Positions 1 through 64,000 of a stretch of DNA of 64,000 bases are shown one piece after another. The stretch is taken from NCBI GenBank assembly GCA_028820695.1, contig JAPPIB010000050.1:145683-209682 (forward strand). Direction: 5' to 3'. The position numbers and the translations under genes are program-made. This stretch comes from Acidiferrobacterales bacterium (GTDB lineage: Bacteria > Pseudomonadota > Gammaproteobacteria > Arenicellales > JAJDZL01). The notes beneath the pieces are model-generated. The model did not search any database and was not told where the DNA came from. It was given only the letters and a program-made list of their open reading frames with translations. How positions within the stretch are numbered: the first letter of the stretch is position 1; each line of letters opens with the position of its first letter.

Positions 1-2535
1 GGCAATCGCCTGGGATACCTGTCGTTCAAGATCGATTGCGCAAGGATTGACAAGATGCCTGATCCGCGACCGATGTATGAGATTTTTGTCTATTCACCGC
101 AAATCGAAGCGGTTCATCTTCGAGGCGGCAAGGTTGCACGGGGCGGGCTGAGATGGTCAGACCGGCGCGAGGACTTCAGAACCGAGGTGCTGGGATTGGT
201 GAAGGCGCAGATGGTGAAGAACGCGGTGATCGTTCCCGTCGGGTCGAAAGGTGGATTTGTGATCAAACAACCCACACCTTCCGGCATTACCGTGCAGGAA
301 CACGCAATCGAGTGTTACCGGAACTTTATCCGCGGAATGCTGGATATCACTGACAATATCGTCGCAGGACAGATTGTCCCGCCTGCCAATGTGAAGCGCT
401 ACGATGACGATGATCCTTATCTGGTGGTGGCGGCGGACAAGGGCACCGCAACGTTTTCCGATATTGCCAACGCACTGTCACAAGAATATGGGTTCTGGCT
501 GGGAGATGCTTTTGCATCCGGTGGCTCAGTCGGCTACGACCACAAGGGCATGGGTATCACCGCCCGCGGGGCTTGGGAGTCCGTTAAGCGTCACTTCCGC
601 GAATTGGGCATGAATACGCAGACGACAGAATTCACTGTCATCGGCATCGGGGACATGAGCGGTGATGTATTCGGCAATGGCATGCTGCTGTCAGAACATA
701 TCAGATTGATCGGTGCGTTCAATCACATCGAGATTTTCATTGATCCCGATCCGGACGCGGCGGTCAGTTTCAGGGAGCGTAAACGCCTGTTTGATTCACC
801 GGGCCTGACCTGGAAGGACTACAACAAGGATCTGATTTCCGAAGGCGGCGCGATCTACGATCGAAGTGCGAAAGCAGTCAGCCTCAGCCCTCAGGCACAG
901 CAAGCACTGCGTGTAAAGGCAAAAAAGCTCACACCCAACGAATTGCTTAACGCAATGCTCAAGGCACCTGTCGATCTGCTTTGGAACGGAGGTATAGGAA
1001 CCTACGTCAAGGCGACCACTGAAACCCATGCGGATACGGAAAACCGTTCGAATGACGCGATCCGCGTCGATGGCAGCGAGTTGGGTTGCAAGGTTGTGGG
1101 CGAAGGTGGGAATTTGGGCATGACCCAGCTGGGACGTGTCGAGTTCTGTTTGCGCGGCGGGCGTTGCTTTACCGATTTTATCGACAATTCAGGTGGCGTG
1201 GACTGCTCTGATCATGAGGTCAACATCAAGATTCTACTCAATCAGGTGGTCAGCAATGGCGACATGACTGACAAGCAAAGAGAAAAAATTCTCAGTGACA
1301 TGACCGATGAGGTCGCGGAACTTGTGCTCACAGACAACTACCAGCAGAGTCAGGCATTGAGTGCAATCAATGCAGAGTCAGGCAGTCTGATCCGAGAGCA
1401 TTGGCAATATATCCGGGAACTCGAGTCATCCGGCGATCTGGACCCTGAATTGGAATTTCTGCCGGACAGGGACGAGGTCAGGCGTCGGCAGAATGAAGGA
1501 TTGGGGCTTACCTATCCGGAACTTTCCATCTTGCTGGATTATTCGAAAATGACACTGTATCAGCACCTGCTGGATTCGGCCATGCCGGAGGATCCTTACC
1601 TGATTCAGGAGCTATACGCGTATTTTCCTCAGCGACTGTCCGAGAGATTCAGTGACGAGATGCACGATCATCGTCTCAAACGGGAAATTATTGCGACATC
1701 CGTTACCAACAATCTCATCAATCGGGGTGGTCCGACTTTCGTGTATCGAATGCGGCAATATACGAATGCCGGATACGACGATGTCGCCAGGGCTTTTTGC
1801 GTCGCGCGCGATGTGTTTGACATGGCAGACACGTGGCAGTCGATCGAGGATCTTGATAACAAGGTTCCTGCCCACACCCAAATTACCATGCTTTCCTACG
1901 TCAGCGGTCTTCTGGAACGCGCTGCATTGTGGCTGTTGCGTTATCGAGGACAGTCATTGGATATCGAGGAGTCGGTGGAATACTTCAAGTCTGACGTTAC
2001 CAAACTGACCAAGAGCCTGTCCAAATCCTTGACCAAGCAGTATCTGTCTGCGATGAACAGGCAGGTGAAGGAATTGACTGACAACAAGGTACCGAAAGCG
2101 TTGGCACGACGCATTGTCGAACTGATTGCACTTTCGACTGCGTTCGACATCGTTGAGATCATGAAGGCATCCAACAAGTCGGCTGAATTCGTCGCTGGTG
2201 TTTACTTCGACATCGGTGCCCGGTTGGAACTGATATGGATTCGGCAGAAAATAGCAATGCTGCCGGTGGAAAACCGCTGGCACAATCTTGCCAAATCAAG
2301 ACTTGCCGATGATGTTCACTCCCATCAATTCTCGATTGCCGGTGACGTGGTACAAAGTGCTGAGAAAAGTGATCCGAAGGTCGCCGTTTCTGAATGGATT
2401 GATGCAAACAGCAATGGATGCCGCATGTTGGCAAGCATAATTGCCGACATGAAGTCGATCAGCAAAGTTGATTTTGCGACACTGACTGTTGCGATCAGTG
2501 AGGTGCATCTGCTCGGTCGAAGTTCCGATCAGTGA
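1..2535 (+). CDS. gdhB: NAD-specific glutamate dehydrogenase, large (about 1600 aa) GdhB type; C-terminal ~845 codons, 5' end lies outside the window
   Basis: Frame 1 is open from nt 1, with no stop before the ATG at 55. The translation carries GGLRWSDRREDFRTEVLGLVKAQMVKN, PVGSKGGFV, VVAADKGTATFSD and GIGDMSGDVFGNGML, the catalytic-core strings of the large NAD-GDH family. A long helical C-terminal domain follows. Confidence 0.9.
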   Translation, partial: GNRLGYLSFKIDCARIDKMPDPRPMYEIFVYSPQIEAVHLRGGKVARGGLRWSDRREDFRTEVLGLVKAQMVKNAVIVPVGSKGGFVIKQPTPSGITVQEHAIECYRNFIRGMLDITDNIVAGQIVPPANVKRYDDDDPYLVVAADKGTATFSDIANALSQEYGFWLGDAFASGGSVGYDHKGMGITARGAWESVKRHFRELGMNTQTTEFTVIGIGDMSGDVFGNGMLLSEHIRLIGAFNHIEIFIDPDPDAAVSFRERKRLFDSPGLTWKDYNKDLISEGGAIYDRSAKAVSLSPQAQQALRVKAKKLTPNELLNAMLKAPVDLLWNGGIGTYVKATTETHADTENRSNDAIRVDGSELGCKVVGEGGNLGMTQLGRVEFCLRGGRCFTDFIDNSGGVDCSDHEVNIKILLNQVVSNGDMTDKQREKILSDMTDEVAELVLTDNYQQSQALSAINAESGSLIREHWQYIRELESSGDLDPELEFLPDRDEVRRRQNEGLGLTYPELSILLDYSKMTLYQHLLDSAMPEDPYLIQELYAYFPQRLSERFSDEMHDHRLKREIIATSVTNNLINRGGPTFVYRMRQYTNAGYDDVARAFCVARDVFDMADTWQSIEDLDNKVPAHTQITMLSYVSGLLERAALWLLRYRGQSLDIEESVEYFKSDVTKLTKSLSKSLTKQYLSAMNRQVKELTDNKVPKALARRIVELIALSTAFDIVEIMKASNKSAEFVAGVYFDIGARLELIWIRQKIAMLPVENRWHNLAKSRLADDVHSHQFSIAGDVVQSAEKSDPKVAVSEWIDANSNGCRMLASIIADMKSISKVDFATLTVAISEVHLLGRSSDQ

Positions 2536-2677
2536 TACTTGAGACTTGGCTTGTGCCAGTTTGGTGCAGCGGATTCAGCGGCGTTACTTGATGCAATGAA
2601 CGCGGTTGAATCGCATTGGCTTTCCTTCTGGGGCGCTGCGTTACGGGCGACAGCGCAGCGGTCAGGCGTTGCGGTGA

Positions 2678-2950
2678 TTCCAAGTGAGAACATACAGTCG
2701 ACCCTCCGCGCCCAGTCGCAAGATTACTTTGGTGATGGACAATTTGAACGCCCACCGTCCAGGGACACTGTATGAGACCTTGACCGCCTCGGAGGTCAAG
2801 GCGCTATGGGATCGGTTTGAATCCGTGTACACGCCGAAACATGGCAGTTGGCTGAATGTTGCTGAAGTTGAGATTGGCGTGATGGCACGGCAGTGTCTGA
2901 ACCGTCGAATTGACTCGATCGGGACGATGGCAGACGAAGTGACGGCGTGA
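2678..2950 (+). mobile_element. IS630-family transposase remnant (C-terminal DDE fragment only)
   Basis: ORF 2684-2950 reads KITLVMDNLNAHRPGTLYETL...YTPKHGSWLNVAEVEIGVM, which matches the DNLNxH ... TPxHxSWLNxxE block of IS630-type transposases. The frame opens only at 2678 after a stop, so the N-terminal two thirds are missing. I recognised no inverted repeats. A G8 run follows the stop. Confidence 0.75.
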
Positions 2951-3314
2951 CAGGGGGGGGTCGGGTCCGATCAAGCGTGTTTTTCCAGAGTATCTGCCTC
3001 ACATCGGTCGCTCGCAAGCAAAAAATCGACGAGAAGTTGTTCACTCATGTCTGTGAAAGATGGAACTCCCGTGCACAGAAGCACCGAAAACCGGGATATT
3101 GGCATTCAAGATCTTGCGGGATTTGCCGCATCATCCCCAAATTTTCCAACTTCGATTCCTGCGCTCAACTAAAATGAACTGAAAAGCCAGCGTACGTAAT
3201 CGTTGTATCCAATAAATTATTCAAATGTCAGGATCATCCGTGAATCGTCGATGATCAGACTCGTTGCGATGTCACTGTCGCTTTCGAATTTTATTATTTC
3301 AACACGTTAGAGCC

Positions 3315-4382
3315 GTGCAGATCGTTCTCGACTGGTTCAAGCGCCAGCTGAATAATCCTCAGATCATCATTCTCTCGGTTTTTCTGATCGTGGGATTTTC
3401 GTTGGTCATCTATGCGGGGAAAATGATCGCTCCAGTCATTGCCGGTGCTGTCATCGCATACATACTTGAAGGCGGGGTGAAATTCTGCGAGGGGATAAGA
3501 ATTCCGCGCCTGACCGCGGTTTTGATTCTGTTATGTGTGTTTCTTGTCCTGATCGTCGCCTTGGTGTTCGGAATTCTGCCGCTTGTCATACAACAGGCAT
3601 TGCAATTGGTGGCCCAGGTGCCGACCTGGGTGTCCGAGGCTCGGGACTCACTGCTTCAATTGCCCGACCGCTACCCTGGAATCATTTCGGTTGAGCAGAT
3701 TGAGATATTTTTCAGGGCCACAACGGAGTTCGTCACCCGGCAGGGACAACAGATTGTGGTCACCTGGTCAGCATCCTCTGTCGTGGGTGTGATCACCATA
3801 GTCGTCTATCTGATACTCGTTCCAATCCTGGTTTTCTTCTTTCTCAAGGACAAGGCCAAATTGACCCAATGGTTTTCCCACTTTTTTCCGGACAAGGATC
3901 ATGCATTGACACAAACAGTCTGGGAAAACCTCGACCGACAGATGTCGAATTACATACGCGGTAAGTTCTGGGAGATCCTGATCGTTGGTGGGGTGACTTT
4001 CATTGTTTTCACCGCGTTTGGACTCCAGTTCGCTGCGCTGCTGAGCGTCGTCGTCGGCTTGTCGGTGCTGATTCCATTTATCGGCGCGGCAGTAGTGACA
4101 ATCCCGGTCGTCGCCGTCGCTGCTGTCCAGTGGGGAATCTCGCCGGAATTTGCCTACCTGGTCATTGCATATCTGATCATTCAATTCCTGGATGGCTACA
4201 TTCTGGTTCCGTTGCTGTTCTCCGAAGTGGTCGATCTTCATCCGGTGGCGATTGTCGTTGCCGTTCTCGTTTTTGGTGGAATATGGGGAGTCTGGGGTGT
4301 ATTTTTCGCGATTCCACTGGCGACACTTGTTCAGGCTGTATTGATTTCGTGGCCCAGAGCCAGCGATTCAATCGAGGAATAA
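3315..4382 (+). CDS. AI-2E family transporter (PerM/YhhT-like, UPF0118) membrane protein
   Basis: ORF 3264-4382 has multiple hydrophobic spans and the family-typical C-terminal block FLDGYILVPLLFSEVVDLHPVAIVVAVLVFGGIWGVWGVFFAIPLA. The TTG at 3264 gives an implausible Cys/Arg-rich leader. The in-frame GTG at 3315 (codon 18, QIVLDWFKRQL) is preferred. Confidence 0.8.
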   Translation: MQIVLDWFKRQLNNPQIIILSVFLIVGFSLVIYAGKMIAPVIAGAVIAYILEGGVKFCEGIRIPRLTAVLILLCVFLVLIVALVFGILPLVIQQALQLVAQVPTWVSEARDSLLQLPDRYPGIISVEQIEIFFRATTEFVTRQGQQIVVTWSASSVVGVITIVVYLILVPILVFFFLKDKAKLTQWFSHFFPDKDHALTQTVWENLDRQMSNYIRGKFWEILIVGGVTFIVFTAFGLQFAALLSVVVGLSVLIPFIGAAVVTIPVVAVAAVQWGISPEFAYLVIAYLIIQFLDGYILVPLLFSEVVDLHPVAIVVAVLVFGGIWGVWGVFFAIPLATLVQAVLISWPRASDSIEE

Positions 4383-4406
4383 ACCCAACTTCGGCTAACA
4401 GACCTC

Positions 4407-5474
4407 ATGATTCCCAAATCACCACCGAAAGGTCGAGGTGCGATATCCAATCGCTCGGGCAGATTCGAGAGTTGGGATCACCAGGAATTCGACGACGGTT
4501 GGTATCACGAGGAGTTGCCGGCCTTGAAAACCACAATAGAAAACGACAACGCCCGCACTGTCATCGCACGAAATCGGTCGCCCGACCTGCCATTTGACCG
4601 GTCGATCAACATGTATCGAGGGTGCGAGCACGGATGCTCGTATTGCTATGCGAGGCCCAGTCACACCTACCTCGGCTATTCGGCTGGACTGGATTTCGAA
4701 ACCAAACTGTTCGCCAAACATGATGTTGCGGAAAAACTGACCAAAGAGATTACCGCGGATTCATATCAGTGTCAGACCATAGCGCTTGGAGCCAACACGG
4801 ATCCGTATCAGCCCGTTGAGAGAAACCTGCGCCTGACCCGACAGATACTCGAAGTGCTTCTGGAGCATCGCCATCCGTTGCAGATCACGACCAAATCAGC
4901 GTCGATCATGCGGGACATCGATTTACTCTCAGAGTTGGCACGGCACAACCTCGTCGGCGTCAATGTCTCTATCACCTCACTTGATGCGGGCCTTACAAGA
5001 AGACTCGAACCGCGTGCAAGCGCGCCACACAGTCGTATCAAGGCAGTTTCTCGACTTGTACAGCATCAAATTCCGATTACAATATTCGTTGCTCCGGTCA
5101 TTCCAGGGCTGAACGACCATGAAGTCGAGACGATTCTTGAATCATGTGCACAGGCGGGTGCCCGACGCGCTGAGTGGACAATGATTCGACTGCCGCTGGA
5201 GGTGGCAGATCTGTTTCGGGAATGGTTGAGGACTCACTATCCGGGTCGCGAAGCTCGCGTGATGAGTCTGATCCAGCAGGTCAGGGGTGGCAGGACCAAT
5301 AGCTCTGAATTTTTTGAAAGGATGCGCGGTACCGGACCGATCGCCGAAATGATCCACAAGCGTTTCGTGAGTGCGGTAAGAAAATTCGGTTTGGACACGC
5401 CTCCGGTTGAACTGGACGTTGCGAAGTTTCGCAAGACAGTCACCGGCGCAGTCCAGATGTCACTGTTCACGTGA
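4407..5474 (+). CDS. PA0069-family radical SAM protein
   Basis: The N-terminus KGRGAISNRSGRFESWDHQEFDDGW is followed by YRGCEHGCSYCYARPSHTYLG (CX3CX2C). This combination is characteristic of the PA0069-type rSAM family, which is related to spore-photoproduct-lyase-like enzymes. Confidence 0.8.
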   Translation: MIPKSPPKGRGAISNRSGRFESWDHQEFDDGWYHEELPALKTTIENDNARTVIARNRSPDLPFDRSINMYRGCEHGCSYCYARPSHTYLGYSAGLDFETKLFAKHDVAEKLTKEITADSYQCQTIALGANTDPYQPVERNLRLTRQILEVLLEHRHPLQITTKSASIMRDIDLLSELARHNLVGVNVSITSLDAGLTRRLEPRASAPHSRIKAVSRLVQHQIPITIFVAPVIPGLNDHEVETILESCAQAGARRAEWTMIRLPLEVADLFREWLRTHYPGREARVMSLIQQVRGGRTNSSEFFERMRGTGPIAEMIHKRFVSAVRKFGLDTPPVELDVAKFRKTVTGAVQMSLFT

Positions 5475-5536
5475 TCGGTGACATTCGCGGTAATTCGCCC
5501 ATCCGGATGAATTGACTTGTTTACATTTGAATTGTT

Positions 5537-6823
5537 GTGATGGAAGTAAAAAAGCATGCAGCACCGCTCGCACTGGAAACCAACCAGCCGAAATCCGGCG
5601 AATCCTCTTCTGCGCCCACCGCCTTGGATCGTTCTTTGGTCAGGAGGTTACTCGATTATTCAGGCAACCCTCGAATTGATGTCCAATTATGGGACGGTGA
5701 GACAATATCCGTCGCGAATCAGGAATCGATCGCAACTGTGAAATTCAATTCCCGCTCTGCGTATCGGCGGATGCTCACACAGGGAGAAATCGGTTTCGGT
5801 GATGGCTACAGTGACGGTCAGATCGAGATTGAGGGCGAGTTGGTCGAATTTCTCTGTGAGGCATATCGTGCAAAGAAGCATTCTGATAAAAATCCGAAAG
5901 GTGTGCTTCAGTTGCAGGAACTGTTATCGAGGAAGAAGCCCAGAAAGAACACACTGGCCGGGTCCAAGTCAAACATCCATCATCATTATGATCTTGGCAA
6001 CGAGTTTTATTCTCTATGGCTTGATCGAGAGGCCATGCAGTACACCTGTGCGTACTACCCGATCGAGTCCATGACGCTGGAACAGGCACAAGTTGCGAAA
6101 ATGGAGCACGTGTGTCGTAAATTGATGCTTCAGCCCGGTCAGACGGTAGTCGAGGCGGGATGCGGTTGGGGTGGACTCGCAAGGTATATGGCGAAGACCT
6201 ATGGCGTCAATGTGAGATCCTATAATATTTCACACGAACAGATTGTCTATGCCACCGAACAGGCCCGACAGGAGGGACTTGATGACCTGGTGGAATACGT
6301 CGAGGATGATTATCGCAATATCACGGGTTCTTACGACGTATTTGTTTCGATTGGAATGCTGGAGCACGTAGGGAGTCAGAACTATCAGGCGCTTGGTGCG
6401 GTCGTTGATCGCTGCCTGGCTGAGAATGGCCGGGCGTTGGTCCATTCGATTGGCAGAAATACCCCGGAATTGATGAGCGCATGGATTGAGAAGCGCATAT
6501 TTCCCGGTGCCTACCCTCCAACCATCCGTGAAATGATGGATATTGTCGAACCGTTCAATTTTTCAGTGCTTGACATCGAGAATCTGCGGCTGCACTATGC
6601 GAAAACACTAGGACACTGGCTGGAAAGATTCAACGACAACGAGGAGAAGATTTGCGGGATGTTTGATGACAGATTCGTTCGTGCATGGCGACTGTATCTC
6701 AGCGGCTCGATCTCGGCGTTTCTGGTTGGAACACTGCAGCTGTTTCAGATTGCATTCGCCCGCGGAGCCGACAACAGTATTGCGATGACGCGCGAACACC
6801 TATACCCATATCAGCAAAGTTGA
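5537..6823 (+). CDS. cfa: cyclopropane-fatty-acyl-phospholipid synthase family SAM-dependent methyltransferase
   Basis: HYDLGNEFYSLWLD, the SAM-binding motif VVEAGCGWGGLARYMA, and LRLHYAKTLGHWLERF are typical of the CFA-synthase/CMAS family. The start is GTG 5537 or the adjacent ATG 5540. Confidence 0.85.
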   Translation: MMEVKKHAAPLALETNQPKSGESSSAPTALDRSLVRRLLDYSGNPRIDVQLWDGETISVANQESIATVKFNSRSAYRRMLTQGEIGFGDGYSDGQIEIEGELVEFLCEAYRAKKHSDKNPKGVLQLQELLSRKKPRKNTLAGSKSNIHHHYDLGNEFYSLWLDREAMQYTCAYYPIESMTLEQAQVAKMEHVCRKLMLQPGQTVVEAGCGWGGLARYMAKTYGVNVRSYNISHEQIVYATEQARQEGLDDLVEYVEDDYRNITGSYDVFVSIGMLEHVGSQNYQALGAVVDRCLAENGRALVHSIGRNTPELMSAWIEKRIFPGAYPPTIREMMDIVEPFNFSVLDIENLRLHYAKTLGHWLERFNDNEEKICGMFDDRFVRAWRLYLSGSISAFLVGTLQLFQIAFARGADNSIAMTREHLYPYQQS

Positions 6824-7203
6824 CTGTCTCGACTGCAAAATCCGCCGAAACTGTTGAATTCGACAAACTGATTCAGCAAATTCGGGATTTTGCCCAAGAA
6901 AGGGACTGGGAGCAGTTTCATTCTCCCAAGAATCTGGCGATGGCATTGATGGTCGAGGCTTCTGAGCTGGCTGAGATCTTCCAATGGTTGACGCAAGAGC
7001 AGAGTTTGAATCTTGACTCCGACCAAAAGCAGCGGGTGGAGGAAGAAGTCGCGGATGTGATGAATTACCTGATTCGCATCTGTGATCGGCTGGATATCGA
7101 TCTGCTGGAGGCAACCCGCAGAAAAATCAGGATCAATACCGAAAAATATCCAGTCAGCCAAGCCCGGGGCAGTGCCCTGAAATACACACAATACCAGTCT
7201 TGA
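6820..7203 (+). CDS. MazG-like nucleotide pyrophosphohydrolase (small all-alpha NTP-PPase)
   Basis: IRDFAQERDWEQFHSPKNLAMALMVEASELAEIFQW ... EEVADVMNYLIRICDRLDIDL is the MazG/YpjD-type EExxE..D helix pair. ORF 6685-7203 overlaps cfa for 139 nt. The TTG at 6820 (codon 46) overlaps the cfa stop as TTGA and is the likely start. Confidence 0.8.
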   Translation: MTVSTAKSAETVEFDKLIQQIRDFAQERDWEQFHSPKNLAMALMVEASELAEIFQWLTQEQSLNLDSDQKQRVEEEVADVMNYLIRICDRLDIDLLEATRRKIRINTEKYPVSQARGSALKYTQYQS

Positions 7204-7514
7204 TCAGAGTCTACATCGCCGAAAACCTGGCGGACGCGCATCTCGTCTGCAATCGGATTCGAGAAAACGGTATCGTCGCACACGTGTTCAATGAGTTCTC
7301 CAACGGCGCGGTCGGGGAGTTGCCGTTTACGCACACCTGGCCGGAAGTCTGGGTGGAGAATGACCGGGACAAAAACTACGCACTTGAGATCGTGAGCCAG
7401 TGCCAGCCGGCGGAATTCGTGGACGCCGAACGCGACTGCCCGGAGTGTGGCCAGCTCAATCCGGTCAACTTCGAAATTTGCTGGAGTTGCTCTGCGCAGC
7501 TTGCAGTGGATTGA
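7200..7514 (+). CDS. DUF2007-like small protein with C-terminal CxxC...CxxC zinc ribbon
   Basis: The N-terminal segment IRVYIAENLADAHLVCNRIRENGIVAHV resembles the DUF2007 'putative signal transducing' fold. The C-terminus reads DCPECGQLNPVNFEICWSCSAQL. The TTG start overlaps the preceding stop (TTGA). Confidence 0.6.
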   Translation: MIRVYIAENLADAHLVCNRIRENGIVAHVFNEFSNGAVGELPFTHTWPEVWVENDRDKNYALEIVSQCQPAEFVDAERDCPECGQLNPVNFEICWSCSAQLAVD

Positions 7515-7553
7515 CGGTGTGACTTTGCCGTCAACTGACTTTCCACAACCGAC

Positions 7554-9824
7554 TTGAAAAAGAGAAAACTTCGTTTCAAAGGGCTGCTCCGAAGTCTGCT
7601 GATCAGATTTACAGTATGGGCGGTTTCCCTCACAGCAATCGGTGCGGTTGCCGGATTTTTGTGGATTGACCATCAGGTGCGGGAGCGCTTTGACCGCCAG
7701 TTGTGGGATATTCCTGTACACATCTACAGTCGCGCCACCGAAATCTATCCGGGTCTTCCCATTTCAGCCGATCAACTTGAGCGGCGATTGCGAAACCTGG
7801 GTTACCGAACAGTCGCTGATCCGAAACAACCGGGTGAATTCAGTAAAGATCAGGACACAATTGATCTGGTTTCAAGGGAATTTCAATTTTGGGACGGACA
7901 GCGAAGTTCGATGTCTGCGCGGATAAGCATTGACCGTGACAGGATTGCTGCGATCACCGATCGAAAAACCGGTTCCAGTATTTCCCTGATCAGGCTGAAG
8001 CCGGTTCTGATCGGAAGCCTTTCGCAGTTACAGCATGAAGATCGGTCGTTGCAGAAACTGGAAGAAATGCCAAGGTTGTTACTCACCACACTGGTGGCAG
8101 TGGAAGATCGGAATTTCACACAGCATCGAGGTGTGGACTTACAGGCAATCCTGCGCGCGGCCTGGGTCAATCTGACTGCGGGAAGAATCGTACAAGGCGG
8201 GAGCACCCTGACACAGCAGCTGATCAAGAACATCTATGGCAGGGATGAGCGGACTTACCAGCGCAAGTTGCTTGAGATTGCCATGGCGGTAGTCATGGAG
8301 TTCAGACTTGAGAAACATCAAATTCTGGAAGCCTACTGCAACGAGGTGTTTCTGGGGCAGGATGGCAAACGTGCAATTCATGGATTCGGACTCGGAAGCC
8401 AATTTCTTTTCGGTCGTCCGCTGTCCGAACTGAACGCGGCGGAAATCGCCCAGCTTGTCGGGATGATCAAGGCGCCAAGCGCCTACAATCCGCTACGGAA
8501 TCCGCAACGGGCACAAGAACGTCGTGACTTGGTCCTGAACATCATGAGCAGGGATGGATTGATTTCGCAGGACACCTTCACGAAGCATGTCAACAAACCA
8601 CTTGACCTGGCAACCTCGAAAAATCGCGTTCGACGGGAGTTCGCATCGTTTTCCGACGTCGTGCTTCGGCAGCTGTCCGGCAAGATTTCTGCGGAAGGGT
8701 TCACGGAAGGCGACTTTTCGGTGTTTACAACCATGGACATCGAGGTACAGCGAGCGGCGGAAAAATCACTTGCCGAGGAACTGACCGCAATTGAGAGGCA
8801 GCGCGGAATCCCTTCCGGCACTCTTGAAGGCGCAGTCGTAGTCATTCGCCCGGACGACGGTGAGGTGCTGGCGATTGCCGGTGGCAGAACGGGCTATGTG
8901 GGCACTTTCAATCGGGCGATCGATGCCCACCGGCCAATCGGCTCGCTCATCAAGCCCATCGTCTATCTCAGCGCGTTCATGGAGGAATCCAAATGGACGC
9001 TGGGCAGTCTTGTTGCAGATGAGCGGTTTTCCTACAGGACGGAAAATGGACAATTGTGGTCTCCGCAGAACTACGACGAGGAATTCTTGGGTGACATCAC
9101 CATACTTGAGGCACTGGCAAAATCCAGGAACATACCTGCCGTCCGCGTCGGTACAGAAATCGGCGTCGATTCGGTCGCTGGAAGTCTAAGCCGGTTGGGC
9201 ATTGAGATCAAGGGCCCGGTTTACCCCTCGATGTTACTCGGTACGCTGGAACTCTCACCCATGCAGGTGGTTCAGATGTATCAGGCATTGGCCAACTATG
9301 GTTATCTGACCGGACTTCGCGCCATATCAACAATTGCCGACAATTCAGGAAATAAGTCAATTCAGACCCAGCTCCGTGCCCGTTCAGCGATACCTGCCGA
9401 GCAAGCCTACCTTGCACTTTTCGCCATGCAGGAAGCGGTTTCCAACGGCACCGGGAGACGCTTGCTGGAGTCCTTCCCGGCCGCTTTGGCCCTGGCCGGA
9501 AAAACCGGGACGACCGACGATTATCGAGACAGTTGGTTCGTCGGAATTTCGGGAAACATGCTTGGGGCTGTCTGGGTGGGTCGCGATGACAACCGTCCAG
9601 TCGGGCTGACCGGAGCAAACGGCGCACTGGTGATCTGGTCATCGATGATGAAACACCTGAATTTGCAGCCCCTGGAACCGGGAGTCAGTGAATCGATTGA
9701 GTTCGTCGACATCGATCCCCGCACAGGGTATCGGGCTGGCGCAGGCTGTAGCGACGGAAAAAGAATCCCATTTCTCAACGGAACCGCTCCGAACCGGGTG
9801 TCAAACTGCGATGGGGCCGGATAG
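7554..9824 (+). CDS. mrcB: penicillin-binding protein 1B (bifunctional glycosyltransferase/transpeptidase)
   Basis: N-terminal membrane anchor. GT51 motifs EDRNFTQHRGVD, GGSTLTQQLIKN and RKLLEIAMAVVME. Transpeptidase motifs SLIKP (SxxK), SRN and KTGTT. Size and the UB2H-like insert region fit PBP1B. Confidence 0.9.
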   Translation: MKKRKLRFKGLLRSLLIRFTVWAVSLTAIGAVAGFLWIDHQVRERFDRQLWDIPVHIYSRATEIYPGLPISADQLERRLRNLGYRTVADPKQPGEFSKDQDTIDLVSREFQFWDGQRSSMSARISIDRDRIAAITDRKTGSSISLIRLKPVLIGSLSQLQHEDRSLQKLEEMPRLLLTTLVAVEDRNFTQHRGVDLQAILRAAWVNLTAGRIVQGGSTLTQQLIKNIYGRDERTYQRKLLEIAMAVVMEFRLEKHQILEAYCNEVFLGQDGKRAIHGFGLGSQFLFGRPLSELNAAEIAQLVGMIKAPSAYNPLRNPQRAQERRDLVLNIMSRDGLISQDTFTKHVNKPLDLATSKNRVRREFASFSDVVLRQLSGKISAEGFTEGDFSVFTTMDIEVQRAAEKSLAEELTAIERQRGIPSGTLEGAVVVIRPDDGEVLAIAGGRTGYVGTFNRAIDAHRPIGSLIKPIVYLSAFMEESKWTLGSLVADERFSYRTENGQLWSPQNYDEEFLGDITILEALAKSRNIPAVRVGTEIGVDSVAGSLSRLGIEIKGPVYPSMLLGTLELSPMQVVQMYQALANYGYLTGLRAISTIADNSGNKSIQTQLRARSAIPAEQAYLALFAMQEAVSNGTGRRLLESFPAALALAGKTGTTDDYRDSWFVGISGNMLGAVWVGRDDNRPVGLTGANGALVIWSSMMKHLNLQPLEPGVSESIEFVDIDPRTGYRAGAGCSDGKRIPFLNGTAPNRVSNCDGAG

Positions 9825-9878
9825 TCTTCCACGGATTGGCCTTGACCCGCAACAATACTGGTAAAATGACCACCTATC

Positions 9879-12380
9879 ATGACTGACGAATATATCCCCG
9901 AGCAGGTAGAAACTTCGGCCCAGAATTTCTGGTCCGACAATCGGAGTTTTGAGGTGACAGAAGATCCCGGCCGGGAGAAATTCTATTGCCTCAGCATGTT
10001 CCCGTATCCCTCCGGCGCATTGCACATGGGGCATGTTCGAAATTATTCGATCGGCGATGCAATGAGTCGATACCAGAGGATGCTCGGCAAGAATGTCCTT
10101 CAGCCGATGGGGTGGGATGCTTTCGGGCTTCCGGCGGAAAATGCCGCAATTGCCAAGGGTGTGCCCGCGGCCCGCTGGACCTACGAAAATATCGCCGATA
10201 TGAAACGGCAGCTCAAGCGACTGGGATTCGCTTATGACTGGTCCCGTGAACTTGCAACCTGCAAACCCGAATACTATCGCTGGGAACAATGGTTTTTCAC
10301 GCGCTTGATCGAAAAGAATCTTGCCTATCGCAAGATGGCGATCGTGAATTGGGATCCCGTTGAGCAGACCGTATTGGCGAACGAGCAGGTGGACAGCACC
10401 GGACGGGGGTGGCGCTCGGGCGCGTTGGTCGAAAGAAGGGAGATCCCCCAGTGGTTTATTCGCATCACGGCTTATGCCGACGAACTGCTGGATGAACTGG
10501 ACAATATGCCCGGCTGGCCGGAATCGGTCAAGACCATGCAGAGAAACTGGATTGGTCGCTCAGAGGGTGTTGAGTTTGATATCGAGGTTGAGGACGGACA
10601 CCCGCCGATGCGTGTTTTCACGACCCGGCCCGACACTGTCATGGGGATAACCTACACTGCGATTGCACCGGAATATCCGCTGGCACAGCACTTTGCCAAA
10701 TTAGATTCCGACGTTGCGAAGTTCATCGAGTCGTGTAAGAAATACAACACCTCGGAAGCCGCCATGGAAACCATGGAAAAGGTCGGCATGCGGCTGCCGA
10801 TCAGCGCGATTCATCCGGTCAGCGGCGAGAGAATTCCGATATTCATCGCCAACTTCGTGCTGATCACCTACGGAACCGGTGCCATCATGGCAGTTCCGGG
10901 ACATGATCAACGCGATTGGGAGTTCGCCCGCAAGTACGATCTGGATATTCGAAAAGTTGTACGACCGGCCAGAGGTGATGTGGATCTCGATCAAGGGGCC
11001 TATGTGGACAAGGTGAATACCGAATCGTGCAACTCAGGACAGTTTGATGGCCTTGACTTTGAAGGCTGTTTTGATTCGACCGCTGATTTCCTTACGCACC
11101 ATGCCAATGGTGAGCGCAAGATCAATTATCGCCTCAGGGACTGGGGAGTATCCAGACAGCGATATTGGGGCTGTCCCGTTCCAGTGATCTATGACTCCGA
11201 CGGCAACCCTCATGCGGTGCCGGACGAGGATCTTCCAGTCGTATTGCCGGAGGACGTCGAGTTCAAGGGTGTACAGTCACCCATCCGGGACGATCCGGCG
11301 TTTTTGGACGCTGAGGTGCCGGGAACAGATCTTCAGGGCCGGCGCGAGACAGATACTTTTGATACGTTCGTCGAATCGTCGTGGTATTTTGCCAGATTCT
11401 GCACTCCCGGTGTTGAATCCAAGGTTGACCACCGTGCGAACTACTGGCTGCCGGTGGATCATTACATTGGTGGCATCGAGCACGCGGTATTGCATCTTCT
11501 CTATGCGAGGATGTATCACAAAATGATGCGCGATCTTGGACTGCTTGATTCCGATGAGCCCTTTACCAATCTGCTGACACAGGGCATGGTTCTGAAAGAT
11601 GGATCAAAGATGTCGAAGTCCGTCGGCAATGTGGTCGATCCGCAACAGATGATTGACCGATTCGGTGCCGACAGTGTGCGGCTGTTCATACTGTTTGCAT
11701 CACCGCCGCATCAGACTCTGGAATGGAATGATGAGGCATTGGGCGGCGCCTATCGGTTTCTGAATCGTTTGTGGAACCTCGTCATCAGATTTCAGGAATC
11801 CATCACAGGCATCTGCAAACCCGATGGCCGCAGCAGCCTTGACGACTTTGACTGGGCTCATGGAATCAAAGATGATGCAGTCAGGGAACTGAGGCTGCGT
11901 ACCCATCAGCTGCTGCAGCGAATCAGCTACGACTTCAATCGGCATCAATACAATACTGCGATCGCTGCCTGCATGGAAATTGTAAACGTGGTTTCGACGT
12001 TTGATTCGGACCACTCAACATCTGAGTCGACCGATCGGCTAAGGGCGGTCGCAGAAGCAATATTCGTATTGTTGCGCGTGCTGTCACCCATAGCGCCGCA
12101 CATCTGCCATGAATTATGGGTTCGTCTGGGAATATCCGAACCGTTGATTGACGCGCCGTGGCCGCAAGTCGACAGTACTGCCTTGGTACAGTCGGCAATT
12201 ACGGTGCCGGTACAGGTCAATGGTCGGCTTCGCGGTCAGATTGAAATCAGTGTCGAGGCATCGGATGAGCAGATCTCGGCCATCGCGCTTGACAATGCCG
12301 GCGTACAAAGACATGTCGGCGACAAGCCGGTTCGTAGGATAATTATTGTTCCACAGAAGATGGTCAATGTAATCATATGA
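9879..12380 (+). CDS. leuS: leucine--tRNA ligase
   Basis: Class I signatures PYPSGALHMGHVRNY (HIGH) and KMSKSVGN (KMSKS), an 833-aa length and a typical LeuS N-terminus (EQVETSAQNFW). Confidence 0.97.
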   Translation: MTDEYIPEQVETSAQNFWSDNRSFEVTEDPGREKFYCLSMFPYPSGALHMGHVRNYSIGDAMSRYQRMLGKNVLQPMGWDAFGLPAENAAIAKGVPAARWTYENIADMKRQLKRLGFAYDWSRELATCKPEYYRWEQWFFTRLIEKNLAYRKMAIVNWDPVEQTVLANEQVDSTGRGWRSGALVERREIPQWFIRITAYADELLDELDNMPGWPESVKTMQRNWIGRSEGVEFDIEVEDGHPPMRVFTTRPDTVMGITYTAIAPEYPLAQHFAKLDSDVAKFIESCKKYNTSEAAMETMEKVGMRLPISAIHPVSGERIPIFIANFVLITYGTGAIMAVPGHDQRDWEFARKYDLDIRKVVRPARGDVDLDQGAYVDKVNTESCNSGQFDGLDFEGCFDSTADFLTHHANGERKINYRLRDWGVSRQRYWGCPVPVIYDSDGNPHAVPDEDLPVVLPEDVEFKGVQSPIRDDPAFLDAEVPGTDLQGRRETDTFDTFVESSWYFARFCTPGVESKVDHRANYWLPVDHYIGGIEHAVLHLLYARMYHKMMRDLGLLDSDEPFTNLLTQGMVLKDGSKMSKSVGNVVDPQQMIDRFGADSVRLFILFASPPHQTLEWNDEALGGAYRFLNRLWNLVIRFQESITGICKPDGRSSLDDFDWAHGIKDDAVRELRLRTHQLLQRISYDFNRHQYNTAIAACMEIVNVVSTFDSDHSTSESTDRLRAVAEAIFVLLRVLSPIAPHICHELWVRLGISEPLIDAPWPQVDSTALVQSAITVPVQVNGRLRGQIEISVEASDEQISAIALDNAGVQRHVGDKPVRRIIIVPQKMVNVII

Positions 12381-12898
12381 GGTCGAGTATGAAATCCCTT
12401 ACGAAGTTATTGGTATTGGTACTTGCAGGCTTGCTGGTGTCAGGTTGCGGATTTCAATTGCGCGGTTCGGACGGTTCCTCGTCGACAATGTCGGTCAACT
12501 ATGACTATTCCATAACCATTCGGACAGCCAATCCGGAATTTCGCTTGAAGCTGGCCGAGAGTTTGGCCGGGCTTGAATTCAACGTTGTCGGATACGATGG
12601 CGACTATCTCGTAGAAGTTTTCGACGAGCAATACACCGAAGACGATTTCGAGGATGTCGACGATAGCCTGACATTGAATATCAAGACTCTGGAATATTCG
12701 ATCCAATTCCGCCTGAAGGAACCTGGCCAGGATGAGATGATGGTCTCCCAGACAATAGAACTGAGGCTTGACTACTCGAACTTCGGTGACAAGGAGGTAG
12801 CCCGTGACGTCACGACCAAGGATGCCTTGCGACGATCCCGTGAGAAAGCCGCACAACTGCTTGCCCATCGTCTGGTAGCAATAATTCAGGGTCAATAA
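12377..12898 (+). CDS. lptE: LPS-assembly lipoprotein LptE
   Basis: Lipobox and signature LLVSGCGFQLRG. Size and position directly after leuS (4-nt overlap) and before holA match the conserved leuS-lptE-holA order. Confidence 0.8.
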   Translation: MRSSMKSLTKLLVLVLAGLLVSGCGFQLRGSDGSSSTMSVNYDYSITIRTANPEFRLKLAESLAGLEFNVVGYDGDYLVEVFDEQYTEDDFEDVDDSLTLNIKTLEYSIQFRLKEPGQDEMMVSQTIELRLDYSNFGDKEVARDVTTKDALRRSREKAAQLLAHRLVAIIQGQ

Positions 12899-12918
12899 GG
12901 GCGCAGGCTACCGTTGCC

Positions 12919-13980
12919 ATGCTAATGGATAGAGCTGAACTCGCCCGCCGGCTCAAGGAAAAAGTTGATTTCCGGTATTTCATCTTTGGCAAGGAGCTTT
13001 TTCTGGTCGAGCGATGTTGCAGTATCATCCGGGAGCATGCAAAAGAGCAGGGCTACTCGGAAAGGATCGTGATGACTGCCAACGCGGACTTTGACTGGCA
13101 GTTGCTCAATGACTATCTCACCGAGCAGTCGCTTTTCGCATCAAGAAAACTCATTGAGTTAAGGCTCCCTGCCAGCGGGAGGCCAGGCCAACAGGGTGCG
13201 GCGGCCCTGACCGCTTGCCTGGACAATCAGAATTCAGACGCAATGGTGCTGGTGATCGGCGGAGCAATTGATTCCAGCGCCCGCAGTTCCAAATGGTTCA
13301 AGCAGTGCGTTCAAGAGGCCACCGCAGTCGATAACCGCGAATTGAACTTCAGGGAATTTCAGGAGTGGATCAAAAGCTTTTTTGACCGCAACGGGTTCAC
13401 TTACGACCGCGAGGTGATCAGCCGGTTTGCCTATTACTTCGAAGGCAACATGCTGGCTGCCGCCAACGAAATGCGCAAACTTAAACTCAGCCATGACGAA
13501 AGCCGCCTGACACTTGAGAGATTCGAGCAGATGGTTGTTGACCAGGCGAGGTTCAATGTGTTCTCGCTCACTGATGCCTGTCTGGCCGGTGATTCCGCAC
13601 GGGGCGTTCGCCTGCTGCATAGCCTGAAGACAGAGGGAGTCGAACCTGTGGTGGTGCTGATGACAATGGCTCGGGAAGCAAGAATTGTCTACAAGATTGC
13701 AGTTGCGACTGACCGGCGATTGCCATTGGCGCAGATATTCAAGGAATTGCGAATTTGGAAGTCTCGGGAAAATCTGATTCGTGAAGCTGCAGGAAGACTC
13801 GGCGTCGGCGGCAGTGCGAGGTGCCTGCGTCGGTTGGCACGGGTCGACCGCATTGTGAAGGGTCGCGACGATCCGCCGGTCGGCGGCAGCATCTGGTATG
13901 AGTTCGAGAGAATCATTCTCGAAATGTGCCGTTCGCGGGCGAAGCCAACTGCACCTGCAAGATTTGCCAGGGTTCGCTGA
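12919..13980 (+). CDS. holA: DNA polymerase III subunit delta
   Basis: 353 aa in the conserved position after lptE, with delta-subunit-like organisation (FIFGKELFLVERC..., LRLP...GAAAL, NVFSLTDA). Confidence 0.8.
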   Translation: MLMDRAELARRLKEKVDFRYFIFGKELFLVERCCSIIREHAKEQGYSERIVMTANADFDWQLLNDYLTEQSLFASRKLIELRLPASGRPGQQGAAALTACLDNQNSDAMVLVIGGAIDSSARSSKWFKQCVQEATAVDNRELNFREFQEWIKSFFDRNGFTYDREVISRFAYYFEGNMLAAANEMRKLKLSHDESRLTLERFEQMVVDQARFNVFSLTDACLAGDSARGVRLLHSLKTEGVEPVVVLMTMAREARIVYKIAVATDRRLPLAQIFKELRIWKSRENLIREAAGRLGVGGSARCLRRLARVDRIVKGRDDPPVGGSIWYEFERIILEMCRSRAKPTAPARFARVR

Positions 13981-14377
13981 CGTCAATTCCAAAGCGCGTG
14001 AGGATGCGAGCGCGTCCTGATTCCGGAAAATTCATCGTGACGGCTGCGACGCAATTCATTTCGCTGCAAAGTCCCCGGCCGACGGGATCATCTGACCGGA
14101 ATCGGCACAACAGCACTTCAAGCGCCCCTTCCGGTTCTCTGAAGTCCGTCGCAACGAAAGTGCCTCGACATTTAACATTGACTAGACTGAATTGTTGCGT
14201 ACAATTGAATCATGTGCACTGGATCGGCGAACGTGACATCAGCGGCATTGATACGTCCGGAAATTTCAGTCAGAATCCAGGTCCGACACGGATCGGATCG
14301 AATGCGTCGCGTATGGAATAGCACTTTTCCTGCATTAATCCCCGACCCGTGCTGAACACCAGCCAGTAGGAATTGCA

Positions 14378-15658
14378 TTGAACACCCAGTTACAACAGGA
14401 ATTTGATGTCGGTACCTATGTGACCCTGTTGGCATCGGCTGCGCGAGCGGCATCCTATGGACTTGCCCGCTCTTCGACCGATCAGCGCAATCACGCGTTG
14501 TTGACTGCCGCGAAGTCAATCGAATCCAGTTCAATCAGCATTCAGAAGGCCAACCAGATTGATCTCGGACTCGGTCGCGACAAAAATCTGTCCGATGCGA
14601 TGCTGGACCGCCTGGAACTGACAGATTCCAGAATCAAGGCGATGGCCGATGGGTTGAGGCAGACGGCACAGTTGCCGGACCCGGTGGGTGAAATTTCCGG
14701 AATCATCCAACGTCCGTCAGGTATTCGGGTAGGGCGCATGCGCGTACCGCTGGGTGTCATCGGTATCATCTACGAGTCCCGTCCGAACGTGACAGCAGAC
14801 GCAGGCGCGCTGTGCCTCAAGTCGGGTAACGCAGTAATACTCCGGGGAGGTTCTGAAGCATTCAACTCCAATCGTGCGATCGTTTCGTGCTTGCGTTCCG
14901 GACTTGAGTCAGGCGGGCTCAATGCTGATGCGCTCCAGTACGTCGAAACGACGAACAGAAGCGCAATCGACGAAATGGTGACGCTGCACCAATTCATTGA
15001 TGTGATTGTCCCCCGGGGTGGCAAGGGATTGATTGAGAGGATCGCGGCCCGGTCCGCAATTCCGGTGCTCAAGCATCTTGATGGGGTTTGCCATGTCTAT
15101 GTTGACGATGACGCTGATATGGACAAGGCAGTTCCAATTGTGATGAATTCAAAAACCCATCGATACGGTGTCTGCAATGCCATTGAGACTCTTCTCGTGT
15201 CCGAGCGGGTTGCAAACGACCTATTGTCCCGGGTGGTTCCGATGCTGACTGAAAAGGGTGTTGAACTGCGTGGTTGCGAGAACAGCCGCCGCTTGTTTCC
15301 GCAAATGCTGGCGGCGAATGAAAATGACTGGTACGAAGAGTATCTGGCACCGATTTTGGCGGTCCGGATCGTCGATGGCCTGGATCAGGCGATCGATCAT
15401 ATCCGGAAGTATGGCTCCGAACACACCGACTCGATCGTGACAGAAAGTATCGTTCATGCTGAACGTTTTCTCAGGGAAGTGGACTCAAGTTCGGTCATGG
15501 TCAATGCCTCGACACGGTTTGCAGACGGTTTCGAATACGGACTCGGCGCTGAGATCGGAATCAGTACCAACAAGCTCCACGCCCGCGGGCCGGTAGGACT
15601 TGAAGGACTTACCATGCAGAAATTTGTCGTATATGGAGACGGCACAATCAGAGAATAG
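14378..15658 (+). CDS. proA: glutamate-5-semialdehyde dehydrogenase
   Basis: [27 protein letters not shown] and [10 protein letters not shown] (catalytic Cys context) are ProA hallmarks. The first in-frame start is TTG. Confidence 0.93.
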
Positions 15659-15735
15659 ATCTTGATCTTTGCCCCTATCTTCACCGACCTGTGTAATCAG
15701 GCTGTCGTCCGAGTCGGAGCCGATGACGAAGTATC

Positions 15736-16386
15736 GTGCAGATGAAACCGATCGGAGTATTCGGTGGCACCTTTGATCCGATACATTTTGGTCATATAAG
15801 ACCAATGCTGGAGATCCGCGAATCTACGGGAATTTCTCAGGTTCATTACATTCCGAATTCCCGTCCCGGACACCGCGATCAGCCTCAGACAGCATCCATC
15901 CATCGTTGGAACATGATGGTTCTGGCACTTGACAGTCGCCCCGACTTCGTTGCCGATGACCGGGAACTGCGACGGGCCGGAATGTCATATATGGTGACGA
16001 CTCTGCGTTCGCTGCGAAGTGAATTCGCGTTGCGTCCACTATGTCTGATTCTGGGAATGGATGCATTCCTGCATATCCATCGCTGGTACTGGTGGGCGGA
16101 TGTCCTGAAACTCGCGAACATCATCGTAATGAATCGTCCGGGTGCGGATTTTCCGAATCAACTTCCCGGATGGTGGCTGCAGGCGCTGGAGTTCAATCCC
16201 TGGATACTGCACAGGAAAATGTCGGGGTGCATACTTCACGTTGCCGTGGAACGGGTGAACATATCCGCCACCGAGTTGAGAAGCAGGATTGCGCGGGGAG
16301 ACGACTGCTCTGAGTCGCTGCCAGAATCTGTGTACGAATACATCAACAAGCACAATCTCTACCAAAGTACAGGAGGAACACCATAG
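15736..16386 (+). CDS. nadD: nicotinate-nucleotide adenylyltransferase
   Basis: IGVFGGTFDPIHFGH (the (H/T)xGH nucleotidyltransferase motif) and ISATELRSRI (ISSTxxR motif), in the proA-nadD-rsfS order. Confidence 0.92.
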   Translation: MQMKPIGVFGGTFDPIHFGHIRPMLEIRESTGISQVHYIPNSRPGHRDQPQTASIHRWNMMVLALDSRPDFVADDRELRRAGMSYMVTTLRSLRSEFALRPLCLILGMDAFLHIHRWYWWADVLKLANIIVMNRPGADFPNQLPGWWLQALEFNPWILHRKMSGCILHVAVERVNISATELRSRIARGDDCSESLPESVYEYINKHNLYQSTGGTP

Positions 16387-16752
16387 TTGAAGTCCAATCC
16401 AATTCTTGAGGCGATCATGGAAGCGATCGGGAACGCAAAGGGACTGAACATCAGCGTCCTTGACGTTCAGGAAATGACAGATATTTCCGATCACATGATC
16501 ATCGTTACCGGCTCTTCAAATCGCCATGTCAAGGCGATTATGAACACTGTTGTCGACGAATTACGCGAGTTCCGATCCAAGCCGATTGGAATTGAGGGTG
16601 AGCAGTACGCACAGTGGATTCTTTTGGATTACGGCGATGTGCTGGTGCACATCATGACCGCCGAGACTCGCGAATTCTATAACCTGGAACGTTTGTGGAA
16701 ACACACACTGAAAGTTCCGTACGGCGAGAAGGTCGGGGTAGCGTCAAAGTGA
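16387..16752 (+). CDS. rsfS: ribosome silencing factor RsfS
   Basis: LDVQEMTDISDHMIIVTGSSNRHVKAI ... WILLDYGDVLVHIM...REFYNLERLW is the RsfS/iojap signature. The gene starts (TTG) directly after the nadD stop. Confidence 0.9.
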   Translation: MKSNPILEAIMEAIGNAKGLNISVLDVQEMTDISDHMIIVTGSSNRHVKAIMNTVVDELREFRSKPIGIEGEQYAQWILLDYGDVLVHIMTAETREFYNLERLWKHTLKVPYGEKVGVASK

Positions 16753-16796
16753 TTGACTGAAACGCTCAGGCATCCCATGTGAGTGAGGCCTCAACG

Positions 16797-17456
16797 ATGA
16801 GTTGCAAGATTTTTCTGGCATCCAGTTCGCCCCAGCGACGTCGTATCCTTACAGCACTCGGATTCAGATTCTCGATCATTCATCCGCAGATCGACGAGTC
16901 AGTGACAGAAAATGAGACACCGCGCGAATATGTAACTCGACTCGCGGTTGACAAAGTGCGAAAAGGATTGACCCTGTTGCCCGACGGCACGAAAGATGCC
17001 ATCGTTATTGGCGCGGACACCTGCGTCGCGATCGACGATTGCATTTTTGGGAAGCCTTGTCACCGGGAAGAGGCGCGGGACATGCTGCAGAAACTGTCGG
17101 ACCGCGTACACGAGGTTCATTCGGCGGTGGCAGTGAGTCGCGGTACGCATGAGCAGTCCATGTGCGATTCGACCAGGGTTCATTTCGTCAGGCTGTCACA
17201 ACAGCAACTGACTAGATACTTGCGGGATGGTGAGTACGAGAATCGAGCGGGTGCGTATGCCATTCAGGGCCAGGCCGCACAGTTCGTCTCTCGACTCGAT
17301 GGATCATACAGCAGTGTTATCGGATTACCCGTGTCGCTGACCATGCAGCTTCTGAAAAATGTCGGTATGCCGGTACCCGATGAACAGTTCGCCAACACAG
17401 ATTTGCAGAAAGAATTCCCTCTCACGCGGTCATGGGGTGGTGAGTATTGCATCTGA
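16797..17456 (+). CDS. maf: Maf family nucleoside triphosphate pyrophosphatase
   Basis: IFLASSSPQRRRIL, GADTCVAIDD.IFGKP and AGAYAIQG...V.RLDGSYSSVIGLP are Maf motifs. The ATG at 16797 (codon 7 of ORF 16779) gives the canonical N-terminus. Confidence 0.88.
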   Translation: MSCKIFLASSSPQRRRILTALGFRFSIIHPQIDESVTENETPREYVTRLAVDKVRKGLTLLPDGTKDAIVIGADTCVAIDDCIFGKPCHREEARDMLQKLSDRVHEVHSAVAVSRGTHEQSMCDSTRVHFVRLSQQQLTRYLRDGEYENRAGAYAIQGQAAQFVSRLDGSYSSVIGLPVSLTMQLLKNVGMPVPDEQFANTDLQKEFPLTRSWGGEYCI

Positions 17457-17508
17457 TTGTGCGTACAATACACCCTGAATGGAATTAGACGAATAGACTT
17501 CTGCGCAC

Positions 17509-20500
17509 ATGAACACCTTCCTGAACCTGTCCGGGCGGATTTCCCACAAATTGTTGGTGATATTCCTGCGAATCATCGCACTCGCGAGCAGTTTCGTTTT
17601 ATTGATCGTCCTGTGTCTGGCACTTGCTGTCACCAATGTAGATTCTTTCACACCCTGGCTGCTATCTGAAGCTGCCAGCCGTTCTGATGGTAGATTTTCA
17701 TTCGATCAGATTGATTTTTCGTTCAGGGAGTCGTTGCCGGAATTCGAAATCCACGGACTGTCCGTCACCCGTGAATTGGATGAAGGTTCAATTTTGCTGT
17801 CGGCTGATGCGGTTCAGGTCCGATTGGCGAGTCCCTTGCTCACCAGCGAGGGTGTGCAAATTGATCAGATTGGTATTGCCAACCCTTCAGTAGACGCATC
17901 AATATCGGTCGCGAGCGGCCGCAAATCCAGTGAAACGAGCGCAATGGGGGCGCTTGCACTCAATTCATTGTTCCTGTCCGCACTGCAGTCCAATGTCCGT
18001 ACGATCGACATCAGCGACGGTTCGTTCGGAGTCTTGCTGGACTCGCAGGATCTTGATGTCAGAGTACTTGGCGATTTCTCACTCGAAACCACACATACAG
18101 ACCAGGGAGTCTCGATGGTTGGTAAGGTGGAATCTGAGTTGCGCAATCAATCGGTATTCTCGTTCAGACTCGATTTGACAGAACCGGTGGACGAATCAAC
18201 GATGTCGAAGTTCGAGATCGATGTTGATTCGCTGGATGCCGCATGGTTGGCCGCAGCCTGGACAATCTCGGATGCCGGGAAGACAAAGATTGATCCGACC
18301 GCTCTGACAGCGGTGGCGGATGCACATATAAATGGGGAGATCGTGGATGGACACGTCGAATCAGTCAACTGGACTGTCGAGATGCGGGATCCGCAGCTCG
18401 ACGGTGATATTCCGGATTCGACCGAAACTATAGCGAGTATCAAGGGAAGTTGGGAGGCCGATGATACAGGTAACAGGGTCAATACGGAGTTTGAACTCGT
18501 CAACTTGGATGCTAAAAGGATTCTGGACCTGTATCCAACTGTATTTCCACCAAAGTTCTACAAACATATGTCAGAGCGACTTGATTCGTTGTGGGTGAGA
18601 CGGGCGACAGGAACCTTTGCAGGAGATCCCATGAATGCAATATTGCATAAGGATTTCGAGCAGCTGAATGTTGACGGTGATTTTCAGAACGTTAACTTCG
18701 TTTATGGAAATAAATGGCCTGCGTTACAGGATGGGAATGGAACATTCAAAGTCCGCGGCAAACGGTTGGACGTGGCGGGATCGAGTGGTGTGATTTATGG
18801 TGAGCCGATTGGCGAACTGACAGGTTATATCGAAGACTTTACAGTATCCGACCCGATTTTAAACCTGTCAGCGGAAATGGATGTACCCATGCCAATGTTG
18901 TTTGACTTTTTCGGGCCGGATGGAATTGTGTTGCCAGGCAAGACACAGGGCATTGCGGAAGGTTCCGGAACCGGCAACGTCTCACTTTCTGTGGTAGTTC
19001 CGCTAAGGCGGGGCAAGGAATATCTGATCGAGGGCGTTGCCCGACCGGGTGATATCTCTGCAGTGACCGAATATGGCCTCGAGGTATCGCAGATTCAAGG
19101 TCAGGTCAATTTCGATCGAATCGGTATCACCTCCGGAGAGCTGAGTGCCAAGGCCGTCGGAGGAGATTTCAAGACTCAATTCTACGGGTCGGGAACAAAA
19201 GGAAATTATGTTGTCCAAGGCACTGCGACTGGAAGTTCGGCAGCGGCTGAACTTGGACCGATAATCGGTTCTGCTCTTGGATCGAAACTGTCGGGTTCTT
19301 TTGAGTGGCGCGCTGATTACAGTTTTGAACCGAATGAGAACACCATCGCATTTTCGTCCCCGCTGACCGGATTGGACTCCGCATTGCCGTTTCCGTTAAA
19401 AAAAGGTCCTGGATTGCCCGTTCCGTTGCGTGCCAATATAAGAACGGTTGATGGAACTGAGCGTGAGTTCGATTTTGATCTGGCTTCAATTGTGAGTGGA
19501 AAACTGAATGCTACCTTGAGCAATCGAACCTGGAACATCCATTCGGGGTCATTGGCAATCGGTGACGCGGACCCCATCGGCACGCCGTCACCCGGTGTGC
19601 GGCTTGCCCTGTCGCTACCTGAATTGAACTATGAAGATTGGTCGAATCTTTTTGCCGATAACGAGTCGCAGTCCAAACTTCAGTTGGAGAGTCTGCAGAT
19701 TGTCAAAGCGCAGTTGGGATCAGCCATAATGGCTCGAGGACGTCGGCTCAACGGGGTCAGCGCGACGATAGAAAAGAAAGACAAGTCCTGGGCAATTGAG
19801 ATCGAATCCGATGAGGTTGCCGGAACAGCCGATTTCAGGAGTACCGATTTCCTTCAAGAGGGAGAATATCCGCATCTGACAGTTCGACTGTCCAAATGCC
19901 ATATTCCGGAAGCGCAAAGCGATCCACCAGAGCGATCAGTCAATCCACGTAACGTACCGAACCTGGACTTTTCATGTTCTGACTTGCGCTACGGCCAATA
20001 TCACTTCGGAGATAGCGTCATTCAAGCGAAGGCGACCAACGACAGCTGGCATATCGAGTCGGCTAAGTTTCAGACTCCTTCATTGTCTATCGTGGCCACC
20101 GGAGATTGGAAATACGATCAGTCGACGCGAATCGACTTCAGATTCAATTCAGCGGATCTCGGTGCGGCGATGAGTCAGCTCGGCTATCCTGGCAAGTTCG
20201 ACAGCGGTGCCATCAATCTTTCCGGATATCTGACCTGGAACGACGCCCTCACCAAGTGGCAGCCAAACCTGACATCCGGTGAAGTCGGATTCGTCGCCAA
20301 GGATGGAACCGTGGTTGACGCGGCGAACAACCCCTCCACCGCGGTCGTCGGCGTATTGAATTACGACACCTTGCTTCAGAGAATCTCTGTTGACGTGAGT
20401 GATATCCTGAAAGGCGGCATCGCATTCCATAGCATCGAAGGCAAGATGACAGTTGTCGACGGGATCATCTTGGTTGATGGTGTACGCTTGAACAGCCCTT

Positions 20501-20778
20501 CGGTCGAGATTGTCATTCAAGGCTCGACAGATTGGACAAGAAAGGAACACAGGCTCGTCGCCGGCGCCCGATCAAATGTCGGAAAGTCGCTCACAACGAT
20601 TGCCACGCTCATCAATCCCGTTCAGGGCTTGCTGACCTACCTCGCTCAGGAGTTTCTCGAGGAAATGGATGTCGAACTTTTTAAGCTGCAGTATCAAATC
20701 AGGGGACCTTGGGACGCACCGGAGGTGGAGGTGGTCAATACCCAGATACTGGCACCTGTCGACCCGGACCAATCGTAA
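17509..20778 (+). CDS. yhdP: YhdP/AsmA-like large envelope protein (TIGR02099-type)
   Basis: 1089 aa with an N-terminal TM anchor and then a long beta-rich region. The C-terminal block IEGKMTVVDGIILVDGVRLNSPSVEIVIQGSTD...YQIRGPWDAPEV is typical of YhdP. Its position between maf and nit/tldD matches the conserved gammaproteobacterial order. Confidence 0.75.
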   Translation: MNTFLNLSGRISHKLLVIFLRIIALASSFVLLIVLCLALAVTNVDSFTPWLLSEAASRSDGRFSFDQIDFSFRESLPEFEIHGLSVTRELDEGSILLSADAVQVRLASPLLTSEGVQIDQIGIANPSVDASISVASGRKSSETSAMGALALNSLFLSALQSNVRTIDISDGSFGVLLDSQDLDVRVLGDFSLETTHTDQGVSMVGKVESELRNQSVFSFRLDLTEPVDESTMSKFEIDVDSLDAAWLAAAWTISDAGKTKIDPTALTAVADAHINGEIVDGHVESVNWTVEMRDPQLDGDIPDSTETIASIKGSWEADDTGNRVNTEFELVNLDAKRILDLYPTVFPPKFYKHMSERLDSLWVRRATGTFAGDPMNAILHKDFEQLNVDGDFQNVNFVYGNKWPALQDGNGTFKVRGKRLDVAGSSGVIYGEPIGELTGYIEDFTVSDPILNLSAEMDVPMPMLFDFFGPDGIVLPGKTQGIAEGSGTGNVSLSVVVPLRRGKEYLIEGVARPGDISAVTEYGLEVSQIQGQVNFDRIGITSGELSAKAVGGDFKTQFYGSGTKGNYVVQGTATGSSAAAELGPIIGSALGSKLSGSFEWRADYSFEPNENTIAFSSPLTGLDSALPFPLKKGPGLPVPLRANIRTVDGTEREFDFDLASIVSGKLNATLSNRTWNIHSGSLAIGDADPIGTPSPGVRLALSLPELNYEDWSNLFADNESQSKLQLESLQIVKAQLGSAIMARGRRLNGVSATIEKKDKSWAIEIESDEVAGTADFRSTDFLQEGEYPHLTVRLSKCHIPEAQSDPPERSVNPRNVPNLDFSCSDLRYGQYHFGDSVIQAKATNDSWHIESAKFQTPSLSIVATGDWKYDQSTRIDFRFNSADLGAAMSQLGYPGKFDSGAINLSGYLTWNDALTKWQPNLTSGEVGFVAKDGTVVDAANNPSTAVVGVLNYDTLLQRISVDVSDILKGGIAFHSIEGKMTVVDGIILVDGVRLNSPSVEIVIQGSTDWTRKEHRLVAGARSNVGKSLTTIATLINPVQGLLTYLAQEFLEEMDVELFKLQYQIRGPWDAPEVEVVNTQILAPVDPDQS

Positions 20779-20780
20779 AG

Positions 20781-21134
20781 ATGAAAGTACTGGGAAAGTT
20801 CTTTATTTTGCTCGCGATACTCGCTGCACCGGCTGTGTGCGCCCAAAGCGAATATCAGGTGCTGATACCCAGATATGAGTGGCCCGATGACGCTTCCGCT
20901 GACGTTGTACTTCAAATACCGCAAATCCGAAGCGCGGTTGCGAAACTTCTGGAATCCGAAAACGCTCAGTTGATCATTCGCTACCCCGGCGGAGATGAGG
21001 GCAATCAATGGGCATTGGATTTGCGTGCAATGCTGGTCGGTCTGGGAATAGAGTCGAAGCACATCGTGCTTGAACCCGGCTCCGGCATAGACGAGACGAT
21101 GGCTGTGATTGTAGCGCCGAAACGGGGGTCATGA
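20781..21134 (+). CDS. small secreted protein of unknown function
   Basis: The ATG at 20781 (codon 25 of ORF 20709) gives a classic signal peptide, MKVLGKFFILLAILAAPAVCAQS. The gene starts 3 nt after the yhdP stop and overlaps the next gene by ATGA. I recognised no family. Confidence 0.5.
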   Translation: MKVLGKFFILLAILAAPAVCAQSEYQVLIPRYEWPDDASADVVLQIPQIRSAVAKLLESENAQLIIRYPGGDEGNQWALDLRAMLVGLGIESKHIVLEPGSGIDETMAVIVAPKRGS

Positions 21135-21934
21135 TGCCGCGTGTCGCGGCAATTCAGATGAATTCCGGTGACGATGTCGAGCACAATCTCAGATCGACCG
21201 AAGAACTTGTCACCGAAGCGAAACGTCAGTCTGCTGTCATTGCGGTCTTGCCGGAGTGCTTCTCGCTTATGGCACCGAACCATCAATGCAGGCTGTCCGC
21301 TGCCGAGCCTGCGGAAGGCGGCGGAACAGTCTGGACGTTTCTTTCGGACTTGGCACGGCGCGAGAAAATCTGGATTTTAGCCGCCGGTATTTTCACGCAG
21401 TGCGAAAATACCCGTAAGGTCCGCAACACGTCGTGGCTTTTCGATCATTGTGGCGAGTCGATTGCCCGATACGACAAGATCAACCTGTTTGATATCGAGT
21501 TGCCGGATGGAGAGCGCTATTCGGAGTCCAGCTATACCGTTGCTGGCAGTGAGATTGTCGCAGAGCAGACACCGGCTGGTGTTGCCGGGATCACTGTATG
21601 CTACGACCTTAGATTTCCCGCTCTTTATGAAAAGCTGACCGCAAAAGACGCGATCTGGTTTGCGATTCCTTCGGCTTTCGCATACACGACGGGTTGCAGA
21701 CATTGGGAGGTTCTTTTACGCGCCAGAGCCATCGAAAATCATGCCTATGTTGTTGCCCCGGCACAATGGGGGAGACATCCTGGCGGACGAACGACCTACG
21801 GTCATACCATGATCGTAGACCCTTGGGGAGAGATTCTTGCACAACAGGGCAGGGACGATGGTGTTATCACTGCTGACTTGGATGCGGGAAGAGTCAATGA
21901 GATTCGCAAGAGGTTTTCCGAAGTGGAACAATAG
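21131..21934 (+). CDS. carbon-nitrogen hydrolase (nitrilase superfamily, Nit/YbeM-like)
   Basis: Context of the Glu-Lys-Cys triad is present: VLPECF, YDKINLFD and GITVCYDLRFP. Length of 267 aa fits. Confidence 0.88.
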   Translation: MMPRVAAIQMNSGDDVEHNLRSTEELVTEAKRQSAVIAVLPECFSLMAPNHQCRLSAAEPAEGGGTVWTFLSDLARREKIWILAAGIFTQCENTRKVRNTSWLFDHCGESIARYDKINLFDIELPDGERYSESSYTVAGSEIVAEQTPAGVAGITVCYDLRFPALYEKLTAKDAIWFAIPSAFAYTTGCRHWEVLLRARAIENHAYVVAPAQWGRHPGGRTTYGHTMIVDPWGEILAQQGRDDGVITADLDAGRVNEIRKRFSEVEQ

Positions 21935-21968
21935 GTGTCAATGTTGTGAATGCGTTAGGGTAGTGCAG

Positions 21969-22703
21969 TTATCTGAGATCAATCCAATCGTCACTGTATT
22001 CGATCAGTCGCTCTATACGCGAGGGCTCAACAAGAGGCACATCCCGATTGATCGCAAATCGTCTCGCAGAAGCTGGAATATTCCTCAATACTGTAAATTG
22101 TCCGCCGTGGAATTGCCACGTGAAAACATGTCTTCCACCATTCCTTTCGCAACCATTGAGATTGCCGCGAGGATTCAGACCCCATTTGTAATTGCCTGCT
22201 GCATACTGTCGAAGCTCGTCTTCAAAAATCACAAATTGCTTGGTTTCGACATTTCGAATGAGAACGACAATCCGAAGATCATTGTGTTCATTTCTCGCAG
22301 TGTTGAGACGGGCATTCCAGATTGACAATACAGCATCGCCGGTTTTCTGTAAATCCGCGTGCGGGTCACTTATCCCGAAAGAATAATCAGGTGAATTCCG
22401 ACCGGAAATCAGACGTACTCGTTGTTGGCCGAACGGATTGCTGGATTGGATTGTCTTAACCGACCAAGCGGTAGTCTGAAGGGCAACATCAGCCAATCCT
22501 AGGGGACTCGCATAATCCACACCGTTTACAGCGGTTGCAAATATTTCACTGAAGTCATTGCCCGAGATATCCTTTCTGCCAATCGCTAGCCGAAGTACGA
22601 TTTGCTTGCCAATCTCCCTAATGACGTATTCTGGAACTCGACCAATCGGCCATGGACCGGACTGAGAACCGCGGACACCGCGTAATCTCGGGTAGTCAAG
22701 CAT
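21969..22703 (-). CDS. putative type II restriction endonuclease, partner of the adjacent C5 methyltransferase
   Basis: This 244-aa ORF starts 8 nt inside the 3' end of the methyltransferase gene on the same strand. I recognised no family. A candidate PD-(D/E)xK-like element is present: NEHNDLRIVVLIRNVETKQFVIFEDE (D ... E-T-K across two predicted strands). The assignment rests mainly on context. Confidence 0.5.
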   Translation of the reverse strand: MLDYPRLRGVRGSQSGPWPIGRVPEYVIREIGKQIVLRLAIGRKDISGNDFSEIFATAVNGVDYASPLGLADVALQTTAWSVKTIQSSNPFGQQRVRLISGRNSPDYSFGISDPHADLQKTGDAVLSIWNARLNTARNEHNDLRIVVLIRNVETKQFVIFEDELRQYAAGNYKWGLNPRGNLNGCERNGGRHVFTWQFHGGQFTVLRNIPASARRFAINRDVPLVEPSRIERLIEYSDDWIDLR

Positions 22704-23697
22704 TTACTAACTTGCGGATAACAGCTTTCACCATCGGGACCGGTACTGCATTTCCCGCCTGCTTGCGTGCCTGGGCGTCGACTTCGTGCAAATTGAAACT
22801 GTCTGGGAATCCCTGCAGGCGGAACATTTCTCGCGGTGTCAACCGACGCACTCCATTGACCAGCAGGTAGTTATAACTTGCCCCAGCACGCAAGGCGCAT
22901 GAAAACGGGTGGCTGGAAACATTGCCCCCTTTGTTCTCATGCCAGATTGACGGTATGGTATCGGCTTGGTGTGCCTTTTGCCTCGAGTTTCTGATTCTAT
23001 CGCTGACATAGTGCCGCTTGTCAGGCGACTTTTCCAACAATTCTGATAGCGGCTTCATGGATATGTTTGGCTCAGGCCAGTCAAAATCAGTCAGCCCATC
23101 AATCCGGCCAACGATCAGGACTCGCTCCCTTCTTTGTGGCAATCCATAGTCCAATGCGTTTAGAACACGGAAGTCAACTTCGTAATCCAGCGACTGCAGC
23201 ACGGAAATAATGCGGTCCATGATCCGTCCACCATCTGAAGTAACGAGTTGCTTGACATTCTCCAATACGAATGCTGCCGGGCGTTTGCGCTCCAGTATCC
23301 TCGCGATGTCGAAGAAAAGTGTTCCTCTTGTATCCGAAAATCCCCGACGGTTGCCTATGATGCTAAACGGCTGGCAGGGGAATCCGGCACATAGCAAATC
23401 ATGGTCAGGCACATCGGACGCATCGATGCAAGTAATATCACCATTCGGGGGAATACCAAAATTAGACTTGTAAACGCTGCGTGCCGGCTTGTCAATTTCG
23501 CTGGCGAATACGCATTCAAGACCAACCGCAGCAGCAGCGATGTGAAATCCGCCGACTCCACAAAACAAATCGATGAATGTATTCAGGCTGCGTCCCTGAG
23601 TACTTGCATGCCCAATGATGCGTGAATGTGTGGAAACACTGTCTGTCCGTGTTGGAGAATTCATCTGTGATTGATTACTAACTCCGGACATTATCAA
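22696..23697 (-). CDS. dcm: DNA (cytosine-5)-methyltransferase
   Basis: All canonical C5-MTase motifs are present: I DLFCGVGGF, IV GFPCQPFS, VI VLENVK, VIII LPQRRERV, X QAGNAVPVPM. The conserved blocks (GDIT..DVPDHDLLCAGFPCQPFSI.G...GF.D.RGTLFFDIARI) closely resemble the M.HhaI-type subfamily as I remember it. The short variable region does not let me infer specificity. Confidence 0.93.
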   Translation of the reverse strand: MIMSGVSNQSQMNSPTRTDSVSTHSRIIGHASTQGRSLNTFIDLFCGVGGFHIAAAAVGLECVFASEIDKPARSVYKSNFGIPPNGDITCIDASDVPDHDLLCAGFPCQPFSIIGNRRGFSDTRGTLFFDIARILERKRPAAFVLENVKQLVTSDGGRIMDRIISVLQSLDYEVDFRVLNALDYGLPQRRERVLIVGRIDGLTDFDWPEPNISMKPLSELLEKSPDKRHYVSDRIRNSRQKAHQADTIPSIWHENKGGNVSSHPFSCALRAGASYNYLLVNGVRRLTPREMFRLQGFPDSFNLHEVDAQARKQAGNAVPVPMVKAVIRKLVNA

Positions 23698-24193
23698 GGT
23701 GAGTAACGTTTTGTATTGCGGGCCGATCTCATACCTGGAATACGTTTATCCATACCAAAACATTGGAGGATCACTCACCATTGATTTTACAACGCGCGGT
23801 ACGGTACAAAACCAGCATTCATTGACAAGCGGGTGGAATACGTCACTTCACTAATTTTATCACTTTGCAACAATATCCTGTCCTCGTTCGCATTTGATGA
23901 GACTGCAGTAAGGCAGCGAGTGCGGGTTGATTGAATTTCAGATTATAGTTTTCCAAGGAGACGAGTTGTCCGAGTGATTGATGGGGCTGGTGATTGTCGG
24001 GTTGCACCCACCGCGAGTTGCTATAATTCCCGAGCGGCTCATTTCCGTTGTCAGATTGAGTTCCGCACGTCCGATGCGGTTCATATTCATTGGAATGTCT
24101 CCCTCGGACCTATAACGATTTTGAAATCTCCAATCAATTGATAATATTAGAGAATTGATGTTCTGAATAAAGTGTCAGGAAAGTTCTTCGAAA

Positions 24194-25642
24194 ATGGACA
24201 ATTACATTGAGCGGGCCCGCGCAACCTTACTGAATCCGGTCGAGATGGGCGATCGGGAATTGGATACCCTGCTTGGCAAAATGACGGGCAGGGACATAGA
24301 TCACGCGGATCTTTATTTCCAATTCACGCGTCAGGAAAGTTGGGTGCTTGAAGAGGGAATCGTGAAGTCTGGCAGCTACAATGTTGACAAGGGTGTTGGG
24401 CTCAGGGCCGTGAGCGGCGACAAGTCAGGATTTGCCTTTTCGGACGACCTGAGGTTCCCGACTCTTGCCCAGGCGGCCGAGTCAGCTCGCGGAATCTCGC
24501 AGGGATTGGGCTCAGGCCGAATCGCTGCCGCAGCGCGCCGGTCGGTCAATGCGCCGATTCTTTATGAACCTCATGATCCACTCGCTAGCATCTCGGATGC
24601 GGACAAGGTGTCATTGCTCGAGCGTGTCGAGCAAGAGGCAAGGAAGGCTGACCCCAGAGTCAGTCAGGTAATCGCGAATCTGGCAGGGTCACATGAGATC
24701 GTGATGGTTGTGCGAGCGGACGGAGAAGTCTGCGCGGACGTTCGTCCGCTGGTACGTTTGACAGTCAATGTGGTGGCACAGAGCAACGGGCGTCGCGAAC
24801 AGGGCAGTTTCAGTGGGGGTTCTCGGGGAACATACGACTCTCTGACAAATGATGATGTCGCTCTCGGATATGCCCGCGAAGCGGTCAGACAGGCATTGGT
24901 CAATCTCGAATCGATTAACGCGCCGGCGGGAACGATGGATGTTGTTCTCGGACCCGGTTGGCCTGGAATTATTCTGCATGAAGCGGTCGGTCACGGGTTG
25001 GAGGGGGATTTCAACCGAAAGGGCACATCTGCCTACGCCGGACGGGTTGGGGAAAAGGTTGCATCCGAATTGTGCACGATCGTCGATGATGGAACGATCG
25101 CCAATAGGCGGGGGTCGCTGACCATTGATGACGAGGGCACGCCGTCAATGAATTCAGTCCTGATCGAAAACGGAATCCTGAAAGGTTACATGCAGGATTT
25201 GACCAATGCGAGACTGATGGGACAGCCGGCTACCGGCAATGGTCGTCGCCAATCGTTCCGACATCAGCCAATGCCCCGGATGACAAATACGTATATGCTG
25301 CCGGGCGACTCGACTCATGACGAGATAATCGGCTCCGTTGACAAGGGTCTGTACGCTGTCAGTTTTTCCGGAGGTCAGGTGGACATAACGTCTGGCGAGT
25401 TTGTATTTTCCGCAACAGAAGCCTATCTGATCGAAAAAGGGAAAGTATCGCATCCCGTCAAGGGTGTGACCCTCATCGGCAACGGGCCGGATGTCCTTAA
25501 CCGTATTACGATGGTTGGAAACAATCTGGAGTTGGATTCCGGGACCGGTACCTGCGGGAAAAACGGACAGAGTGTACCAGTGGGTGTTGGGCAGCCGACC
25601 ATCAGAATCAACTCGCTGACAGTCGGCGGTGTTGAGATTTAG
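24194..25642 (+). CDS. tldD: metalloprotease TldD
   Basis: 482 aa, with the HEAVGHGLEGD zinc motif, GRRQSFRHQPMPRMTNT, and a C-terminal GxC..GQ.VPVG...P block typical of TldD. Confidence 0.93.
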   Translation: MDNYIERARATLLNPVEMGDRELDTLLGKMTGRDIDHADLYFQFTRQESWVLEEGIVKSGSYNVDKGVGLRAVSGDKSGFAFSDDLRFPTLAQAAESARGISQGLGSGRIAAAARRSVNAPILYEPHDPLASISDADKVSLLERVEQEARKADPRVSQVIANLAGSHEIVMVVRADGEVCADVRPLVRLTVNVVAQSNGRREQGSFSGGSRGTYDSLTNDDVALGYAREAVRQALVNLESINAPAGTMDVVLGPGWPGIILHEAVGHGLEGDFNRKGTSAYAGRVGEKVASELCTIVDDGTIANRRGSLTIDDEGTPSMNSVLIENGILKGYMQDLTNARLMGQPATGNGRRQSFRHQPMPRMTNTYMLPGDSTHDEIIGSVDKGLYAVSFSGGQVDITSGEFVFSATEAYLIEKGKVSHPVKGVTLIGNGPDVLNRITMVGNNLELDSGTGTCGKNGQSVPVGVGQPTIRINSLTVGGVEI

Positions 25643-25651
25643 GTAACGAAA

Positions 25652-26998
25652 ATGTCCGGCAACGGCCTGGTATCCGCAACCGATGGCGACGGCGTCTCCA
25701 AGTACGTCGTACAAGCCCTGGATTACGCATCGAAGTTAGGTACTGACAGTGCTTGCGCACATGTCGGGCGCGGTAAAGGGTATGAGTTGACCGTTCGAAT
25801 GGGTGAACTCGAAACCATTGAGCACCACAATGGAGGAGAGCTACGCGTTACCGTTTACATGGGACACAAGAAAGGCAGTTCCACCACTTCCGACTTCAGC
25901 GATGAGGCGATCGCCGCCACAGTCCAGGCGGCAAAGTCAATTGCCGGATTTACCTCGGAAGATTCCTGCAATGGCTTGGCACCCAAAGATCGGTTGGCCA
26001 GCGAGTTTTCAGACCTGGACCTTTTCCACCCGTCGGATATAGACCGGGACAAAGCATTGGAGATTGCTCAGGAATGTGAATCAGCCGCAATGTCAAGCGA
26101 TGCGAGAATCATCAATTCCGATGGAGCGACTGTCGAAACCCGGCAAGTAACGTCGGCGTTCGGCAATAGTGACGGATTTCTTCATGAGGAGCAATCGACA
26201 TCCTACACCGTAAGCTGCTGCGTCATCGGAAAGTCTGATTCGGGGATGCAGCAGGACTATTGGTACAGCACAGGTTGTGACCCGAATCAGTTAGAAAGTG
26301 CACGGTCGATCGGATTGATGACAGCGAAGCGCACGTTACGCAGACTCGATTCCCAGCGAATCAATACCTGCGATGTGCCGGTGCTGTTTGAGGCACCGAT
26401 TGCCTCTGGTCTGCTTCGTTGCCTGGTCGGCGGAATCAGCGGCAGCGCTCTTTACCGCAAGGCGAGTTTTCTGCTCGACAGTATCGGTGAGCGGATATTT
26501 CCCGAAGGAACCCGAATACATGAGCAACCGCACCTTAAGCGAGCGCTTGGAAGCGCTTTCGCGGACGCTGAAGGTGTCGCGACCGTTCCGAGAGACATTG
26601 TTTCGGATGGTGTGCTCAAAGGTTATGTGCTTGACGCTTATTCCGCGCGAAAATTAGGCATGGAAACCACCGCCAATGCAGGCGGAGTTCACAACCTGAC
26701 AATTGATTCCGGAGAGCGGGATTTTGCAGGCATGCTCAAGTTGATGGATACCGGCTTGCTGGTGACGGGTTTGATGGGATTTGGCGTGAATACTGTAACC
26801 GGAAACTATTCTCAGGGTGCCCGCGGGTTCTGGGTGGAGAACGGTGAGATGCAGTATCCTGTTGAGGAATTGACCGTCGCCGGGAACCTTCGTGATATGT
26901 TTGGTGCGATTGTGGATGTTGGAAACGATGTCGATTTGCGTCACAACATCAGAACCGGTTCAATATTGATCAGCAATATGGCGGTATCGGGCGAGTGA
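25652..26998 (+). CDS. pmbA: metalloprotease PmbA (TldE)
   Basis: 448 aa, a TldD paralogue lacking the HExxxH motif. The C-terminal block TGNYSQGARGFWVENGEMQYPVEELTVAGNLRDMF is typical of PmbA. It lies directly downstream of tldD. Confidence 0.9.
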   Translation: MSGNGLVSATDGDGVSKYVVQALDYASKLGTDSACAHVGRGKGYELTVRMGELETIEHHNGGELRVTVYMGHKKGSSTTSDFSDEAIAATVQAAKSIAGFTSEDSCNGLAPKDRLASEFSDLDLFHPSDIDRDKALEIAQECESAAMSSDARIINSDGATVETRQVTSAFGNSDGFLHEEQSTSYTVSCCVIGKSDSGMQQDYWYSTGCDPNQLESARSIGLMTAKRTLRRLDSQRINTCDVPVLFEAPIASGLLRCLVGGISGSALYRKASFLLDSIGERIFPEGTRIHEQPHLKRALGSAFADAEGVATVPRDIVSDGVLKGYVLDAYSARKLGMETTANAGGVHNLTIDSGERDFAGMLKLMDTGLLVTGLMGFGVNTVTGNYSQGARGFWVENGEMQYPVEELTVAGNLRDMFGAIVDVGNDVDLRHNIRTGSILISNMAVSGE

Positions 26999-27049
26999 TC
27001 TGAATCCGTCCAGGATCAATACAGATAAACAAAGCAAGAACTGTCAGTC

Positions 27050-27376
27050 ATGCCGATATACGAATACGTCTGCGAAGATTGCGATTACGAACTCGAGATC
27101 ATCCAGAGAATCAAGGAAGCCCGGTTGACCCGGTGTCCGGCCTGTAACGAAGAGTCGTTACGGCGAAAATTGTCGGCTGCGGCTTTTCATCTGAAAGGGA
27201 CAGGTTGGTATGAAACAGATTTCAAGACCAAGAAACCTGACGATGAAAAGTCGAAGAAATCCGAATCAGGGGATTCCAAGTCCGCTGACAGCAGTGAATC
27301 CGAAAAGAAAGATTCCACCAAGAAATCTTCCGCCTCCGACGACAAGGCTTCCAAGTCTACTGAAACCACAACCTGA
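27050..27376 (+). CDS. FmdB-family zinc-ribbon protein
   Basis: MPIYEYVCEDCDYELEIIQ....RCPACNEESLRRKLSAAAFHLKGTGWYETDF is the CxxC...CxxC FmdB signature. It is followed by a Lys/Ser/Asp/Glu-rich tail. The location immediately upstream of aspS is common. Confidence 0.8.
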   Translation: MPIYEYVCEDCDYELEIIQRIKEARLTRCPACNEESLRRKLSAAAFHLKGTGWYETDFKTKKPDDEKSKKSESGDSKSADSSESEKKDSTKKSSASDDKASKSTETTT

Positions 27377-27400
27377 CAAGGTGTGAAGTTGAGCGGTTCG

Positions 27401-29203
27401 ATGCGCACACATCAATGTGGTTCAATGGCGGGATCCGAAATCGGGGAGCGAGTCCGACTATGTGGATGGGTCAACAGCCGACGTGATCATGGCGGCGTGA
27501 TTTTCATCGATCTTCGGGATTCCAGCGGGATTATGCAGATCGTGATCAATCCTGACCAGGGAGACCACTTTGAACTTGCCGAGTCGGTCCGAAACGAGTA
27601 TGTACTGCAGGCTGAAGGGGTGGTGCGAAAACGTCCCGAAGGCACCGAAAATCCTGGTATTCCAACCGGGACAATCGAAGTGGTATGCGACAACCTGAAG
27701 TTGTTGAATAAAGCGGTCAACCTGCCGTTCCAACTTGACGAGGGCGATGTCAATGAGGCGGTCAGACTCCAGTATCGCTATCTGGATTTGAGACGTGACA
27801 GAATGCAGAAAAATATCCGACTGCGGCACGTATTGATCCAGACGATACGAACCTATCTCAACGACTGTTCCTTTACCGAAATCGAAACCCCGATACTCAC
27901 GCGCTCGACACCCGAAGGCGCACGTGACTATCTGGTTCCCAGCCGAGTACACACCGGTTCATTTTACGCACTTCCCCAATCACCACAGATGTTCAAGCAA
28001 ATGCTGGTGATCGCTGGTTTTGAGCGCTACTATCAGATTGCGCGTTGTTTTCGAGACGAGGATCTGCGGGCCGATCGACAGCTTGAATTCACTCAGCTTG
28101 ACGTAGAGATGGCGTTCATCACCGAGCAGGACATCATGCAGTTGATGGAGAATCTGTTCCGAAAGGTATTCAAGAACACGATCGATACGGACCTACCCGG
28201 GAAGTTTCCGGTGATGTCCTATTCTGAAGCGCTGCATCGGTACGGGACAGACCGACCAGACCTTCGCATTCCTCATCAAATCAATGATTTGACTGAAGTT
28301 ATGAAAGGTGAGGAGTTCCAAGTCTTTCGGCGTGCTGCAAATATGGAAGGTGGAAGGGTAGCCGCTTTGCGCATCCCTTCCGGCAATATCCTGACGCGGC
28401 AGCAGATCGATGACTATACCCGGTATGTTGCCGATTGGGGAGCAAAGGGACTGGCTTACATCAAGGTCAATGACAGTACATCCGGAAGGGATGGACTGCA
28501 GTCACCGATTCTCAAATTTCTGTCTGATGAGACGGTGGATGCAATTGTGGCGGAGACGTCCAGCCGAAGCGGTGACCTCATCTTTTTTGGCGCCGATCAC
28601 GCATCGATCGTCAACGCGTCTTTGGGTGCGTTGCGAGTCAAGATTGCACAAGACCTGAATCAAGTCGAATCGGGTTGGCAGCCTCTGTGGATCGTAGATT
28701 TCCCGCTGGTAGAGTTTGACGAGACCGAAAAGCGTTGGCAGTCCCTGCACCACCCTTTTACCGCACCGAAGGAAGCCCATGTCTCCAATTTGGACAAATC
28801 TCCGGAGTCGGTTCTTTCAAGAGCATACGATCTGGTCCTTAACGGTGTTGAGGTTGGGGGTGGTTCGATCAGGAACCACAGCATGGAAATTCAGAACAGG
28901 ATTTTCGGCCTGCTTGGGCTTGACGCGGAGGAAATTGATGCCAAGTTTGGATTTCTTCTGAACGCCCTGAAAACTGGCGCACCGCCGCATGGAGGAATCG
29001 CTTTCGGCATCGATCGGATCGCAGCGCTTCTGTCTGGCGAGGATTCAATCCGGGAAGTCATAGCGTTTCCGAAAACCCAAAGAGCTTATTGTCCCCTCAC
29101 CAAGGCTCCGAATGAGATTTCGTCGGACCAACTTGACGAGCTTGAACTCAGGATAAAACCCACAGCGGCGATCGTGAATCAGCCTGCTGTAACTGAAACC
29201 TGA
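27401..29203 (+). CDS. aspS: aspartate--tRNA ligase
   Basis: The N-terminus MRTHQCG, then GWV.SRRDHGGVIFIDLRD. Class II motifs are FRDEDLRADRQ.EFTQLD and GGGSIR..; PPHGG.A.G.DR. The ATG at 27401 gives the canonical N-terminus rather than the GTG at 27383. Confidence 0.96.
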   Translation: MRTHQCGSMAGSEIGERVRLCGWVNSRRDHGGVIFIDLRDSSGIMQIVINPDQGDHFELAESVRNEYVLQAEGVVRKRPEGTENPGIPTGTIEVVCDNLKLLNKAVNLPFQLDEGDVNEAVRLQYRYLDLRRDRMQKNIRLRHVLIQTIRTYLNDCSFTEIETPILTRSTPEGARDYLVPSRVHTGSFYALPQSPQMFKQMLVIAGFERYYQIARCFRDEDLRADRQLEFTQLDVEMAFITEQDIMQLMENLFRKVFKNTIDTDLPGKFPVMSYSEALHRYGTDRPDLRIPHQINDLTEVMKGEEFQVFRRAANMEGGRVAALRIPSGNILTRQQIDDYTRYVADWGAKGLAYIKVNDSTSGRDGLQSPILKFLSDETVDAIVAETSSRSGDLIFFGADHASIVNASLGALRVKIAQDLNQVESGWQPLWIVDFPLVEFDETEKRWQSLHHPFTAPKEAHVSNLDKSPESVLSRAYDLVLNGVEVGGGSIRNHSMEIQNRIFGLLGLDAEEIDAKFGFLLNALKTGAPPHGGIAFGIDRIAALLSGEDSIREVIAFPKTQRAYCPLTKAPNEISSDQLDELELRIKPTAAIVNQPAVTET

Positions 29204-29220
29204 GTTGTCTGCAAGAGTGA

Positions 29221-29691
29221 ATGAAGCCGGATTCGGACAGAAGAAATCGTCGGCCCGAATCGGTACTGGTTGTGGTGCACACGACGGACAATCACACACT
29301 GCTGTTGAAACGAACACCACCGCGAAGTTTCTGGCAGTCGGTCACCGGCAGCATGATGTGGGGAGAGTCCAGGACTGAAACCGCGATTCGAGAACTTCAT
29401 GAGGAAACCGGTCTAGTGACCAAGCTCAGCGAGTTACGCGACTGGAAACGAACATTCAAGTTCAGGATACCTCCAATATATCGACACCGATACGAAGAGG
29501 ACGTTCAGTTGAATCGGGAGCATGTGTTTTCGGTTCTGCTTCCGACCCCCAGACCGGTTGTACTGCAACGTAGCGAACATATCGAATATCGTTGGGTTGA
29601 CATCCAGACAGCCCGGGACCTGGTGTGGTCGTGGTCGAATCGAGAAGCGTTGGAGATGATCGAATCGGCTGAGAACCTGGTGTCGGGATAA
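29221..29691 (+). CDS. nudB: dihydroneopterin triphosphate diphosphatase (Nudix hydrolase NudB-like)
   Basis: Nudix box GSMMWGESRTETAIRELHEETGL, preceded by the FWQSVTG string typical of NudB. Adjacency to aspS matches enterobacterial synteny. Confidence 0.8.
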   Translation: MKPDSDRRNRRPESVLVVVHTTDNHTLLLKRTPPRSFWQSVTGSMMWGESRTETAIRELHEETGLVTKLSELRDWKRTFKFRIPPIYRHRYEEDVQLNREHVFSVLLPTPRPVVLQRSEHIEYRWVDIQTARDLVWSWSNREALEMIESAENLVSG

Positions 29692-30000
29692 GACGTCGTG
29701 TATGCGGCGCGGCGAGCCAGTCTGCCAATCGAATTCTCCCGCTGCTCAGTGGCGGGCGAGCTGAGTGAAAGCAACACCTTGCCATTGATCAATGATGACA
29801 GAGGCACGGCCGAATGCGCTTCATGCTGCGTTGAACCCCATGGGATACAGTAGAATATTCTGATGTCGACTTAGTGTCTGTACGCGGTGGTCTCCTGTGC
29901 ATTGTGCAACACTCGAAACTGACCGTGTATGGTGTAAATCCGAGCGAAAAAGTAGGGAAAGCTGATTCTTGAGTAAAATTTACTTCATCGGAACCTGCAA

Positions 30001-30255
30001 ATGACTAAACCACTTCCAATCGAAAGTATCCTGGCCGCGGTATCATCGTTCTTGCCTGCGGAATTGTCGGCTGACATCAAGAAAAACGTGATCGGATCAG
30101 TCCGATCCGCTCTGGAAAACATGGATTTTGTTACCCGAACGGAAATTGAGGTTCAGGAAACTGTATTGAGACGCGCCCGCGAACGAATCAGTGAGCTGGA
30201 ATCGCGAATTGAACTACTTGAAGCGCAAATGCCTGGTGACTCTTCGCGTCAATGA
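30001..30255 (+). CDS. ubiK: ubiquinone biosynthesis accessory factor UbiK (YqiC/BMFP family)
   Basis: 84-aa coiled-coil protein. DFVTRTEIEVQETVLRRARERISELESRIELLE matches the YqiC/UbiK pattern. Confidence 0.75.
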   Translation: MTKPLPIESILAAVSSFLPAELSADIKKNVIGSVRSALENMDFVTRTEIEVQETVLRRARERISELESRIELLEAQMPGDSSRQ

Positions 30256-30261
30256 GGGTTG

Positions 30262-30277
30262 GGCGGATTGCCCCGCC
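30262..30277. terminator. weak GC hairpin between the convergent ubiK and cytochrome c5 genes
   Basis: GGCGG-attgcc-CCGCC (5-bp stem) sits in the 46-nt gap between two convergent stop codons. There is no clear U-tract on either strand. Confidence 0.25.
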
Positions 30278-30301
30278 AGCAAGGTTGAATTCAGGCGGAT
30301 A

Positions 30302-30844
30302 TTACTGAACCAGTTCAACCAGATAGTCGACTGCGGCTTGGACGTCTTCGTCGCTCAACATCGAAACACCGCCTTTGGGCGGCATGATGCCCCGCTGACC
30401 CTGAAAGCCGTTAATTGCGCTGTCATACAAGGTCGCTATGCCTTTTTCGATTCGCGGAGCCCAATTTTCCGCGTCACCGGGTTTCGGTGATCCGGTCAGC
30501 CCGACATCGTGACAGACGTAACAGTATTGTTTGTACACAGCTTCCCCGGGATGCCCGGCCGACGCTTCACTGTCACCGGAATTCATTGAGGAGGCTGCCG
30601 TGTCCGCCGACGCGGCCATTGCCACCGAAACACCTTCATCTGCGATTTCACCTACATTCAAATCTCCGATGGGTTGGGTTCTCTGCGCGATGACGCGTTG
30701 CGTATATTCTTCCGTCTGTGCTTGGAGTTTGTCATCCATCGAACCTCCGATCACAACACCGAGTGTGATCAGTACCAGAGTCAGTACGATCAAGGCGATG
30801 ATCATCTTCGAAAACGATTTTACGAACTGGGCATCAGTCATCAT
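30302..30844 (-). CDS. membrane-anchored cytochrome c5-type c-type cytochrome
   Basis: N-terminal TM helix (MIIALIVLTLVLITLGVVIGG) and an Ala/Ser/Asp-rich linker. The haem site is CYVCHD (CxxCH), followed by GLTGSPKPGD...W..R...G...LY..A..G......MPPKGG, typical of cytochrome c5. Confidence 0.8.
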   Translation of the reverse strand: MMTDAQFVKSFSKMIIALIVLTLVLITLGVVIGGSMDDKLQAQTEEYTQRVIAQRTQPIGDLNVGEIADEGVSVAMAASADTAASSMNSGDSEASAGHPGEAVYKQYCYVCHDVGLTGSPKPGDAENWAPRIEKGIATLYDSAINGFQGQRGIMPPKGGVSMLSDEDVQAAVDYLVELVQ

Positions 30845-31060
30845 GGCGGTATTTCACCTCTTGCATCTTTCGTTCACACAGGAACCTGCCGAATCAGTCA
30901 ATTGACACATGTTGTGGAGCAATCCACTCATGGCTATCGCATGGTTGTGGGCATTATATTCAAGTAGGTTGCTCGAGTCTCACAGATAGCGTGCACGATC
31001 ACGACAGATTGAACCGGTTGGCAACATTGCGAAATACCTCTCTGATTGTGAAGCCAATTG

Positions 31061-31091
31061 TTGAGTGAGCACGCAATTCGGAATGTATAAT
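31061..31091 (+). promoter_or_regulatory. candidate sigma70-type promoter for the yeeE operon
   Basis: TTGAGT (31061-31066) and a perfect TATAAT (31086-31091) preceded by TG. The 19-nt spacing is long. The element lies about 45 nt upstream of the TTG start at 31135. Seen by eye only. Confidence 0.3.
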
Positions 31092-31134
31092 TTTTTTCCA
31101 TCATGCAAATGCTGACACGTCAAGGTAAGAATTC

Positions 31135-32343
31135 TTGGATGCCCTGATCGGAGTTCCTGTGTTGGTTGGATTTTTCCTGACCTCAGTGATTTTGGGAATC
31201 ACCATAAGTCGAACCAACTTCTGCACGATGGGTGCGGTTTCGGACTGGGTCAACTTGAACGACCGCGGCAGGATGGGAGCCTGGTTGCTGGCAATCGCCT
31301 CCGCCATGGTGGTAGTCTCGTTGCTTGAGGCGGTTTCATTGTTTGAGCTGAACCAGCAAAGACCGCCTTATCGATCGGCAACATTTGCCTGGCTTCGCTA
31401 TTTGGTTGGCGGACTTATGTTTGGCGTCGGCATGACACTGGCGGGTGGATGCGTCAGCAGAAATCTCGTCAGACTGGGTGGCGGAAACATCAAGTCGTTG
31501 ATCACGCTGATTATCGCAGCGGTTTTTGCCTATTTCATGACGAAAACCGTGTTCTTTGAGATCGCATTCTATAGCTGGATGCACCCGCTCTCTATTGATC
31601 TGGCATCAATCGGAATACCCGCTCAAGACATCGGTTCGATCCTGTCGGCAATCTTTCCCGCACTCAGCAAGCCTGTTGTGCATGTATTGATCGCGCTGGC
31701 GGTCGGTGTTGCGGTAATTTTCTTTGTCGCAAAGACCAGCGGTATTCAAGGCAATATGCTGAATATCGTTGCAGGTTTGATGATCGGCGGCTGCGTTACC
31801 GCTGGATGGTACCTGACTTCCGGTCCACTTGGATTGGAATGGGCGGAAGCCGCGCAGTGGGCAGACAATCCGCCGGTCGGAGTCGGCATGCAGTCGTTTA
31901 CGTTTGTCAATCCACTCGGGGAGTACATCAGCCTGGTACTGGAGCCCGGCGGTCTTTCGACGTTGCTCACTGTCGGCATGCTGGCGGCAGCAGGGCTGGT
32001 TATCGGTTCACTTGCTCATTCACTGGTGAGCAGGAATTTTCATGTTTCATGGTTCGCGTCATTTGGCGACTTTACCGCAAATGCCATCGGTGGGGTATTG
32101 ATGGGAGTTGGCGGAGTTTTGGCGCTTGGCTGTACGATCGGTCAGGGCGTCAGCGGCATATCGACATTGGCACTGGGGTCGTTCATTACGCTGGCCGCGA
32201 TCATTTACAGTTGTACCGCAACATTGAAGTACCAATTCTACAGGCTGGTTTACGACGACGCGAAGGTTTCCGATGTGTTCGTCACCACATTGGTGGACAT
32301 TAGATTGTTGCCGAACACAAAGCGGCGACTCGATCCGATCTGA
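31135..32343 (+). CDS. yeeE: YeeE/YedE family sulfur-compound (thiosulfate-type) channel protein
   Basis: 402 aa and polytopic. Three Cys-containing motifs sit in the expected positions: RTNFCTMGAV, LAGGCVSRNL and LALGCTIGQG. These resemble the conserved cysteines of YeeE/TsuA-type transporters. Confidence 0.85.
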   Translation: MDALIGVPVLVGFFLTSVILGITISRTNFCTMGAVSDWVNLNDRGRMGAWLLAIASAMVVVSLLEAVSLFELNQQRPPYRSATFAWLRYLVGGLMFGVGMTLAGGCVSRNLVRLGGGNIKSLITLIIAAVFAYFMTKTVFFEIAFYSWMHPLSIDLASIGIPAQDIGSILSAIFPALSKPVVHVLIALAVGVAVIFFVAKTSGIQGNMLNIVAGLMIGGCVTAGWYLTSGPLGLEWAEAAQWADNPPVGVGMQSFTFVNPLGEYISLVLEPGGLSTLLTVGMLAAAGLVIGSLAHSLVSRNFHVSWFASFGDFTANAIGGVLMGVGGVLALGCTIGQGVSGISTLALGSFITLAAIIYSCTATLKYQFYRLVYDDAKVSDVFVTTLVDIRLLPNTKRRLDPI

Positions 32344-32361
32344 ACGACAGGGGGATAGAAC

Positions 32362-32793
32362 ATGTCTGAACTTTCATCTTGGCTGCCAACCGATCGGCTG
32401 TATGACGAATCATCGTATCTTTGGGTCAAGGAAGAATCGGAAAGTGGAAATTTACTGGTTGGAATCGGGCATCCGACTATCGAGTCTCTCGGAGAGCTAT
32501 CCTACCTTACACTTTCAGGCCCCGGAACTGAGGTCAAGCGAGGCGAATCGGTAGGATCAATGGAAGCAGCGAAGATGACCGGCGAAATTGTGAGCCCGGT
32601 CAGCGGGACCATCGTTCGACGAAATGAGCGAGTGCTGGAAGATCCGCGTACCGCAGGTGGAGACCCTTATCGCGACGGCTGGCTGTTCTCGATTGCACCG
32701 ACATCCTGGGACGAGGACAAGTTTCGTCTGCTCGATTCCGGAAGGTTCTATGACACCCTTCCCGAAGACTTGCGCGGTCCCGCGTCAAATTGA
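32362..32793 (+). CDS. GcvH-like lipoate-binding protein (LbpA-type candidate)
   Basis: H-protein fold strings are present: YLWVKEE....VGI...ESLGEL.Y. The lipoyl-lysine context is SVGSMEAAKMTGEIVSPVSGTIV (K71), and DPY.DGWLF follows. No gcvT or gcvP is nearby. Confidence 0.85.
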   Translation: MSELSSWLPTDRLYDESSYLWVKEESESGNLLVGIGHPTIESLGELSYLTLSGPGTEVKRGESVGSMEAAKMTGEIVSPVSGTIVRRNERVLEDPRTAGGDPYRDGWLFSIAPTSWDEDKFRLLDSGRFYDTLPEDLRGPASN

Positions 32794-32799
32794 CTTGTT

Positions 32800-33915
32800 T
32801 TGGTGAAAGCTCGACTACTGACAGACGACTCGGTTGACGATCAGACCGGATTGTCAGTCGACGATGCGCTGGCTCGCATCAGTTCGGCAGCGTCATCGCT
32901 TACACTGAGACTCTACACCTATCAGCCGTGCGTGCTCGTGGGTCGGTTTCAGCACGTCCGCGACGAAGTTGACCTTAATCGATGCAGGGAACTGCGTGTA
33001 CCCGTCAATCGTCGCCCGACCGGGGGAGGTGCGATCATCATGGGACCTGAACAATTGGGAATCGCACTGGTGGTTCCGCCGGACAGCAGGGCTGTCGGAC
33101 GAAAGTCGGCGTCGCTGATGCGGGATTGTGCGAAAGGTATCGTGAGCGCACTTCGTAGTTTTGGTGTTGAAACTGAATTCCGAGGAAAAAATGATCTGGT
33201 TGTTTCAGGCAGGAAAATCGCGGGCTTGGGCCTTTACCAGGCACAGGGTGGCGGAATCCTGTTTCACGCATCGTTATTGCTTGATCTGGATATTCAATAC
33301 ATGCTGACAGTACTCAAGACCGCATTTGGGAATACACCCGACAGGGGCCTGGATACCATTTCGCAGCGCATTGCGACGCTTCGCGGCGAGGTCAGTCCAG
33401 ATGTGTCCATATCGGACTTGACACAAGCGGTCGAACTTGGATTCGCCAAGGAGTTTTCAATTGATTTTTACCGCGGACACTTGAGTCCGCAAGAGCGGAT
33501 GCTGGCGAATCAGCTTGTCGCCAGTCAGTATGGCAGCCGGCAGTGGATATATCACAGTGGGGCCCGGATCAAGGACCGGGTCGGTTGCTATCGCCTCAGG
33601 ACACAAGGTGGAACATTGGATGTCAGGGCAATTGTGGCAAAAAGCACCCTCAAATCAGTATTTGTAAATGGAGATTTTATCGCTGCGGAAAATGCGATTT
33701 CTGATCTGGAGAGTAGTTTGAGGTGGCACAAGACCGATACAGATGAATTGAACAGAACCATCGAGCGGTCACATCTAAGAAACAGGCAGTTTTGGGATCG
33801 AATATCGGCGGCAGACATCTCACAAGCGGTGCTGGGAGCGATTGGACGAATCGATAGTGATTGCGTTGATCCTGCGCCAAATTCGTGCTTTGTGCGCAGC
33901 GGGATGACGCAATGA
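32800..33915 (+). CDS. lipoate--protein ligase family protein, long fused form (sLpl(AB)-like)
   Basis: LplA/LipB-family blocks RRPTGGGAI and GKNDLVVSGRKIAGLGLYQAQGGILFHASLLL are present. The extra ~120-aa C-terminal region is consistent with a fused accessory domain. The start is TTG 32800 or GTG 32803. Confidence 0.8.
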   Translation: MVKARLLTDDSVDDQTGLSVDDALARISSAASSLTLRLYTYQPCVLVGRFQHVRDEVDLNRCRELRVPVNRRPTGGGAIIMGPEQLGIALVVPPDSRAVGRKSASLMRDCAKGIVSALRSFGVETEFRGKNDLVVSGRKIAGLGLYQAQGGGILFHASLLLDLDIQYMLTVLKTAFGNTPDRGLDTISQRIATLRGEVSPDVSISDLTQAVELGFAKEFSIDFYRGHLSPQERMLANQLVASQYGSRQWIYHSGARIKDRVGCYRLRTQGGTLDVRAIVAKSTLKSVFVNGDFIAAENAISDLESSLRWHKTDTDELNRTIERSHLRNRQFWDRISAADISQAVLGAIGRIDSDCVDPAPNSCFVRSGMTQ

Positions 33916-34892
33916 GTCAGGCGGTTACCTTTATTGATAATCGAATTTCCGAGAACCATGCGGAATCGATCAATCTCAAGCTTCGAAAACGCAACTTTGG
34001 AGAACAGATTGTCTTTCATGCACCTGGCCTGAAGAAGTTCCGGACGGCCGAATACGATTGCCACGATGCATCTGAATTTGTAGCAGTCAGTGTCACTGGC
34101 GAAGCCTGTTCCCTGAATTGCGAGCACTGTAAAACCGGGGTATTGAAAGGAATGCATGACCTGCCATCGGTGAACCAGTCGTTGTATGAACTTTGTTCGA
34201 AACTGCACGATCAAGGTGCGCGCGGCGTCCTGATTTCCGGCGGTAGTGATCGGCGGGGCAGGGTTCCTCTGAAGAAACATATCGCTGAAATGATACGGAT
34301 TCGTCATGAACTTGGGATGACGATCCGCGTCCATCCCGGCTTGCCCGATGAGGAGACCTGTTCAGAATTGGCTGATGTTGACATCGATGGCGCGATGATT
34401 GATGTGATCGGGCATGAGAGGACAATTCGTGAAGTCTATCATCTCGACGCGGATGTCGGAGATTATGAGGCGGTACTTGAGCGATTGGAACGTTACAGAG
34501 TACCTTGTGTTCCACACATCGTCATGGGATTGCATTTCGGCCAGATGCTCGGCGAGGAATATGCACTGGAGATGATTTGTCGTCATCAGTTCACAACTCT
34601 GGTTCTGGTTATATTGATGCCTTTATCGGGAACCCCGATGGCTGCAGTTCAACCGCCTGCACTGTCAGAGGTCTCCGAGTTTTTCGACCTGGTCAGAGGC
34701 CGGCTGCCAACCAGCCCGATCATGCTGGGTTGTGCTCGCCCGCTGGGAAAGGCCAAGGTACTGATCGATCGGGCGGCCATTGACTCAGGGTTGAACGGAA
34801 TCGCCTATCCTGCCGACGGGATAGTCGAGTATGCCCGACATCGCGGACTGACGCCGAAATTCGTCAATGCCTGCTGTGGCGTCAATTGGTGA
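33912..34892 (+). CDS. radical SAM protein, LipS1/LipS2-type lipoyl synthase component (candidate)
   Basis: CX3CX2C triad in VSVTGEACSLNCEHCKTG, and a TIM-barrel-sized protein ending in NACCGVNW. The ATG at 33912 overlaps the ligase stop (ATGA). The assignment rests on context with the H-protein and ligase. Confidence 0.7.
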   Translation: MSQAVTFIDNRISENHAESINLKLRKRNFGEQIVFHAPGLKKFRTAEYDCHDASEFVAVSVTGEACSLNCEHCKTGVLKGMHDLPSVNQSLYELCSKLHDQGARGVLISGGSDRRGRVPLKKHIAEMIRIRHELGMTIRVHPGLPDEETCSELADVDIDGAMIDVIGHERTIREVYHLDADVGDYEAVLERLERYRVPCVPHIVMGLHFGQMLGEEYALEMICRHQFTTLVLVILMPLSGTPMAAVQPPALSEVSEFFDLVRGRLPTSPIMLGCARPLGKAKVLIDRAAIDSGLNGIAYPADGIVEYARHRGLTPKFVNACCGVNW

Positions 34893-34925
34893 ACAAGCAA
34901 GACAAGGGAGAAACGGATAGGATTT

Positions 34926-36017
34926 ATGGCAACTACAGGAATACCGACAAAACTACAGGATCAACACTTTCAAATCAGTCCTGATTACGTTCGAATCAGC
35001 GTTGCCGCCGCCATTGAGCTTGGCTTGGCTCCTGGCAGAATCAATGGCTGCAGCTGCAATTGCATCAATCTGCTGCAGAATTATCCGCAGGGATGTGCAG
35101 CCAATTGCTCGTATTGTGGATTGGCTCGGGAGCGTCCGGGAATTGCTGAGGACAACAGTTTTATTCGAGTCGATTGGCCGCTGTATGAAACCGATCTGGT
35201 CGCCGAGAAAATCGCTGAGAAAGAATCTCGGGACACGGTGGGCAGAGTATGCATTGCACAGGTCCAGGATCATCGGGCGACCGAAGATCTGATCGACATG
35301 GCTTTCAGGGTACACCGCGCGTCGCCAATGGTGCCGATTTCCGCCCTGGTTACTGCGACACTCTTGTCGGAGGATGATTTATACAGAATCAAGGATTCGG
35401 GCGTCGACATAATCGGTGTGGGTTTGGATGCGGTGACGGCTGATGTTTTCGAACGAACTCGGGGAAGACTTGCGAAGGGCCCGCATCGCTGGGATCAACA
35501 CTGGGAAATCGTGCGCGCCGCACGTCGAATCTACGGCCCTATGAAAGTCAATTGCCATCTTATTGTCGGACTCGGTGAAACTGACAAGGAGATGTTCGAT
35601 ATGATCTATCAGTTGAAACAAGAGCAGATTGCAGGATATCTGTTTTCTTTCAACCCTGAACCGGGAACACAAATGCAGCATGTTCCCAGGGCTCCATTGA
35701 AAAGGTGGCGACGAATTCAATTTGTCAAGAACCTGATTGAGGAACATGATCTGGAACCGACGGCACTTGAGTACGATGCTGCCGGAGCATTGATCGGAGT
35801 CAACTATCCAACGGACCCGGCAAGTCTGGTACTCCAAAATGGAGACGCGTTCATGACCAATGGCTGTCCCGACCGTCAGGGAGTGATGGCGTGCAACCGT
35901 CCCTATGGTTCCTACCGACCTGGCGAGGACTTCAGGGACTACCCGTTCTTACCGGATCGCGATGAATTGGAAAAGATCAGTGCGCAGACGCAACTGGAAC
36001 AGATTCGGGCAACCTGA
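34926..36017 (+). CDS. radical SAM protein, LipS1/LipS2-type lipoyl synthase component (candidate)
   Basis: CX3CX2C triad in QGCAANCSYCGLARE, preceded by an extra CSCNC cluster. 363 aa. It is the second rSAM gene of the operon. Confidence 0.7.
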   Translation: MATTGIPTKLQDQHFQISPDYVRISVAAAIELGLAPGRINGCSCNCINLLQNYPQGCAANCSYCGLARERPGIAEDNSFIRVDWPLYETDLVAEKIAEKESRDTVGRVCIAQVQDHRATEDLIDMAFRVHRASPMVPISALVTATLLSEDDLYRIKDSGVDIIGVGLDAVTADVFERTRGRLAKGPHRWDQHWEIVRAARRIYGPMKVNCHLIVGLGETDKEMFDMIYQLKQEQIAGYLFSFNPEPGTQMQHVPRAPLKRWRRIQFVKNLIEEHDLEPTALEYDAAGALIGVNYPTDPASLVLQNGDAFMTNGCPDRQGVMACNRPYGSYRPGEDFRDYPFLPDRDELEKISAQTQLEQIRAT

Positions 36018-36069
36018 CTTGCCGAAAAGCAGCGAGCAGGTGACAGACAACTGATCAAGGAGGTTGATT

Positions 36070-36465
36070 GTGGATAACAAGACGACTGAGCGCCGGCTGA
36101 TCACATCCGGTTCAGTGTTTGAAGAAAAAGCCGGATACTCCCGGGCGGTATGTTCTGATCCGTGGGTTTTTGTTGCGGGTACCACTGGATTCAACTATGA
36201 CACAATGGAAATTTCTGACGACGTCGTTGAGCAATGTCGTCAGACACTGCAGAACATAGGCAAGGTTCTGGCGCAAGCGCAAAGTGGATTTGAGGATGTG
36301 GTTCGTGTCACTTATATCTTTCCACACAGTGAAGACTTCGAGTTATGTTGGCCGGTGCTGAGGGAGTATTTCGGCGATATTCGGCCGGCATGTACGATGT
36401 ACAGCGCAAATCTCGCCGATTCCAGAATGAAAGTGGAGATTGAGGTCACCGCGCTGAAGAGATAA
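36070..36465 (+). CDS. ridA: RidA/YjgF family reactive-intermediate deaminase
   Basis: GYSRAV......FVAGTTG ... C.QTLQNIGKVL..A...F.DVVRVTYIF ... VEIEVTA is the YjgF/RidA pattern. AGGAGG at 36058-36063 favours the GTG at 36070 over the TTG at 36064. Confidence 0.85.
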   Translation: MDNKTTERRLITSGSVFEEKAGYSRAVCSDPWVFVAGTTGFNYDTMEISDDVVEQCRQTLQNIGKVLAQAQSGFEDVVRVTYIFPHSEDFELCWPVLREYFGDIRPACTMYSANLADSRMKVEIEVTALKR

Positions 36466-36484
36466 GCACTGGAGAGGGGATTTT

Positions 36485-37138
36485 CTACCCGCCTTCTTCC
36501 TCCAGGATGCGCCGGGCCAGGTATTCCACAATTTCCAAGGCTCGTGAATCAGATCCTGCCATAGCCGGCGATGTTCTGTACTTATGCCCGACCACCAGAG
36601 TGGGAACAGAATTCACCCCGTATTTCTTTGCGAGCGCTTCGGCTTGTGCGACCTTTGATTTGGCCGCAAAGGAATGAAGAGTCTGTGTCAATTTTGCTGC
36701 ATCCACTCCGTCCTGTGCGGCCGCCCATTTCTGGAACGACTCGACATCATTGATCCTCTTTCTCTTGACATGGATCTCATCGTAGAATTTTTGCATCAAC
36801 ACATCTTTCAACTTCAGCAAGTCCATGGCGTAATATACGTGGGCGTGGAACACCCAGCCATCAACCATCGCTGCCGGAACGTTCGAAAAACTGATTTCCT
36901 CAGGTATATTCCATTGAAGCAGCGTCGGTTCAAATCGAAAGCAGGAAGGGCAGCCGAACCAGAAAAATTCCATGACATCGACTTTTCCATCCGATTTTAT
37001 TTTCGCGTCGGCGGCGATAGTGACAAAGTCTTTTCCCTCTTCGTAGTTCTGGGCCTGTGATGGTGTTGCAATGGACAGCACTGCAAAACCACAAAGGGCG
37101 ATGCCGAGGAGGTGATTGCGAATTTGTTGATGTTTCAT
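36485..37138 (-). CDS. dsbA: thiol:disulfide interchange protein DsbA family
   Basis: Signal peptide, then FFWFGCPSCFRFEP (a CxxC thioredoxin-fold site, here CPSC) and GVNSVPTLVV (cis-Pro loop). Confidence 0.85.
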   Translation of the reverse strand: MKHQQIRNHLLGIALCGFAVLSIATPSQAQNYEEGKDFVTIAADAKIKSDGKVDVMEFFWFGCPSCFRFEPTLLQWNIPEEISFSNVPAAMVDGWVFHAHVYYAMDLLKLKDVLMQKFYDEIHVKRKRINDVESFQKWAAAQDGVDAAKLTQTLHSFAAKSKVAQAEALAKKYGVNSVPTLVVGHKYRTSPAMAGSDSRALEIVEYLARRILEEEGG

Positions 37139-37309
37139 GGTCGAATTGTCCTGCCTGATTATCGGAATGCTGGTGCTTGGGATTCAGTATCACATGCTGA
37201 TACGCCAAGGCGGTAATTTTCCTTTGCTTGCCGCCACTGCTTTGGGAGATTGTACGCAACTGGTTCGCGTGTTTTCCAAGAATGTCGTTCTGTATCAGTT
37301 AAGAAATGA

Positions 37310-38668
37310 TTAATTCTGAGTCAGTGCTGCAACCAATCGCTTCTGAAGATTGTCGAATCCGCCATTACTCATGATCAGGACGCAATCACCGGTTCGCACC
37401 TCCTGAACCAGGTTGTCGAGCAACGTATTGACTGAGTTGTGAACAACGAAGTTCTGTATGGATTCCGGGACTTCCCAAATTACATTTGGGGGACGATACA
37501 TGAAAACCTTGTCAGCGACCTCGAAAGCTTCAAACAGCTTTGTTCCATGAACACCCATGCGCATGGAATTGGACCGGGGTTCAAACACCGCAATCACTCG
37601 CTTCGGCGAAGTCAAATTTGAAACCGCGTCAATGGCTGATCGAATCGCCGTGGGATGATGGGCAAAGTCATCGAATATCTGAACGCCATTCAGATTCCCT
37701 AGAAACTCCAATCGCCGCTTGACGGGTTTGAATTCCTTCAGCGCATCGATCGCAACGTTCAAGTCGACTCCGACTCCGCAGACCGTGGCGATCGCAGCCA
37801 GCGCGTTTGCGGCATTGTGTCTGCCGGGAACGTCCCAACTCAGTTCGACAGTTCCATGCAGTCTTGAATGAAACATCAGATTCCGGTAATCGTCTGTCTG
37901 TGAATCTGCATACCAATCCGCATCCCGGTTACCGGAAATGCTGAACTGGACGATAGGCGAGAAAACACTGTCAGCAATTGTTTGCTGCAGGTAGTTCTCA
38001 TCAAGATTCGCGATGACACTGCCCGAAGATGGTTGCAACTGTATGAAGTGCTGGAACTGCTGCCTGATGTCATCGATCGAGTTGAAAATATCTGCGTGGT
38101 CGAACTCGAGATTGAGGAGAACCGCATGGTAGGGCCGATAGTGAACGAACTTTGAGCGTTTGTCAAAGTATGCTGTATCGTACTCGTCGCCCTCAACAAC
38201 AAACCACTCACCTGTCCCCAGTTTCGCTGCCGCATCAAAATTTTGCGACACTCCGCCGATCAGATAACCTGGATTGAATCCAGCGTAGTCAAGAATCCAT
38301 GCGACCATGCTTGTCGTAGTCGTTTTTCCATGAGTGCCGGCAACGACGATTACTTTTTTGTTGCGCAGGATGTTTTCGGACAGCCATTGGGGACCGGATA
38401 TGTATTCGATACCGAGGTTCAGCATCGCGTCAATTTCGGGGTTGGAGCGACTGATCGTGTTGCCGACCACCACCAAGTCCGGACGATCCTTCAAGTTGTC
38501 GGGATGGTAGCCAGTCGCAACTTCAATGTTCTGTTTGGCCAACAGATCACTCATAGGAGGATAGGCATTCAGATCCGATCCTGATACCCGGTAGCCCAAT
38601 TCACGAGCAAGCAATGCGAGATTGCCCATGAAGGTACCGCAGATTCCTACGATATGCAGATGCGTCAC
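37310..38668 (-). CDS. mpl: UDP-N-acetylmuramate:L-alanyl-gamma-D-glutamyl-meso-diaminopimelate ligase
   Basis: MTHLHIVGICGTFMGNLALLARELGY.VSGSD and the P-loop VAGTHGKTTTTSM. The 452-aa length and overall Mur-ligase layout are typical of Mpl. Confidence 0.92.
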   Translation of the reverse strand: MTHLHIVGICGTFMGNLALLARELGYRVSGSDLNAYPPMSDLLAKQNIEVATGYHPDNLKDRPDLVVVGNTISRSNPEIDAMLNLGIEYISGPQWLSENILRNKKVIVVAGTHGKTTTTSMVAWILDYAGFNPGYLIGGVSQNFDAAAKLGTGEWFVVEGDEYDTAYFDKRSKFVHYRPYHAVLLNLEFDHADIFNSIDDIRQQFQHFIQLQPSSGSVIANLDENYLQQTIADSVFSPIVQFSISGNRDADWYADSQTDDYRNLMFHSRLHGTVELSWDVPGRHNAANALAAIATVCGVGVDLNVAIDALKEFKPVKRRLEFLGNLNGVQIFDDFAHHPTAIRSAIDAVSNLTSPKRVIAVFEPRSNSMRMGVHGTKLFEAFEVADKVFMYRPPNVIWEVPESIQNFVVHNSVNTLLDNLVQEVRTGDCVLIMSNGGFDNLQKRLVAALTQN

Positions 38669-39213
38669 GAAGTTCCAACCTCGAATGATTCAGACCCAAC
38701 GACAGAAATGACGATGATCGAAGTCAGGATCGCGAGTCCAAAACAGATAAAGAACGCTTTCAGCTTGGATATTTCCAGGGACTCCTTGATAATCAGAACA
38801 GACACCGCGAGGCTCCAGATGCCGAACAGGACAATGACCATGCCACCCCAATAGGTTCCTTCGGGATTGGTTGTGGTACTTGACCACATGGCAGAGACCG
38901 GCAGAAACATCACCCCTTGAATCAGACAATCTGTACCGAACAATGCAGTGATCGTCTGCTTCCACCGCGCGATTCGGCCTGATATGCGAAGAATCGTCCA
39001 CACAATTGCTGCTTCTATGACAATCTGCACGGCGACGGAAGGAAGAATTTCGTAGTATTCTCCAACCACATTCAGAAAAGAGGTTACGAGTAGCAGCGCG
39101 ACCGCGTAGAAAACCACAAGGCCATACGATGCGGGCAGATTCTGTGGCTTCTCAGCAAATACCAGCATCTTCGAGATGATGAGAATGGAGTTATTCAACG
39201 ACTGCATGGTCAA
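38665..39213 (-). CDS. integral membrane protein (Yip1-like topology), function unknown
   Basis: 182 aa with about 5 hydrophobic spans. It overlaps the mpl start by 4 nt, which suggests co-transcription. The family was not securely recognised. Confidence 0.55.
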   Translation of the reverse strand: MTMQSLNNSILIISKMLVFAEKPQNLPASYGLVVFYAVALLLVTSFLNVVGEYYEILPSVAVQIVIEAAIVWTILRISGRIARWKQTITALFGTDCLIQGVMFLPVSAMWSSTTTNPEGTYWGGMVIVLFGIWSLAVSVLIIKESLEISKLKAFFICFGLAILTSIIVISVVGSESFEVGTS

Positions 39214-39689
39214 ATCGGTTCGGACAGTACATAAATATTTGCATGAATGGCAGCGGATAAGTCAAGGAAACCAGAACCTTCGCCGGACTACGCTGAAATT
39301 TGGAAATTGGTTCCATCTTTCCACAGCGATGGTGACCTTGAATTATAAGCGATGAATAAATGAAAGAGATTCACAGACTCGGCAAATGCCGCCCTCGCTT
39401 CGAAGTCGGAGGCAACAAGGCCAGCATCAATTCGACAATGTCCAATAAAGTATAAAGTGTACCTATACTTCCCAACCAGTTGTTGAGGTAAGACAGGTCA
39501 ACTGGCATACCCGCGCAAGCGACTTGGGCATTTCCCAGGTCGCTGGCGAATGTGTTCTCGAGTGTGGGGCGGGACATTGCAAACTGCAGATGCAGTTCGT
39601 TGGACCGTTGAAGATCGCTCATGGATTTGCGGTGTCGTCCGTATTCTGTCAAGACTTCCAACAGCAGACGATGTGCCATCCAAAATACT

Positions 39690-40796
39690 ATGGAATTAAT
39701 CGAACAACCGATTGCCGACAGCCAGACTCTTCAGCAATTGTGTAAGCGACTGCTTTCCGAAAGTGAGATTGCTGTCGATACGGAATTCACCAGAGTCAGG
39801 ACCTACAGACCCCGACTGGAACTGATACAGGTGGCGACCGCGAGAATTGCTTTTTGTGTTGATGTACCGCAATGTGGCGACATATCTTCAGTCAAAGAGC
39901 TTTTGAGATCACCTTCAAGGGTGATCGTGATGCATTCAGCATCACAGGATCTGGAGATATTTCGGCAGCTGCAAGCGATTCCTCATCGATTGTTCGATAC
40001 CCAGATCGCTGCCACGATGTGTGGTCACGAACGCGTCTCATACAAGGGTCTCGTCCAAGAACTGATCGGCGTGGAACTGAGCAAGGCAATGACCAGATCG
40101 AACTGGTCCGCTCGCCCTCTGTCACGAAAACAGATTCAATATGCGTTGGATGATGTCTGTAACCTGATTCCGTTGAAGTTGCTGTTGAGTCAGGAACTGG
40201 ACAGGCTGTCGCGCCGATCCTGGTTGGTCGAGGAGTGCGGACGATTGTTGGAGAGATATCGAAAGGATATGATGGATATCGAAGTCTATGGCTCTTTCGA
40301 TCGGGCTGCCAGACTGGGCATCGCCGATCAGCATAGGGTACGCGACTTGATGCTGTGGAGAGAAAGACGGGCCCGAAAGATTAACTTGCCAGTCCAATGG
40401 GTTGTTTCGGATGAGAACATTATGAACTTGGTTCAGGCTCGACCGAACAATGAAGGCCAGGTGGCAAAAGTAATAGGACTGAGGAAGTTCAGACAATCCG
40501 GATGGCTGACAGAGGTCTTGGGAATCCTGCATTCTCAGCCGGACCCCGCTTCTGAACCGGTTTGGAAGGACTGGGTTGAGCTTACCCGTAACGAGAAAAG
40601 ACTGGTGAAGCAAGTCTTGCAGGTTGCAAGACAGTCAGCGAGTCAGCACCAGATCCCTTCATCCCTGATTTGTACACGCAAAGAGGCTGAGGCGATTGCT
40701 CGCGGCAAGCGCAAGGGTCGGGTCTTCAGTGGATGGCGTCGAGAACTTGTCGCCGATGCGATCCTGGATCTTCTGCCTGATCAGGAAAATGTGTAA
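39690..40796 (+). CDS. rnd: ribonuclease D
   Basis: DEDD exonuclease motifs IAVDTEF, MHSASQDLEIF and YALDDV, followed by HRDC-like regions. The ATG at 39690 (codon 24 of ORF 39621) gives the usual N-terminus (MELIEQPIADSQTLQQLC). Confidence 0.9.
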   Translation: MELIEQPIADSQTLQQLCKRLLSESEIAVDTEFTRVRTYRPRLELIQVATARIAFCVDVPQCGDISSVKELLRSPSRVIVMHSASQDLEIFRQLQAIPHRLFDTQIAATMCGHERVSYKGLVQELIGVELSKAMTRSNWSARPLSRKQIQYALDDVCNLIPLKLLLSQELDRLSRRSWLVEECGRLLERYRKDMMDIEVYGSFDRAARLGIADQHRVRDLMLWRERRARKINLPVQWVVSDENIMNLVQARPNNEGQVAKVIGLRKFRQSGWLTEVLGILHSQPDPASEPVWKDWVELTRNEKRLVKQVLQVARQSASQHQIPSSLICTRKEAEAIARGKRKGRVFSGWRRELVADAILDLLPDQENV

Positions 40797-40809
40797 TCGG
40801 AAAATCCGC

Positions 40810-42333
40810 TCAGGCTACGGCAACAGGCAACTCAGAAATTATCTTGCGCCATTTTTTCGGGCCAGCGGTGTGGACTGAATTCCCGTCGCTGTCGACTGCG
40901 ACGGTAACCGGCATATCCACCACATCGAATTCATAAATCGCTTCCATGCCGAGATCCTCAAAGGCAACAACACGAGCGGATCGGATTGCCTTGGAGACCA
41001 GGAAGGCAGCACCGCCCACCGCTATCAGATACACTGCGCCGTGACGTTTGATCGCTCTGATACCTTCAGGACCGCGTTCTGCCTTGCCAATCATTCCCAG
41101 CAGTCCGGTTTCCTGGATGACGCGATCGGTGTACATGTCCATTCGGGTGGCGGTAGTCGGACCCGCCGGTCCGACGGCTTCATCGCCCACAGCATCGACA
41201 GGTCCGACGTAGTAGATGAATCGATTTTCGAGATCCACATCTGCCGGTAATTTCTCTCCCCTGTCAAAAATTTCTACCATCCGCTTGTGTGCGGCATCTC
41301 TCCCGGTCAGGATCTTCCCGGAAATGAGCAAAGTGTCGCCGATCTTCCACTTTCGGGTCTCCTCCTTGCTCAGTCCATCAAGATTGACTCTTCGGGAATT
41401 GGAGTTGTCCCTTACTATGTCGGGCCAGATGTCCATAGACGGCTGCCGGAATTGCGCGGGACCGCTGCCATCAAGAGTGAAGTGAACATGTCGGGTTGCT
41501 GCGCAATTTGGAATTATGCTCACCGGCAATGAAGCTGCATGAGTTGGAAATTCCCTGACTTTCACGTCAAGGACAGTGGTGACGCCACCGAGTCCCTGAG
41601 CTCCGATGCCGAGGTTGTTGATTGCGTCATATAGTTTGAGGCGCAGTTGTTCAGTCGGCGTTTTTGCGCCGCGCTGCATGATCTCCTGAATATCGATGGG
41701 GTCCATCAATGACTCTTTTGCCAGCACCGCGGACTTCTCAGGCGAACCGCCGATTCCAACTCCGAGGATGCCAGGCGGACACCAGCCAGCGCCCAATTCC
41801 GGCACAGTTGCTACAATCCAGTCAACGAGATTCTGACCAGGGTTCAGAACGGTCAGCTTCGCCTTGTTTTCGGAGCCGCCGCCTTTGGCTGCCAGCGTAA
41901 TGTCAACCTTGTCACCCTCAACCATCTCGGTGTGGACGACAGCCGGGGTGTTGTCTCGCGTATTGATTCGCATTCCCCATGGCGGGTTGACAACAGATGC
42001 CCGCAGCGGGTTTTCGGGGTCAAGATAAGCACGACGCACGCCCTCATCAATCATATCCTGTAACGATCGGTCCGTGTTCCACCGCACTGCCATGCCGATC
42101 TTTGCAAAGACCACTACGATACCGGTGTCCTGACATATCGGCCGGTGACCTTCCGCAGCCATTTTCGAATTGATCAGAATTTGAGCAATGGCATCCTTAG
42201 CCGCCTGTGACTGCTCTCGCTCGTATGCGGCCACCATGGCCTCAACGAAATCCGGAGAGTGGTAGTAGGAAATGAACTGAAGACCGTCAGCGACGCTCTG
42301 AATCAGATGTTCCGGTGAGATCGCGCCCATCAC
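40810..42333 (-). CDS. fumA: class I (Fe-S dependent) fumarate hydratase
   Basis: 507 aa. ICQDTGIVVVF, GGGSENK and the C-terminal beta-subunit-like half (TGRDAAHKR......YYVGP) match single-chain class I fumarases. Confidence 0.93.
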   Translation of the reverse strand: MMGAISPEHLIQSVADGLQFISYYHSPDFVEAMVAAYEREQSQAAKDAIAQILINSKMAAEGHRPICQDTGIVVVFAKIGMAVRWNTDRSLQDMIDEGVRRAYLDPENPLRASVVNPPWGMRINTRDNTPAVVHTEMVEGDKVDITLAAKGGGSENKAKLTVLNPGQNLVDWIVATVPELGAGWCPPGILGVGIGGSPEKSAVLAKESLMDPIDIQEIMQRGAKTPTEQLRLKLYDAINNLGIGAQGLGGVTTVLDVKVREFPTHAASLPVSIIPNCAATRHVHFTLDGSGPAQFRQPSMDIWPDIVRDNSNSRRVNLDGLSKEETRKWKIGDTLLISGKILTGRDAAHKRMVEIFDRGEKLPADVDLENRFIYYVGPVDAVGDEAVGPAGPTTATRMDMYTDRVIQETGLLGMIGKAERGPEGIRAIKRHGAVYLIAVGGAAFLVSKAIRSARVVAFEDLGMEAIYEFDVVDMPVTVAVDSDGNSVHTAGPKKWRKIISELPVAVA

Positions 42334-42368
42334 ACTGTCCGAATTGTGATCTGCTTCATCTTTGGTTC

Positions 42369-44441
42369 TCAGGAACTCTTCGAAAGTTCCTCTCGGATAG
42401 TTGCAAATCTCTTGCTGAGCGATTCATACGCCTGCTCGGGAACTGCGCCGGTCAGCCAGTAGTTGACCAGCAAGTCTTGGATTTCGGTTTCCGGATCGGC
42501 GGTCGCTCCCTGATCGACCATTGCCGTTTTCAGGCGCAAAATATTGGTTTGCATGCGGTCCCGCGCAAATTCTGGCGGCGAGTCCAGTTTCGAAAGAATT
42601 TCCAGTTTCAGGCAGATCTCCTGTTTGATCTCAAGATTCCGCTGCCACTGACCTAAACGATCGGCGTCGCTGCCGTCACATATGGCACAGGCTGACTCGA
42701 ACCGATTGCGGATCGCATTTTCAAATTCACCACATTGGTCCTTGAAACTATCCCACTGGTCTCGGTAGTGGTGCAGGTCCGGTGCTTCTTTCCCTTGAAC
42801 TGCGTACAGTTCAAGCTCGTCGCACAACTTGGCCTTGGACTCCAGCACCGAGAGGACCGCTTCGGTCTCAAGTCTTTTCAATTCACGAATGGATTCCCGA
42901 AATTTTGAAACTTCGCGTTTGAATTCATGATCCAACGGACTTCGGGATTTCCTGCCGGGTGCACCTGCACTGTTCCATTTTCTTTGGATGGCTGAGACCT
43001 CGGACGCGTTGCTTTTGATCTGATCGATCGGAAGTTTGTTGATTTCCTGAATATCGGCAAGCAGTGCCTTTTTGGCATTGGCGGACTTGCGTTGTTTATC
43101 CTCGAATGATTTTCGGATTTCTGTCCGACGTTGGAATTGACGGTCGCAGGCAATGCGGAATCTGTCCCAAAGTTCATTTTCCGTTTTCTTCTTATCTCGC
43201 ACTTTGACCGCTTTCCATTCCTGTTGCAGTTGCTTCACTTTCTCAGTCGCAACCTTGACAGGTTCAGAGTCGAGCGATTCGGCTTGTTCAATCAGACCAA
43301 GACGCAACGAGACTCCTTTTTTTCTCTCACGTTCAAGGTGTGGTTCAAATTTACCGATGACTTCTTCCAACCTCGCATTGGTCGAGTTCCAGTCTTTCTT
43401 GTTGAGAGGAACAGCCTTCTTCCACTTTTTTCTCACATCGCGAATCGTATTGGTGATCGCTGACCAATCAGGCTGGTTCCAGTCGACCGATTCGTAGTAA
43501 TCCTCAAGCTGATTGGAGATCTGCTTTCGAATTTTCTTATTGGCCTTGCGTTGCTGTTTGTGCTGCTTGAAATAAGCCTTGCAGGGCTTGAACGCCTCTT
43601 CATAGGCGTTGGAAAACCTTTCCCGCATTGCGCGATTCGGAAAGTCACCCGCTTGAATCCAACTGCTCCAAAGTTCCCGCAATTCCTTGATCTGGCTGTT
43701 CAGATGCAGGGGGTTGCCCTCGTAACCAGCGAGATTTTCCAGTTTGGTGATCACATCGAGTCGCGACTGCTGTATCCCCCAGTGCCGCCAGTCCTTCAGT
43801 TCCCGTACCTGTGCGTATGTACTGTTGATTCGTTTCCTGACTTTCTTGAGCCTTTTCGAGTCAAGTTGTGAGTCAGTCAGAAGCGAGAGCTTGGCCTGGG
43901 CTTTTTCGTACAGTGAAATGCACTCTCGCAATTGGCCATTCTCCAGTTCCTTGCTCAGGCGCTCGCAGAGCGCTTCGACCTGTCCGAGGACGCAGTCAAT
44001 GTCAGCTGCCTTGTCCCCGTCCGCCGTGTCTGAACTTGCAGTCGCCTCAGTGGCTGTTTGCTCTTCCACAGAGGCAACTTCTTCAGACTTGTCCGGCGAT
44101 TCCGACTGAACCGGATCGGTATCGGACTGCTGATCAGATGCATCCGACACGTTCTCTTCCAACGTATCTGCATCGGACGTTGATTGAGGCTGCTCGGCAG
44201 CACTGATTGAGGACACTTCCTGGGTTTCGGGCAGGGCATTGTCAGAAGTCTTGTCTTCAGATGGCTGTGTTGCGGCGGGTTCCCCGCTTGGTGCCATGGA
44301 TTCGGCCGGAAGTTCTTTATTCGGCTTGGAACTGTCCATTGTTACTGGCCTGGAATAGTTTGCGATTACTGTCGATTGATGAGGCGACATCATGGGGAGT
44401 TGATAACCGGCTCTGAAGCATGATCCCACTGTGTACAGCAT
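42369..44441 (-). CDS. DUF349 repeat protein with acidic low-complexity N-terminus
   Basis: At least six repeats have the DUF349 spacing of aromatic residues, for example ELKDWRHWG, ELWSSWIQAG....RF, VRKKWKKAVP, LQQEWKAVKV...ELWDRF, IQRKWNSAGAP and YRDQWDSFK. The N-terminal ~130 aa are Ser/Thr/Asp/Glu/Gln-rich. The true start is uncertain. Confidence 0.8.
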   Translation of the reverse strand: MLYTVGSCFRAGYQLPMMSPHQSTVIANYSRPVTMDSSKPNKELPAESMAPSGEPAATQPSEDKTSDNALPETQEVSSISAAEQPQSTSDADTLEENVSDASDQQSDTDPVQSESPDKSEEVASVEEQTATEATASSDTADGDKAADIDCVLGQVEALCERLSKELENGQLRECISLYEKAQAKLSLLTDSQLDSKRLKKVRKRINSTYAQVRELKDWRHWGIQQSRLDVITKLENLAGYEGNPLHLNSQIKELRELWSSWIQAGDFPNRAMRERFSNAYEEAFKPCKAYFKQHKQQRKANKKIRKQISNQLEDYYESVDWNQPDWSAITNTIRDVRKKWKKAVPLNKKDWNSTNARLEEVIGKFEPHLERERKKGVSLRLGLIEQAESLDSEPVKVATEKVKQLQQEWKAVKVRDKKKTENELWDRFRIACDRQFQRRTEIRKSFEDKQRKSANAKKALLADIQEINKLPIDQIKSNASEVSAIQRKWNSAGAPGRKSRSPLDHEFKREVSKFRESIRELKRLETEAVLSVLESKAKLCDELELYAVQGKEAPDLHHYRDQWDSFKDQCGEFENAIRNRFESACAICDGSDADRLGQWQRNLEIKQEICLKLEILSKLDSPPEFARDRMQTNILRLKTAMVDQGATADPETEIQDLLVNYWLTGAVPEQAYESLSKRFATIREELSKSS

Positions 44442-44581
44442 GACAGAACCAATTGTTCAAATTTCTTTATAGTGAAATTATCTTTCCACTGCAAAATTAT
44501 TTTCACATCCGGATTGTAAAAATTTGGCGTTTCCTTCGAGATCAGGGTTCGTCCGTGACCCTTGTGTGCTTGAACTCCGAC

Positions 44582-45766
44582 TCAGCCACCCGAGCCTGGA
44601 CTCCATCTGTCTGAACGATCACCTGCCAAGCCTCGGTGCACTGTCGACTTGCCGAATCGGTCATTGATTGAATCCACAACGGAGTCCACTTTGCTTTGCC
44701 GCTGAACTTCGGTCTGGTCGAATAGTGATCGGTCCTTTTCGTAATCCCTTACGAGAGATTGCAGATGGACACCGATAAGTCGAACGCTGAATCTTGTATC
44801 GCCTATTGCATCATGCAACAACCTTTGCGCGGACTTCCAGATGGGTTGTGTGACATCGGTTGGCTCCGCGTGAGTCGCGTCCCGGGTGATGGTATGGAAA
44901 CTGGAAAATCTCAGTTTGATGCCGACGGTGCGAGCGAACATATTTTTCCGGCGAAGGCGGGTGGTGACATCCTCGGTCAGATGCATCAGTGTGGATTGAA
45001 GTATCGTCAAGTCATCGACATCCGTCGCGAAGGTTGTTTCACGCGATATCGATTTCGCTTCAGCTTCTGGTACGACTTTCCTGTCGTCCACCCCGTTGGC
45101 GAGTCGGAGTAATTGTCCGACCCCATGTCCGAGTGTTTTCTCAAGAAGTCCGATCTGAGTCATCCGGAAATCTTCTATGGTATCGATCCCGATGCCGGTC
45201 AGTTTTCGTGCTGCGACATCGCCGATGCCCCAAAGGCGGGTGACAGGTAACTTATCAAGAAAATTCTGACATGCGAGGGGTAAACAGACAAATCCGTCGG
45301 GTTTTTCGAGATCACTCGCAATTTTTGCCAGAAACTTGTTCGAGGCGATTCCAATCGAGGCGGTCAGACCAAGTTCAGACAGAATGTCACGCTTGATCAA
45401 TTCTCCGATTTTTTCGACCCCGCCGAACAGTCTGGTACTGTCGGTAACGTCCAGGAACGCCTCATCCAGGGAAAGAGGTTCGACCAGCGGTGTGTAGCGA
45501 AGAAAAATTTCCTGTATCTGGTTGGATATCTCTCTGTAATAACTCATTCGCATCGGAATGAAAACGGCTTGTGGACAAAGCCGAATCGCCTGACTTGAGG
45601 GCATCGCACTGTGAATGCCGAACTTTCTGGCTTCGTAACTGGCTGCTGCCACGACGCCTCGTTGTTGCGCTGTTCCGCCGACTACAACGGGCTTACCTGC
45701 CAAGTCAGGCTGGTCGCGTTGCTCTACGGACGCATAAAACGCATCCATGTCAACATGGATGATCAT
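44582..45766 (-). CDS. dinB: DNA polymerase IV (Y-family)
   Basis: IIHVDMDAFYASVEQRD, SLDEAFLDVT and GIASNKFLAKIASD are DinB motifs. The ATG at 45766 (codon 31 of the TTG-initiated ORF ending at 45856) gives the canonical N-terminus. Confidence 0.92.
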   Translation of the reverse strand: MIIHVDMDAFYASVEQRDQPDLAGKPVVVGGTAQQRGVVAAASYEARKFGIHSAMPSSQAIRLCPQAVFIPMRMSYYREISNQIQEIFLRYTPLVEPLSLDEAFLDVTDSTRLFGGVEKIGELIKRDILSELGLTASIGIASNKFLAKIASDLEKPDGFVCLPLACQNFLDKLPVTRLWGIGDVAARKLTGIGIDTIEDFRMTQIGLLEKTLGHGVGQLLRLANGVDDRKVVPEAEAKSISRETTFATDVDDLTILQSTLMHLTEDVTTRLRRKNMFARTVGIKLRFSSFHTITRDATHAEPTDVTQPIWKSAQRLLHDAIGDTRFSVRLIGVHLQSLVRDYEKDRSLFDQTEVQRQSKVDSVVDSINDRFGKSTVHRGLAGDRSDRWSPGSGG

Positions 45767-45856
45767 CAAGTCATTGATTACTGTCTGATCCGTACCCCGC
45801 AGTACGGTTCGATGACCGCCACCATTGTTACCATGACCCCTTTGCGAGGCGGACAA

Positions 45857-46672
45857 TCACTCGATCGGAGTCTCAGCGGAATTCCCCCATTCAGACCATG
45901 AGCCCGCGTAACCGCGAATCCGATCGTAACCCAAGGACTTCAGCATGGCGTAGCTGTGTGACGACCGATGGTGCGTCTGGCAATAGGTGATAATCTCCTT
46001 GTCCGGCGTAATGCCACTGTGATGCAACATCTCAATGAGCTCATCAGCGGGTTTGAAGCGGTTGTTTCGGGTCGTATCAATCGTGTCAAGCCAATTGATG
46101 TTTCTGGCTCCTGGAATGTGCCCGCCTCGCATCGCTCTGATGTCAAATCCTTCATACTCCATTTTCGATCGGGCATCAAGCAGGCCAATATCCGAATTTT
46201 CCAGATTGGAAAGAATATAACTCTTGTCAGCCTGCGCTTTGCCGTTGACGTGAACCGGGTAGTCACTGCGCTCGACACTGGACGGTGTCGAGGTTTCTAC
46301 CGGGTATCCCTCATTTTTCCAGGCTGTAAAGCCGCCATTAAGTAACGACGTGCTAGGATGGGCCAGCACATCCAGTGTCCAGAGCAGTCTCGACGCACGT
46401 CCATTGCCTTCCGAGTCATAGGCGACAACGTGCATATTCCGTGTCAGACCGACTCGGGAAAATACATCCTGCAAATTTTCCACAGGTGGTAACGTACCGC
46501 TGGTCGGAATAGCCCCAGACACGATGTCAAGATAGTCAACGTGCACGGAGCCAGGAATCCTTTCCCTTTCGTACGCATCAGTGTCGCCGACGTCAACTAT
46601 GAGAAGGTCGGTCTGACCGAGAACTTCTTCAAGCTCAGAAGGTTCCAACAGAAACGGTAAATTTAACGTCAT
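45857..46672 (-). CDS. tandem-domain rhodanese (thiosulfate sulfurtransferase), RhdA-type active-site loop
   Basis: Two rhodanese domains in 271 aa. The catalytic loop YCQTHHRSSHSY resembles the CQTHHR loop I recall from Azotobacter RhdA. Confidence 0.88.
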   Translation of the reverse strand: MTLNLPFLLEPSELEEVLGQTDLLIVDVGDTDAYERERIPGSVHVDYLDIVSGAIPTSGTLPPVENLQDVFSRVGLTRNMHVVAYDSEGNGRASRLLWTLDVLAHPSTSLLNGGFTAWKNEGYPVETSTPSSVERSDYPVHVNGKAQADKSYILSNLENSDIGLLDARSKMEYEGFDIRAMRGGHIPGARNINWLDTIDTTRNNRFKPADELIEMLHHSGITPDKEIITYCQTHHRSSHSYAMLKSLGYDRIRGYAGSWSEWGNSAETPIE

Positions 46673-47241
46673 CGCAATTATTTCCCTATAAATTTGAAAA
46701 TCCGAAAAAAAGATTTTAAATATTCAAGATATTTTTGTCAATTTGGAATGGAATGCTCATTAATATAGGTTCAATTGAAAATTTGTCAAGAGGGCAGGGT
46801 GCACAAAATTGAAGCTGCTATTGATCGATTCAATTCACCTCGACTTCAGGTTGAGCGCGAGGGTCTGTGAATGGATGCAAGTGCATTCAATGGTTTGGAT
46901 CATAGAGACTGAAGCGGGTCTTGAGCCGGAATTCGCCGTACAATTTATTGACAATTTTTGTTCAAAAGTTTGTATGTAACTTTGTTATCTGTTGAATTAA
47001 TAGGTAGTTTCAGACTGAGCAATTATTTACCACTCTCAGCAAACGATTCGAGTTCACAATGTCACCTCGGGTCGATACCTTTGGTCTGACGCGAATATCT
47101 GACAGTAAACTCCCCAATCCGAATTATCATTGCTGTCCATGGCAGGAATTTGAGTCGCCGCAATGAGTCTGATCGGATGCGATGCATGCGTCCGAAACTG
47201 CAATCGAAGTGATGTGCCTGTGCAACATATTGAAGCGATGA

Positions 47242-49413
47242 ATGAAACAAAAAATTACCATGAATGAGGCATCGGTAAACGAGTTCAGCACACAAAAGCG
47301 GTGGCATCTGGCAGATTCCGGCATCGGAGAGGATGTCATCACCGAGGTGCTTGAGATCTACGGTTCTGACCCGACTGAAAGACAAGGCAATCCCATTGAT
47401 GTGATTGCGATATTGACAGAGGCGGAGGCGGACTGGGAAATGGCCGCCATCTCGGTTCTCAGGGGTTTGCATCCGGTCTCGAAATCGCAGATAGAGCGTA
47501 TAGGAAAACGCTTTGGCACGCCTATGCGCCAGCTGTACGAGAGCGCTTTGCAGTTGGACAGTATCTCACTGGCGGTCGAGCGCGGCACTTTGCAATCGGG
47601 GCCATCATCACGAAAAATTGACTTGAGCGCAATTCTCGTCGCCATGGTCGATGATCCTCGAGTGGTCGTGATTCATCTTGCCGAACTGCTGGTTAAGATG
47701 AGACGCGCCAGGGACCTGTCGGAAGTTGAAAAAAACAAGATGGCGCAACAGATGCTGTCGGTCTATACACCCTTGGCGAACAAGCTCGGAATCTGGAGGT
47801 TGAAGTGGGAACTTGAGGATTTGTCTTTCAAGTTTCTGAAACGTCCGGAATTTGACCGCATTGCGCGACTGGTTGATGAGCGTCGGGTCGAGCGAGAGCA
47901 ATATGTTGTCAGATTTGTCGCCGAGCTGCAGGCGCTGATGGATCGGTCGAATATCAGTGCGACAGTCAATGGACGGGCCAAACATCTGTACGGGATCTGG
48001 AACAAGTTGCAGAACAAGGGATTGAATCTGGAAAGTCTCTATGACTTGCGCGCAGTTCGGATTCTCGTGCCCGATATCGCTTCATGTTACTCGGCCCTGG
48101 GGGCGGTGCATGCATCTTGGGCGGCGGTTGAAGGCGAGTTCGATGACTACATTGCCGTGCCAAAACCGAACGGATATCGCTCCTTGCACACAGCTGTGTC
48201 CGGTCCGGATTCGAAGACGGTGGAAGTGCAGATTCGTACCGTCGAAATGCACAACGACTGCGAATTCGGCGTCGCTGCGCACTGGAAGTACAAGGAGAAC
48301 GCCAAATCGAGTGCATACCAGGACCGGAAAGTCAGGCTGCTGCGACAGATTCTCGAGTGGAAAGAGGAGATGCTGGGCTCGAAGGACGGTGATTCGATGT
48401 CGGTTGAAGGCTATACGGAAACTGTATTTGCGTTCACACCTGCAGGCAATGTCATTGAGCTTCCCTTAGGAGCCACTCCGATCGATTTTGCCTATGCGGT
48501 TCACACCGAGGTTGGGCATCGTTGTCGCGGCGCTATGGTGAATGGGCGAATCGTGCCGCTGACCTACGTCTTGCGAACCGGGGATTGGGTCGAGATACGA
48601 ACCGTCAAATCGGGTGGTCCAAGCCGCGACTGGCTGAATTCGAATGAAGGATTTACGGTGACATCCAGGGCACAGGCTCGAATCCGACGGTGGTTCAAAT
48701 TGGAAGAATACGGTCGATATCAGGCACAGGGCAAGCTGTTGCTTGAAAAGGAGTTCAACCGCCAGGGTCTCACTAAAGTCAACCTTGAGAAACTCGCCGG
48801 GGACAACGGGTTCAGGCACAGTCAGGACTTGCTGACTGCGATTGGCATGAAAGAGCTCAAGCCATCTCATGCCGTAACCAGCCTGATTCCCAAGCAAGTC
48901 GGGCAGGCCGACCCTTATCCGGAGGCGCCGCAACCACCCCATCGCAAACAGGAGACCATGACTTTACCGTTGTCGGTGCTGGGTGTCGGGGAACTTCTGA
49001 CACGGTATGCATCGTGTTGCGGACCCTTGCCCGGAGACGACGTGATCGGTTATGTGACCGTCGCGCGCGGCATTACGATACATCGGCCGGATTGCGGGAA
49101 CCTGAAGCGAATGCTGCAAGTTCATCCCGAACGGATGGTTGCCGTCAATTGGGAAACTGACAAGTTCACGAAGCGTCCGGTTGACATTGAAATGGTTGCG
49201 GAAGGACATCCTCAGTTGCTACAGGACGTTACGACTGCGATCACACAGCTGGGATTGGAACTGCTCAGTGTGAGTGCTGTCCGGGTCAAACATCAGGACC
49301 TCGGCAAGATCTACCTGAGTTTGGAGGTGGGAAGTGCCGAGGACCTGAAAAAGGCCTTGGCCCGACTGCGTCAGGTTGACAGGGTCTTGAAAGTCAACCG
49401 ATTGCACGGTTGA
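47242..49413 (+). CDS. relA: GTP pyrophosphokinase RelA ((p)ppGpp synthetase I)
   Basis: Synthetase block GYRSLHTAV.....VEVQIRT..MH...E.GVAAHWKYKE, a TGS region (VFAFTPAGNVIELP.GATPIDFAY) and a C-terminal ACT-like end. The N-terminal pseudo-hydrolase region lacks an obvious HD signature, so I call it RelA rather than SpoT. Confidence 0.92.
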   Translation: MKQKITMNEASVNEFSTQKRWHLADSGIGEDVITEVLEIYGSDPTERQGNPIDVIAILTEAEADWEMAAISVLRGLHPVSKSQIERIGKRFGTPMRQLYESALQLDSISLAVERGTLQSGPSSRKIDLSAILVAMVDDPRVVVIHLAELLVKMRRARDLSEVEKNKMAQQMLSVYTPLANKLGIWRLKWELEDLSFKFLKRPEFDRIARLVDERRVEREQYVVRFVAELQALMDRSNISATVNGRAKHLYGIWNKLQNKGLNLESLYDLRAVRILVPDIASCYSALGAVHASWAAVEGEFDDYIAVPKPNGYRSLHTAVSGPDSKTVEVQIRTVEMHNDCEFGVAAHWKYKENAKSSAYQDRKVRLLRQILEWKEEMLGSKDGDSMSVEGYTETVFAFTPAGNVIELPLGATPIDFAYAVHTEVGHRCRGAMVNGRIVPLTYVLRTGDWVEIRTVKSGGPSRDWLNSNEGFTVTSRAQARIRRWFKLEEYGRYQAQGKLLLEKEFNRQGLTKVNLEKLAGDNGFRHSQDLLTAIGMKELKPSHAVTSLIPKQVGQADPYPEAPQPPHRKQETMTLPLSVLGVGELLTRYASCCGPLPGDDVIGYVTVARGITIHRPDCGNLKRMLQVHPERMVAVNWETDKFTKRPVDIEMVAEGHPQLLQDVTTAITQLGLELLSVSAVRVKHQDLGKIYLSLEVGSAEDLKKALARLRQVDRVLKVNRLHG

Positions 49414-49431
49414 CAGCAACGCAATGGGTTT

Positions 49432-50214
49432 TCACTGAATCTCGTATTCGAACGTGCGCTGACACAGAATCCTGTCGCTCGACGGCTCGAATGTTCGTTC
49501 GTGGAACGTCACCATTCCTTCACGGCTGACAAGGATGACCGATGAACTTCGAGTACCGTAATCTTTCGTGCGGATGAATATGGGAAGTCTTGACGGATCG
49601 ACTGCTGGTATGGTTGTTGAGGCGTCCTGTTCAGGATGCCGTTGCCCCATTCCAGCTGTGTCGCTGTCCAGGAGGATGTCAAAAATCCGCTCCGCATCAA
49701 TGTGATCTTCCGATTGGGACAACTTCAGGAGTCTGCGCTTGCCTTCCTCCACCCTGGGCCAGGGCGTGTTCAGGAAATGATTGCTCAACCCGTGTACACC
49801 TTCGGTGATGTCGACGATCTGACGATCCCGATTGGTCTGGTATCGCAGACGGGAGAAGTCGCCAAAGATCAATCCGTAGCCGTTGTAATCCTGCCCTGAA
49901 TCATCCAGCAGTTGGGAATATTCAACCACCGATTGGTCAGCAGCCAAAAAACCGCTTACCAGCTTTCCCCGACTCTGGAGTCTGGAATTGTGACGTCCGG
50001 GTTCGTGGTGATTGGTTATCGCAGCGAACCGGCCACGGCGACTCAAGCCCAACCAGGTTCCACCGGCCTGTTCGTCCCTGCCTGCGATAATCTGTGGCAG
50101 GTCAGGCCAATAGTCAGCGGCAACGGCCGGCCGGTTGTAGTACTCGTCCCGATTGGCAGCGACAATGAATGGGTAGCGTGAACTTTGCCCAAGAGCGACT
50201 ATGATGACACACAT
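49432..50214 (-). CDS. NRDE family protein (DUF833)
   Basis: The N-terminus MCVIIVAL....YPFIVAANRDEYYNRP is the family-defining Cys2 plus NRDE motif. Confidence 0.85.
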   Translation of the reverse strand: MCVIIVALGQSSRYPFIVAANRDEYYNRPAVAADYWPDLPQIIAGRDEQAGGTWLGLSRRGRFAAITNHHEPGRHNSRLQSRGKLVSGFLAADQSVVEYSQLLDDSGQDYNGYGLIFGDFSRLRYQTNRDRQIVDITEGVHGLSNHFLNTPWPRVEEGKRRLLKLSQSEDHIDAERIFDILLDSDTAGMGQRHPEQDASTTIPAVDPSRLPIFIRTKDYGTRSSSVILVSREGMVTFHERTFEPSSDRILCQRTFEYEIQ

Positions 50215-50502
50215 ATCGGAATATCACCTGTCAGAATCCATGTTGATTTTTGACTTTCGAATCCTACTTGCATAGCACAATCTGTGTTCAAATTGAAGTT
50301 GGAAAACAATTTCCGGCCAATATTCAGGACTCAGGAGGTTCACTTCGATCACAGGCAACATTGTCAATCACGAGGCGTGGTGATGGCACATCAATTTATT
50401 GTAGGCGATTGCCGGGGAGATTTGACTCGGGGTGGTACTGGTGGAATCAGTTTGTCTCCAAGGCCTGATTTTCGTCTGGATTGCTTGGCGTGATCGGCAT
50501 TG

Positions 50503-50988
50503 TCAGGAGGACTTATGCTGAATTCGGTATGAACTGAGTTCTGAGGTCGTTTGACGCAACGACGCTCTGTCAATTCGACCTGTTCGAGCATATGTCAAAT
50601 CAGCATAAATCACATCTGTGTCTTTGAAATCGTCCACATGCCCATCGACTGATGCACGATCAGCCGCAGGCGGCTCACTGAATTCAATTGCGCCTGCCGA
50701 ATGGAGGTGTTCAAGGAAGTGGTTCAGTGAAATATGCACTGGATTTGTCGAACGCAAATCTGTGTTATGCAAGTACCGTTGAACAACTTCCTCGAAACTG
50801 CCTCTGCGGTCGGTATCGGGTTGTCTGAGCCAACTGTCAAGTCGAGCCAGATCCGTTTGTCGGCGTTGTACCGTACGGTGTGCATAGCCTTGGATTTGCA
50901 TTTGCGAGAAAAAACTCTCATACCACTCGCTCAGCAAACCTTCGCCATCGCAAAGTCGTTCCTGCCAATTGTTGAATGTCGAACACAT
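50503..50988 (-). pseudogene. tyrosine-recombinase (phage-integrase type) N-terminal fragment, catalytic domain missing
   Basis: LLSEWYESFFSQMQIQGYAHRTVQRRQTDLARLDSWL...VVQRYL resembles the SAM-like core-binding domain of tyrosine recombinases (F..YL...G.S..T......L..F..WL). The ORF stops after 161 aa with none of the R..HxxR..Y catalytic region. Confidence 0.4.
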
Positions 50989-51199
50989 AGAAAATACTCC
51001 TGCCTGTCTATAGGCAGCTTAGAAGACTAAATGCCATGTCGTTTTTCTGCTCAGCAATTGATTGATTGAATTGATGTATCAAAGTTTACCCGACATAGTT
51101 GAATAGTCGAGATAGAGTCTCCATTGGTATCAAACCAAGTCCGATGAAATGACTGCACTACAATAACCCCGATTACCGACTGAGTTTGAGGACTGCAGC

Positions 51200-53440
51200 A
51201 TGATTCCCATTGCCGGCTATGCAAATCGCTGGAGCGTTGGCCAAAACGAAACAATCCAATTCAAGGTTAGCAGCGAATTTGAGCAGCCCTATTCCGCTCG
51301 ACTTGTGCGCATAACCTGTGCCGATCCCAATCCTGATGGACCCGGCATCATTGAACATGATCTAGGGGACGTTTTTGCCGGTGAGTTTCCCTCCAGAAAA
51401 CAACCCGTCAAACTCGGATCCTATGGATTTGTACCCGTCGACGGCGCACTGGTACACTCTGATCACTACTCGGTCTGTGTGAATATCTGGCCGACATTGC
51501 CTCAATGCGGGAAGCAGACCATCATCTGTTTCAGGCAGGCGTCGGAGCTTAAACTGCTGGAGGTGTATTTGAAAAACGGTCACTTAGCTGCCTGCATAAA
51601 CGAAGACACAGTGCTGAGAAACCGAAGTGCCTTGCTTGAGCGATACTGGTACACCGTCAGGTGCATAGTCGACCTTAAAGCCAATGAATTGCACCTTGAT
51701 CAAGTTCCTCACAAGATCTCTTTCGAGGGTATAGAAAAAGGCAGGGATTCGTTGAGAATATCTCACGCGCCTTCACTGCCTGCGATAGATGAGATCTACA
51801 TAGCTTCAAGCGGCCCTGAACTGGACGCAGCACACTATAACGGCAAGATTGAACGTCCTGGGATTTATAAAGGAACATTTGACGAAGGATTCCCCAACCA
51901 ACCCGCAGCTATAGCGAATGAAGAAATACTTGAGAGTTCCTTTCAAGAGCAAATGGATACTTCGATTTTTGCGTTGTGGGACTTTTCACTGGACATTCAG
52001 ACTCAAAATATCACCGACATTGGTCGGTTTAATTTACATGGCAATCTGATCAACTGTCCCACACGAGCGATGAGAGGTTCCAACTGGAGCGGTAATGAAA
52101 TGGCCTGGAAACATGCTGCGAATGAGTATGGGGCCATCCATTTTCACGATGATGATATTTACGATTGCAATTGGCAAACTGACTTTGAGTTTACAGTTCC
52201 CAGCGGGTTTCCAAGCGCAATGTACTCGCTGCGAATTGAGTGTAACGACACCTACGAGGACATTCCGTTTTACGTTCGCCCCCAATTCGGCAAACCACAG
52301 TCAAAAATCTGTGTAATCGTTCCGACGTTCACCTATACCGTTTACACCAATCAGGCCCGTGCAATTGCCGGACCTGAGTATGAAGCCCTGGTGAAGGAAC
52401 GGGGAACTCGCCCCTGGACGCCCGACGAAATTCGAGATTTTGGACTGTCGACCTACAACTACCACAACGATGGCAGCGGAATCTGCCTTTCCTCAAGCCT
52501 CCGGCCATCGCTGACGATGCGTCCGAATTACATCACCATTTGCAGGGATTATGGGGGCTCGGGTATGCGGCATCTGCCGGCTGACACCCATCTGCTCGCC
52601 TGGCTTGAACACTTCGGCTACGAATACGATGTTGTATGCGATGAAGATGTTCACCGCGAAGGTGCGGAATTACTGAAACCCTACTCAGTGGTAATGACAA
52701 TGAGTCACCCGGAGTATCACACCCGCAATACACTGGATGCGATTGGTCAATACACCGAGTTTGGCGGGAGGCTGATGTATATGGGTGGAAACGGATTTTA
52801 CTGGAAGGTGGCCATCCGTGACGACCTTCCCGGGATGGTGGAAATTCGAAGGGGTGAAGGCGGTATTCGAATTTGGGCAGCGGAACCCGGTGAGTACTAC
52901 AACGCGCTTGATGGTGAGTACGGCGGTATGTGGCTGCGCAATGGACGCCCTCCGCAACAGATCGCCGGCGTTGGATTTACCGGTCAGGGTGACTTTCAGG
53001 GAACCTACTACCGACGCAATCCAGATATACCCAAACGATTTGAGTGGGTTTTCGACGGAATTGCCGATGAGATTCTGGGCGATTTCGGATTGAGCGGCGG
53101 TGGTGCCGCAGGTTTCGAACTCGACCGGATCGATTATGGACTGGGCACGCCGCTTCACGCCGCCGTCCTGGCCAGCTCAGAGATCTATCCCGAACATTTT
53201 GTCCTCGTTCCCGAAGAAATCCTTTCTCACCAGAGAACCCGTACCGGGGATCCGGTCGAAAAACTGATTCGTGCAGACATGACTATTTTCGAGACAAGCT
53301 TCGGTGGCTTTGTATTTTCTGTGGGATCAATCACCTATTGCGGCAGTCTGCCGTGGAACGGATTCGACAACAATATTTCTAAACTGACGCAAAACGTGCT
53401 CAACCGATTTTTGAGCAAGGATCACAGACGCACGGGGTAG
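51200..53440 (+). CDS. N,N-dimethylformamidase large (beta) subunit family protein
   Basis: The 746-aa protein is collinear with the DMFase large subunit as I remember it. Matching blocks are IAGYANRWSV..GETIQFKVS, LVRI.C.D.NP.GPG, YGAIHFHDDDIYDCNWQTDFEFTVP, LPADTHLLAWLEHFGYEYDV, SHPEYHT, GGGAAGFELDR.DY.LGTP, and RADMT.F....GG.VFS.GSI.Y.GSL.WN..DNN.SKLT.NVLN.F. Confidence 0.85.
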   Translation: MIPIAGYANRWSVGQNETIQFKVSSEFEQPYSARLVRITCADPNPDGPGIIEHDLGDVFAGEFPSRKQPVKLGSYGFVPVDGALVHSDHYSVCVNIWPTLPQCGKQTIICFRQASELKLLEVYLKNGHLAACINEDTVLRNRSALLERYWYTVRCIVDLKANELHLDQVPHKISFEGIEKGRDSLRISHAPSLPAIDEIYIASSGPELDAAHYNGKIERPGIYKGTFDEGFPNQPAAIANEEILESSFQEQMDTSIFALWDFSLDIQTQNITDIGRFNLHGNLINCPTRAMRGSNWSGNEMAWKHAANEYGAIHFHDDDIYDCNWQTDFEFTVPSGFPSAMYSLRIECNDTYEDIPFYVRPQFGKPQSKICVIVPTFTYTVYTNQARAIAGPEYEALVKERGTRPWTPDEIRDFGLSTYNYHNDGSGICLSSSLRPSLTMRPNYITICRDYGGSGMRHLPADTHLLAWLEHFGYEYDVVCDEDVHREGAELLKPYSVVMTMSHPEYHTRNTLDAIGQYTEFGGRLMYMGGNGFYWKVAIRDDLPGMVEIRRGEGGIRIWAAEPGEYYNALDGEYGGMWLRNGRPPQQIAGVGFTGQGDFQGTYYRRNPDIPKRFEWVFDGIADEILGDFGLSGGGAAGFELDRIDYGLGTPLHAAVLASSEIYPEHFVLVPEEILSHQRTRTGDPVEKLIRADMTIFETSFGGFVFSVGSITYCGSLPWNGFDNNISKLTQNVLNRFLSKDHRRTG

Positions 53441-53447
53441 TTGTCAG

Positions 53448-54188
53448 GTGACGAAGTACGCTTTTCCACTCATCGCCTTTACTGTTCTTGCTGTCTTTGC
53501 CTATTTCCTGAACTGGGACCTTCTTCTGTCCCTGGACTTTTCTGTCGTTTGGGAATACCGCGTGGTCCTGCTCAAGGGGCTCATGGTTACACTTGGACTG
53601 ACTGCTTGCGCGGCTGTCTCAGGGCTGCTCTTCGGAACCGTTCTGGCGATTGCCAGCCAGTCCGCAATTGCTCCACTTCGCTGGCTCGTGATCGCCTTTG
53701 TCGAGATCTGGCGCAACACGCCGCTGCTCGTGCAGTTGATCTGGATTCATTTCGCACTGCCGCTTGTTACGGGAATCAATACTACTGCTCTTGAGAGCGG
53801 TGTAATCGGAATCACCTTGCAGGCGAGTGCCTACTTTACGGAAATCGTCCGGGCCGGGATTGAATCGGTGCCCAAGGGACAGTGGGAGGCCGCCTATTCG
53901 CTGGCACTCCCTTCAAGGATTCGCTGGACCCGGGTGATTCTGCCGCCAGCCATCCGCACCATGATTCCGCCACTTGTAAATCTCACGATCAGTTTTTTCA
54001 AAGGGACCGCGATTCTATCCATACTTCACGTAAGCGAACTGATGACAGTAACCAATCGAATCAGCAACGTTACTTTCAAACCGGTGGAACTGTTCAGTGC
54101 AATCGCCGTCATTTACTTCATTGTGGGTATTGTGATGAGCAAAACCACGCTCAGGCTTGAATACTTTTTGCAAAAAAGAGAACGCTAA
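53448..54188 (+). CDS. amino acid ABC transporter permease (His/Glu/Gln/Arg/opine family)
   Basis: About 5 TM segments. The conserved loop is EIVRAGIESVPKGQWEAAYSLALP...W.RVILPPAIR..IPPLVN. GTG start. Confidence 0.9.
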   Translation: MTKYAFPLIAFTVLAVFAYFLNWDLLLSLDFSVVWEYRVVLLKGLMVTLGLTACAAVSGLLFGTVLAIASQSAIAPLRWLVIAFVEIWRNTPLLVQLIWIHFALPLVTGINTTALESGVIGITLQASAYFTEIVRAGIESVPKGQWEAAYSLALPSRIRWTRVILPPAIRTMIPPLVNLTISFFKGTAILSILHVSELMTVTNRISNVTFKPVELFSAIAVIYFIVGIVMSKTTLRLEYFLQKRER

Positions 54189-54853
54189 TGAGATTCGAAT
54201 GGGATCAACTGATACGCTACGGCCCGGATCTTTTGCAGGCCTTTGGTGTAACCATTTGGATTTCAGCGGTCTCCCTGTTGATCGGGATTGTTGTTGGCAT
54301 GTTCGCGTGCCTGGGGAAATTGCAGGAAAAAGGGCTTTCATTCCGAGTTGCAAACGGATTCATTGATTTTTTCAGAACCATTCCGGAAGTTGTACTGATT
54401 TTCTGGGTTTATTCGTGTCTCCCCCTGCTGCTGTCGATTCGAATATCGAGCGAAGCCTGCGGCATCATCGCACTTTCACTGTTCAGCGCAGCCTATCTCG
54501 CTGAGATTTTCCGCGCCGGTATTCTTGCAGTGCCCAAGGGACAGGTCGACGCTGCCAAGGCACTCGCTATTCCAAGATACTACATCTGGCGGCAGATCAT
54601 CATTCCACCGGCCATCCGTAGAATGATGCCGGCATTCGTCAATTTTTTGACTGAACTACTGAAGGCAACCAGTTTGCTGTCCGCAATTGCAGTGGGTGAG
54701 ATGGCCTATACGGCCAGCATACTCGGTGCACAGACTTTAAGCTACTTCGAATTTCTGACTGCTATTGCGGTTCTGTACTTTATCCTGATTTTTCCGTTCA
54801 GCCTGCTTGCCCGCCGTTCGGAGAAAAAACTGCTTCAGAAAACCGGGCACTGA
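54188..54853 (+). CDS. amino acid ABC transporter permease (second subunit)
   Basis: Paralogous to the previous gene. The conserved loop is EIFRAGILAVPKGQVDAAKALAIP......IIIPPAIRRMMPAFVN. Its start overlaps the previous stop. Confidence 0.9.
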   Translation: MRFEWDQLIRYGPDLLQAFGVTIWISAVSLLIGIVVGMFACLGKLQEKGLSFRVANGFIDFFRTIPEVVLIFWVYSCLPLLLSIRISSEACGIIALSLFSAAYLAEIFRAGILAVPKGQVDAAKALAIPRYYIWRQIIIPPAIRRMMPAFVNFLTELLKATSLLSAIAVGEMAYTASILGAQTLSYFEFLTAIAVLYFILIFPFSLLARRSEKKLLQKTGH

Positions 54854-54866
54854 AGGTCACCATTCA

Positions 54867-55619
54867 ATGGAATCTGAAAGAACATCCGGCGAACGCTTCA
54901 TTTCCTGCCGAAATGTTACCAAGCTCTTTGGCTCGTTCAAGGCATTGGATGATGTTTCCATCGACATTGACAAGGGTGAAATCGTTTGCGTTGTCGGACC
55001 TTCCGGCAGTGGAAAATCGACTTTCCTTCGCGTCATCAATGTGTTGGAAACGGTGAGCAGCGGAGAAATCATCGTCAACAACACACATTTGCCCGGCAGT
55101 CAAAAAGATGTTGAAGAAGTGCGACGGGAAGTCGGGATGGTTTTTCAGCAGTTCAATCTGTTTGAGCACATGTCAATCCGCGAGAATGTAACTTTTGCGC
55201 CGCGGGTTGCCCGGGGAATGTCAAAGACTGAGGCAAATGATTTGGCCGAGTCACTGCTTTCACGCGTCGGCATTGTCGAGCAAATTGAGAAATACCCCAA
55301 CCACTTATCCGGCGGCCAGCAACAGCGAGTGGCTATTGCCAGAGCGCTGGCGATGAAACCGCAAGCTATGCTGTTTGATGAACCGACCTCTGCGCTCGAC
55401 CCCGAAATGGTCATTGAAGTACTGGATGTAATGCGAGAACTTGCACACTCCGGAATGACAATGATCATCGTCACGCACGAAATGGGGTTTGCGAAAGAAG
55501 CTGCGAGTCGTATGTTGTTTATGGCCGATGGACAGTTCGCTGTCGATGCAGATACTGATGAGTTTTTTCGCGGTGGGGACAATCCAAAGCTTCAGCAGTT
55601 CCTGTTAAACATCCTGTAA
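54867..55619 (+). CDS. amino acid ABC transporter ATP-binding protein
   Basis: Walker A GPSGSGKST, signature LSGGQQQRVAIARAL, Walker B MLFDEPTSALD and H-loop VTHEM. The ATG at 54867 (codon 21) avoids overlap with the permease. Confidence 0.95.
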   Translation: MESERTSGERFISCRNVTKLFGSFKALDDVSIDIDKGEIVCVVGPSGSGKSTFLRVINVLETVSSGEIIVNNTHLPGSQKDVEEVRREVGMVFQQFNLFEHMSIRENVTFAPRVARGMSKTEANDLAESLLSRVGIVEQIEKYPNHLSGGQQQRVAIARALAMKPQAMLFDEPTSALDPEMVIEVLDVMRELAHSGMTMIIVTHEMGFAKEAASRMLFMADGQFAVDADTDEFFRGGDNPKLQQFLLNIL

Positions 55620-55808
55620 ACGACTCACCCAACGATGTATCACAACTTGATTTACAGCTCCGGCATTGACTCAAGGATACGAATCGTATGGTGGAATATG
55701 GCACTTCGGGGCAACAAATCATTACAATGGGGGTTGAGTTTCATAGAATCTCTCCCCATCGTGAAGAATCGATGAAGGGAACCATAATGAATATCTGGAG
55801 GAAAAGTT

Positions 55809-56600
55809 ATGATTTTTAGAGCATTAATCATCAAACTTGGCGTAGTATTAAGTTTACTTGCTGTCGGGTGGGGATCCGCTGTCGCACAGGACAATCTCAT
55901 CGGCGTAATCAAGGAGAGAGGGGAAATTCTCGTTTGTCATGCAGAAGCTTTGCCGTGGGGAGCCAAGGATCCGAAAACAGGGAACTGGGTCGGCACCGAC
56001 ATTGAAGCAGCAAAACACCTCGCTGGTATTATGGGAGTCGATTACAAACCTGTCGATTCGCAGTGGGGCACCCTGATTCCGAGTTTGGAAACTGGAAAGT
56101 GCGATATTGTGATGTCTCCAATGTTTCGTACAGCCGAACGAGCAATGCGAGTTTTGTTTTCGAATCCCTCGGGATACGAAACGCAGGGAACAGCAGTGCA
56201 TATGGACTCCGATGCCCAATCACACAGTGATCTGGATAAGGAAGGCATGATCATCGCAGTCGGTTCGGGCACAGCAGACGAAGCGTTTGCCAATCGCTTC
56301 TTCAAAATGGCACAAGTCAAGCCACTTGTGAGTGACAAACTGTCAACCTATTTTCTTGAAGTGGCCAGCAAACGAGCTGATGCGGTTTTGACCGACAGTT
56401 CATCACTGCGTAATTTCATCAAGCAGAATCCAGGCATGAATCTGCGTATCATTGATGACGCACCGCTCAATCCGCAAGGTTATGCCTATGCGGTACAGCC
56501 GGGCGAATATCACTTTGTCAACTTCATCAATGTTTGGCTGGAGACGATCGAGCAGCAAGGACTGAAAGACCAGTGGTATGAAATGGTCACCGCGGAGTAA
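55809..56600 (+). CDS. ABC transporter substrate-binding protein (family 3, polar amino acid type)
   Basis: Signal peptide (LSLLAVGWGSAVAQ), a periplasmic-binding fold of 263 aa, and motifs such as GK.D.VMSPM and D.....NPQGYAYAV. Confidence 0.88.
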   Translation: MIFRALIIKLGVVLSLLAVGWGSAVAQDNLIGVIKERGEILVCHAEALPWGAKDPKTGNWVGTDIEAAKHLAGIMGVDYKPVDSQWGTLIPSLETGKCDIVMSPMFRTAERAMRVLFSNPSGYETQGTAVHMDSDAQSHSDLDKEGMIIAVGSGTADEAFANRFFKMAQVKPLVSDKLSTYFLEVASKRADAVLTDSSSLRNFIKQNPGMNLRIIDDAPLNPQGYAYAVQPGEYHFVNFINVWLETIEQQGLKDQWYEMVTAE

Positions 56601-56647
56601 TGTGACTTTCCAGGTCAAACACCGCAGTACAACCTAAGAATCAGTAC

Positions 56648-57964
56648 ATGAACCGCTCGGCAGATCAGGTCCCGCCCAAACCTGAATCCATCGCGGGCGG
56701 CGTCATGTCGCTCAATCGACTGATTGACCCGATGCGCGTTTTTGTGCGCGCGTCGGGTGCCTACATGTGGGACGATACCGGCAAAAGATACATTGACTAT
56801 CACGCCGCTTTCGCACCCTATCTGCTGGGGCATGGAGATCCCGATGTCAACCAGGCGGTCATTGACTCGATCATTCGAAACGAGTCGCTGATGGGTGCTG
56901 GAACCACGCCTTGGGAACATGAAATTGCTGATCTGCTGGTCGACTCAGTGCCCTACCTGGAACAGGTGCAACTGACCAACAGTGGCACGGAGGCGGTTGC
57001 CTTTTCGATACGACTGGCACGCGCTGCCACGCAAAGAAACGACATCGTGTTCATGCAGGGCGGCTACAACGGCTGGATGGATTCTGTCGCCTTCAATTTG
57101 ATGGACCCTTCATCAACTTTCAAAAATCACCGTCGCGGTGAAGAACACTCGCTCCGCCCGATTTCCGCCGGTATGCACGCGGCAACTCCGCAAGGTGCAC
57201 ATGCCGTCGAATACAACGATAAAGAGGCTTTGGTGCCACTGCTCGAAAGCGGTCAGATCGCGGCAGTCATTGTTGAGCCTGTGCTACAGAATATTGGCAT
57301 CGTCAGACCGCAGCCGGGATATCTTGATTTTGTCAGGGAACTGTGCTCTAGGCACGGTACGCTGCTCATCTTTGATGAAGTCAAGACAGGCTTTCGCCAT
57401 GCGCTTGGCGGTTACCAGTCGATTTGCAATACAGCTCCCGATCTTAGCGTTTTCGGCAAGGCCGCAGCCAACGGCTATCCCCTCGGAGTTGTTGGGGGCA
57501 AAGCGGAGTACATGTCATTTTGCTGTCACCCGGACCCTACGAAACGAGTGCTGATTGCAGGCACCTATAACGCTCATCCGTTCGTTGTGGCTGCTGCGAT
57601 TGCGACAGTGAAAAAGCTCAGGGACCGCGGTGATGAGATTTATTCACATCTGGACAGACTCGGGGAGAAACTGGAATCCGGATTAAATGATCTGTTTTCG
57701 AGCTGCGACTACCCAACATCAATCGTTCGGGTAGGCTCTGCATTTGTTGTTTACTTTATGGATCATGAACCTGTCAACTGGTCAGATATCGCTCGCAACA
57801 ATGACGCGCAGCGAGATGTCCGATATCGCAAGGCACTGATCGAAAGCGGGGTATTTCACTTTCCTGTAACGACCAAGCAGGGGAGCATTTCCTTCGCTCA
57901 CACTGATTCGGACATCGACGAAACCCTGTCGATCACCGAAAAAGTTCTGGCTGAAATCGGTTAA
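56648..57964 (+). CDS. class-III (GSAM-like) PLP-dependent aminotransferase, paralogue 1
   Basis: GAYMWD..GKRYIDY, NSGTEA, LIFDEVKTGFR and the Schiff-base lysine context DLSVFGKAAANGYPLG. 438 aa. Confidence 0.88.
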   Translation: MNRSADQVPPKPESIAGGVMSLNRLIDPMRVFVRASGAYMWDDTGKRYIDYHAAFAPYLLGHGDPDVNQAVIDSIIRNESLMGAGTTPWEHEIADLLVDSVPYLEQVQLTNSGTEAVAFSIRLARAATQRNDIVFMQGGYNGWMDSVAFNLMDPSSTFKNHRRGEEHSLRPISAGMHAATPQGAHAVEYNDKEALVPLLESGQIAAVIVEPVLQNIGIVRPQPGYLDFVRELCSRHGTLLIFDEVKTGFRHALGGYQSICNTAPDLSVFGKAAANGYPLGVVGGKAEYMSFCCHPDPTKRVLIAGTYNAHPFVVAAAIATVKKLRDRGDEIYSHLDRLGEKLESGLNDLFSSCDYPTSIVRVGSAFVVYFMDHEPVNWSDIARNNDAQRDVRYRKALIESGVFHFPVTTKQGSISFAHTDSDIDETLSITEKVLAEIG

Positions 57965-58027
57965 AAGACTGCTCGCTTATTGAATTTACGTCAGGCGAGA
58001 CCGTTGGCGCGCACCAGATGCCCTGCA

Positions 58028-58528
58028 CTACTGCGCCGCTTCAACATACATGCGCTCGCCCCAGAATCCCGATTTCCACACATTGATGCACTCCGCTGCA
58101 AATCGCTCCAATTCTTCTATGTCGGCTGCCGTAGCAAAAATGTTGCCGGTATTGCCGCCGCTTGGTCCATAGAGGTTGTTGCCGCGATCGTAGAATAGTG
58201 CAATATCAACGATGTGAAAGTCACTTTCGGGCGTCCACGACTCTGCTGGCAGCAAGCCCTCGGGATGGAAAATGTACATCAGGTCTCCGGGTGCCGGAAA
58301 CATGCACAACCACTCTTTTGGGGGATCCTCACCGAAAACGGTTTCAACCGGAAGCAGTGTATAGATTTCGTGATTGGCGTACTTTGCATGCCACATGTCA
58401 CCTTCGAACGGTAGCGCTTTGCTGATTATTTCGCAGGTTTTAGGTGAATGATCCCAACGCAGTTTCAATTTCACGCTGGCACCGTTGTTGCGCATTCCGA
58501 CGCGTACGTACTTCAACCGGTTACTCAT
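58028..58528 (-). CDS. DUF3830 family (cyclophilin-like fold) protein
   Basis: 166 aa. The string GDMWHAKYANHEIYTLLP and overall length match my recollection of DUF3830 proteins (HAKYA.NE.Y). It is the only minus-strand gene in the cluster. Confidence 0.6.
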   Translation of the reverse strand: MSNRLKYVRVGMRNNGASVKLKLRWDHSPKTCEIISKALPFEGDMWHAKYANHEIYTLLPVETVFGEDPPKEWLCMFPAPGDLMYIFHPEGLLPAESWTPESDFHIVDIALFYDRGNNLYGPSGGNTGNIFATAADIEELERFAAECINVWKSGFWGERMYVEAAQ

Positions 58529-58719
58529 TTGCTGTCTCCATTAGCACACGGAAATCCTTCCGTATCGTATCAATATCTGGCTGTCGATCGAATTATAGTG
58601 ACGCTGAACGGCTGGTTTCACCAATATGGCAGGCTTTCAGGGCGATAGGATTAATCGTCAGGGCTTTTCCAGGTTTGCATATACAATTCGGACAACAGTA
58701 AGTTTCAATTGCTCTGTGC

Positions 58720-60228
58720 ATGCCGCAATCAGTTTATCAGCTACCGAATACACCTGCAGTTGCCATCGGTGGCATCTGGCATGAGACCAATACCTTCGCG
58801 GCCAAGAACACCCATCTGGAGGACTTCAAAGCCTATCAGTTTGTAACAGGAAGCGACTTGATTGAACGCTACCGTGATACAAACTCGGAACTTGGAGGAT
58901 TCATCCGTCAGCTCACTGAGCTGAATTTCGCTGCCGTGCCAACTACATTTGCGGCAGCTGTGCCCTCCGGCACGATTGAGAGTAAAACATTTTTCCATCT
59001 GCTTGACCAGCTGATGAACCAGTTGCGCAACGCGATGCCTCTTGATGGCGTCGCACTCGCACTGCACGGTGCGGCCGTGGCTGAGCAAATCGAAAGTGCG
59101 GACGCTTATATTCTTGAACAGGTCCGCACACTTGTCGGCGACAATGTTCCCGTTGTTGCAACTTTCGACTATCACGCGAATCTAAACGAAGCCATGCTCG
59201 AGTACGCTTCAGTACTGATTGGATACGACACCTACCCGCATGTGGATATGGCAGAACGCGGAGTTGAAGCAATTAACGTCCTCAAGCAGCTTTTGTTTGA
59301 TGAGCGGAAAATTGAATGCGCATTGCGCAAAGTTCCGTTGCTAACCTCCCCTTTGAAACAGCAGACAGACGAGTTTCCAATGTCGCAGATCATCCAGCGG
59401 CTTCATGAAATTGAATGCAGTCCCGCAATCACCTGCGCATCCGTTGCCATGGGATTCCCCTATAGTGATGTCGCACACCTGGGAGCGTCTGTAGTCGTGT
59501 ATGGGACAAAGGTGCGTGAAGTCGATCTCGCAGCAAATTCAGTAGCCACCCACCTGTGGCGACTGCGACACGAGTTTCAGGACAACCTGGTATCGGTAGA
59601 TGAATGTGTTGACACGGCGCTCGGCAATTGCGCACACCCGGTCATCATCGTAGAGCCATCAGACAATGTTGGGGGAGGCAGTGCCGGGGACGGAACAGGT
59701 GTCCTGCACGCACTGCTGGAACACAACGCCGCACGCTCAGTGATCGTGATATACGATCCGGAAGCGGTTACGGAATCTATCCAAGCCGGTATCGGCAGTC
59801 GATTAAAGTTAACGATTGGTGGCAAAACGGACAGTCTGCACGGAACTCCAGTGGAAACATCTGCGGTGGTTCAGTCCATCTCAGATGGGGAATATAAACA
59901 CAAGGGCTCTTACATGACGGGCTATATTACGTCAATGGGACAAACCGCGGTGGTGCTGTCCGGTAATGTTCAAATCGTCCTCACATCAAGGCGGAGCATG
60001 CCTTTTGATGCCGAACAGTTGCGCAGCCTGAATATTGAACCGAAAGATCAGAAAATTATTGTCGTTAAGTCTGCAATTGCATGGAAAGCGGCATATGGTG
60101 AGATAGCCGGCAAGATTCTAGTCGCAGATACCCCCGGAATTTGCGCCGCAGACTTGTCCCGGCTTGCGTTTCATAATCGACCCAGACACCTGTATCCGCT
60201 TGAGCAGCACGCGACATATTCGACTTAG
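58720..60228 (+). CDS. M81 family metallopeptidase (MlrC/microcystinase C-like)
   Basis: The N-terminal AIGGIWHETNTFA motif, then DGVALALHGA, VATFDYHANL and a C-terminal MlrC_C-like half. 502 aa. Confidence 0.8.
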   Translation: MPQSVYQLPNTPAVAIGGIWHETNTFAAKNTHLEDFKAYQFVTGSDLIERYRDTNSELGGFIRQLTELNFAAVPTTFAAAVPSGTIESKTFFHLLDQLMNQLRNAMPLDGVALALHGAAVAEQIESADAYILEQVRTLVGDNVPVVATFDYHANLNEAMLEYASVLIGYDTYPHVDMAERGVEAINVLKQLLFDERKIECALRKVPLLTSPLKQQTDEFPMSQIIQRLHEIECSPAITCASVAMGFPYSDVAHLGASVVVYGTKVREVDLAANSVATHLWRLRHEFQDNLVSVDECVDTALGNCAHPVIIVEPSDNVGGGSAGDGTGVLHALLEHNAARSVIVIYDPEAVTESIQAGIGSRLKLTIGGKTDSLHGTPVETSAVVQSISDGEYKHKGSYMTGYITSMGQTAVVLSGNVQIVLTSRRSMPFDAEQLRSLNIEPKDQKIIVVKSAIAWKAAYGEIAGKILVADTPGICAADLSRLAFHNRPRHLYPLEQHATYST

Positions 60229-60247
60229 ACCCGATCAGAAACAAATC

Positions 60248-61414
60248 ATGACAATACCCCGGGAAACCGTATTTAAAGAGCCGGAATTCGAAACGAGGCT
60301 GGCAAACACTCGGCAGAAAATGGCGGCGCGCGGCATCGACACGCTAATTCTGCATTCTGCACCCAACATCTACTACCTGTGCGGTCACCACACGCTCAAT
60401 TTGTGGGACTACCAATGCCTTATCGTCCCCTCAAACAGCCCGATGGTCATGCTGCTGTGGCAATTTGAGCGCGGGCGGTTCGAGGCTTCCGCAACTTTGG
60501 CGGAACTTGAACTGTATGAAACGCACTGCGATCCGATTCAGGCTACATTGGAAGTCATTACGAGCCGCAATCTTCTGCAAGGCAGGATCGGTATTGAGGC
60601 CCAGAGCAGGTATCTGAACCCTAAAATGCATGACCAGTTGAAAGATGCACTGAATCAAGCGAATGTCGTGAACGGGTCCGGTCTAGTCGACTCGGTACGA
60701 AATATCAAGTCACCGGCTGAACTCAGTGTGATGAGAAAAGCTGCCGAAATCACTGATTTGGCGATCCGCAGCGGTTTCGACCGTATCGATATCGGTGTAA
60801 CCGATTCAAGCATTGCAGCGCGCGTGGCTTCTGTTTTGATCGATCAACACAGCCTTGGTTTTTCCGTCTACCCGATTATCTCTGCCGGTTACCGCTCTGG
60901 CATGCCTCACAATAGTAATTTCGGCTACCGGATTCAGGAGGGAGACCCCGTCTTTATTGAATGTTCCCCGAGCCACTTCTGGTACCATGCTCCTTTGATG
61001 CGCACGGCTGTGGTGGGTGAGGCAAACCGTCAAATTGAGGAATTCGCTGAACTCGAAACCGAGATAGTGGCAGCAATGCTGGAGACGGCAAAAGCCGGTG
61101 CGCTCGCGTCCGATGTGGCAGCCGTTGCAGCATCCCGAATTGCACCGATTCGCGACCAGATACTGTTTCACGAAGTATACGGCTACCCGGTAGGCATCGG
61201 ATTTCCGCCGACCTGGGGGGAAGAGTCAGGATTCGCCATCGTGCCTTCCAACCATCGTCCACTTAAGGCCGGGATGGTGTTTCACATCCCGATGACGCTT
61301 CGAGTGAACGGCGAGTTCGGGGTCGGCCTCAGCGAGACTTTTGTTGTGAGTGAGGAAGGACCACCTAAGACGCTTAGCGACCTTCCGCTGGCGCTGCACC
61401 GAGTAAACCCATGA
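60248..61414 (+). CDS. M24 family hydrolase (creatinase/Xaa-Pro peptidase/ectoine-hydrolase-like)
   Basis: Creatinase-type N-domain (FETRLANTRQKMAARGIDTLILHSAPNIYYLCG) followed by a pita-bread domain (KSPAELSVMRKAAEI ... GMVFHIP). The ATG at 60248 (codon 29) avoids overlap with the M81 gene. Confidence 0.85.
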   Translation: MTIPRETVFKEPEFETRLANTRQKMAARGIDTLILHSAPNIYYLCGHHTLNLWDYQCLIVPSNSPMVMLLWQFERGRFEASATLAELELYETHCDPIQATLEVITSRNLLQGRIGIEAQSRYLNPKMHDQLKDALNQANVVNGSGLVDSVRNIKSPAELSVMRKAAEITDLAIRSGFDRIDIGVTDSSIAARVASVLIDQHSLGFSVYPIISAGYRSGMPHNSNFGYRIQEGDPVFIECSPSHFWYHAPLMRTAVVGEANRQIEEFAELETEIVAAMLETAKAGALASDVAAVAASRIAPIRDQILFHEVYGYPVGIGFPPTWGEESGFAIVPSNHRPLKAGMVFHIPMTLRVNGEFGVGLSETFVVSEEGPPKTLSDLPLALHRVNP

Positions 61415-62724
61415 AGTTCGAACAATCCACACAACTGTACGAAACTGCAAAACAATACCTCGCGGGCGGCGTCAGCAGCAACTTTCGCTATATCGGCTAC
61501 GGAGAAAGCCCGGTTCCGCTTTTTTACGACAAAGGCAGCGGCGCAAGGCTTACTGATGCAGATGGCAATGTCTACATCGACTATGCTTTGGCCAACGGGC
61601 CCATAATTCTCGGACATGCACCTGAAGTGGTACTGAAACGGGTCAGGGAAACGCTGGCGATGGGCCAACTGTTCGCCGGCCAGACTAGTCTCGAAATTCA
61701 CCTCGCCCGCAAATTGGTGGAAATCATTCCATGCGCCGAACTTGTTCGTTTCGCATCCAGTGGAACAGAAGCGATACAGGCGGCTGTGAGGCTGGCAAGA
61801 GCGGCAACGGGAAAGTCAAAAATTGTGAAGTTCGAAGGACATTATCATGGCTGGACCGACAATGTTTTTATCAGCGTGCATCCGGCGCTCAAAGATGCAG
61901 GAGCTGAGAACATGCCAAACAGTGTTGCTCAGACTCCAGGACAATCTGCAGCTGCGCTTGAGGATGTGATCACTCTACCATGGAACAATCTGGATGTTTT
62001 CGCTGAAGTATTGCGAACTCGAGGGTCGGAAATCGCCGGGGTAGTCATGGAACCTATCAATTGCAATACCGGCGCCATTTTTCCACTTCCGGGATATTTG
62101 GAAGGAGTCAGGGAGTTAACGGAGAAATGTGGGGTCACGCTGATTTTCGATGAAGTGATCACGGGATTTCGGGTGGGTCTGTCAGGTGCGCAGGGCTTGC
62201 TCGGCATCACCCCCGACCTCGCCATATTCGCCAAGGCAATGGCGGCTGGTTTTCCGTTGGCAGCTCTTGCCGGCAAAAAAGAAATCATGGAGCTTCTGCA
62301 CTCCCGTCCAGTAATGCATGGTGGTACCTACAATGCCAATGTCATGTGTGTTGCGGCGGGCATTGCCACTATCGAATATCTGGAGTCAAACGGTGGAGAA
62401 GCCTACCGCGAGATGGAAGAATTGGGCAGGCACCTGATGCACCAACTAGAGCGAGATTCCCGCGCTGCCGGTTACAAATTTTCTGTTCAAGGCATGGGTT
62501 CGGTTTTCCATCCGATTTTTGGTTCGGTAGACAGCGTCACCAACTATCGGCAGTACCAGCGCACCGATCTCAATTTAATGAAGATGTTTTATGCCAGGCT
62601 ACAGTCGGCCGGAAGCAGGGTTACCGCCCGCGGCACATGGTTTCTGTCTACGGCCCACAGCTTGGACGATATTGCGGAAACGCTGGAACATGCGCGGCAT
62701 GTATGGAGGAATCTGGATGAATAA
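61411..62724 (+). CDS. class-III (GSAM-like) PLP-dependent aminotransferase, paralogue 2
   Basis: LAGGVSSNFR, GNVYIDY, SSGTEA, LIFDEVITGFR and the lysine context DLAIFAKAMAAGFPLA. The start overlaps the M24 stop (ATGA). Confidence 0.9.
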   Translation: MKFEQSTQLYETAKQYLAGGVSSNFRYIGYGESPVPLFYDKGSGARLTDADGNVYIDYALANGPIILGHAPEVVLKRVRETLAMGQLFAGQTSLEIHLARKLVEIIPCAELVRFASSGTEAIQAAVRLARAATGKSKIVKFEGHYHGWTDNVFISVHPALKDAGAENMPNSVAQTPGQSAAALEDVITLPWNNLDVFAEVLRTRGSEIAGVVMEPINCNTGAIFPLPGYLEGVRELTEKCGVTLIFDEVITGFRVGLSGAQGLLGITPDLAIFAKAMAAGFPLAALAGKKEIMELLHSRPVMHGGTYNANVMCVAAGIATIEYLESNGGEAYREMEELGRHLMHQLERDSRAAGYKFSVQGMGSVFHPIFGSVDSVTNYRQYQRTDLNLMKMFYARLQSAGSRVTARGTWFLSTAHSLDDIAETLEHARHVWRNLDE

Positions 62725-63463
62725 TCGTCAACAGGGTCGAATTGGATTTGTATGGCCAGGGGGCGGAGCTGAGCACGACTTTTACAGATTTCTCGAAGAA
62801 ACCGGAGATCTGGCAAGGCTGTACCTTACCTGTACCCGCGTCGGCGGCGACGGGGAAAACGATCACGATGTCGACGCCCTGCACCAAACCTCGCGCCTGG
62901 ACTGGCTGGTTGAAGCCGCTCTCAGACTCATTCCGCTTCGTGTTGATTGTGTTTATTGGCCGTGTACCAGCGGCAGTTTCATTCGCGGTCGCGAACACGC
63001 CGAAGCTCAGCTGAAAACACTGACCGAGACGGTTGGCGTCCCATCCGGCAGTACATCACTGGCATTTATCGAAGCGCTTCGTCTTTGCAATTTCACCCGC
63101 GTGAGTGTCTTATCGACCTACCCAAAAGCGGCTTCTGAAGCACTGAAGTCTTTTCTTGGACAATTCGATGTTGAAGTGCTGAGCATGAACTGGCTGAATG
63201 CTGCATCCGGCTGGGATGCTGCGCTTTTCGAACCCGAATTCATCATTGAACATATCCCGGATACGATTCATCCGGATGCTGAGGTACTGTTGATACCTGA
63301 TACCGCAATGCCAACACTGTTTGCTGCAAGTGACTTTGAAAAAGCAGCCGGTATTCCGGTTTTCACTGCCAACGGCGTGACGATGTGGAACGCGACAAAT
63401 CTAGCGGGACTGTCTGTATCTGATGACAGATTCGGCTCGCTTATTTCAGGAAAGTGGAATTGA
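62717..63463 (+). CDS. Asp/Glu/hydantoin racemase superfamily protein (maleate isomerase / arylmalonate decarboxylase / EutA-like)
   Basis: RIGFVWPGGG....DFYRF and VYWPCTSGSFI fit this superfamily. The ATG at 62717 (codon 43 of ORF 62591) overlaps the previous gene by 8 nt. Confidence 0.7.
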   Translation: MNNRQQGRIGFVWPGGGAEHDFYRFLEETGDLARLYLTCTRVGGDGENDHDVDALHQTSRLDWLVEAALRLIPLRVDCVYWPCTSGSFIRGREHAEAQLKTLTETVGVPSGSTSLAFIEALRLCNFTRVSVLSTYPKAASEALKSFLGQFDVEVLSMNWLNAASGWDAALFEPEFIIEHIPDTIHPDAEVLLIPDTAMPTLFAASDFEKAAGIPVFTANGVTMWNATNLAGLSVSDDRFGSLISGKWN

Positions 63464-64000
63464 ACGAAGCAAAATATGCTTTTTCCGCTCCAAATGATTA
63501 CTCCCGCGGTACTGCCGTGGCAAGCATAATCGGTTCGCTTGAGTTCAACACTGTTTGGCCGGCAAACATTCAGGACGTGCATTTTCATGGCGTAGCGCGG
63601 GGAGCAAATCTTCGTGCTTACGCGATGACACTTGGATCAGGTGGAGGAACCTATACGGCCAACAGTTAGCCAGCTTGCGAAACACAGATAGTTACTGGCG
63701 GCCAATCTATGCAGGCGTAATCAATGACAGCGTTGATTTTCTGAATTTGAGTGTTGGTGCAGCTGGAACAATCGAAGCTTACACCGAGCAGCAGATACGT
63801 CAGAACTTCTCGCACACGATTTCCGCAATGGCACAGACAGGTTCAGCCAACAAGACAGTCTTTGTCTGGGCCGCCGCAAACGCAGCTAATGATAGCGGGT
63901 GCAGTGACAATGGAATAACCGACGCCTGTAACGGCAACATTCCGAACGCAAATTCGCCGGAGATATACGCCGGAATGATGGCGCGCATCAGTGAACTTCA
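63454..64000 (+). pseudogene. S8 (subtilisin-like) peptidase-related reading frame, apparently disrupted; continues past the window end
   Basis: Frame 1 (63454-63669) reads ..SRGTAVASIIGS...HGVARGANLRAYAMTLGSGGGTYTA and then a TAG stop. Frame 3 from about 63700 reads IYAGVINDSVDFLNLSVGAAG...KTVFVWAAANAANDSG... to nt 64000. Together these resemble the His-region, the xxxSLG block and the AAGN block of S8 peptidases. However, there is a stop plus frame change, no Asp-motif region, and Arg where the catalytic His is expected. Confidence 0.3.

Follow-up and report, generated by a model that had tools for sequence, protein, structure and literature searches.

A probable lipoate-carrier maturation module of type I sHdr-LbpA sulfur oxidation, headed by a YeeE-family gene, in an Acidiferrobacterales bacterium

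The window considered here, that is, the whole 64-kb stretch of DNA that was analysed, carries six genes that follow one another on the forward strand. These are yeeE (31135-32343, 402 aa, TTG start), an lbpA-type gene for an H-like protein (32362-32793, 143 aa; NCBI tag OXI60_09045), an slpl(AB)-type ligase gene (32800-33915, 371 aa, with a GTG start possible at 32803), lipS1 (33912-34892, 326 aa), lipS2 (34926-36017, 363 aa) and ridA (36064/36070-36465; PF01042). In the ORF list of the window they are spaced by 18, 6, -4, 33 and 46/52 nt, the negative value reflecting the overlap of the lipS1 start with the ligase stop codon as ATGA. An earlier note on this DNA had described six co-directional genes with this spacing, which the ORF coordinates reproduce, and the six identities that it gave them all agree with the family profile matches. 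Its inclusion of RidA in the operon has to be abandoned, as ridA has a strong Shine-Dalgarno sequence of its own (AAGGAGG, with a GTG start at 36070), does not accompany the module in most relatives and in others lies beyond an intervening restriction-enzyme gene. RidA was ruled out as part of the module on this synteny and is an unrelated neighbour; the conserved module consists of the five genes yeeE, lbpA type, slpl(AB) type, lipS1 and lipS2.

A consensus scan for promoters and terminators across the cluster returned no more sites than shuffled sequence, so that only gene spacing and synteny bear on the operon structure; they suggest that the module genes are co-transcribed. Scanned against Pfam, another 40 ORFs of the window gave no match to Hdr, DsrE, TusA, Sox or GcvT/P, in agreement with the earlier statement that the 64 kb lack shdr, dsrE, tusA, sox and gcvTP. 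The only sulfur-related match in those scans was a two-domain rhodanese at 45857-46672 on the reverse strand.

The H-like protein matches GCV_H (PF01597) with 85 bits, and falls below both NCBIfam equivalog cut-offs for GcvH (85 vs 117 and 76 vs 116 bits), which three control GcvH proteins pass with 142-170 bits. Its lipoyl-lysine motif EAAKM, in which the lysine is K71, is invariant in 26 homologues, and the longer motifs noted previously for this protein and for the ligase (SMEAAKMTGEIVSPVSG and GKNDLVVSGRKIAGLGLYQ) are both present. Placement of the protein relative to the GcvH and LbpA clades had been proposed as a check, and was obtained in part. A neighbour-joining tree clusters it with those H-like proteins of other phyla whose genes immediately precede slpl(AB), and sets it away from canonical GcvH; this tree is crude, carries no bootstrap values and was built without the reference LbpA1/LbpA2 proteins TK90_0638, TK90_0640 and Hden_0696, and in it the lip-linked and shdr-linked paralogues separate from each other as well as from GcvH. 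A PDB search for LbpA structures matched the H-like protein to GcvH entries only. The protein thus combines a GcvH fold and a lipoyl-lysine with scores that are not those of a canonical GcvH, and its context is that of an LbpA: it adjoins slpl(AB)-lipS1-lipS2, and shdr genes are found in the same metagenome-assembled genome (MAG) and adjacent to the module in 14 relatives.

The ligase has a clear LplA-B_cat domain (130 bits, residues 17-215) and matches lipoate-protein ligases in the PDB (E=4e-25), while its C-terminal accessory domain (residues 267-347) is weakly matched, at 23.5 bits to Lip_prot_lig_C (cut-off 24) and 19.5 bits to LplB. With fused LplA and LplB domains, the latter resting on that weak match, a place beside lipS1/lipS2 and lbpA, and a position kept in all related loci, it is predicted to be a fused lipoate:protein ligase of the sLpl(AB) type. 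The two radical-SAM proteins each hold one CX3CX2C motif, as had been noted: CSLNCEHC at residue 66 of LipS1 and CAANCSYC at residue 57 of LipS2. Profile searches, which had also been suggested as a check, place LipS1 in its family, with 231.3 bits against the cut-off of 230 for NF053742, a small margin, over model positions 5-268 of 268. For LipS2 the best match is indeed NF053743, over model positions 1-292 of 292, yet its 197.2 bits lie below the cut-off of 270; the next-best family, BioB, follows about 150 bits lower (47.6 bits), lipS2 keeps its position after lipS1 in all relatives, and the protein is 68-91% identical across 32 species.

The protein encoded at the head of the module belongs to the Sulf_transp family (PF04143, E=4e-52). 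Three of its cysteines, Cys30, Cys106 and Cys333, align to the 'ICFNSA', 'GGCAS' and 'GGCNIG' sites of the Spirochaeta thermophila thiosulfate transporter TsuA, for which the literature gives Cys22, Cys91 and Cys293 as conserved. A shorter gene call of 371 aa for yeeE was rejected, as it would remove the first conserved cysteine. TsuA proteins of E. coli and S. thermophila (PDB 6LEO and 8J4C) thus have the Pfam family and the three cysteine positions in common with this protein, but it is not assigned to TsuA: it reaches 86 and 56 bits against NCBIfam TsuA cut-offs of 400 and 645, and Pfam scans of the 64-kb window detected no TusA-like gene (tsuB/yeeD), the tusA of this genome lying in its shdr locus. 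A perfect TATAAT, some 47 nt ahead of the TTG codon at which yeeE begins, lies within a candidate promoter element on the forward strand (31078..31095, TCGGAATGTATAATTTTT), which occurs once in the window and whose 14-18-mers are kept in 5-6 of the 6 loci of the window's subclade. This conservation suggests a role as a promoter, though the element was not among the sites of the consensus promoter scan.

The partner that is missing from the window is encoded elsewhere in the same MAG (prefix OXI60, "Acidiferrobacterales bacterium"), as the first of two alternatives in the earlier note had it, and the scan for shdr beyond the window that it had proposed recovered dsrE, shdr and tusA. A 133,449-bp contig carries a complete type I sHdr locus (L012) comprising a 230-aa gene, dsrE, shdrC1, B1, A, H, C2 and B2, a 140-aa gene, a 147-aa lbpA and tusA. 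The shdrC1B1AHC2B2 genes are syntenic, with C2 and B2 as separate genes as in type I, and encode proteins of 237, 453, 345, 253/273, 245 and 314 aa, which carry Fer4, CCG and FAD domains in the corresponding order. The proteins of this locus are exact matches to MDE0309345-52 and MDE0309355, within the locus range OXI60_05880 to OXI60_05925 (tags are printed for four of them: OXI60_05880, 05885, 05900 and 05925), and a LipX-like amidotransferase homologue adjoins dsrE. Contigs of two organisms might in principle have been binned into one MAG, a concern that is countered by the tetranucleotide correlation between window and L012 (0.964, against 0.885-0.896 for the nearest relatives) and by relatives in which both halves lie on a single chromosome. 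A comparison of the region ahead of the window's yeeE with that ahead of shdr revealed no shared operator, hence co-regulation of the module and shdr gains no support from it; a palindrome that is conserved upstream of dsrE has no counterpart upstream of yeeE in the window.

Related loci were collected from 32 gammaproteobacterial species ("Arenicellales" MAGs, mostly sponge-derived). As a query for the OXI60 orthologue, sHdrB1 of a relative was too conserved, at 78-93% identity across Proteobacteria, and the best 120 of 2047 matches were uninformative; the fast-evolving sHdrH succeeded. The order of yeeE and lbpA is the same in all 32 species, and in 31 slplAB, lipS1 and lipS2 were also seen, the remaining locus (L043) ending at a contig edge. 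The survey of yeeE-lbpA adjacency that had been proposed gave a clear answer, with yeeE directly upstream of lbpA in 31/32 species, also upstream but 1.4 kb away in the remaining one, and a gap of 18-42 nt in 30 of the 31 species measured. In 14/32 species a dsrE-shdr cluster lies no more than 10 kb away, on the other strand and divergent from the module, so that the two halves of the system are adjacent there; in the compact divergent locus L032, yeeE and the shdr-side genes are about 200 nt apart. In 12 more species, among them the closest complete chromosomes (3,709,782 and 3,820,606 bp), sHdrH, sHdrB1 or sHdrB2 maps to a contig identical in length to the module's, which brings the count for a shared contig to 26/32. 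No shdr lies within 10 kb in 18/32 species, including all 6 loci of the window's subclade. Beyond this group, the order lbpA-slplAB-lipS1-lipS2 is kept in Marinimicrobia, Anaerolineales and Chloroflexia; B1, A and H of shdr are clear upstream of the module in the Marinimicrobia loci and in a MAG of an uncultured bacterium (L053), and the Chloroflexi loci have only a weak shdrC2-like match. In other phyla the lbpA-lip module stands beside shdr without yeeE.

Passages of PMC6067878 and PMC10332631 report experiments that link LbpA, sLpl(AB) and LipS1/S2 to sHdr sulfur oxidation. The systems of Hyphomicrobium denitrificans and Thioalkalivibrio sp. K90mix, as these passages describe them, have in common with the present genome a GcvH-like carrier that does not qualify as GcvH, a fused ligase and LipS1 with LipS2; type I shdrC1B1AHC2B2 with dsrE and tusA, two lbpA paralogues and a LipX-like gene by dsrE are likewise common to both. 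They differ in that module and shdr lie on different contigs here, that the commonly reported order lipS1-slpl(AB)-lipS2-lipT is replaced by lbpA-slpl(AB)-lipS1-lipS2, and that a yeeE-family gene leads the module. The literature places lipT in about half of the bacteria with LipS1/S2; the Pfam and NCBIfam annotations of the module and the shdr locus point to no lipT flavoprotein, and on these annotations lipT/lipY is unrecognised there. In Thermococcus kodakarensis (PMC9585515), two radical-SAM proteins also act jointly as lipoyl synthase and are paired with an Lpl-type ligase, although there the ligase is split (LplAB) and lipoylation is general, whereas the window encodes a fused ligase, whose client would be a dedicated LbpA. 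For the transporter, the nearest functional precedent is SoxT1A of the H. denitrificans shdr-lbpA-sox region, a YeeE-like protein that imports sulfur for sHdr-LbpA (PMC11582611). Both are YeeE/YedE-family proteins with three conserved cysteines and linkage to sHdr-LbpA genes, and the window's protein is a plausible importer of the sulfur to be oxidised; SoxT1A has 330-350 aa where the window's protein has 402. Furthermore, yeeE is here co-operonic with lbpA and the lip genes rather than with sox or soxR, and Pfam scans found no sox genes in the window. In the searched parts of the supplements of PMC10332631 and PMC11582611, nothing relevant appears on Arenicellales, LS-SOB or YeeE.

Taken together, the identified genes, their conserved order and the finding of shdr both in this MAG and in related genomes make it very probable that the locus serves to mature the lipoate carrier of type I sHdr-LbpA sulfur oxidation, and that a rearrangement in this lineage has split it from shdr. 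The module could instead serve housekeeping lipoylation with the H-like protein as a canonical GcvH-type client. Such use does exist elsewhere, since sHdr is present in only 42% of LipS1/S2-containing bacteria according to a passage of PMC10332631, and the top PDB matches of the H-like protein are GcvH proteins. We nevertheless regard this as very improbable: the protein falls short of the GcvH cut-offs that the controls pass, Pfam scans of the window found neither gcvT nor gcvP nearby, the genome itself has shdr, 14 of the related species and other phyla as well have the same module beside shdr, and canonical lipoyl domains are not among the clients of the characterised sLpl(AB) ligases (PMC6067878).

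Two further readings turn on yeeE, whose partners in the operon are lipoate-assembly genes rather than shdr. If YeeE and the lipoyl carrier formed a self-contained, undescribed system without sHdr, in which the lipoyl arm takes sulfur directly from the channel, then the gap of 18-42 nt, the pairing of yeeE with the carrier and the 18/32 species without shdr within 10 kb, the window's subclade included, would be expected. This was the second alternative of the earlier note, an undescribed transporter-coupled carrier independent of sHdr, and it has found no support; with the partner in the same MAG such a use is not needed. sHdr is present in every genome that could be checked (on the same contig in 26/32 species, and in the window's own MAG), modules of other phyla stand beside shdr without yeeE, and Hyphomicrobium already provides an established case of a YeeE-like protein that imports sulfur for sHdr-LbpA (PMC11582611), so we give the idea very little credence. 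It is similarly hard to credit that YeeE supplies sulfur for cofactor assembly, for example by replenishing the donor sulfur of LipS1/LipS2. The company of assembly genes rather than the oxidising enzyme would suit this, as would the two sulfur atoms that LipS1/S2 insert per cofactor (from a passage of PMC10332631), but catalytic amounts of a cofactor would hardly need a dedicated importer, the LipS1/S2 modules of other phyla do without yeeE, and the divergent arrangement over about 200 nt in L032 suggests that the whole pathway is regulated as a single unit.

On the sHdr-LbpA reading, and by analogy with the characterised proteins of Thioalkalivibrio, Hyphomicrobium and Thermococcus, the ligase would load the lysine of the LbpA-type protein with octanoate or lipoate, and LipS1 with LipS2 would insert two sulfur atoms. 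The lipoylated carrier would then work with the sHdr complex, encoded elsewhere beside DsrE, TusA and a second LbpA, which would oxidise protein-bound sulfane sulfur to sulfite. The YeeE-family protein is most likely the importer of the sulfur substrate that feeds this pathway, presumably thiosulfate or sulfane sulfur.

The locus is ordinary but for the conserved sulfur-transporter gene at its head. Its novelty is modest and limited to the tight yeeE-lbpA coupling in this clade, which nominates a non-TsuA YeeE that retains the three catalytic cysteines as the sHdr sulfur importer. For an orphan lbpA-slpl(AB)-lipS1-lipS2 cluster, the whole genome should be checked before a new use of lipoate is claimed. 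Gene order and composition also differ from the model organisms, with no lipT/lipY recognised and a LipX-like gene on the shdr side. The clade-wide operon link between yeeE and LbpA offers a concrete candidate for cytoplasmic sulfur import in sHdr oxidation, which is poorly understood. The 402-aa YeeE may even be a separate, undescribed subfamily, a dedicated importer for type I sHdr in sponge-associated Arenicellales-type Gammaproteobacteria that is transcribed with the LbpA maturation genes, a proposal that we make tentatively and rate at somewhat under an even chance. If it is true, carrier supply and substrate entry would be set together, and a gap in the literature would be filled, as SoxT importers are reported, in a passage of PMC11582611, to be rare in type I shdr genomes.

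The yeeE-lbpA-slpl(AB)-lipS1-lipS2 module belongs to an already known kind of lipoate-assembly locus, that for the sulfur-oxidation system sHdr (shdrC1B1AHC2B2), and its sHdr partner lies elsewhere in the genome. Six co-directional ORFs make up the cluster on the plus strand, and their coordinates and junction sequences agree with the spacing and motifs described in the earlier note: the gaps are, in gene order, 18, 6, -4 (ATGA), 33 and 46 nt, each radical-SAM protein has one CX3CX2C, and the other motifs quoted there were found as well. The lead gene yeeE (31135-32343, TTG start, 402 aa) passes the Sulf_transp cut-off (PF04143, E=4e-52). It is followed by lbpA (32362-32793, 143 aa; GCV_H PF01597, 85 bits, Pfam cut-off passed) and the ligase gene slpl(AB) (32800-33915, 371 aa), whose product passes the catalytic-domain cut-off (LplA-B_cat, 130 bits) and matched the C-terminal accessory domain weakly in the profile search. 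The two radical-SAM proteins had been read as LipS1/LipS2 types, and these are their best profile matches: LipS1 (33912-34892, 326 aa from ATG) reaches 231.3 bits against a cut-off of 230 for NF053742, and LipS2 (34926-36017, 363 aa) scores 197 bits with NF053743, below its cut-off of 270, with BioB next at 48 bits. The sixth gene, ridA (36064-36465, 133 aa), passes the PF01042 cut-off (E=1e-24); with a GTG start at 36070, which is 6 nt past a strong AAGGAGG and is also the public gene call, the lipS2-ridA gap becomes 52 nt.

Judged by the NCBI curated models, the 143-aa H-like protein (OXI60_09045) is not a GcvH: with GcvH cut-offs at 117 and 116 bits, it reaches only 85 and 76. Three canonical GcvH controls, taken from the last matches of the homologue search, reach 142-170 and 127-154 bits with the same models. 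The H-like protein belongs to a small family with a sharp edge: 38 cluster representatives are 42-83% identical to it, and the proteins that come next, canonical GcvH, are 35-38% identical. A crude NJ tree, without bootstrap, puts it with H-like proteins of Marinimicrobia and Anaerolineales whose genes immediately precede slpl(AB); canonical GcvH and a second LbpA clade, linked to shdr, are separate from this group. The protein is also recorded on a 281-kb scaffold of metagenome ROBB21-1_SAMN13943214. Six Chloroflexi and Acidobacteriota loci (L048, L057, L058, L059, L060, L061) carry two GcvH-like genes, or three in some: one immediately precedes the ligase or lipS1, and upstream there is a single copy or a tandem pair. 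Given these loci, LbpA paralogy may exceed two types.

Aligned with S. thermophila TsuA, the 402-aa YeeE keeps all three conserved cysteine positions (Cys30, Cys106, Cys333). A 371-aa public gene call was rejected because it would lose the first of these, and the TTG start at 31135 is therefore preferred. Its curated score does not make YeeE a TsuA orthologue, and, unlike TsuA, it is without an adjacent TusA-like partner.

Gene neighbourhoods were taken from homologue look-ups and one scan of GTDB species genomes, tabulated by tblastn, and covered 32 related gammaproteobacterial species, all labelled "Arenicellales bacterium" and many with closed chromosomes. All 32 share the order and orientation of yeeE and lbpA, and of the 31 species in which the gap between the two was measured, 30 have one of 18-42 nt; slpl(AB), lipS1 and lipS2 were also seen in 31, the remaining locus (L043) stopping at a contig end. 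The LbpA-type protein is 47-83% identical over these species. Distant phyla keep lbpA-slpl(AB)-lipS1-lipS2 without yeeE, and clear shdr genes lie upstream of this module in Marinimicrobia loci and in L053, from an uncultured-bacterium MAG. NCBI labels the window's MAG Acidiferrobacterales and nearly all close relatives (L014-L045) Arenicellales; the former label is probably outdated.

RidA had been counted in the operon set, which is not borne out. In one relative (loci L007 and L008) a 1355-aa Eco57I/N6-methylase type restriction-modification gene and small ORFs separate lipS2 from ridA (L007:12700-17651, L008:7055-12006), and ridA is missing at this position in every lineage outside the window's subclade of six loci; RidA is thus a neighbour and was rejected as a module member. 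The insert is recent, and a RidA fragment also lies within it. The flanks cytochrome c, ridA, dsbA and mpl are confined to the subclade.

That no sHdr partner was in sight holds for the 64 kb, since Pfam scans of 40 further window ORFs gave no Hdr-like, DsrE, TusA, Sox or GcvT/P protein. They are ordinary gammaproteobacterial housekeeping genes (e.g. leuS, aspS, PBP1, tldD/pmbA, mpl, dsbA, fumarase, relA/spoT, amino-acid ABC transport). Beyond the module itself, the window has one sulfur-related gene, for a two-domain rhodanese (45857-46672, minus strand; weak SseA-type match, with 103 bits where the cut-off is 250), 10 kb further downstream; rhodaneses are proposed primary sulfur acceptors of sHdr pathways. 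A third radical-SAM gene (4407-5474, plus strand; PA0069 family, 484 bits against 360) is unrelated to lipoate synthesis. At 21969-23697 (minus strand) a C-5 cytosine DNA methylase gene (333 aa) overlaps a 244-aa ORF without a Pfam match. The two lie between CN-hydrolase and tldD and are probably an inserted restriction-modification pair; relatives L002 and L003 are without it there.

The shdr genes are on another contig of the same MAG. sHdrB1 was too conserved to be an informative query for this genome's sHdr; the fast-evolving sHdrH gave a clade-ordered match list, in which P0234 led to locus L012 (SQS_PSY x2, lytB, transposase, a 230-aa gene, dsrE, shdrC1, B1, A, H, C2, B2, a 140-aa gene, a 147-aa GCV_H protein, tusA). 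Its proteins exactly match NCBI MDE0309345-52 and MDE0309355 [Acidiferrobacterales bacterium] on a 133,449-bp contig, four entries (OXI60_05880, 05885, 05900, 05925) carry the locus-tag prefix of the window's gene, and tetranucleotide correlation with the window is 0.964, whereas the nearest relatives reach 0.885-0.896. The earlier interpretation, a partner encoded elsewhere or a novel transporter-coupled use of the carrier, was thus half right, the former being the part that stands. In 14 of the 32 species the module has dsrE-shdrC1B1AH(C2B2) upstream of it, no more than 10 kb away and on the opposite strand. In 12 more, including the two closest closed chromosomes (3,709,782 and 3,820,606 bp), an sHdr match and the LbpA homologue are on contigs of identical length; in total, sHdr shares the module's contig in 26, all that could be checked. 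L032 is compact and divergent: tusA-lbpA-140aa-shdrB2C2HAB1C1-dsrE-230aa runs one way, yeeE-lbpA-slpl(AB)-lipS1-lipS2 the opposite way.

The usual order in relatives is shdr(-) dsrE(-) 230aa(-) lytB(-) SQS_PSY(-), then yeeE(+) with the module genes that follow it. The subclade retains the shdr half beside lytB and SQS_PSY (L012, L013), and its yeeE-lip half now lies between the cytochrome c gene and ridA/dsbA, which puts the breakpoint between SQS_PSY and yeeE; we infer that the linked state is probably ancestral. Between lytB and the 230-aa gene there is a transposase gene (PF21804; L012:5028-5315, minus strand) adjacent to a DUF1302 gene, which fits local rearrangement in this lineage. The 230-aa gene (OXI60_05925, L012:5500-6192) remains on the shdr half where the locus is split, and its orthologues adjoin dsrE in relatives. 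It has no Pfam match and is weakly similar to glutamine amidotransferases (NF005458, 55.6 bits); this similarity and the place beside dsrE fit LipX of the literature (PMC6067878; PMC10332631), which it probably is. In the L010 orthologue the usual catalytic-cysteine position reads, by our own motif reading, GFGTGTQ.

Scans for consensus promoters and terminators found no more sites than expected by chance. Within the subclade a TCGGAATGTATAATTTTT box is conserved ~47 nt upstream of yeeE (31078-31095). In 13 shdr loci of Arenicellales-type MAGs (L012:6224-6241, L013:6306-6323 and 11 further loci, e.g. L029:5354, L023:5557) a conserved palindrome, TATTAG(C/A)AA(A/T)TTCTAATA, precedes dsrE by ~70-95 nt and may act as an operator at the shdr promoter. 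The window's yeeE is not preceded by it, so co-regulation of the two loci is not supported; a similar box occurs ~100 nt upstream of yeeE in L032 and L039 only.

The dedicated LbpA, sLpl(AB) and LipS1/S2 assembly line for sHdr-based sulfur oxidation is established, as is the possibility of two lbpA paralogues per organism (PMC6067878; PMC10332631). Compared with the established loci, module and shdr are here physically split, the gene order differs, there is no recognisable lipT or lipY, and yeeE is the lead gene. Hyphomicrobium needs SoxT1A to import sulfur for sHdr-LbpA, and type I shdr genomes rarely have SoxT (PMC11582611). Sulfur strongly induces a YeeE gene in the Sulfolobaceae Acidianus brierleyi and Sulfuracidifex ohwakuensis, and the product of this gene is the proposed thiosulfate importer there (PMC11323534). 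The residual interest of the locus is the clade-wide coupling of yeeE with lbpA, a clue to how sulfur is imported for sHdr.

Follow-up and report, generated by a model that had tools for sequence, protein, structure and literature searches.

The yeeE operon and its products

The stretch of DNA analysed here, which is 64 kb long and is referred to as the window, harbours five closely spaced genes on its forward (+) strand. Judging from their arrangement, yeeE, a cysteine-free lbpA-like gene, slpl(AB), lipS1 and lipS2 probably form one operon, in which the intergenic gaps from yeeE to lipS2 are 18, 6, -31 (overlap) and 33 nt. The first gene (31135..32343, +), which has a TTG start and a TGA stop codon at 32341-32343, encodes a YeeE/YedE-family (Sulf_transp) membrane channel of 402 aa. 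It is followed by a gene (32362..32793, +; ATG at 32362) whose product is a GcvH-like lipoyl carrier of 143 aa that contains no cysteine. The original prediction that a GcvH-like lipoyl-carrier gene is located 18 nt downstream of yeeE was confirmed by the ORF coordinates and by Pfam. The spacer between both genes (32344..32361, +; 18 nt) contains the ribosome-binding site GGGGGA at 32350-32355. The third gene (32800..33915, +) codes for an sLpl(AB)-like lipoate:protein ligase of 371 aa consisting of a catalytic and a C-terminal accessory domain (PF21948, E 1.5e-37; also PF10437), which matches TIGR00545 with an E of 1.4e-44, a score below the cut-off of this model. The genes lipS1 (33885..34892, +) and lipS2 (34926..36017, +) specify the first and the second radical-SAM lipoyl synthase subunit, respectively. 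The longest lipS1 ORF overlaps slpl by 31 nt, and the database calls for this gene use a later start, yielding a protein of 326 aa. LipS1 reaches 231.2 bits with the NCBIfam model NF053742 (cut-off 230), and the top NCBIfam match of LipS2 is the LipS2 model NF053743, with a score of 197 bits (E 3.8e-58) that falls short of the 270 bits required by this model.

A RidA/YjgF-like gene (36064..36465, +; PF01042, E 1e-24) starts 46 nt after lipS2 and may be co-transcribed with the operon in the window. It lies outside the conserved cassette because it follows lipS2 only in the closest clade of the window; the gene is absent in the loci L082-L084 and L087, and in L085/L086 an inserted restriction-modification gene separates it from lipS2. 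Roughly 45 nt ahead of the start codon of yeeE, and thus upstream of the operon, a conserved block, TTCGGAATGTATAATTTTTTTC, was identified (31077..31098, +), which contains the extended -10-like element TGTATAAT at 31084-31091 (+). While the rest of this intergenic region has diverged, the block itself is shared without any change by the window and two relatives from the Arenicellales, L002 and L003. Moreover, the window contains it a single time, and the number of matches expected from shuffles is 0. A generic promoter scan missed the block, and the promoter/terminator scan overall performed no better than shuffles. Based on its conservation, the block is likely to be the promoter of the operon.

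The channel protein belongs to the Sulf_transp family (PF04143; E 4.4e-52, 178 bits vs a cut-off of 27, residues 26-359). Its AlphaFold model (pLDDT 75.5, pTM 0.80) was matched by Foldseek to the structure of TsuA/YeeE from S. thermophila (6LEO) with an E of 1.8e-10 and TM-scores of 0.81 (target-normalised) and 0.67 (query-normalised). At the sequence level, TsuA in the PDB is a distant match (E 3e-9 only, about 20% identity), and YeeE from the window misses the cut-offs of the NCBIfam TsuA equivalogs by a wide margin (NF052577 and NF041049; 86.3 vs 400 and 55.7 vs 645 bits, respectively). The original prediction had described the cysteine motifs as intact and the channel as apparently functional, and the channel does look intact: the three motifs FCTMG (Cys30), GGCVS (Cys106) and LGCTIG (Cys333) are present, their cysteines are invariant in an alignment of 16 homologues, and they align with Cys22, Cys91 and Cys293 of TsuA. 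The public gene calls for this protein (371 and 393 aa) begin too late, and the 371-aa call lacks Cys30. The TTG start is kept in relatives, and the full-length homologues of 402 aa have the invariant cysteines.

The carrier protein contains a GCV_H domain (PF01597, E 4e-24). However, it does not reach the cut-offs for GcvH equivalogs (76 vs 115.85 bits for TIGR00527 and 85 vs 117 bits for a second model), and Pfam scans of the ORFs uncovered neither gcvT nor gcvP in the 64-kb window. The lipoyl lysine, K71, is encoded at 32572-32574, and the corresponding column of the carrier alignment contains a lysine in 84 of 84 sequences. The protein has no cysteine residue at all. By comparison, an N-terminal and a C-terminal cysteine are reported to be strictly conserved in LbpA proteins (PMC6067878), and both are present, in the motifs RGCDFP and DGCNP, in the LbpA that belongs to the shdr cluster of relatives of the window. 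The window carrier is only 24-26% identical to this two-cysteine LbpA. In a neighbour-joining tree, it falls in a clade of cysteine-free carriers, whose genes adjoin slpl(AB), including those beside type II shdr clusters. At one of these loci (L119), an orthologue from the cysteine-free clade directly follows the type II shdr-etf-emo genes and is the sole GcvH-like gene in the approximately 16 kb analysed around the cluster. A function of the cysteine-free carrier as a partner of sHdr is therefore plausible. For a type I sHdr complex, such a role is uncertain, since the protein lacks the two cysteines reported to be strictly conserved in LbpA. The literature that was searched contained nothing specific on a named cysteine-free carrier of an 'LbpA3' type or on YeeE in lip operons.

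Conservation of the cassette and the place of the carrier gene

The adjacency of yeeE and the carrier gene extends to related genomes, as the original prediction requires. It is shared by eight loci with YeeE identities of 56-100%, which represent four or more different flanking contexts. The five-gene order from yeeE to lipS2 is kept over the same range of YeeE identity in varied genomic contexts (loci L002, L003, L082, L083, L084, L085/L086 and L087), with a LipS2 identity of 72-92% across all cassette loci. With L085 and its duplicate L086 counted once, yeeE and the carrier gene are separated by 18-22 nt in five of six distinct loci from relatives; the spacer of L087 is longer, at about 180 nt. 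The conservation of this adjacency in differing contexts argues for a functional link between the YeeE channel and lipoate-dependent sulfur oxidation. Alternatively, yeeE might have come to lie next to a lipoylation module that is mobile and have moved with it, in which case the adjacency would be devoid of functional meaning. Indeed, the cassette is found in differing genomic contexts and behaves as a mobile unit, and the YeeE-linked subclade is small, with no more than two representatives out of 1.84 billion at E <= 1e-30. However, the gene order and the short spacer are still found at identities as low as 56% for YeeE and 47% for the carrier, the promoter-like block is found upstream of yeeE only among the operon genes, and the cassette adjoins shdr genes in two lineages. 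A chance adjacency is therefore highly improbable.

The primary link of the carrier gene is that to the ligase gene. Among metagenome loci that are unrelated to the lineage of the window, slpl(AB) is the next gene after the carrier in 45 of 49 cases, and YeeE precedes a carrier of the same clade in none of the 46 informative loci. Thus, yeeE joined a lipoylation module and the carrier did not replace YeeD. The gcvH-like gene, slpl(AB), lipS1 and lipS2 constitute an older and widespread unit in which the carrier gene comes first; the presence of yeeE ahead of this unit is special to the lineage of the window, in which YeeE is at least 56% identical. For the TsuA/YeeD clade, a TusA partner is indeed usually encoded at this position, as the original prediction presumed, but among the YeeE relatives with 41-50% identity only 1 of 78 has an adjacent tusA gene. 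Most of these relatives sit after queC, and all 78 loci are free of any GcvH-like gene.

Another possible function of the channel is in cofactor assembly, by supplying sulfur or by taking up a sulfur-containing precursor such as lipoate for the maturation of the carrier by LipS1/LipS2/sLpl(AB). The other four genes of the operon all concern the carrier and its lipoylation, and some lip clusters carry transporter genes, for instance the gene for the putative fatty-acid transporter LipY, for which a comparable role has been proposed (PMC10332631). However, the three invariant pore cysteines are typical of inorganic sulfur-anion channels, and the 46 other lip modules work without YeeE. No member of the YeeE family is known to transport organic acids. 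Furthermore, LipA draws sulfur from its own Fe-S cluster, and the same is assumed for LipS1/S2. Taken together, these points make a function of the channel in cofactor assembly very unlikely.

The absence of a TusA-like ORF in or around the operon, as claimed in the original prediction, could be extended to the entire 64 kb. A six-frame scan of the window for the CPxP motif yielded only matches in non-coding frames and in LeuRS, tblastn of the window with two TusA queries returned nothing at E <= 1e-4, and Pfam scans of the 56 window ORFs of at least 90 aa uncovered no TusA, DsrE or Hdr protein. This situation would be compatible with the lipoylated cysteine-free carrier as the dedicated first cytoplasmic acceptor of the channel, bypassing a partner of the TusA/YeeD type. 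The dihydrolipoyl dithiol would then attack the sulfur at the cytoplasmic cysteine of the channel and carry a lipoyl persulfide to sHdr. Such a mechanism would agree with the immediate adjacency of both genes, which is kept over 56-100% YeeE identity, and with the lack of cysteines in the carrier, which leaves the lipoyl arm as its only thiol chemistry. Moreover, dihydrolipoate is a known acceptor of sulfane sulfur for rhodaneses and LbpA has been proposed as a sulfur-binding entity (PMC6067878), and TsuA strictly requires a soluble partner (PMC11582611). However, the yeeE-carrier pair is always accompanied by the ligase and synthase genes and, thus, the pairwise linkage is inseparable from the linkage to the whole module. 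The absence of YeeE from 46 of 46 informative loci with the same carrier clade and of GcvH-like genes from 78 of 78 loci with YeeE relatives likewise speaks against a dedicated pair. The same holds for the C-terminal tail of the channel, which is conserved also in relatives that have no carrier neighbour and in which a carrier-specific docking motif was sought but not found. Finally, a search for YeeE-GcvH (Rosetta-stone) fusion proteins did not reveal any. One candidate of 539 aa (P0302) turned out to be an over-extended gene call only, and two long GcvH-domain proteins (P0402 and P0434) were rejected because their N-terminal parts are unrelated. A direct handover from the channel to the carrier is unlikely in view of these findings.

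Link to the sHdr pathway and proposed function

None of the shdr, dsrE and tusA genes is present in the 64-kb window. In two of the relatives that carry the cassette (L082 and L083), a type I dsrE3-shdrC1B1AHC2B2 cluster is located about 3.5 kb upstream in divergent orientation. The two closest complete genomes (L088 and L089) have the gene order dsrE3-shdrC1B1AHC2B2-x-lbpA-tusA on the same chromosome, 120-125 kb away from the cassette. The same layout was found in L090, which resembles the window most closely in composition (tetranucleotide r = 0.964). The search with sHdrB1 was uninformative because the protein is too conserved, and it was the search with sHdrH that led to the clusters of L088 and L089. 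In at least eight cases, YeeE and either sHdrB1 or sHdrH matched contigs of equal size; the longest contigs listed for the sHdrB1 and sHdrH homologues did not include the 281-kb contig of the window. Judging from the relatives and L090, shdr, dsrE and tusA may also be present in the genome from which the window derives. In the relatives, a lipX-like amidotransferase gene sits with shdr, and an operator-like palindrome, TATATTAGAAATTTCTAATATA, precedes dsrE3. The palindrome is absent from the window and from the regions upstream of the cassettes, so that a shared operator of shdr and the cassette was sought but not found.

The tusA gene that ends the shdr cluster of the relatives (13461-13685 in L088) encodes the motif GLNCPLP. 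Regarding yeeD/tusA paralogues, the original prediction was right for the operon and its surroundings, and there are none in the window. In the lineage, however, tusA lies beside shdr in the two closest complete genomes and in L090, and TusA is thus not absent from the lineage of the window, which in part speaks against the original prediction. According to the literature, a set of DsrE, TusA and rhodanese proteins goes along with every sHdr system (PMC11094781). Since the closest relatives encode TusA and DsrE3 together with shdr, there is a further argument against the carrier as the direct acceptor. That the cysteine-free carrier is a dedicated YeeE partner in this Arenicellales-like lineage, with its dihydrolipoyl arm taking up sulfur as lipoyl persulfide and delivering it to sHdr, is accordingly rather improbable. 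Most likely, the channel feeds the known sHdr pathway and the usual TusA carrier has not been replaced.

Previous work has shown that the slpl(AB)-LipS1/S2 genes provide a dedicated route for LbpA maturation (PMC10332631). SoxT1A, a YeeE-like protein, acts as an importer in the sHdr pathway, but SoxT proteins are rare in type I shdr genomes, so that another importer is needed (PMC11582611). Against this background, we consider it reasonably probable that the five-gene operon is an accessory module of type I sHdr-LbpA cytoplasmic sulfane-sulfur oxidation, in which the channel imports sulfur. By analogy to TsuA, which imports thiosulfate, and to SoxT1A of the Hyphomicrobium sHdr pathway, reduced sulfur in the form of thiosulfate or periplasmic sulfane sulfur would cross the inner membrane via the three-cysteine pore of the YeeE-like channel. 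The imported sulfur would be handed over through DsrE3 and TusA, after which lipoylated carrier proteins would present it to the sHdr complex for oxidation to sulfite. The carrier gene would be placed after yeeE because its product is the substrate of the ligase and the lipoyl synthases encoded next. Co-transcription of yeeE with these genes would allow the import capacity and the supply of holo-carrier to rise together.

The channel could also act in the opposite direction and export the sulfite (or thiosulfate) that is made in the cytoplasm by sHdr-LbpA. Sulfite is formed by sHdr in the cytoplasm, its exporters have been assigned only tentatively in model organisms (TauE, YeiH; PMC11582611), and the channel-like fold of YeeE might in principle allow passage both ways. 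However, the characterised members of the family, TsuA and SoxT1A, are importers (PMC11582611), which renders export by the window protein scarcely probable.

Comparison with known systems for sulfur import and lipoylation

A close functional parallel to the sulfur import proposed here is SoxT1A of Hyphomicrobium denitrificans (PMC11582611). SoxT1A and the window YeeE both belong to the YeeE/YedE family and have three conserved cysteines, both are tied to shdr-lbpA-lip genes, and the same job is proposed for both, namely the import of sulfur and its handover to rhodanese, DsrE3 and TusA. SoxT proteins have 330-350 aa and are encoded beside sox/soxSR or rhd/dsrE, whereas the window YeeE has 402 aa and its gene heads a carrier/lipoylation operon. 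Furthermore, Pfam scans of the 64-kb window did not detect sox genes or genes for an ArsR-type regulator or a thioredoxin SoxS beside the operon. The entry of sulfur into the cytoplasm of sHdr-LbpA bacteria is an acknowledged gap; the sole demonstrated importer, SoxT1A, is rare with type I shdr (PMC11582611). For those marine Gammaproteobacteria that oxidise sulfur and are related to Arenicellales, the distinct clade of 402-aa YeeE proteins encoded in the carrier/lipoylation operon provides a testable candidate for such an importer. With the TsuA/YeeE-TsuB/YeeD systems of E. coli and Spirochaeta thermophila (6LEO, 8J4C), the window protein shares the fold and the pore cysteines, which align with C22, C91 and C293. 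However, the identity is 20%, the window protein is longer than TsuA, as it is longer than SoxT, an adjacent TusA-like TsuB is missing, and the genomic context is dissimilatory rather than assimilatory.

Like LbpA1 and LbpA2 (PMC6067878), the window carrier has a GcvH-like fold and a lipoyl lysine, is not a GcvH equivalog and is encoded beside sLpl(AB) and LipS1/LipS2. Unlike these proteins, it lacks both strictly conserved cysteines and clusters with cysteine-free carriers. As the locus also shows, a two-cysteine LbpA (encoded with shdr and tusA) and an LbpA-like carrier devoid of cysteines (encoded with lipoylation genes) can occur together in one genome, which raises the question of the role of the latter. 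The locus also offers a clean system to ask whether a lipoyl arm accepts sulfur directly from a channel. If true, direct lipoyl capture would be a cofactor-based handover in place of the cysteine persulfide relay of TusA/YeeD. The operon also resembles the sLpl(AB)-LipS1/LipS2 pathway, in which the ligase and the two radical-SAM synthases are encoded with the acceptor protein (PMC10332631). It differs from this pathway in that lipT, lipX and lipY are missing and a gene for a YeeE channel, a protein that is not mentioned in the description of the pathway (PMC10332631), is in the leading position. The leading position of yeeE in a lipoyl-carrier/lipoylation operon is a feature of one lineage of marine sulfur-oxidising bacteria.

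Layout and conservation of the yeeE-headed operon

The operon consists of five closely packed genes on the forward strand (31135-36017). The first encodes a YeeE/YedE-family protein of 402 amino acids (31135-32343; Pfam Sulf_transp, E = 4.4e-52) and is followed by genes for a GcvH-like protein of 143 amino acids (32362-32793; GCV_H, E = 4e-24), a lipoate:protein ligase with catalytic and C-terminal accessory domains, sLpl(AB) (32800-33915), LipS1 (33885-34892; NCBIfam, 231 bits against a cut-off of 230) and LipS2 (34926-36017; the top match, with 197 bits under a cut-off of 270). From yeeE to lipS2, the intergenic distances are 18, 6, -31 (an overlap) and 33 nt, and the ATG of the carrier gene is preceded by a GGGGGA ribosome-binding site. 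The sequence TGTATAAT (31084-31091), located 5' of yeeE, belongs to a block that is identical in the window and in the closest relatives L002 and L003. Because this block was kept while the surrounding intergenic DNA diverged, it is consistent with a promoter upstream of yeeE. Divergent from yeeE is a gene (30302-30844, reverse strand) for a membrane-anchored mono-haem cytochrome c; this arrangement is kept in L002, L003 and the relative locus L085 but not in remoter cassette loci.

The original prediction that yeeE is followed by a lipoyl carrier gene and lacks a TusA-like ORF nearby could be confirmed in the window sequence. Indeed, no TusA-like ORF was detected in the 64 kb by a CPxP scan, by tblastn with two TusA queries or by Pfam searches of every ORF of 90 amino acids or more. 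The sole other sulfur-related gene, and the sole sulfurtransferase gene, encodes an SseA-like two-domain rhodanese (45857-46672, reverse strand; 3-mercaptopyruvate sulfurtransferase-like, 103 bits against a cut-off of 250), which adjoins a DinB-type polymerase gene and has no linkage to the yeeE operon. Elsewhere in the window, a gene for a C-5 cytosine DNA methylase (333 amino acids) overlaps by 8 nt with a 244-amino-acid ORF lacking a Pfam match (21969-23697, reverse strand; G+C lower, 0.489); both probably form a type II restriction-modification pair. Moreover, a gene island (51200-62724, forward strand) encodes an N,N-dimethylformamidase-beta-like protein (746 amino acids), an amino-acid-type ABC transporter, two class III aminotransferases, an M81/MlrC peptidase and a creatinase/prolidase-like M24 peptidase.

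The window derives from a 281-kb contig of a MAG named 'Acidiferrobacterales bacterium' at NCBI. Two MAGs named 'Arenicellales bacterium' (L002, L003; chromosomes of 3.7 and 3.8 Mb) are its nearest species representatives; they share the synteny, and their YeeE is 87% identical. The order yeeE, gcvH-like, slpl(AB), lipS1, lipS2 was found again in L002, L003, L082, L083, L084, L085/L086 (duplicates) and L087, with identities down to 56% for YeeE and 47% for the carrier, whose subclade has only two 50%-identity representatives. The adjacency of yeeE and the carrier gene is thus conserved in related genomes, and it has a low probability of being meaningless. As flanking genes, the window's clade has cytochrome c and ubiK, L082 and L083 have phytoene-synthase-like and lytB genes together with shdr, L084 has gamma-glutamyltranspeptidase and L087 has malic enzyme. 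Because these flanks differ, the cassette is held together by selection and not by common ancestry of the neighbourhood. In L085 (13584-17651) and L086 (7939-12006), a gene for a 1355-amino-acid Eco57I-type restriction-modification protein is inserted between lipS2 and a ridA-like gene, of which a fragment remains; the insertion places ridA outside the conserved cassette.

The cysteine-free carrier and its neighbours

The LbpA proteins of sHdr sulfur oxidation are reported to have two strictly conserved cysteines that GcvH lacks (Cao et al. 2018, PMC6067878). Both are present in the LbpA proteins of the relatives' shdr clusters, to which the window carrier, with no cysteine at all and hence no classical LbpA, is only 24-26% identical. 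Neighbour-joining analysis of 84 GcvH-like proteins, all with K in the lipoyl-lysine column, put the window carrier into a cysteine-free clade, which takes in all carriers directly upstream of slpl(AB) and is separate from canonical GcvH and from two cysteine-bearing clades. At the metagenome locus L119, a cysteine-free carrier gene follows shdrA-H-B3, etfBA and a 696-amino-acid EMO-like gene, a set that makes up a type II shdr cluster by the definition of PMC11094781. Since no other GcvH-like gene was found in the roughly 16 kb around it, this kind of carrier may plausibly serve an sHdr system. Many metagenome loci (e.g. L100, L104, L110, L116, L129-L131, L135, L138) have three tandem GcvH-like genes, two cysteine-bearing and one cysteine-free, before slpl(AB)-lipS1-lipS2; the ligase neighbour is always the cysteine-free member.

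When metagenomes were scanned with the aligned cassette carriers, 58 loci were obtained. Where downstream DNA was available, slpl(AB) lay directly 3' of the carrier gene (45 of 49 loci), mostly followed by lipS1 and lipS2. Of the 46 loci whose upstream DNA extended to 600 nt or more, none had YeeE there; a cysteine-bearing LbpA was the upstream neighbour in 11 loci, and shdr genes lay less than 8 kb away in about a dozen. Conversely, none of 78 genome loci with YeeE relatives of 41-50% identity had a GcvH-like or lip gene within 10 kb; the common context is tolB-pal-cpoB-queE-queC-yeeE, sometimes with soxYZA near. As carrier loci occur without YeeE and YeeE relatives without carrier or lip genes, the carrier, ligase and synthase genes are the old and widespread unit, in front of which yeeE was placed later, in one lineage. 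The idea that a TusA partner is the normal neighbour of YeeE holds for the TsuA/YeeD clade but not for the window's branch, in which tusA is adjacent at 1 of the 78 loci. A divergent second LplA-catalytic-domain gene (about 330 amino acids, 23-27% identical to sLpl), which could encode an amidotransferase or relay enzyme, is frequent 3' of lipS2 (L087, 15078-16070; metagenome loci L096, L111-L113, L117-L119, L122, L130, L141) and absent from the window.

Linkage to shdr clusters and the location of tusA

L082 and L083 have a type I cluster, dsrE3-shdrC1-B1-A-H-C2-B2, in divergent orientation about 3.5 kb upstream of yeeE. By using the less conserved sHdrH as query, homologues were found on the same chromosomes as the cassette in L002, L003 and L084. 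The shdr loci of L002 and L003 (L089 and L088, respectively), 120-125 kb from the cassette, comprise, in this order, genes for a lipX-like amidotransferase, dsrE3, shdrC1B1AHC2B2, a 140-amino-acid protein, a 147-amino-acid LbpA and a 74-amino-acid TusA bearing GLNCPLP. TusA is therefore not missing from the lineage, as its gene ends both clusters. The shdr locus L090 (GC 0.504) has the same layout and probably belongs to the window's own lineage because it correlates with the window at 0.964 in tetranucleotide composition, compared with 0.93-0.95 for two loci of one genome. From the relatives and L090, we infer that the window's own genome has shdr and tusA; if synteny held, shdr would fall past the end of the contig. 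The closest relatives have a near-perfect 22-bp palindrome, TATATTAGAAATTTCTAATATA (L088 6276-6297; L089 6304-6325; L090 6222-6243; degenerate copy in L082 at 4235), just 5' of dsrE3, where the shdr cluster begins. It is probably the operator of a regulator, and the DNA upstream of the yeeE cassette does not contain it.

The YeeE channel and its proposed role

The three cysteine motifs described for the window YeeE are indeed present and invariant in 16 homologues, and their cysteines align to Cys22, Cys91 and Cys293 of crystallised TsuA. Superposition of the AlphaFold model (pLDDT 75.5, pTM 0.80) on TsuA (6LEO), which is 20% identical, gave a TM-score of 0.81 when normalised to the target. 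Public gene calls are N-terminally shortened (393 amino acids at NCBI, 371 in ENA/Logan), and the shorter one begins at Met32 and thereby lacks Cys30, the first channel cysteine. Relatives keep the TTG start of the 402-amino-acid form, and close homologues all have this length.

The evidence best supports a reading of the operon as an accessory module to the type I sHdr-LbpA pathway. Its channel would bring in a reduced sulfur species, by analogy with SoxT1A in Hyphomicrobium (PMC11582611), and the sulfur would pass into the DsrE3/TusA/rhodanese network, which is always found alongside sHdr (PMC11094781), and be presented to the sHdr complex by lipoylated carriers. Co-transcription would link import capacity to the supply of holo-carrier. 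According to the original prediction, the lipoyl arm would take sulfur straight from the channel. Chemically, such a handover is plausible, as rhodaneses can pass sulfane sulfur to dihydrolipoate (PMC6067878), and the cysteine-free carrier makes it a clean hypothesis. However, the yeeE-carrier pair never occurs without lipoylation genes, the wider clades of channel and carrier each lack the other partner, the conserved cytoplasmic tail of the channel is not limited to carrier-linked members and YeeE-carrier fusions are absent among the best 150 representatives. No finding thus speaks specifically for direct handover, which is unlikely. A role of the channel in cofactor assembly or in sulfite export likewise has a low probability.

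The operon matters because its channel is a candidate for the sulfur importer of type I sHdr organisms, most of which have none assigned (PMC11582611). No paper naming the cysteine-free carrier clade or a YeeE heading a lip operon was found in a literature search. What is new is the architecture, in which a distinct 402-amino-acid YeeE clade is joined transcriptionally to a carrier and lipoylation module in a small lineage. The carrier resembles LbpA in its proposed role but lacks the two cysteines. Similarly, the channel resembles SoxT1A and TsuA in its proposed action but, judged by NCBIfam cut-offs, length and neighbours, is a member of neither, whereas the genes for lipoylation belong to the sLpl(AB)-LipS1/S2 pathway as ordinary members.
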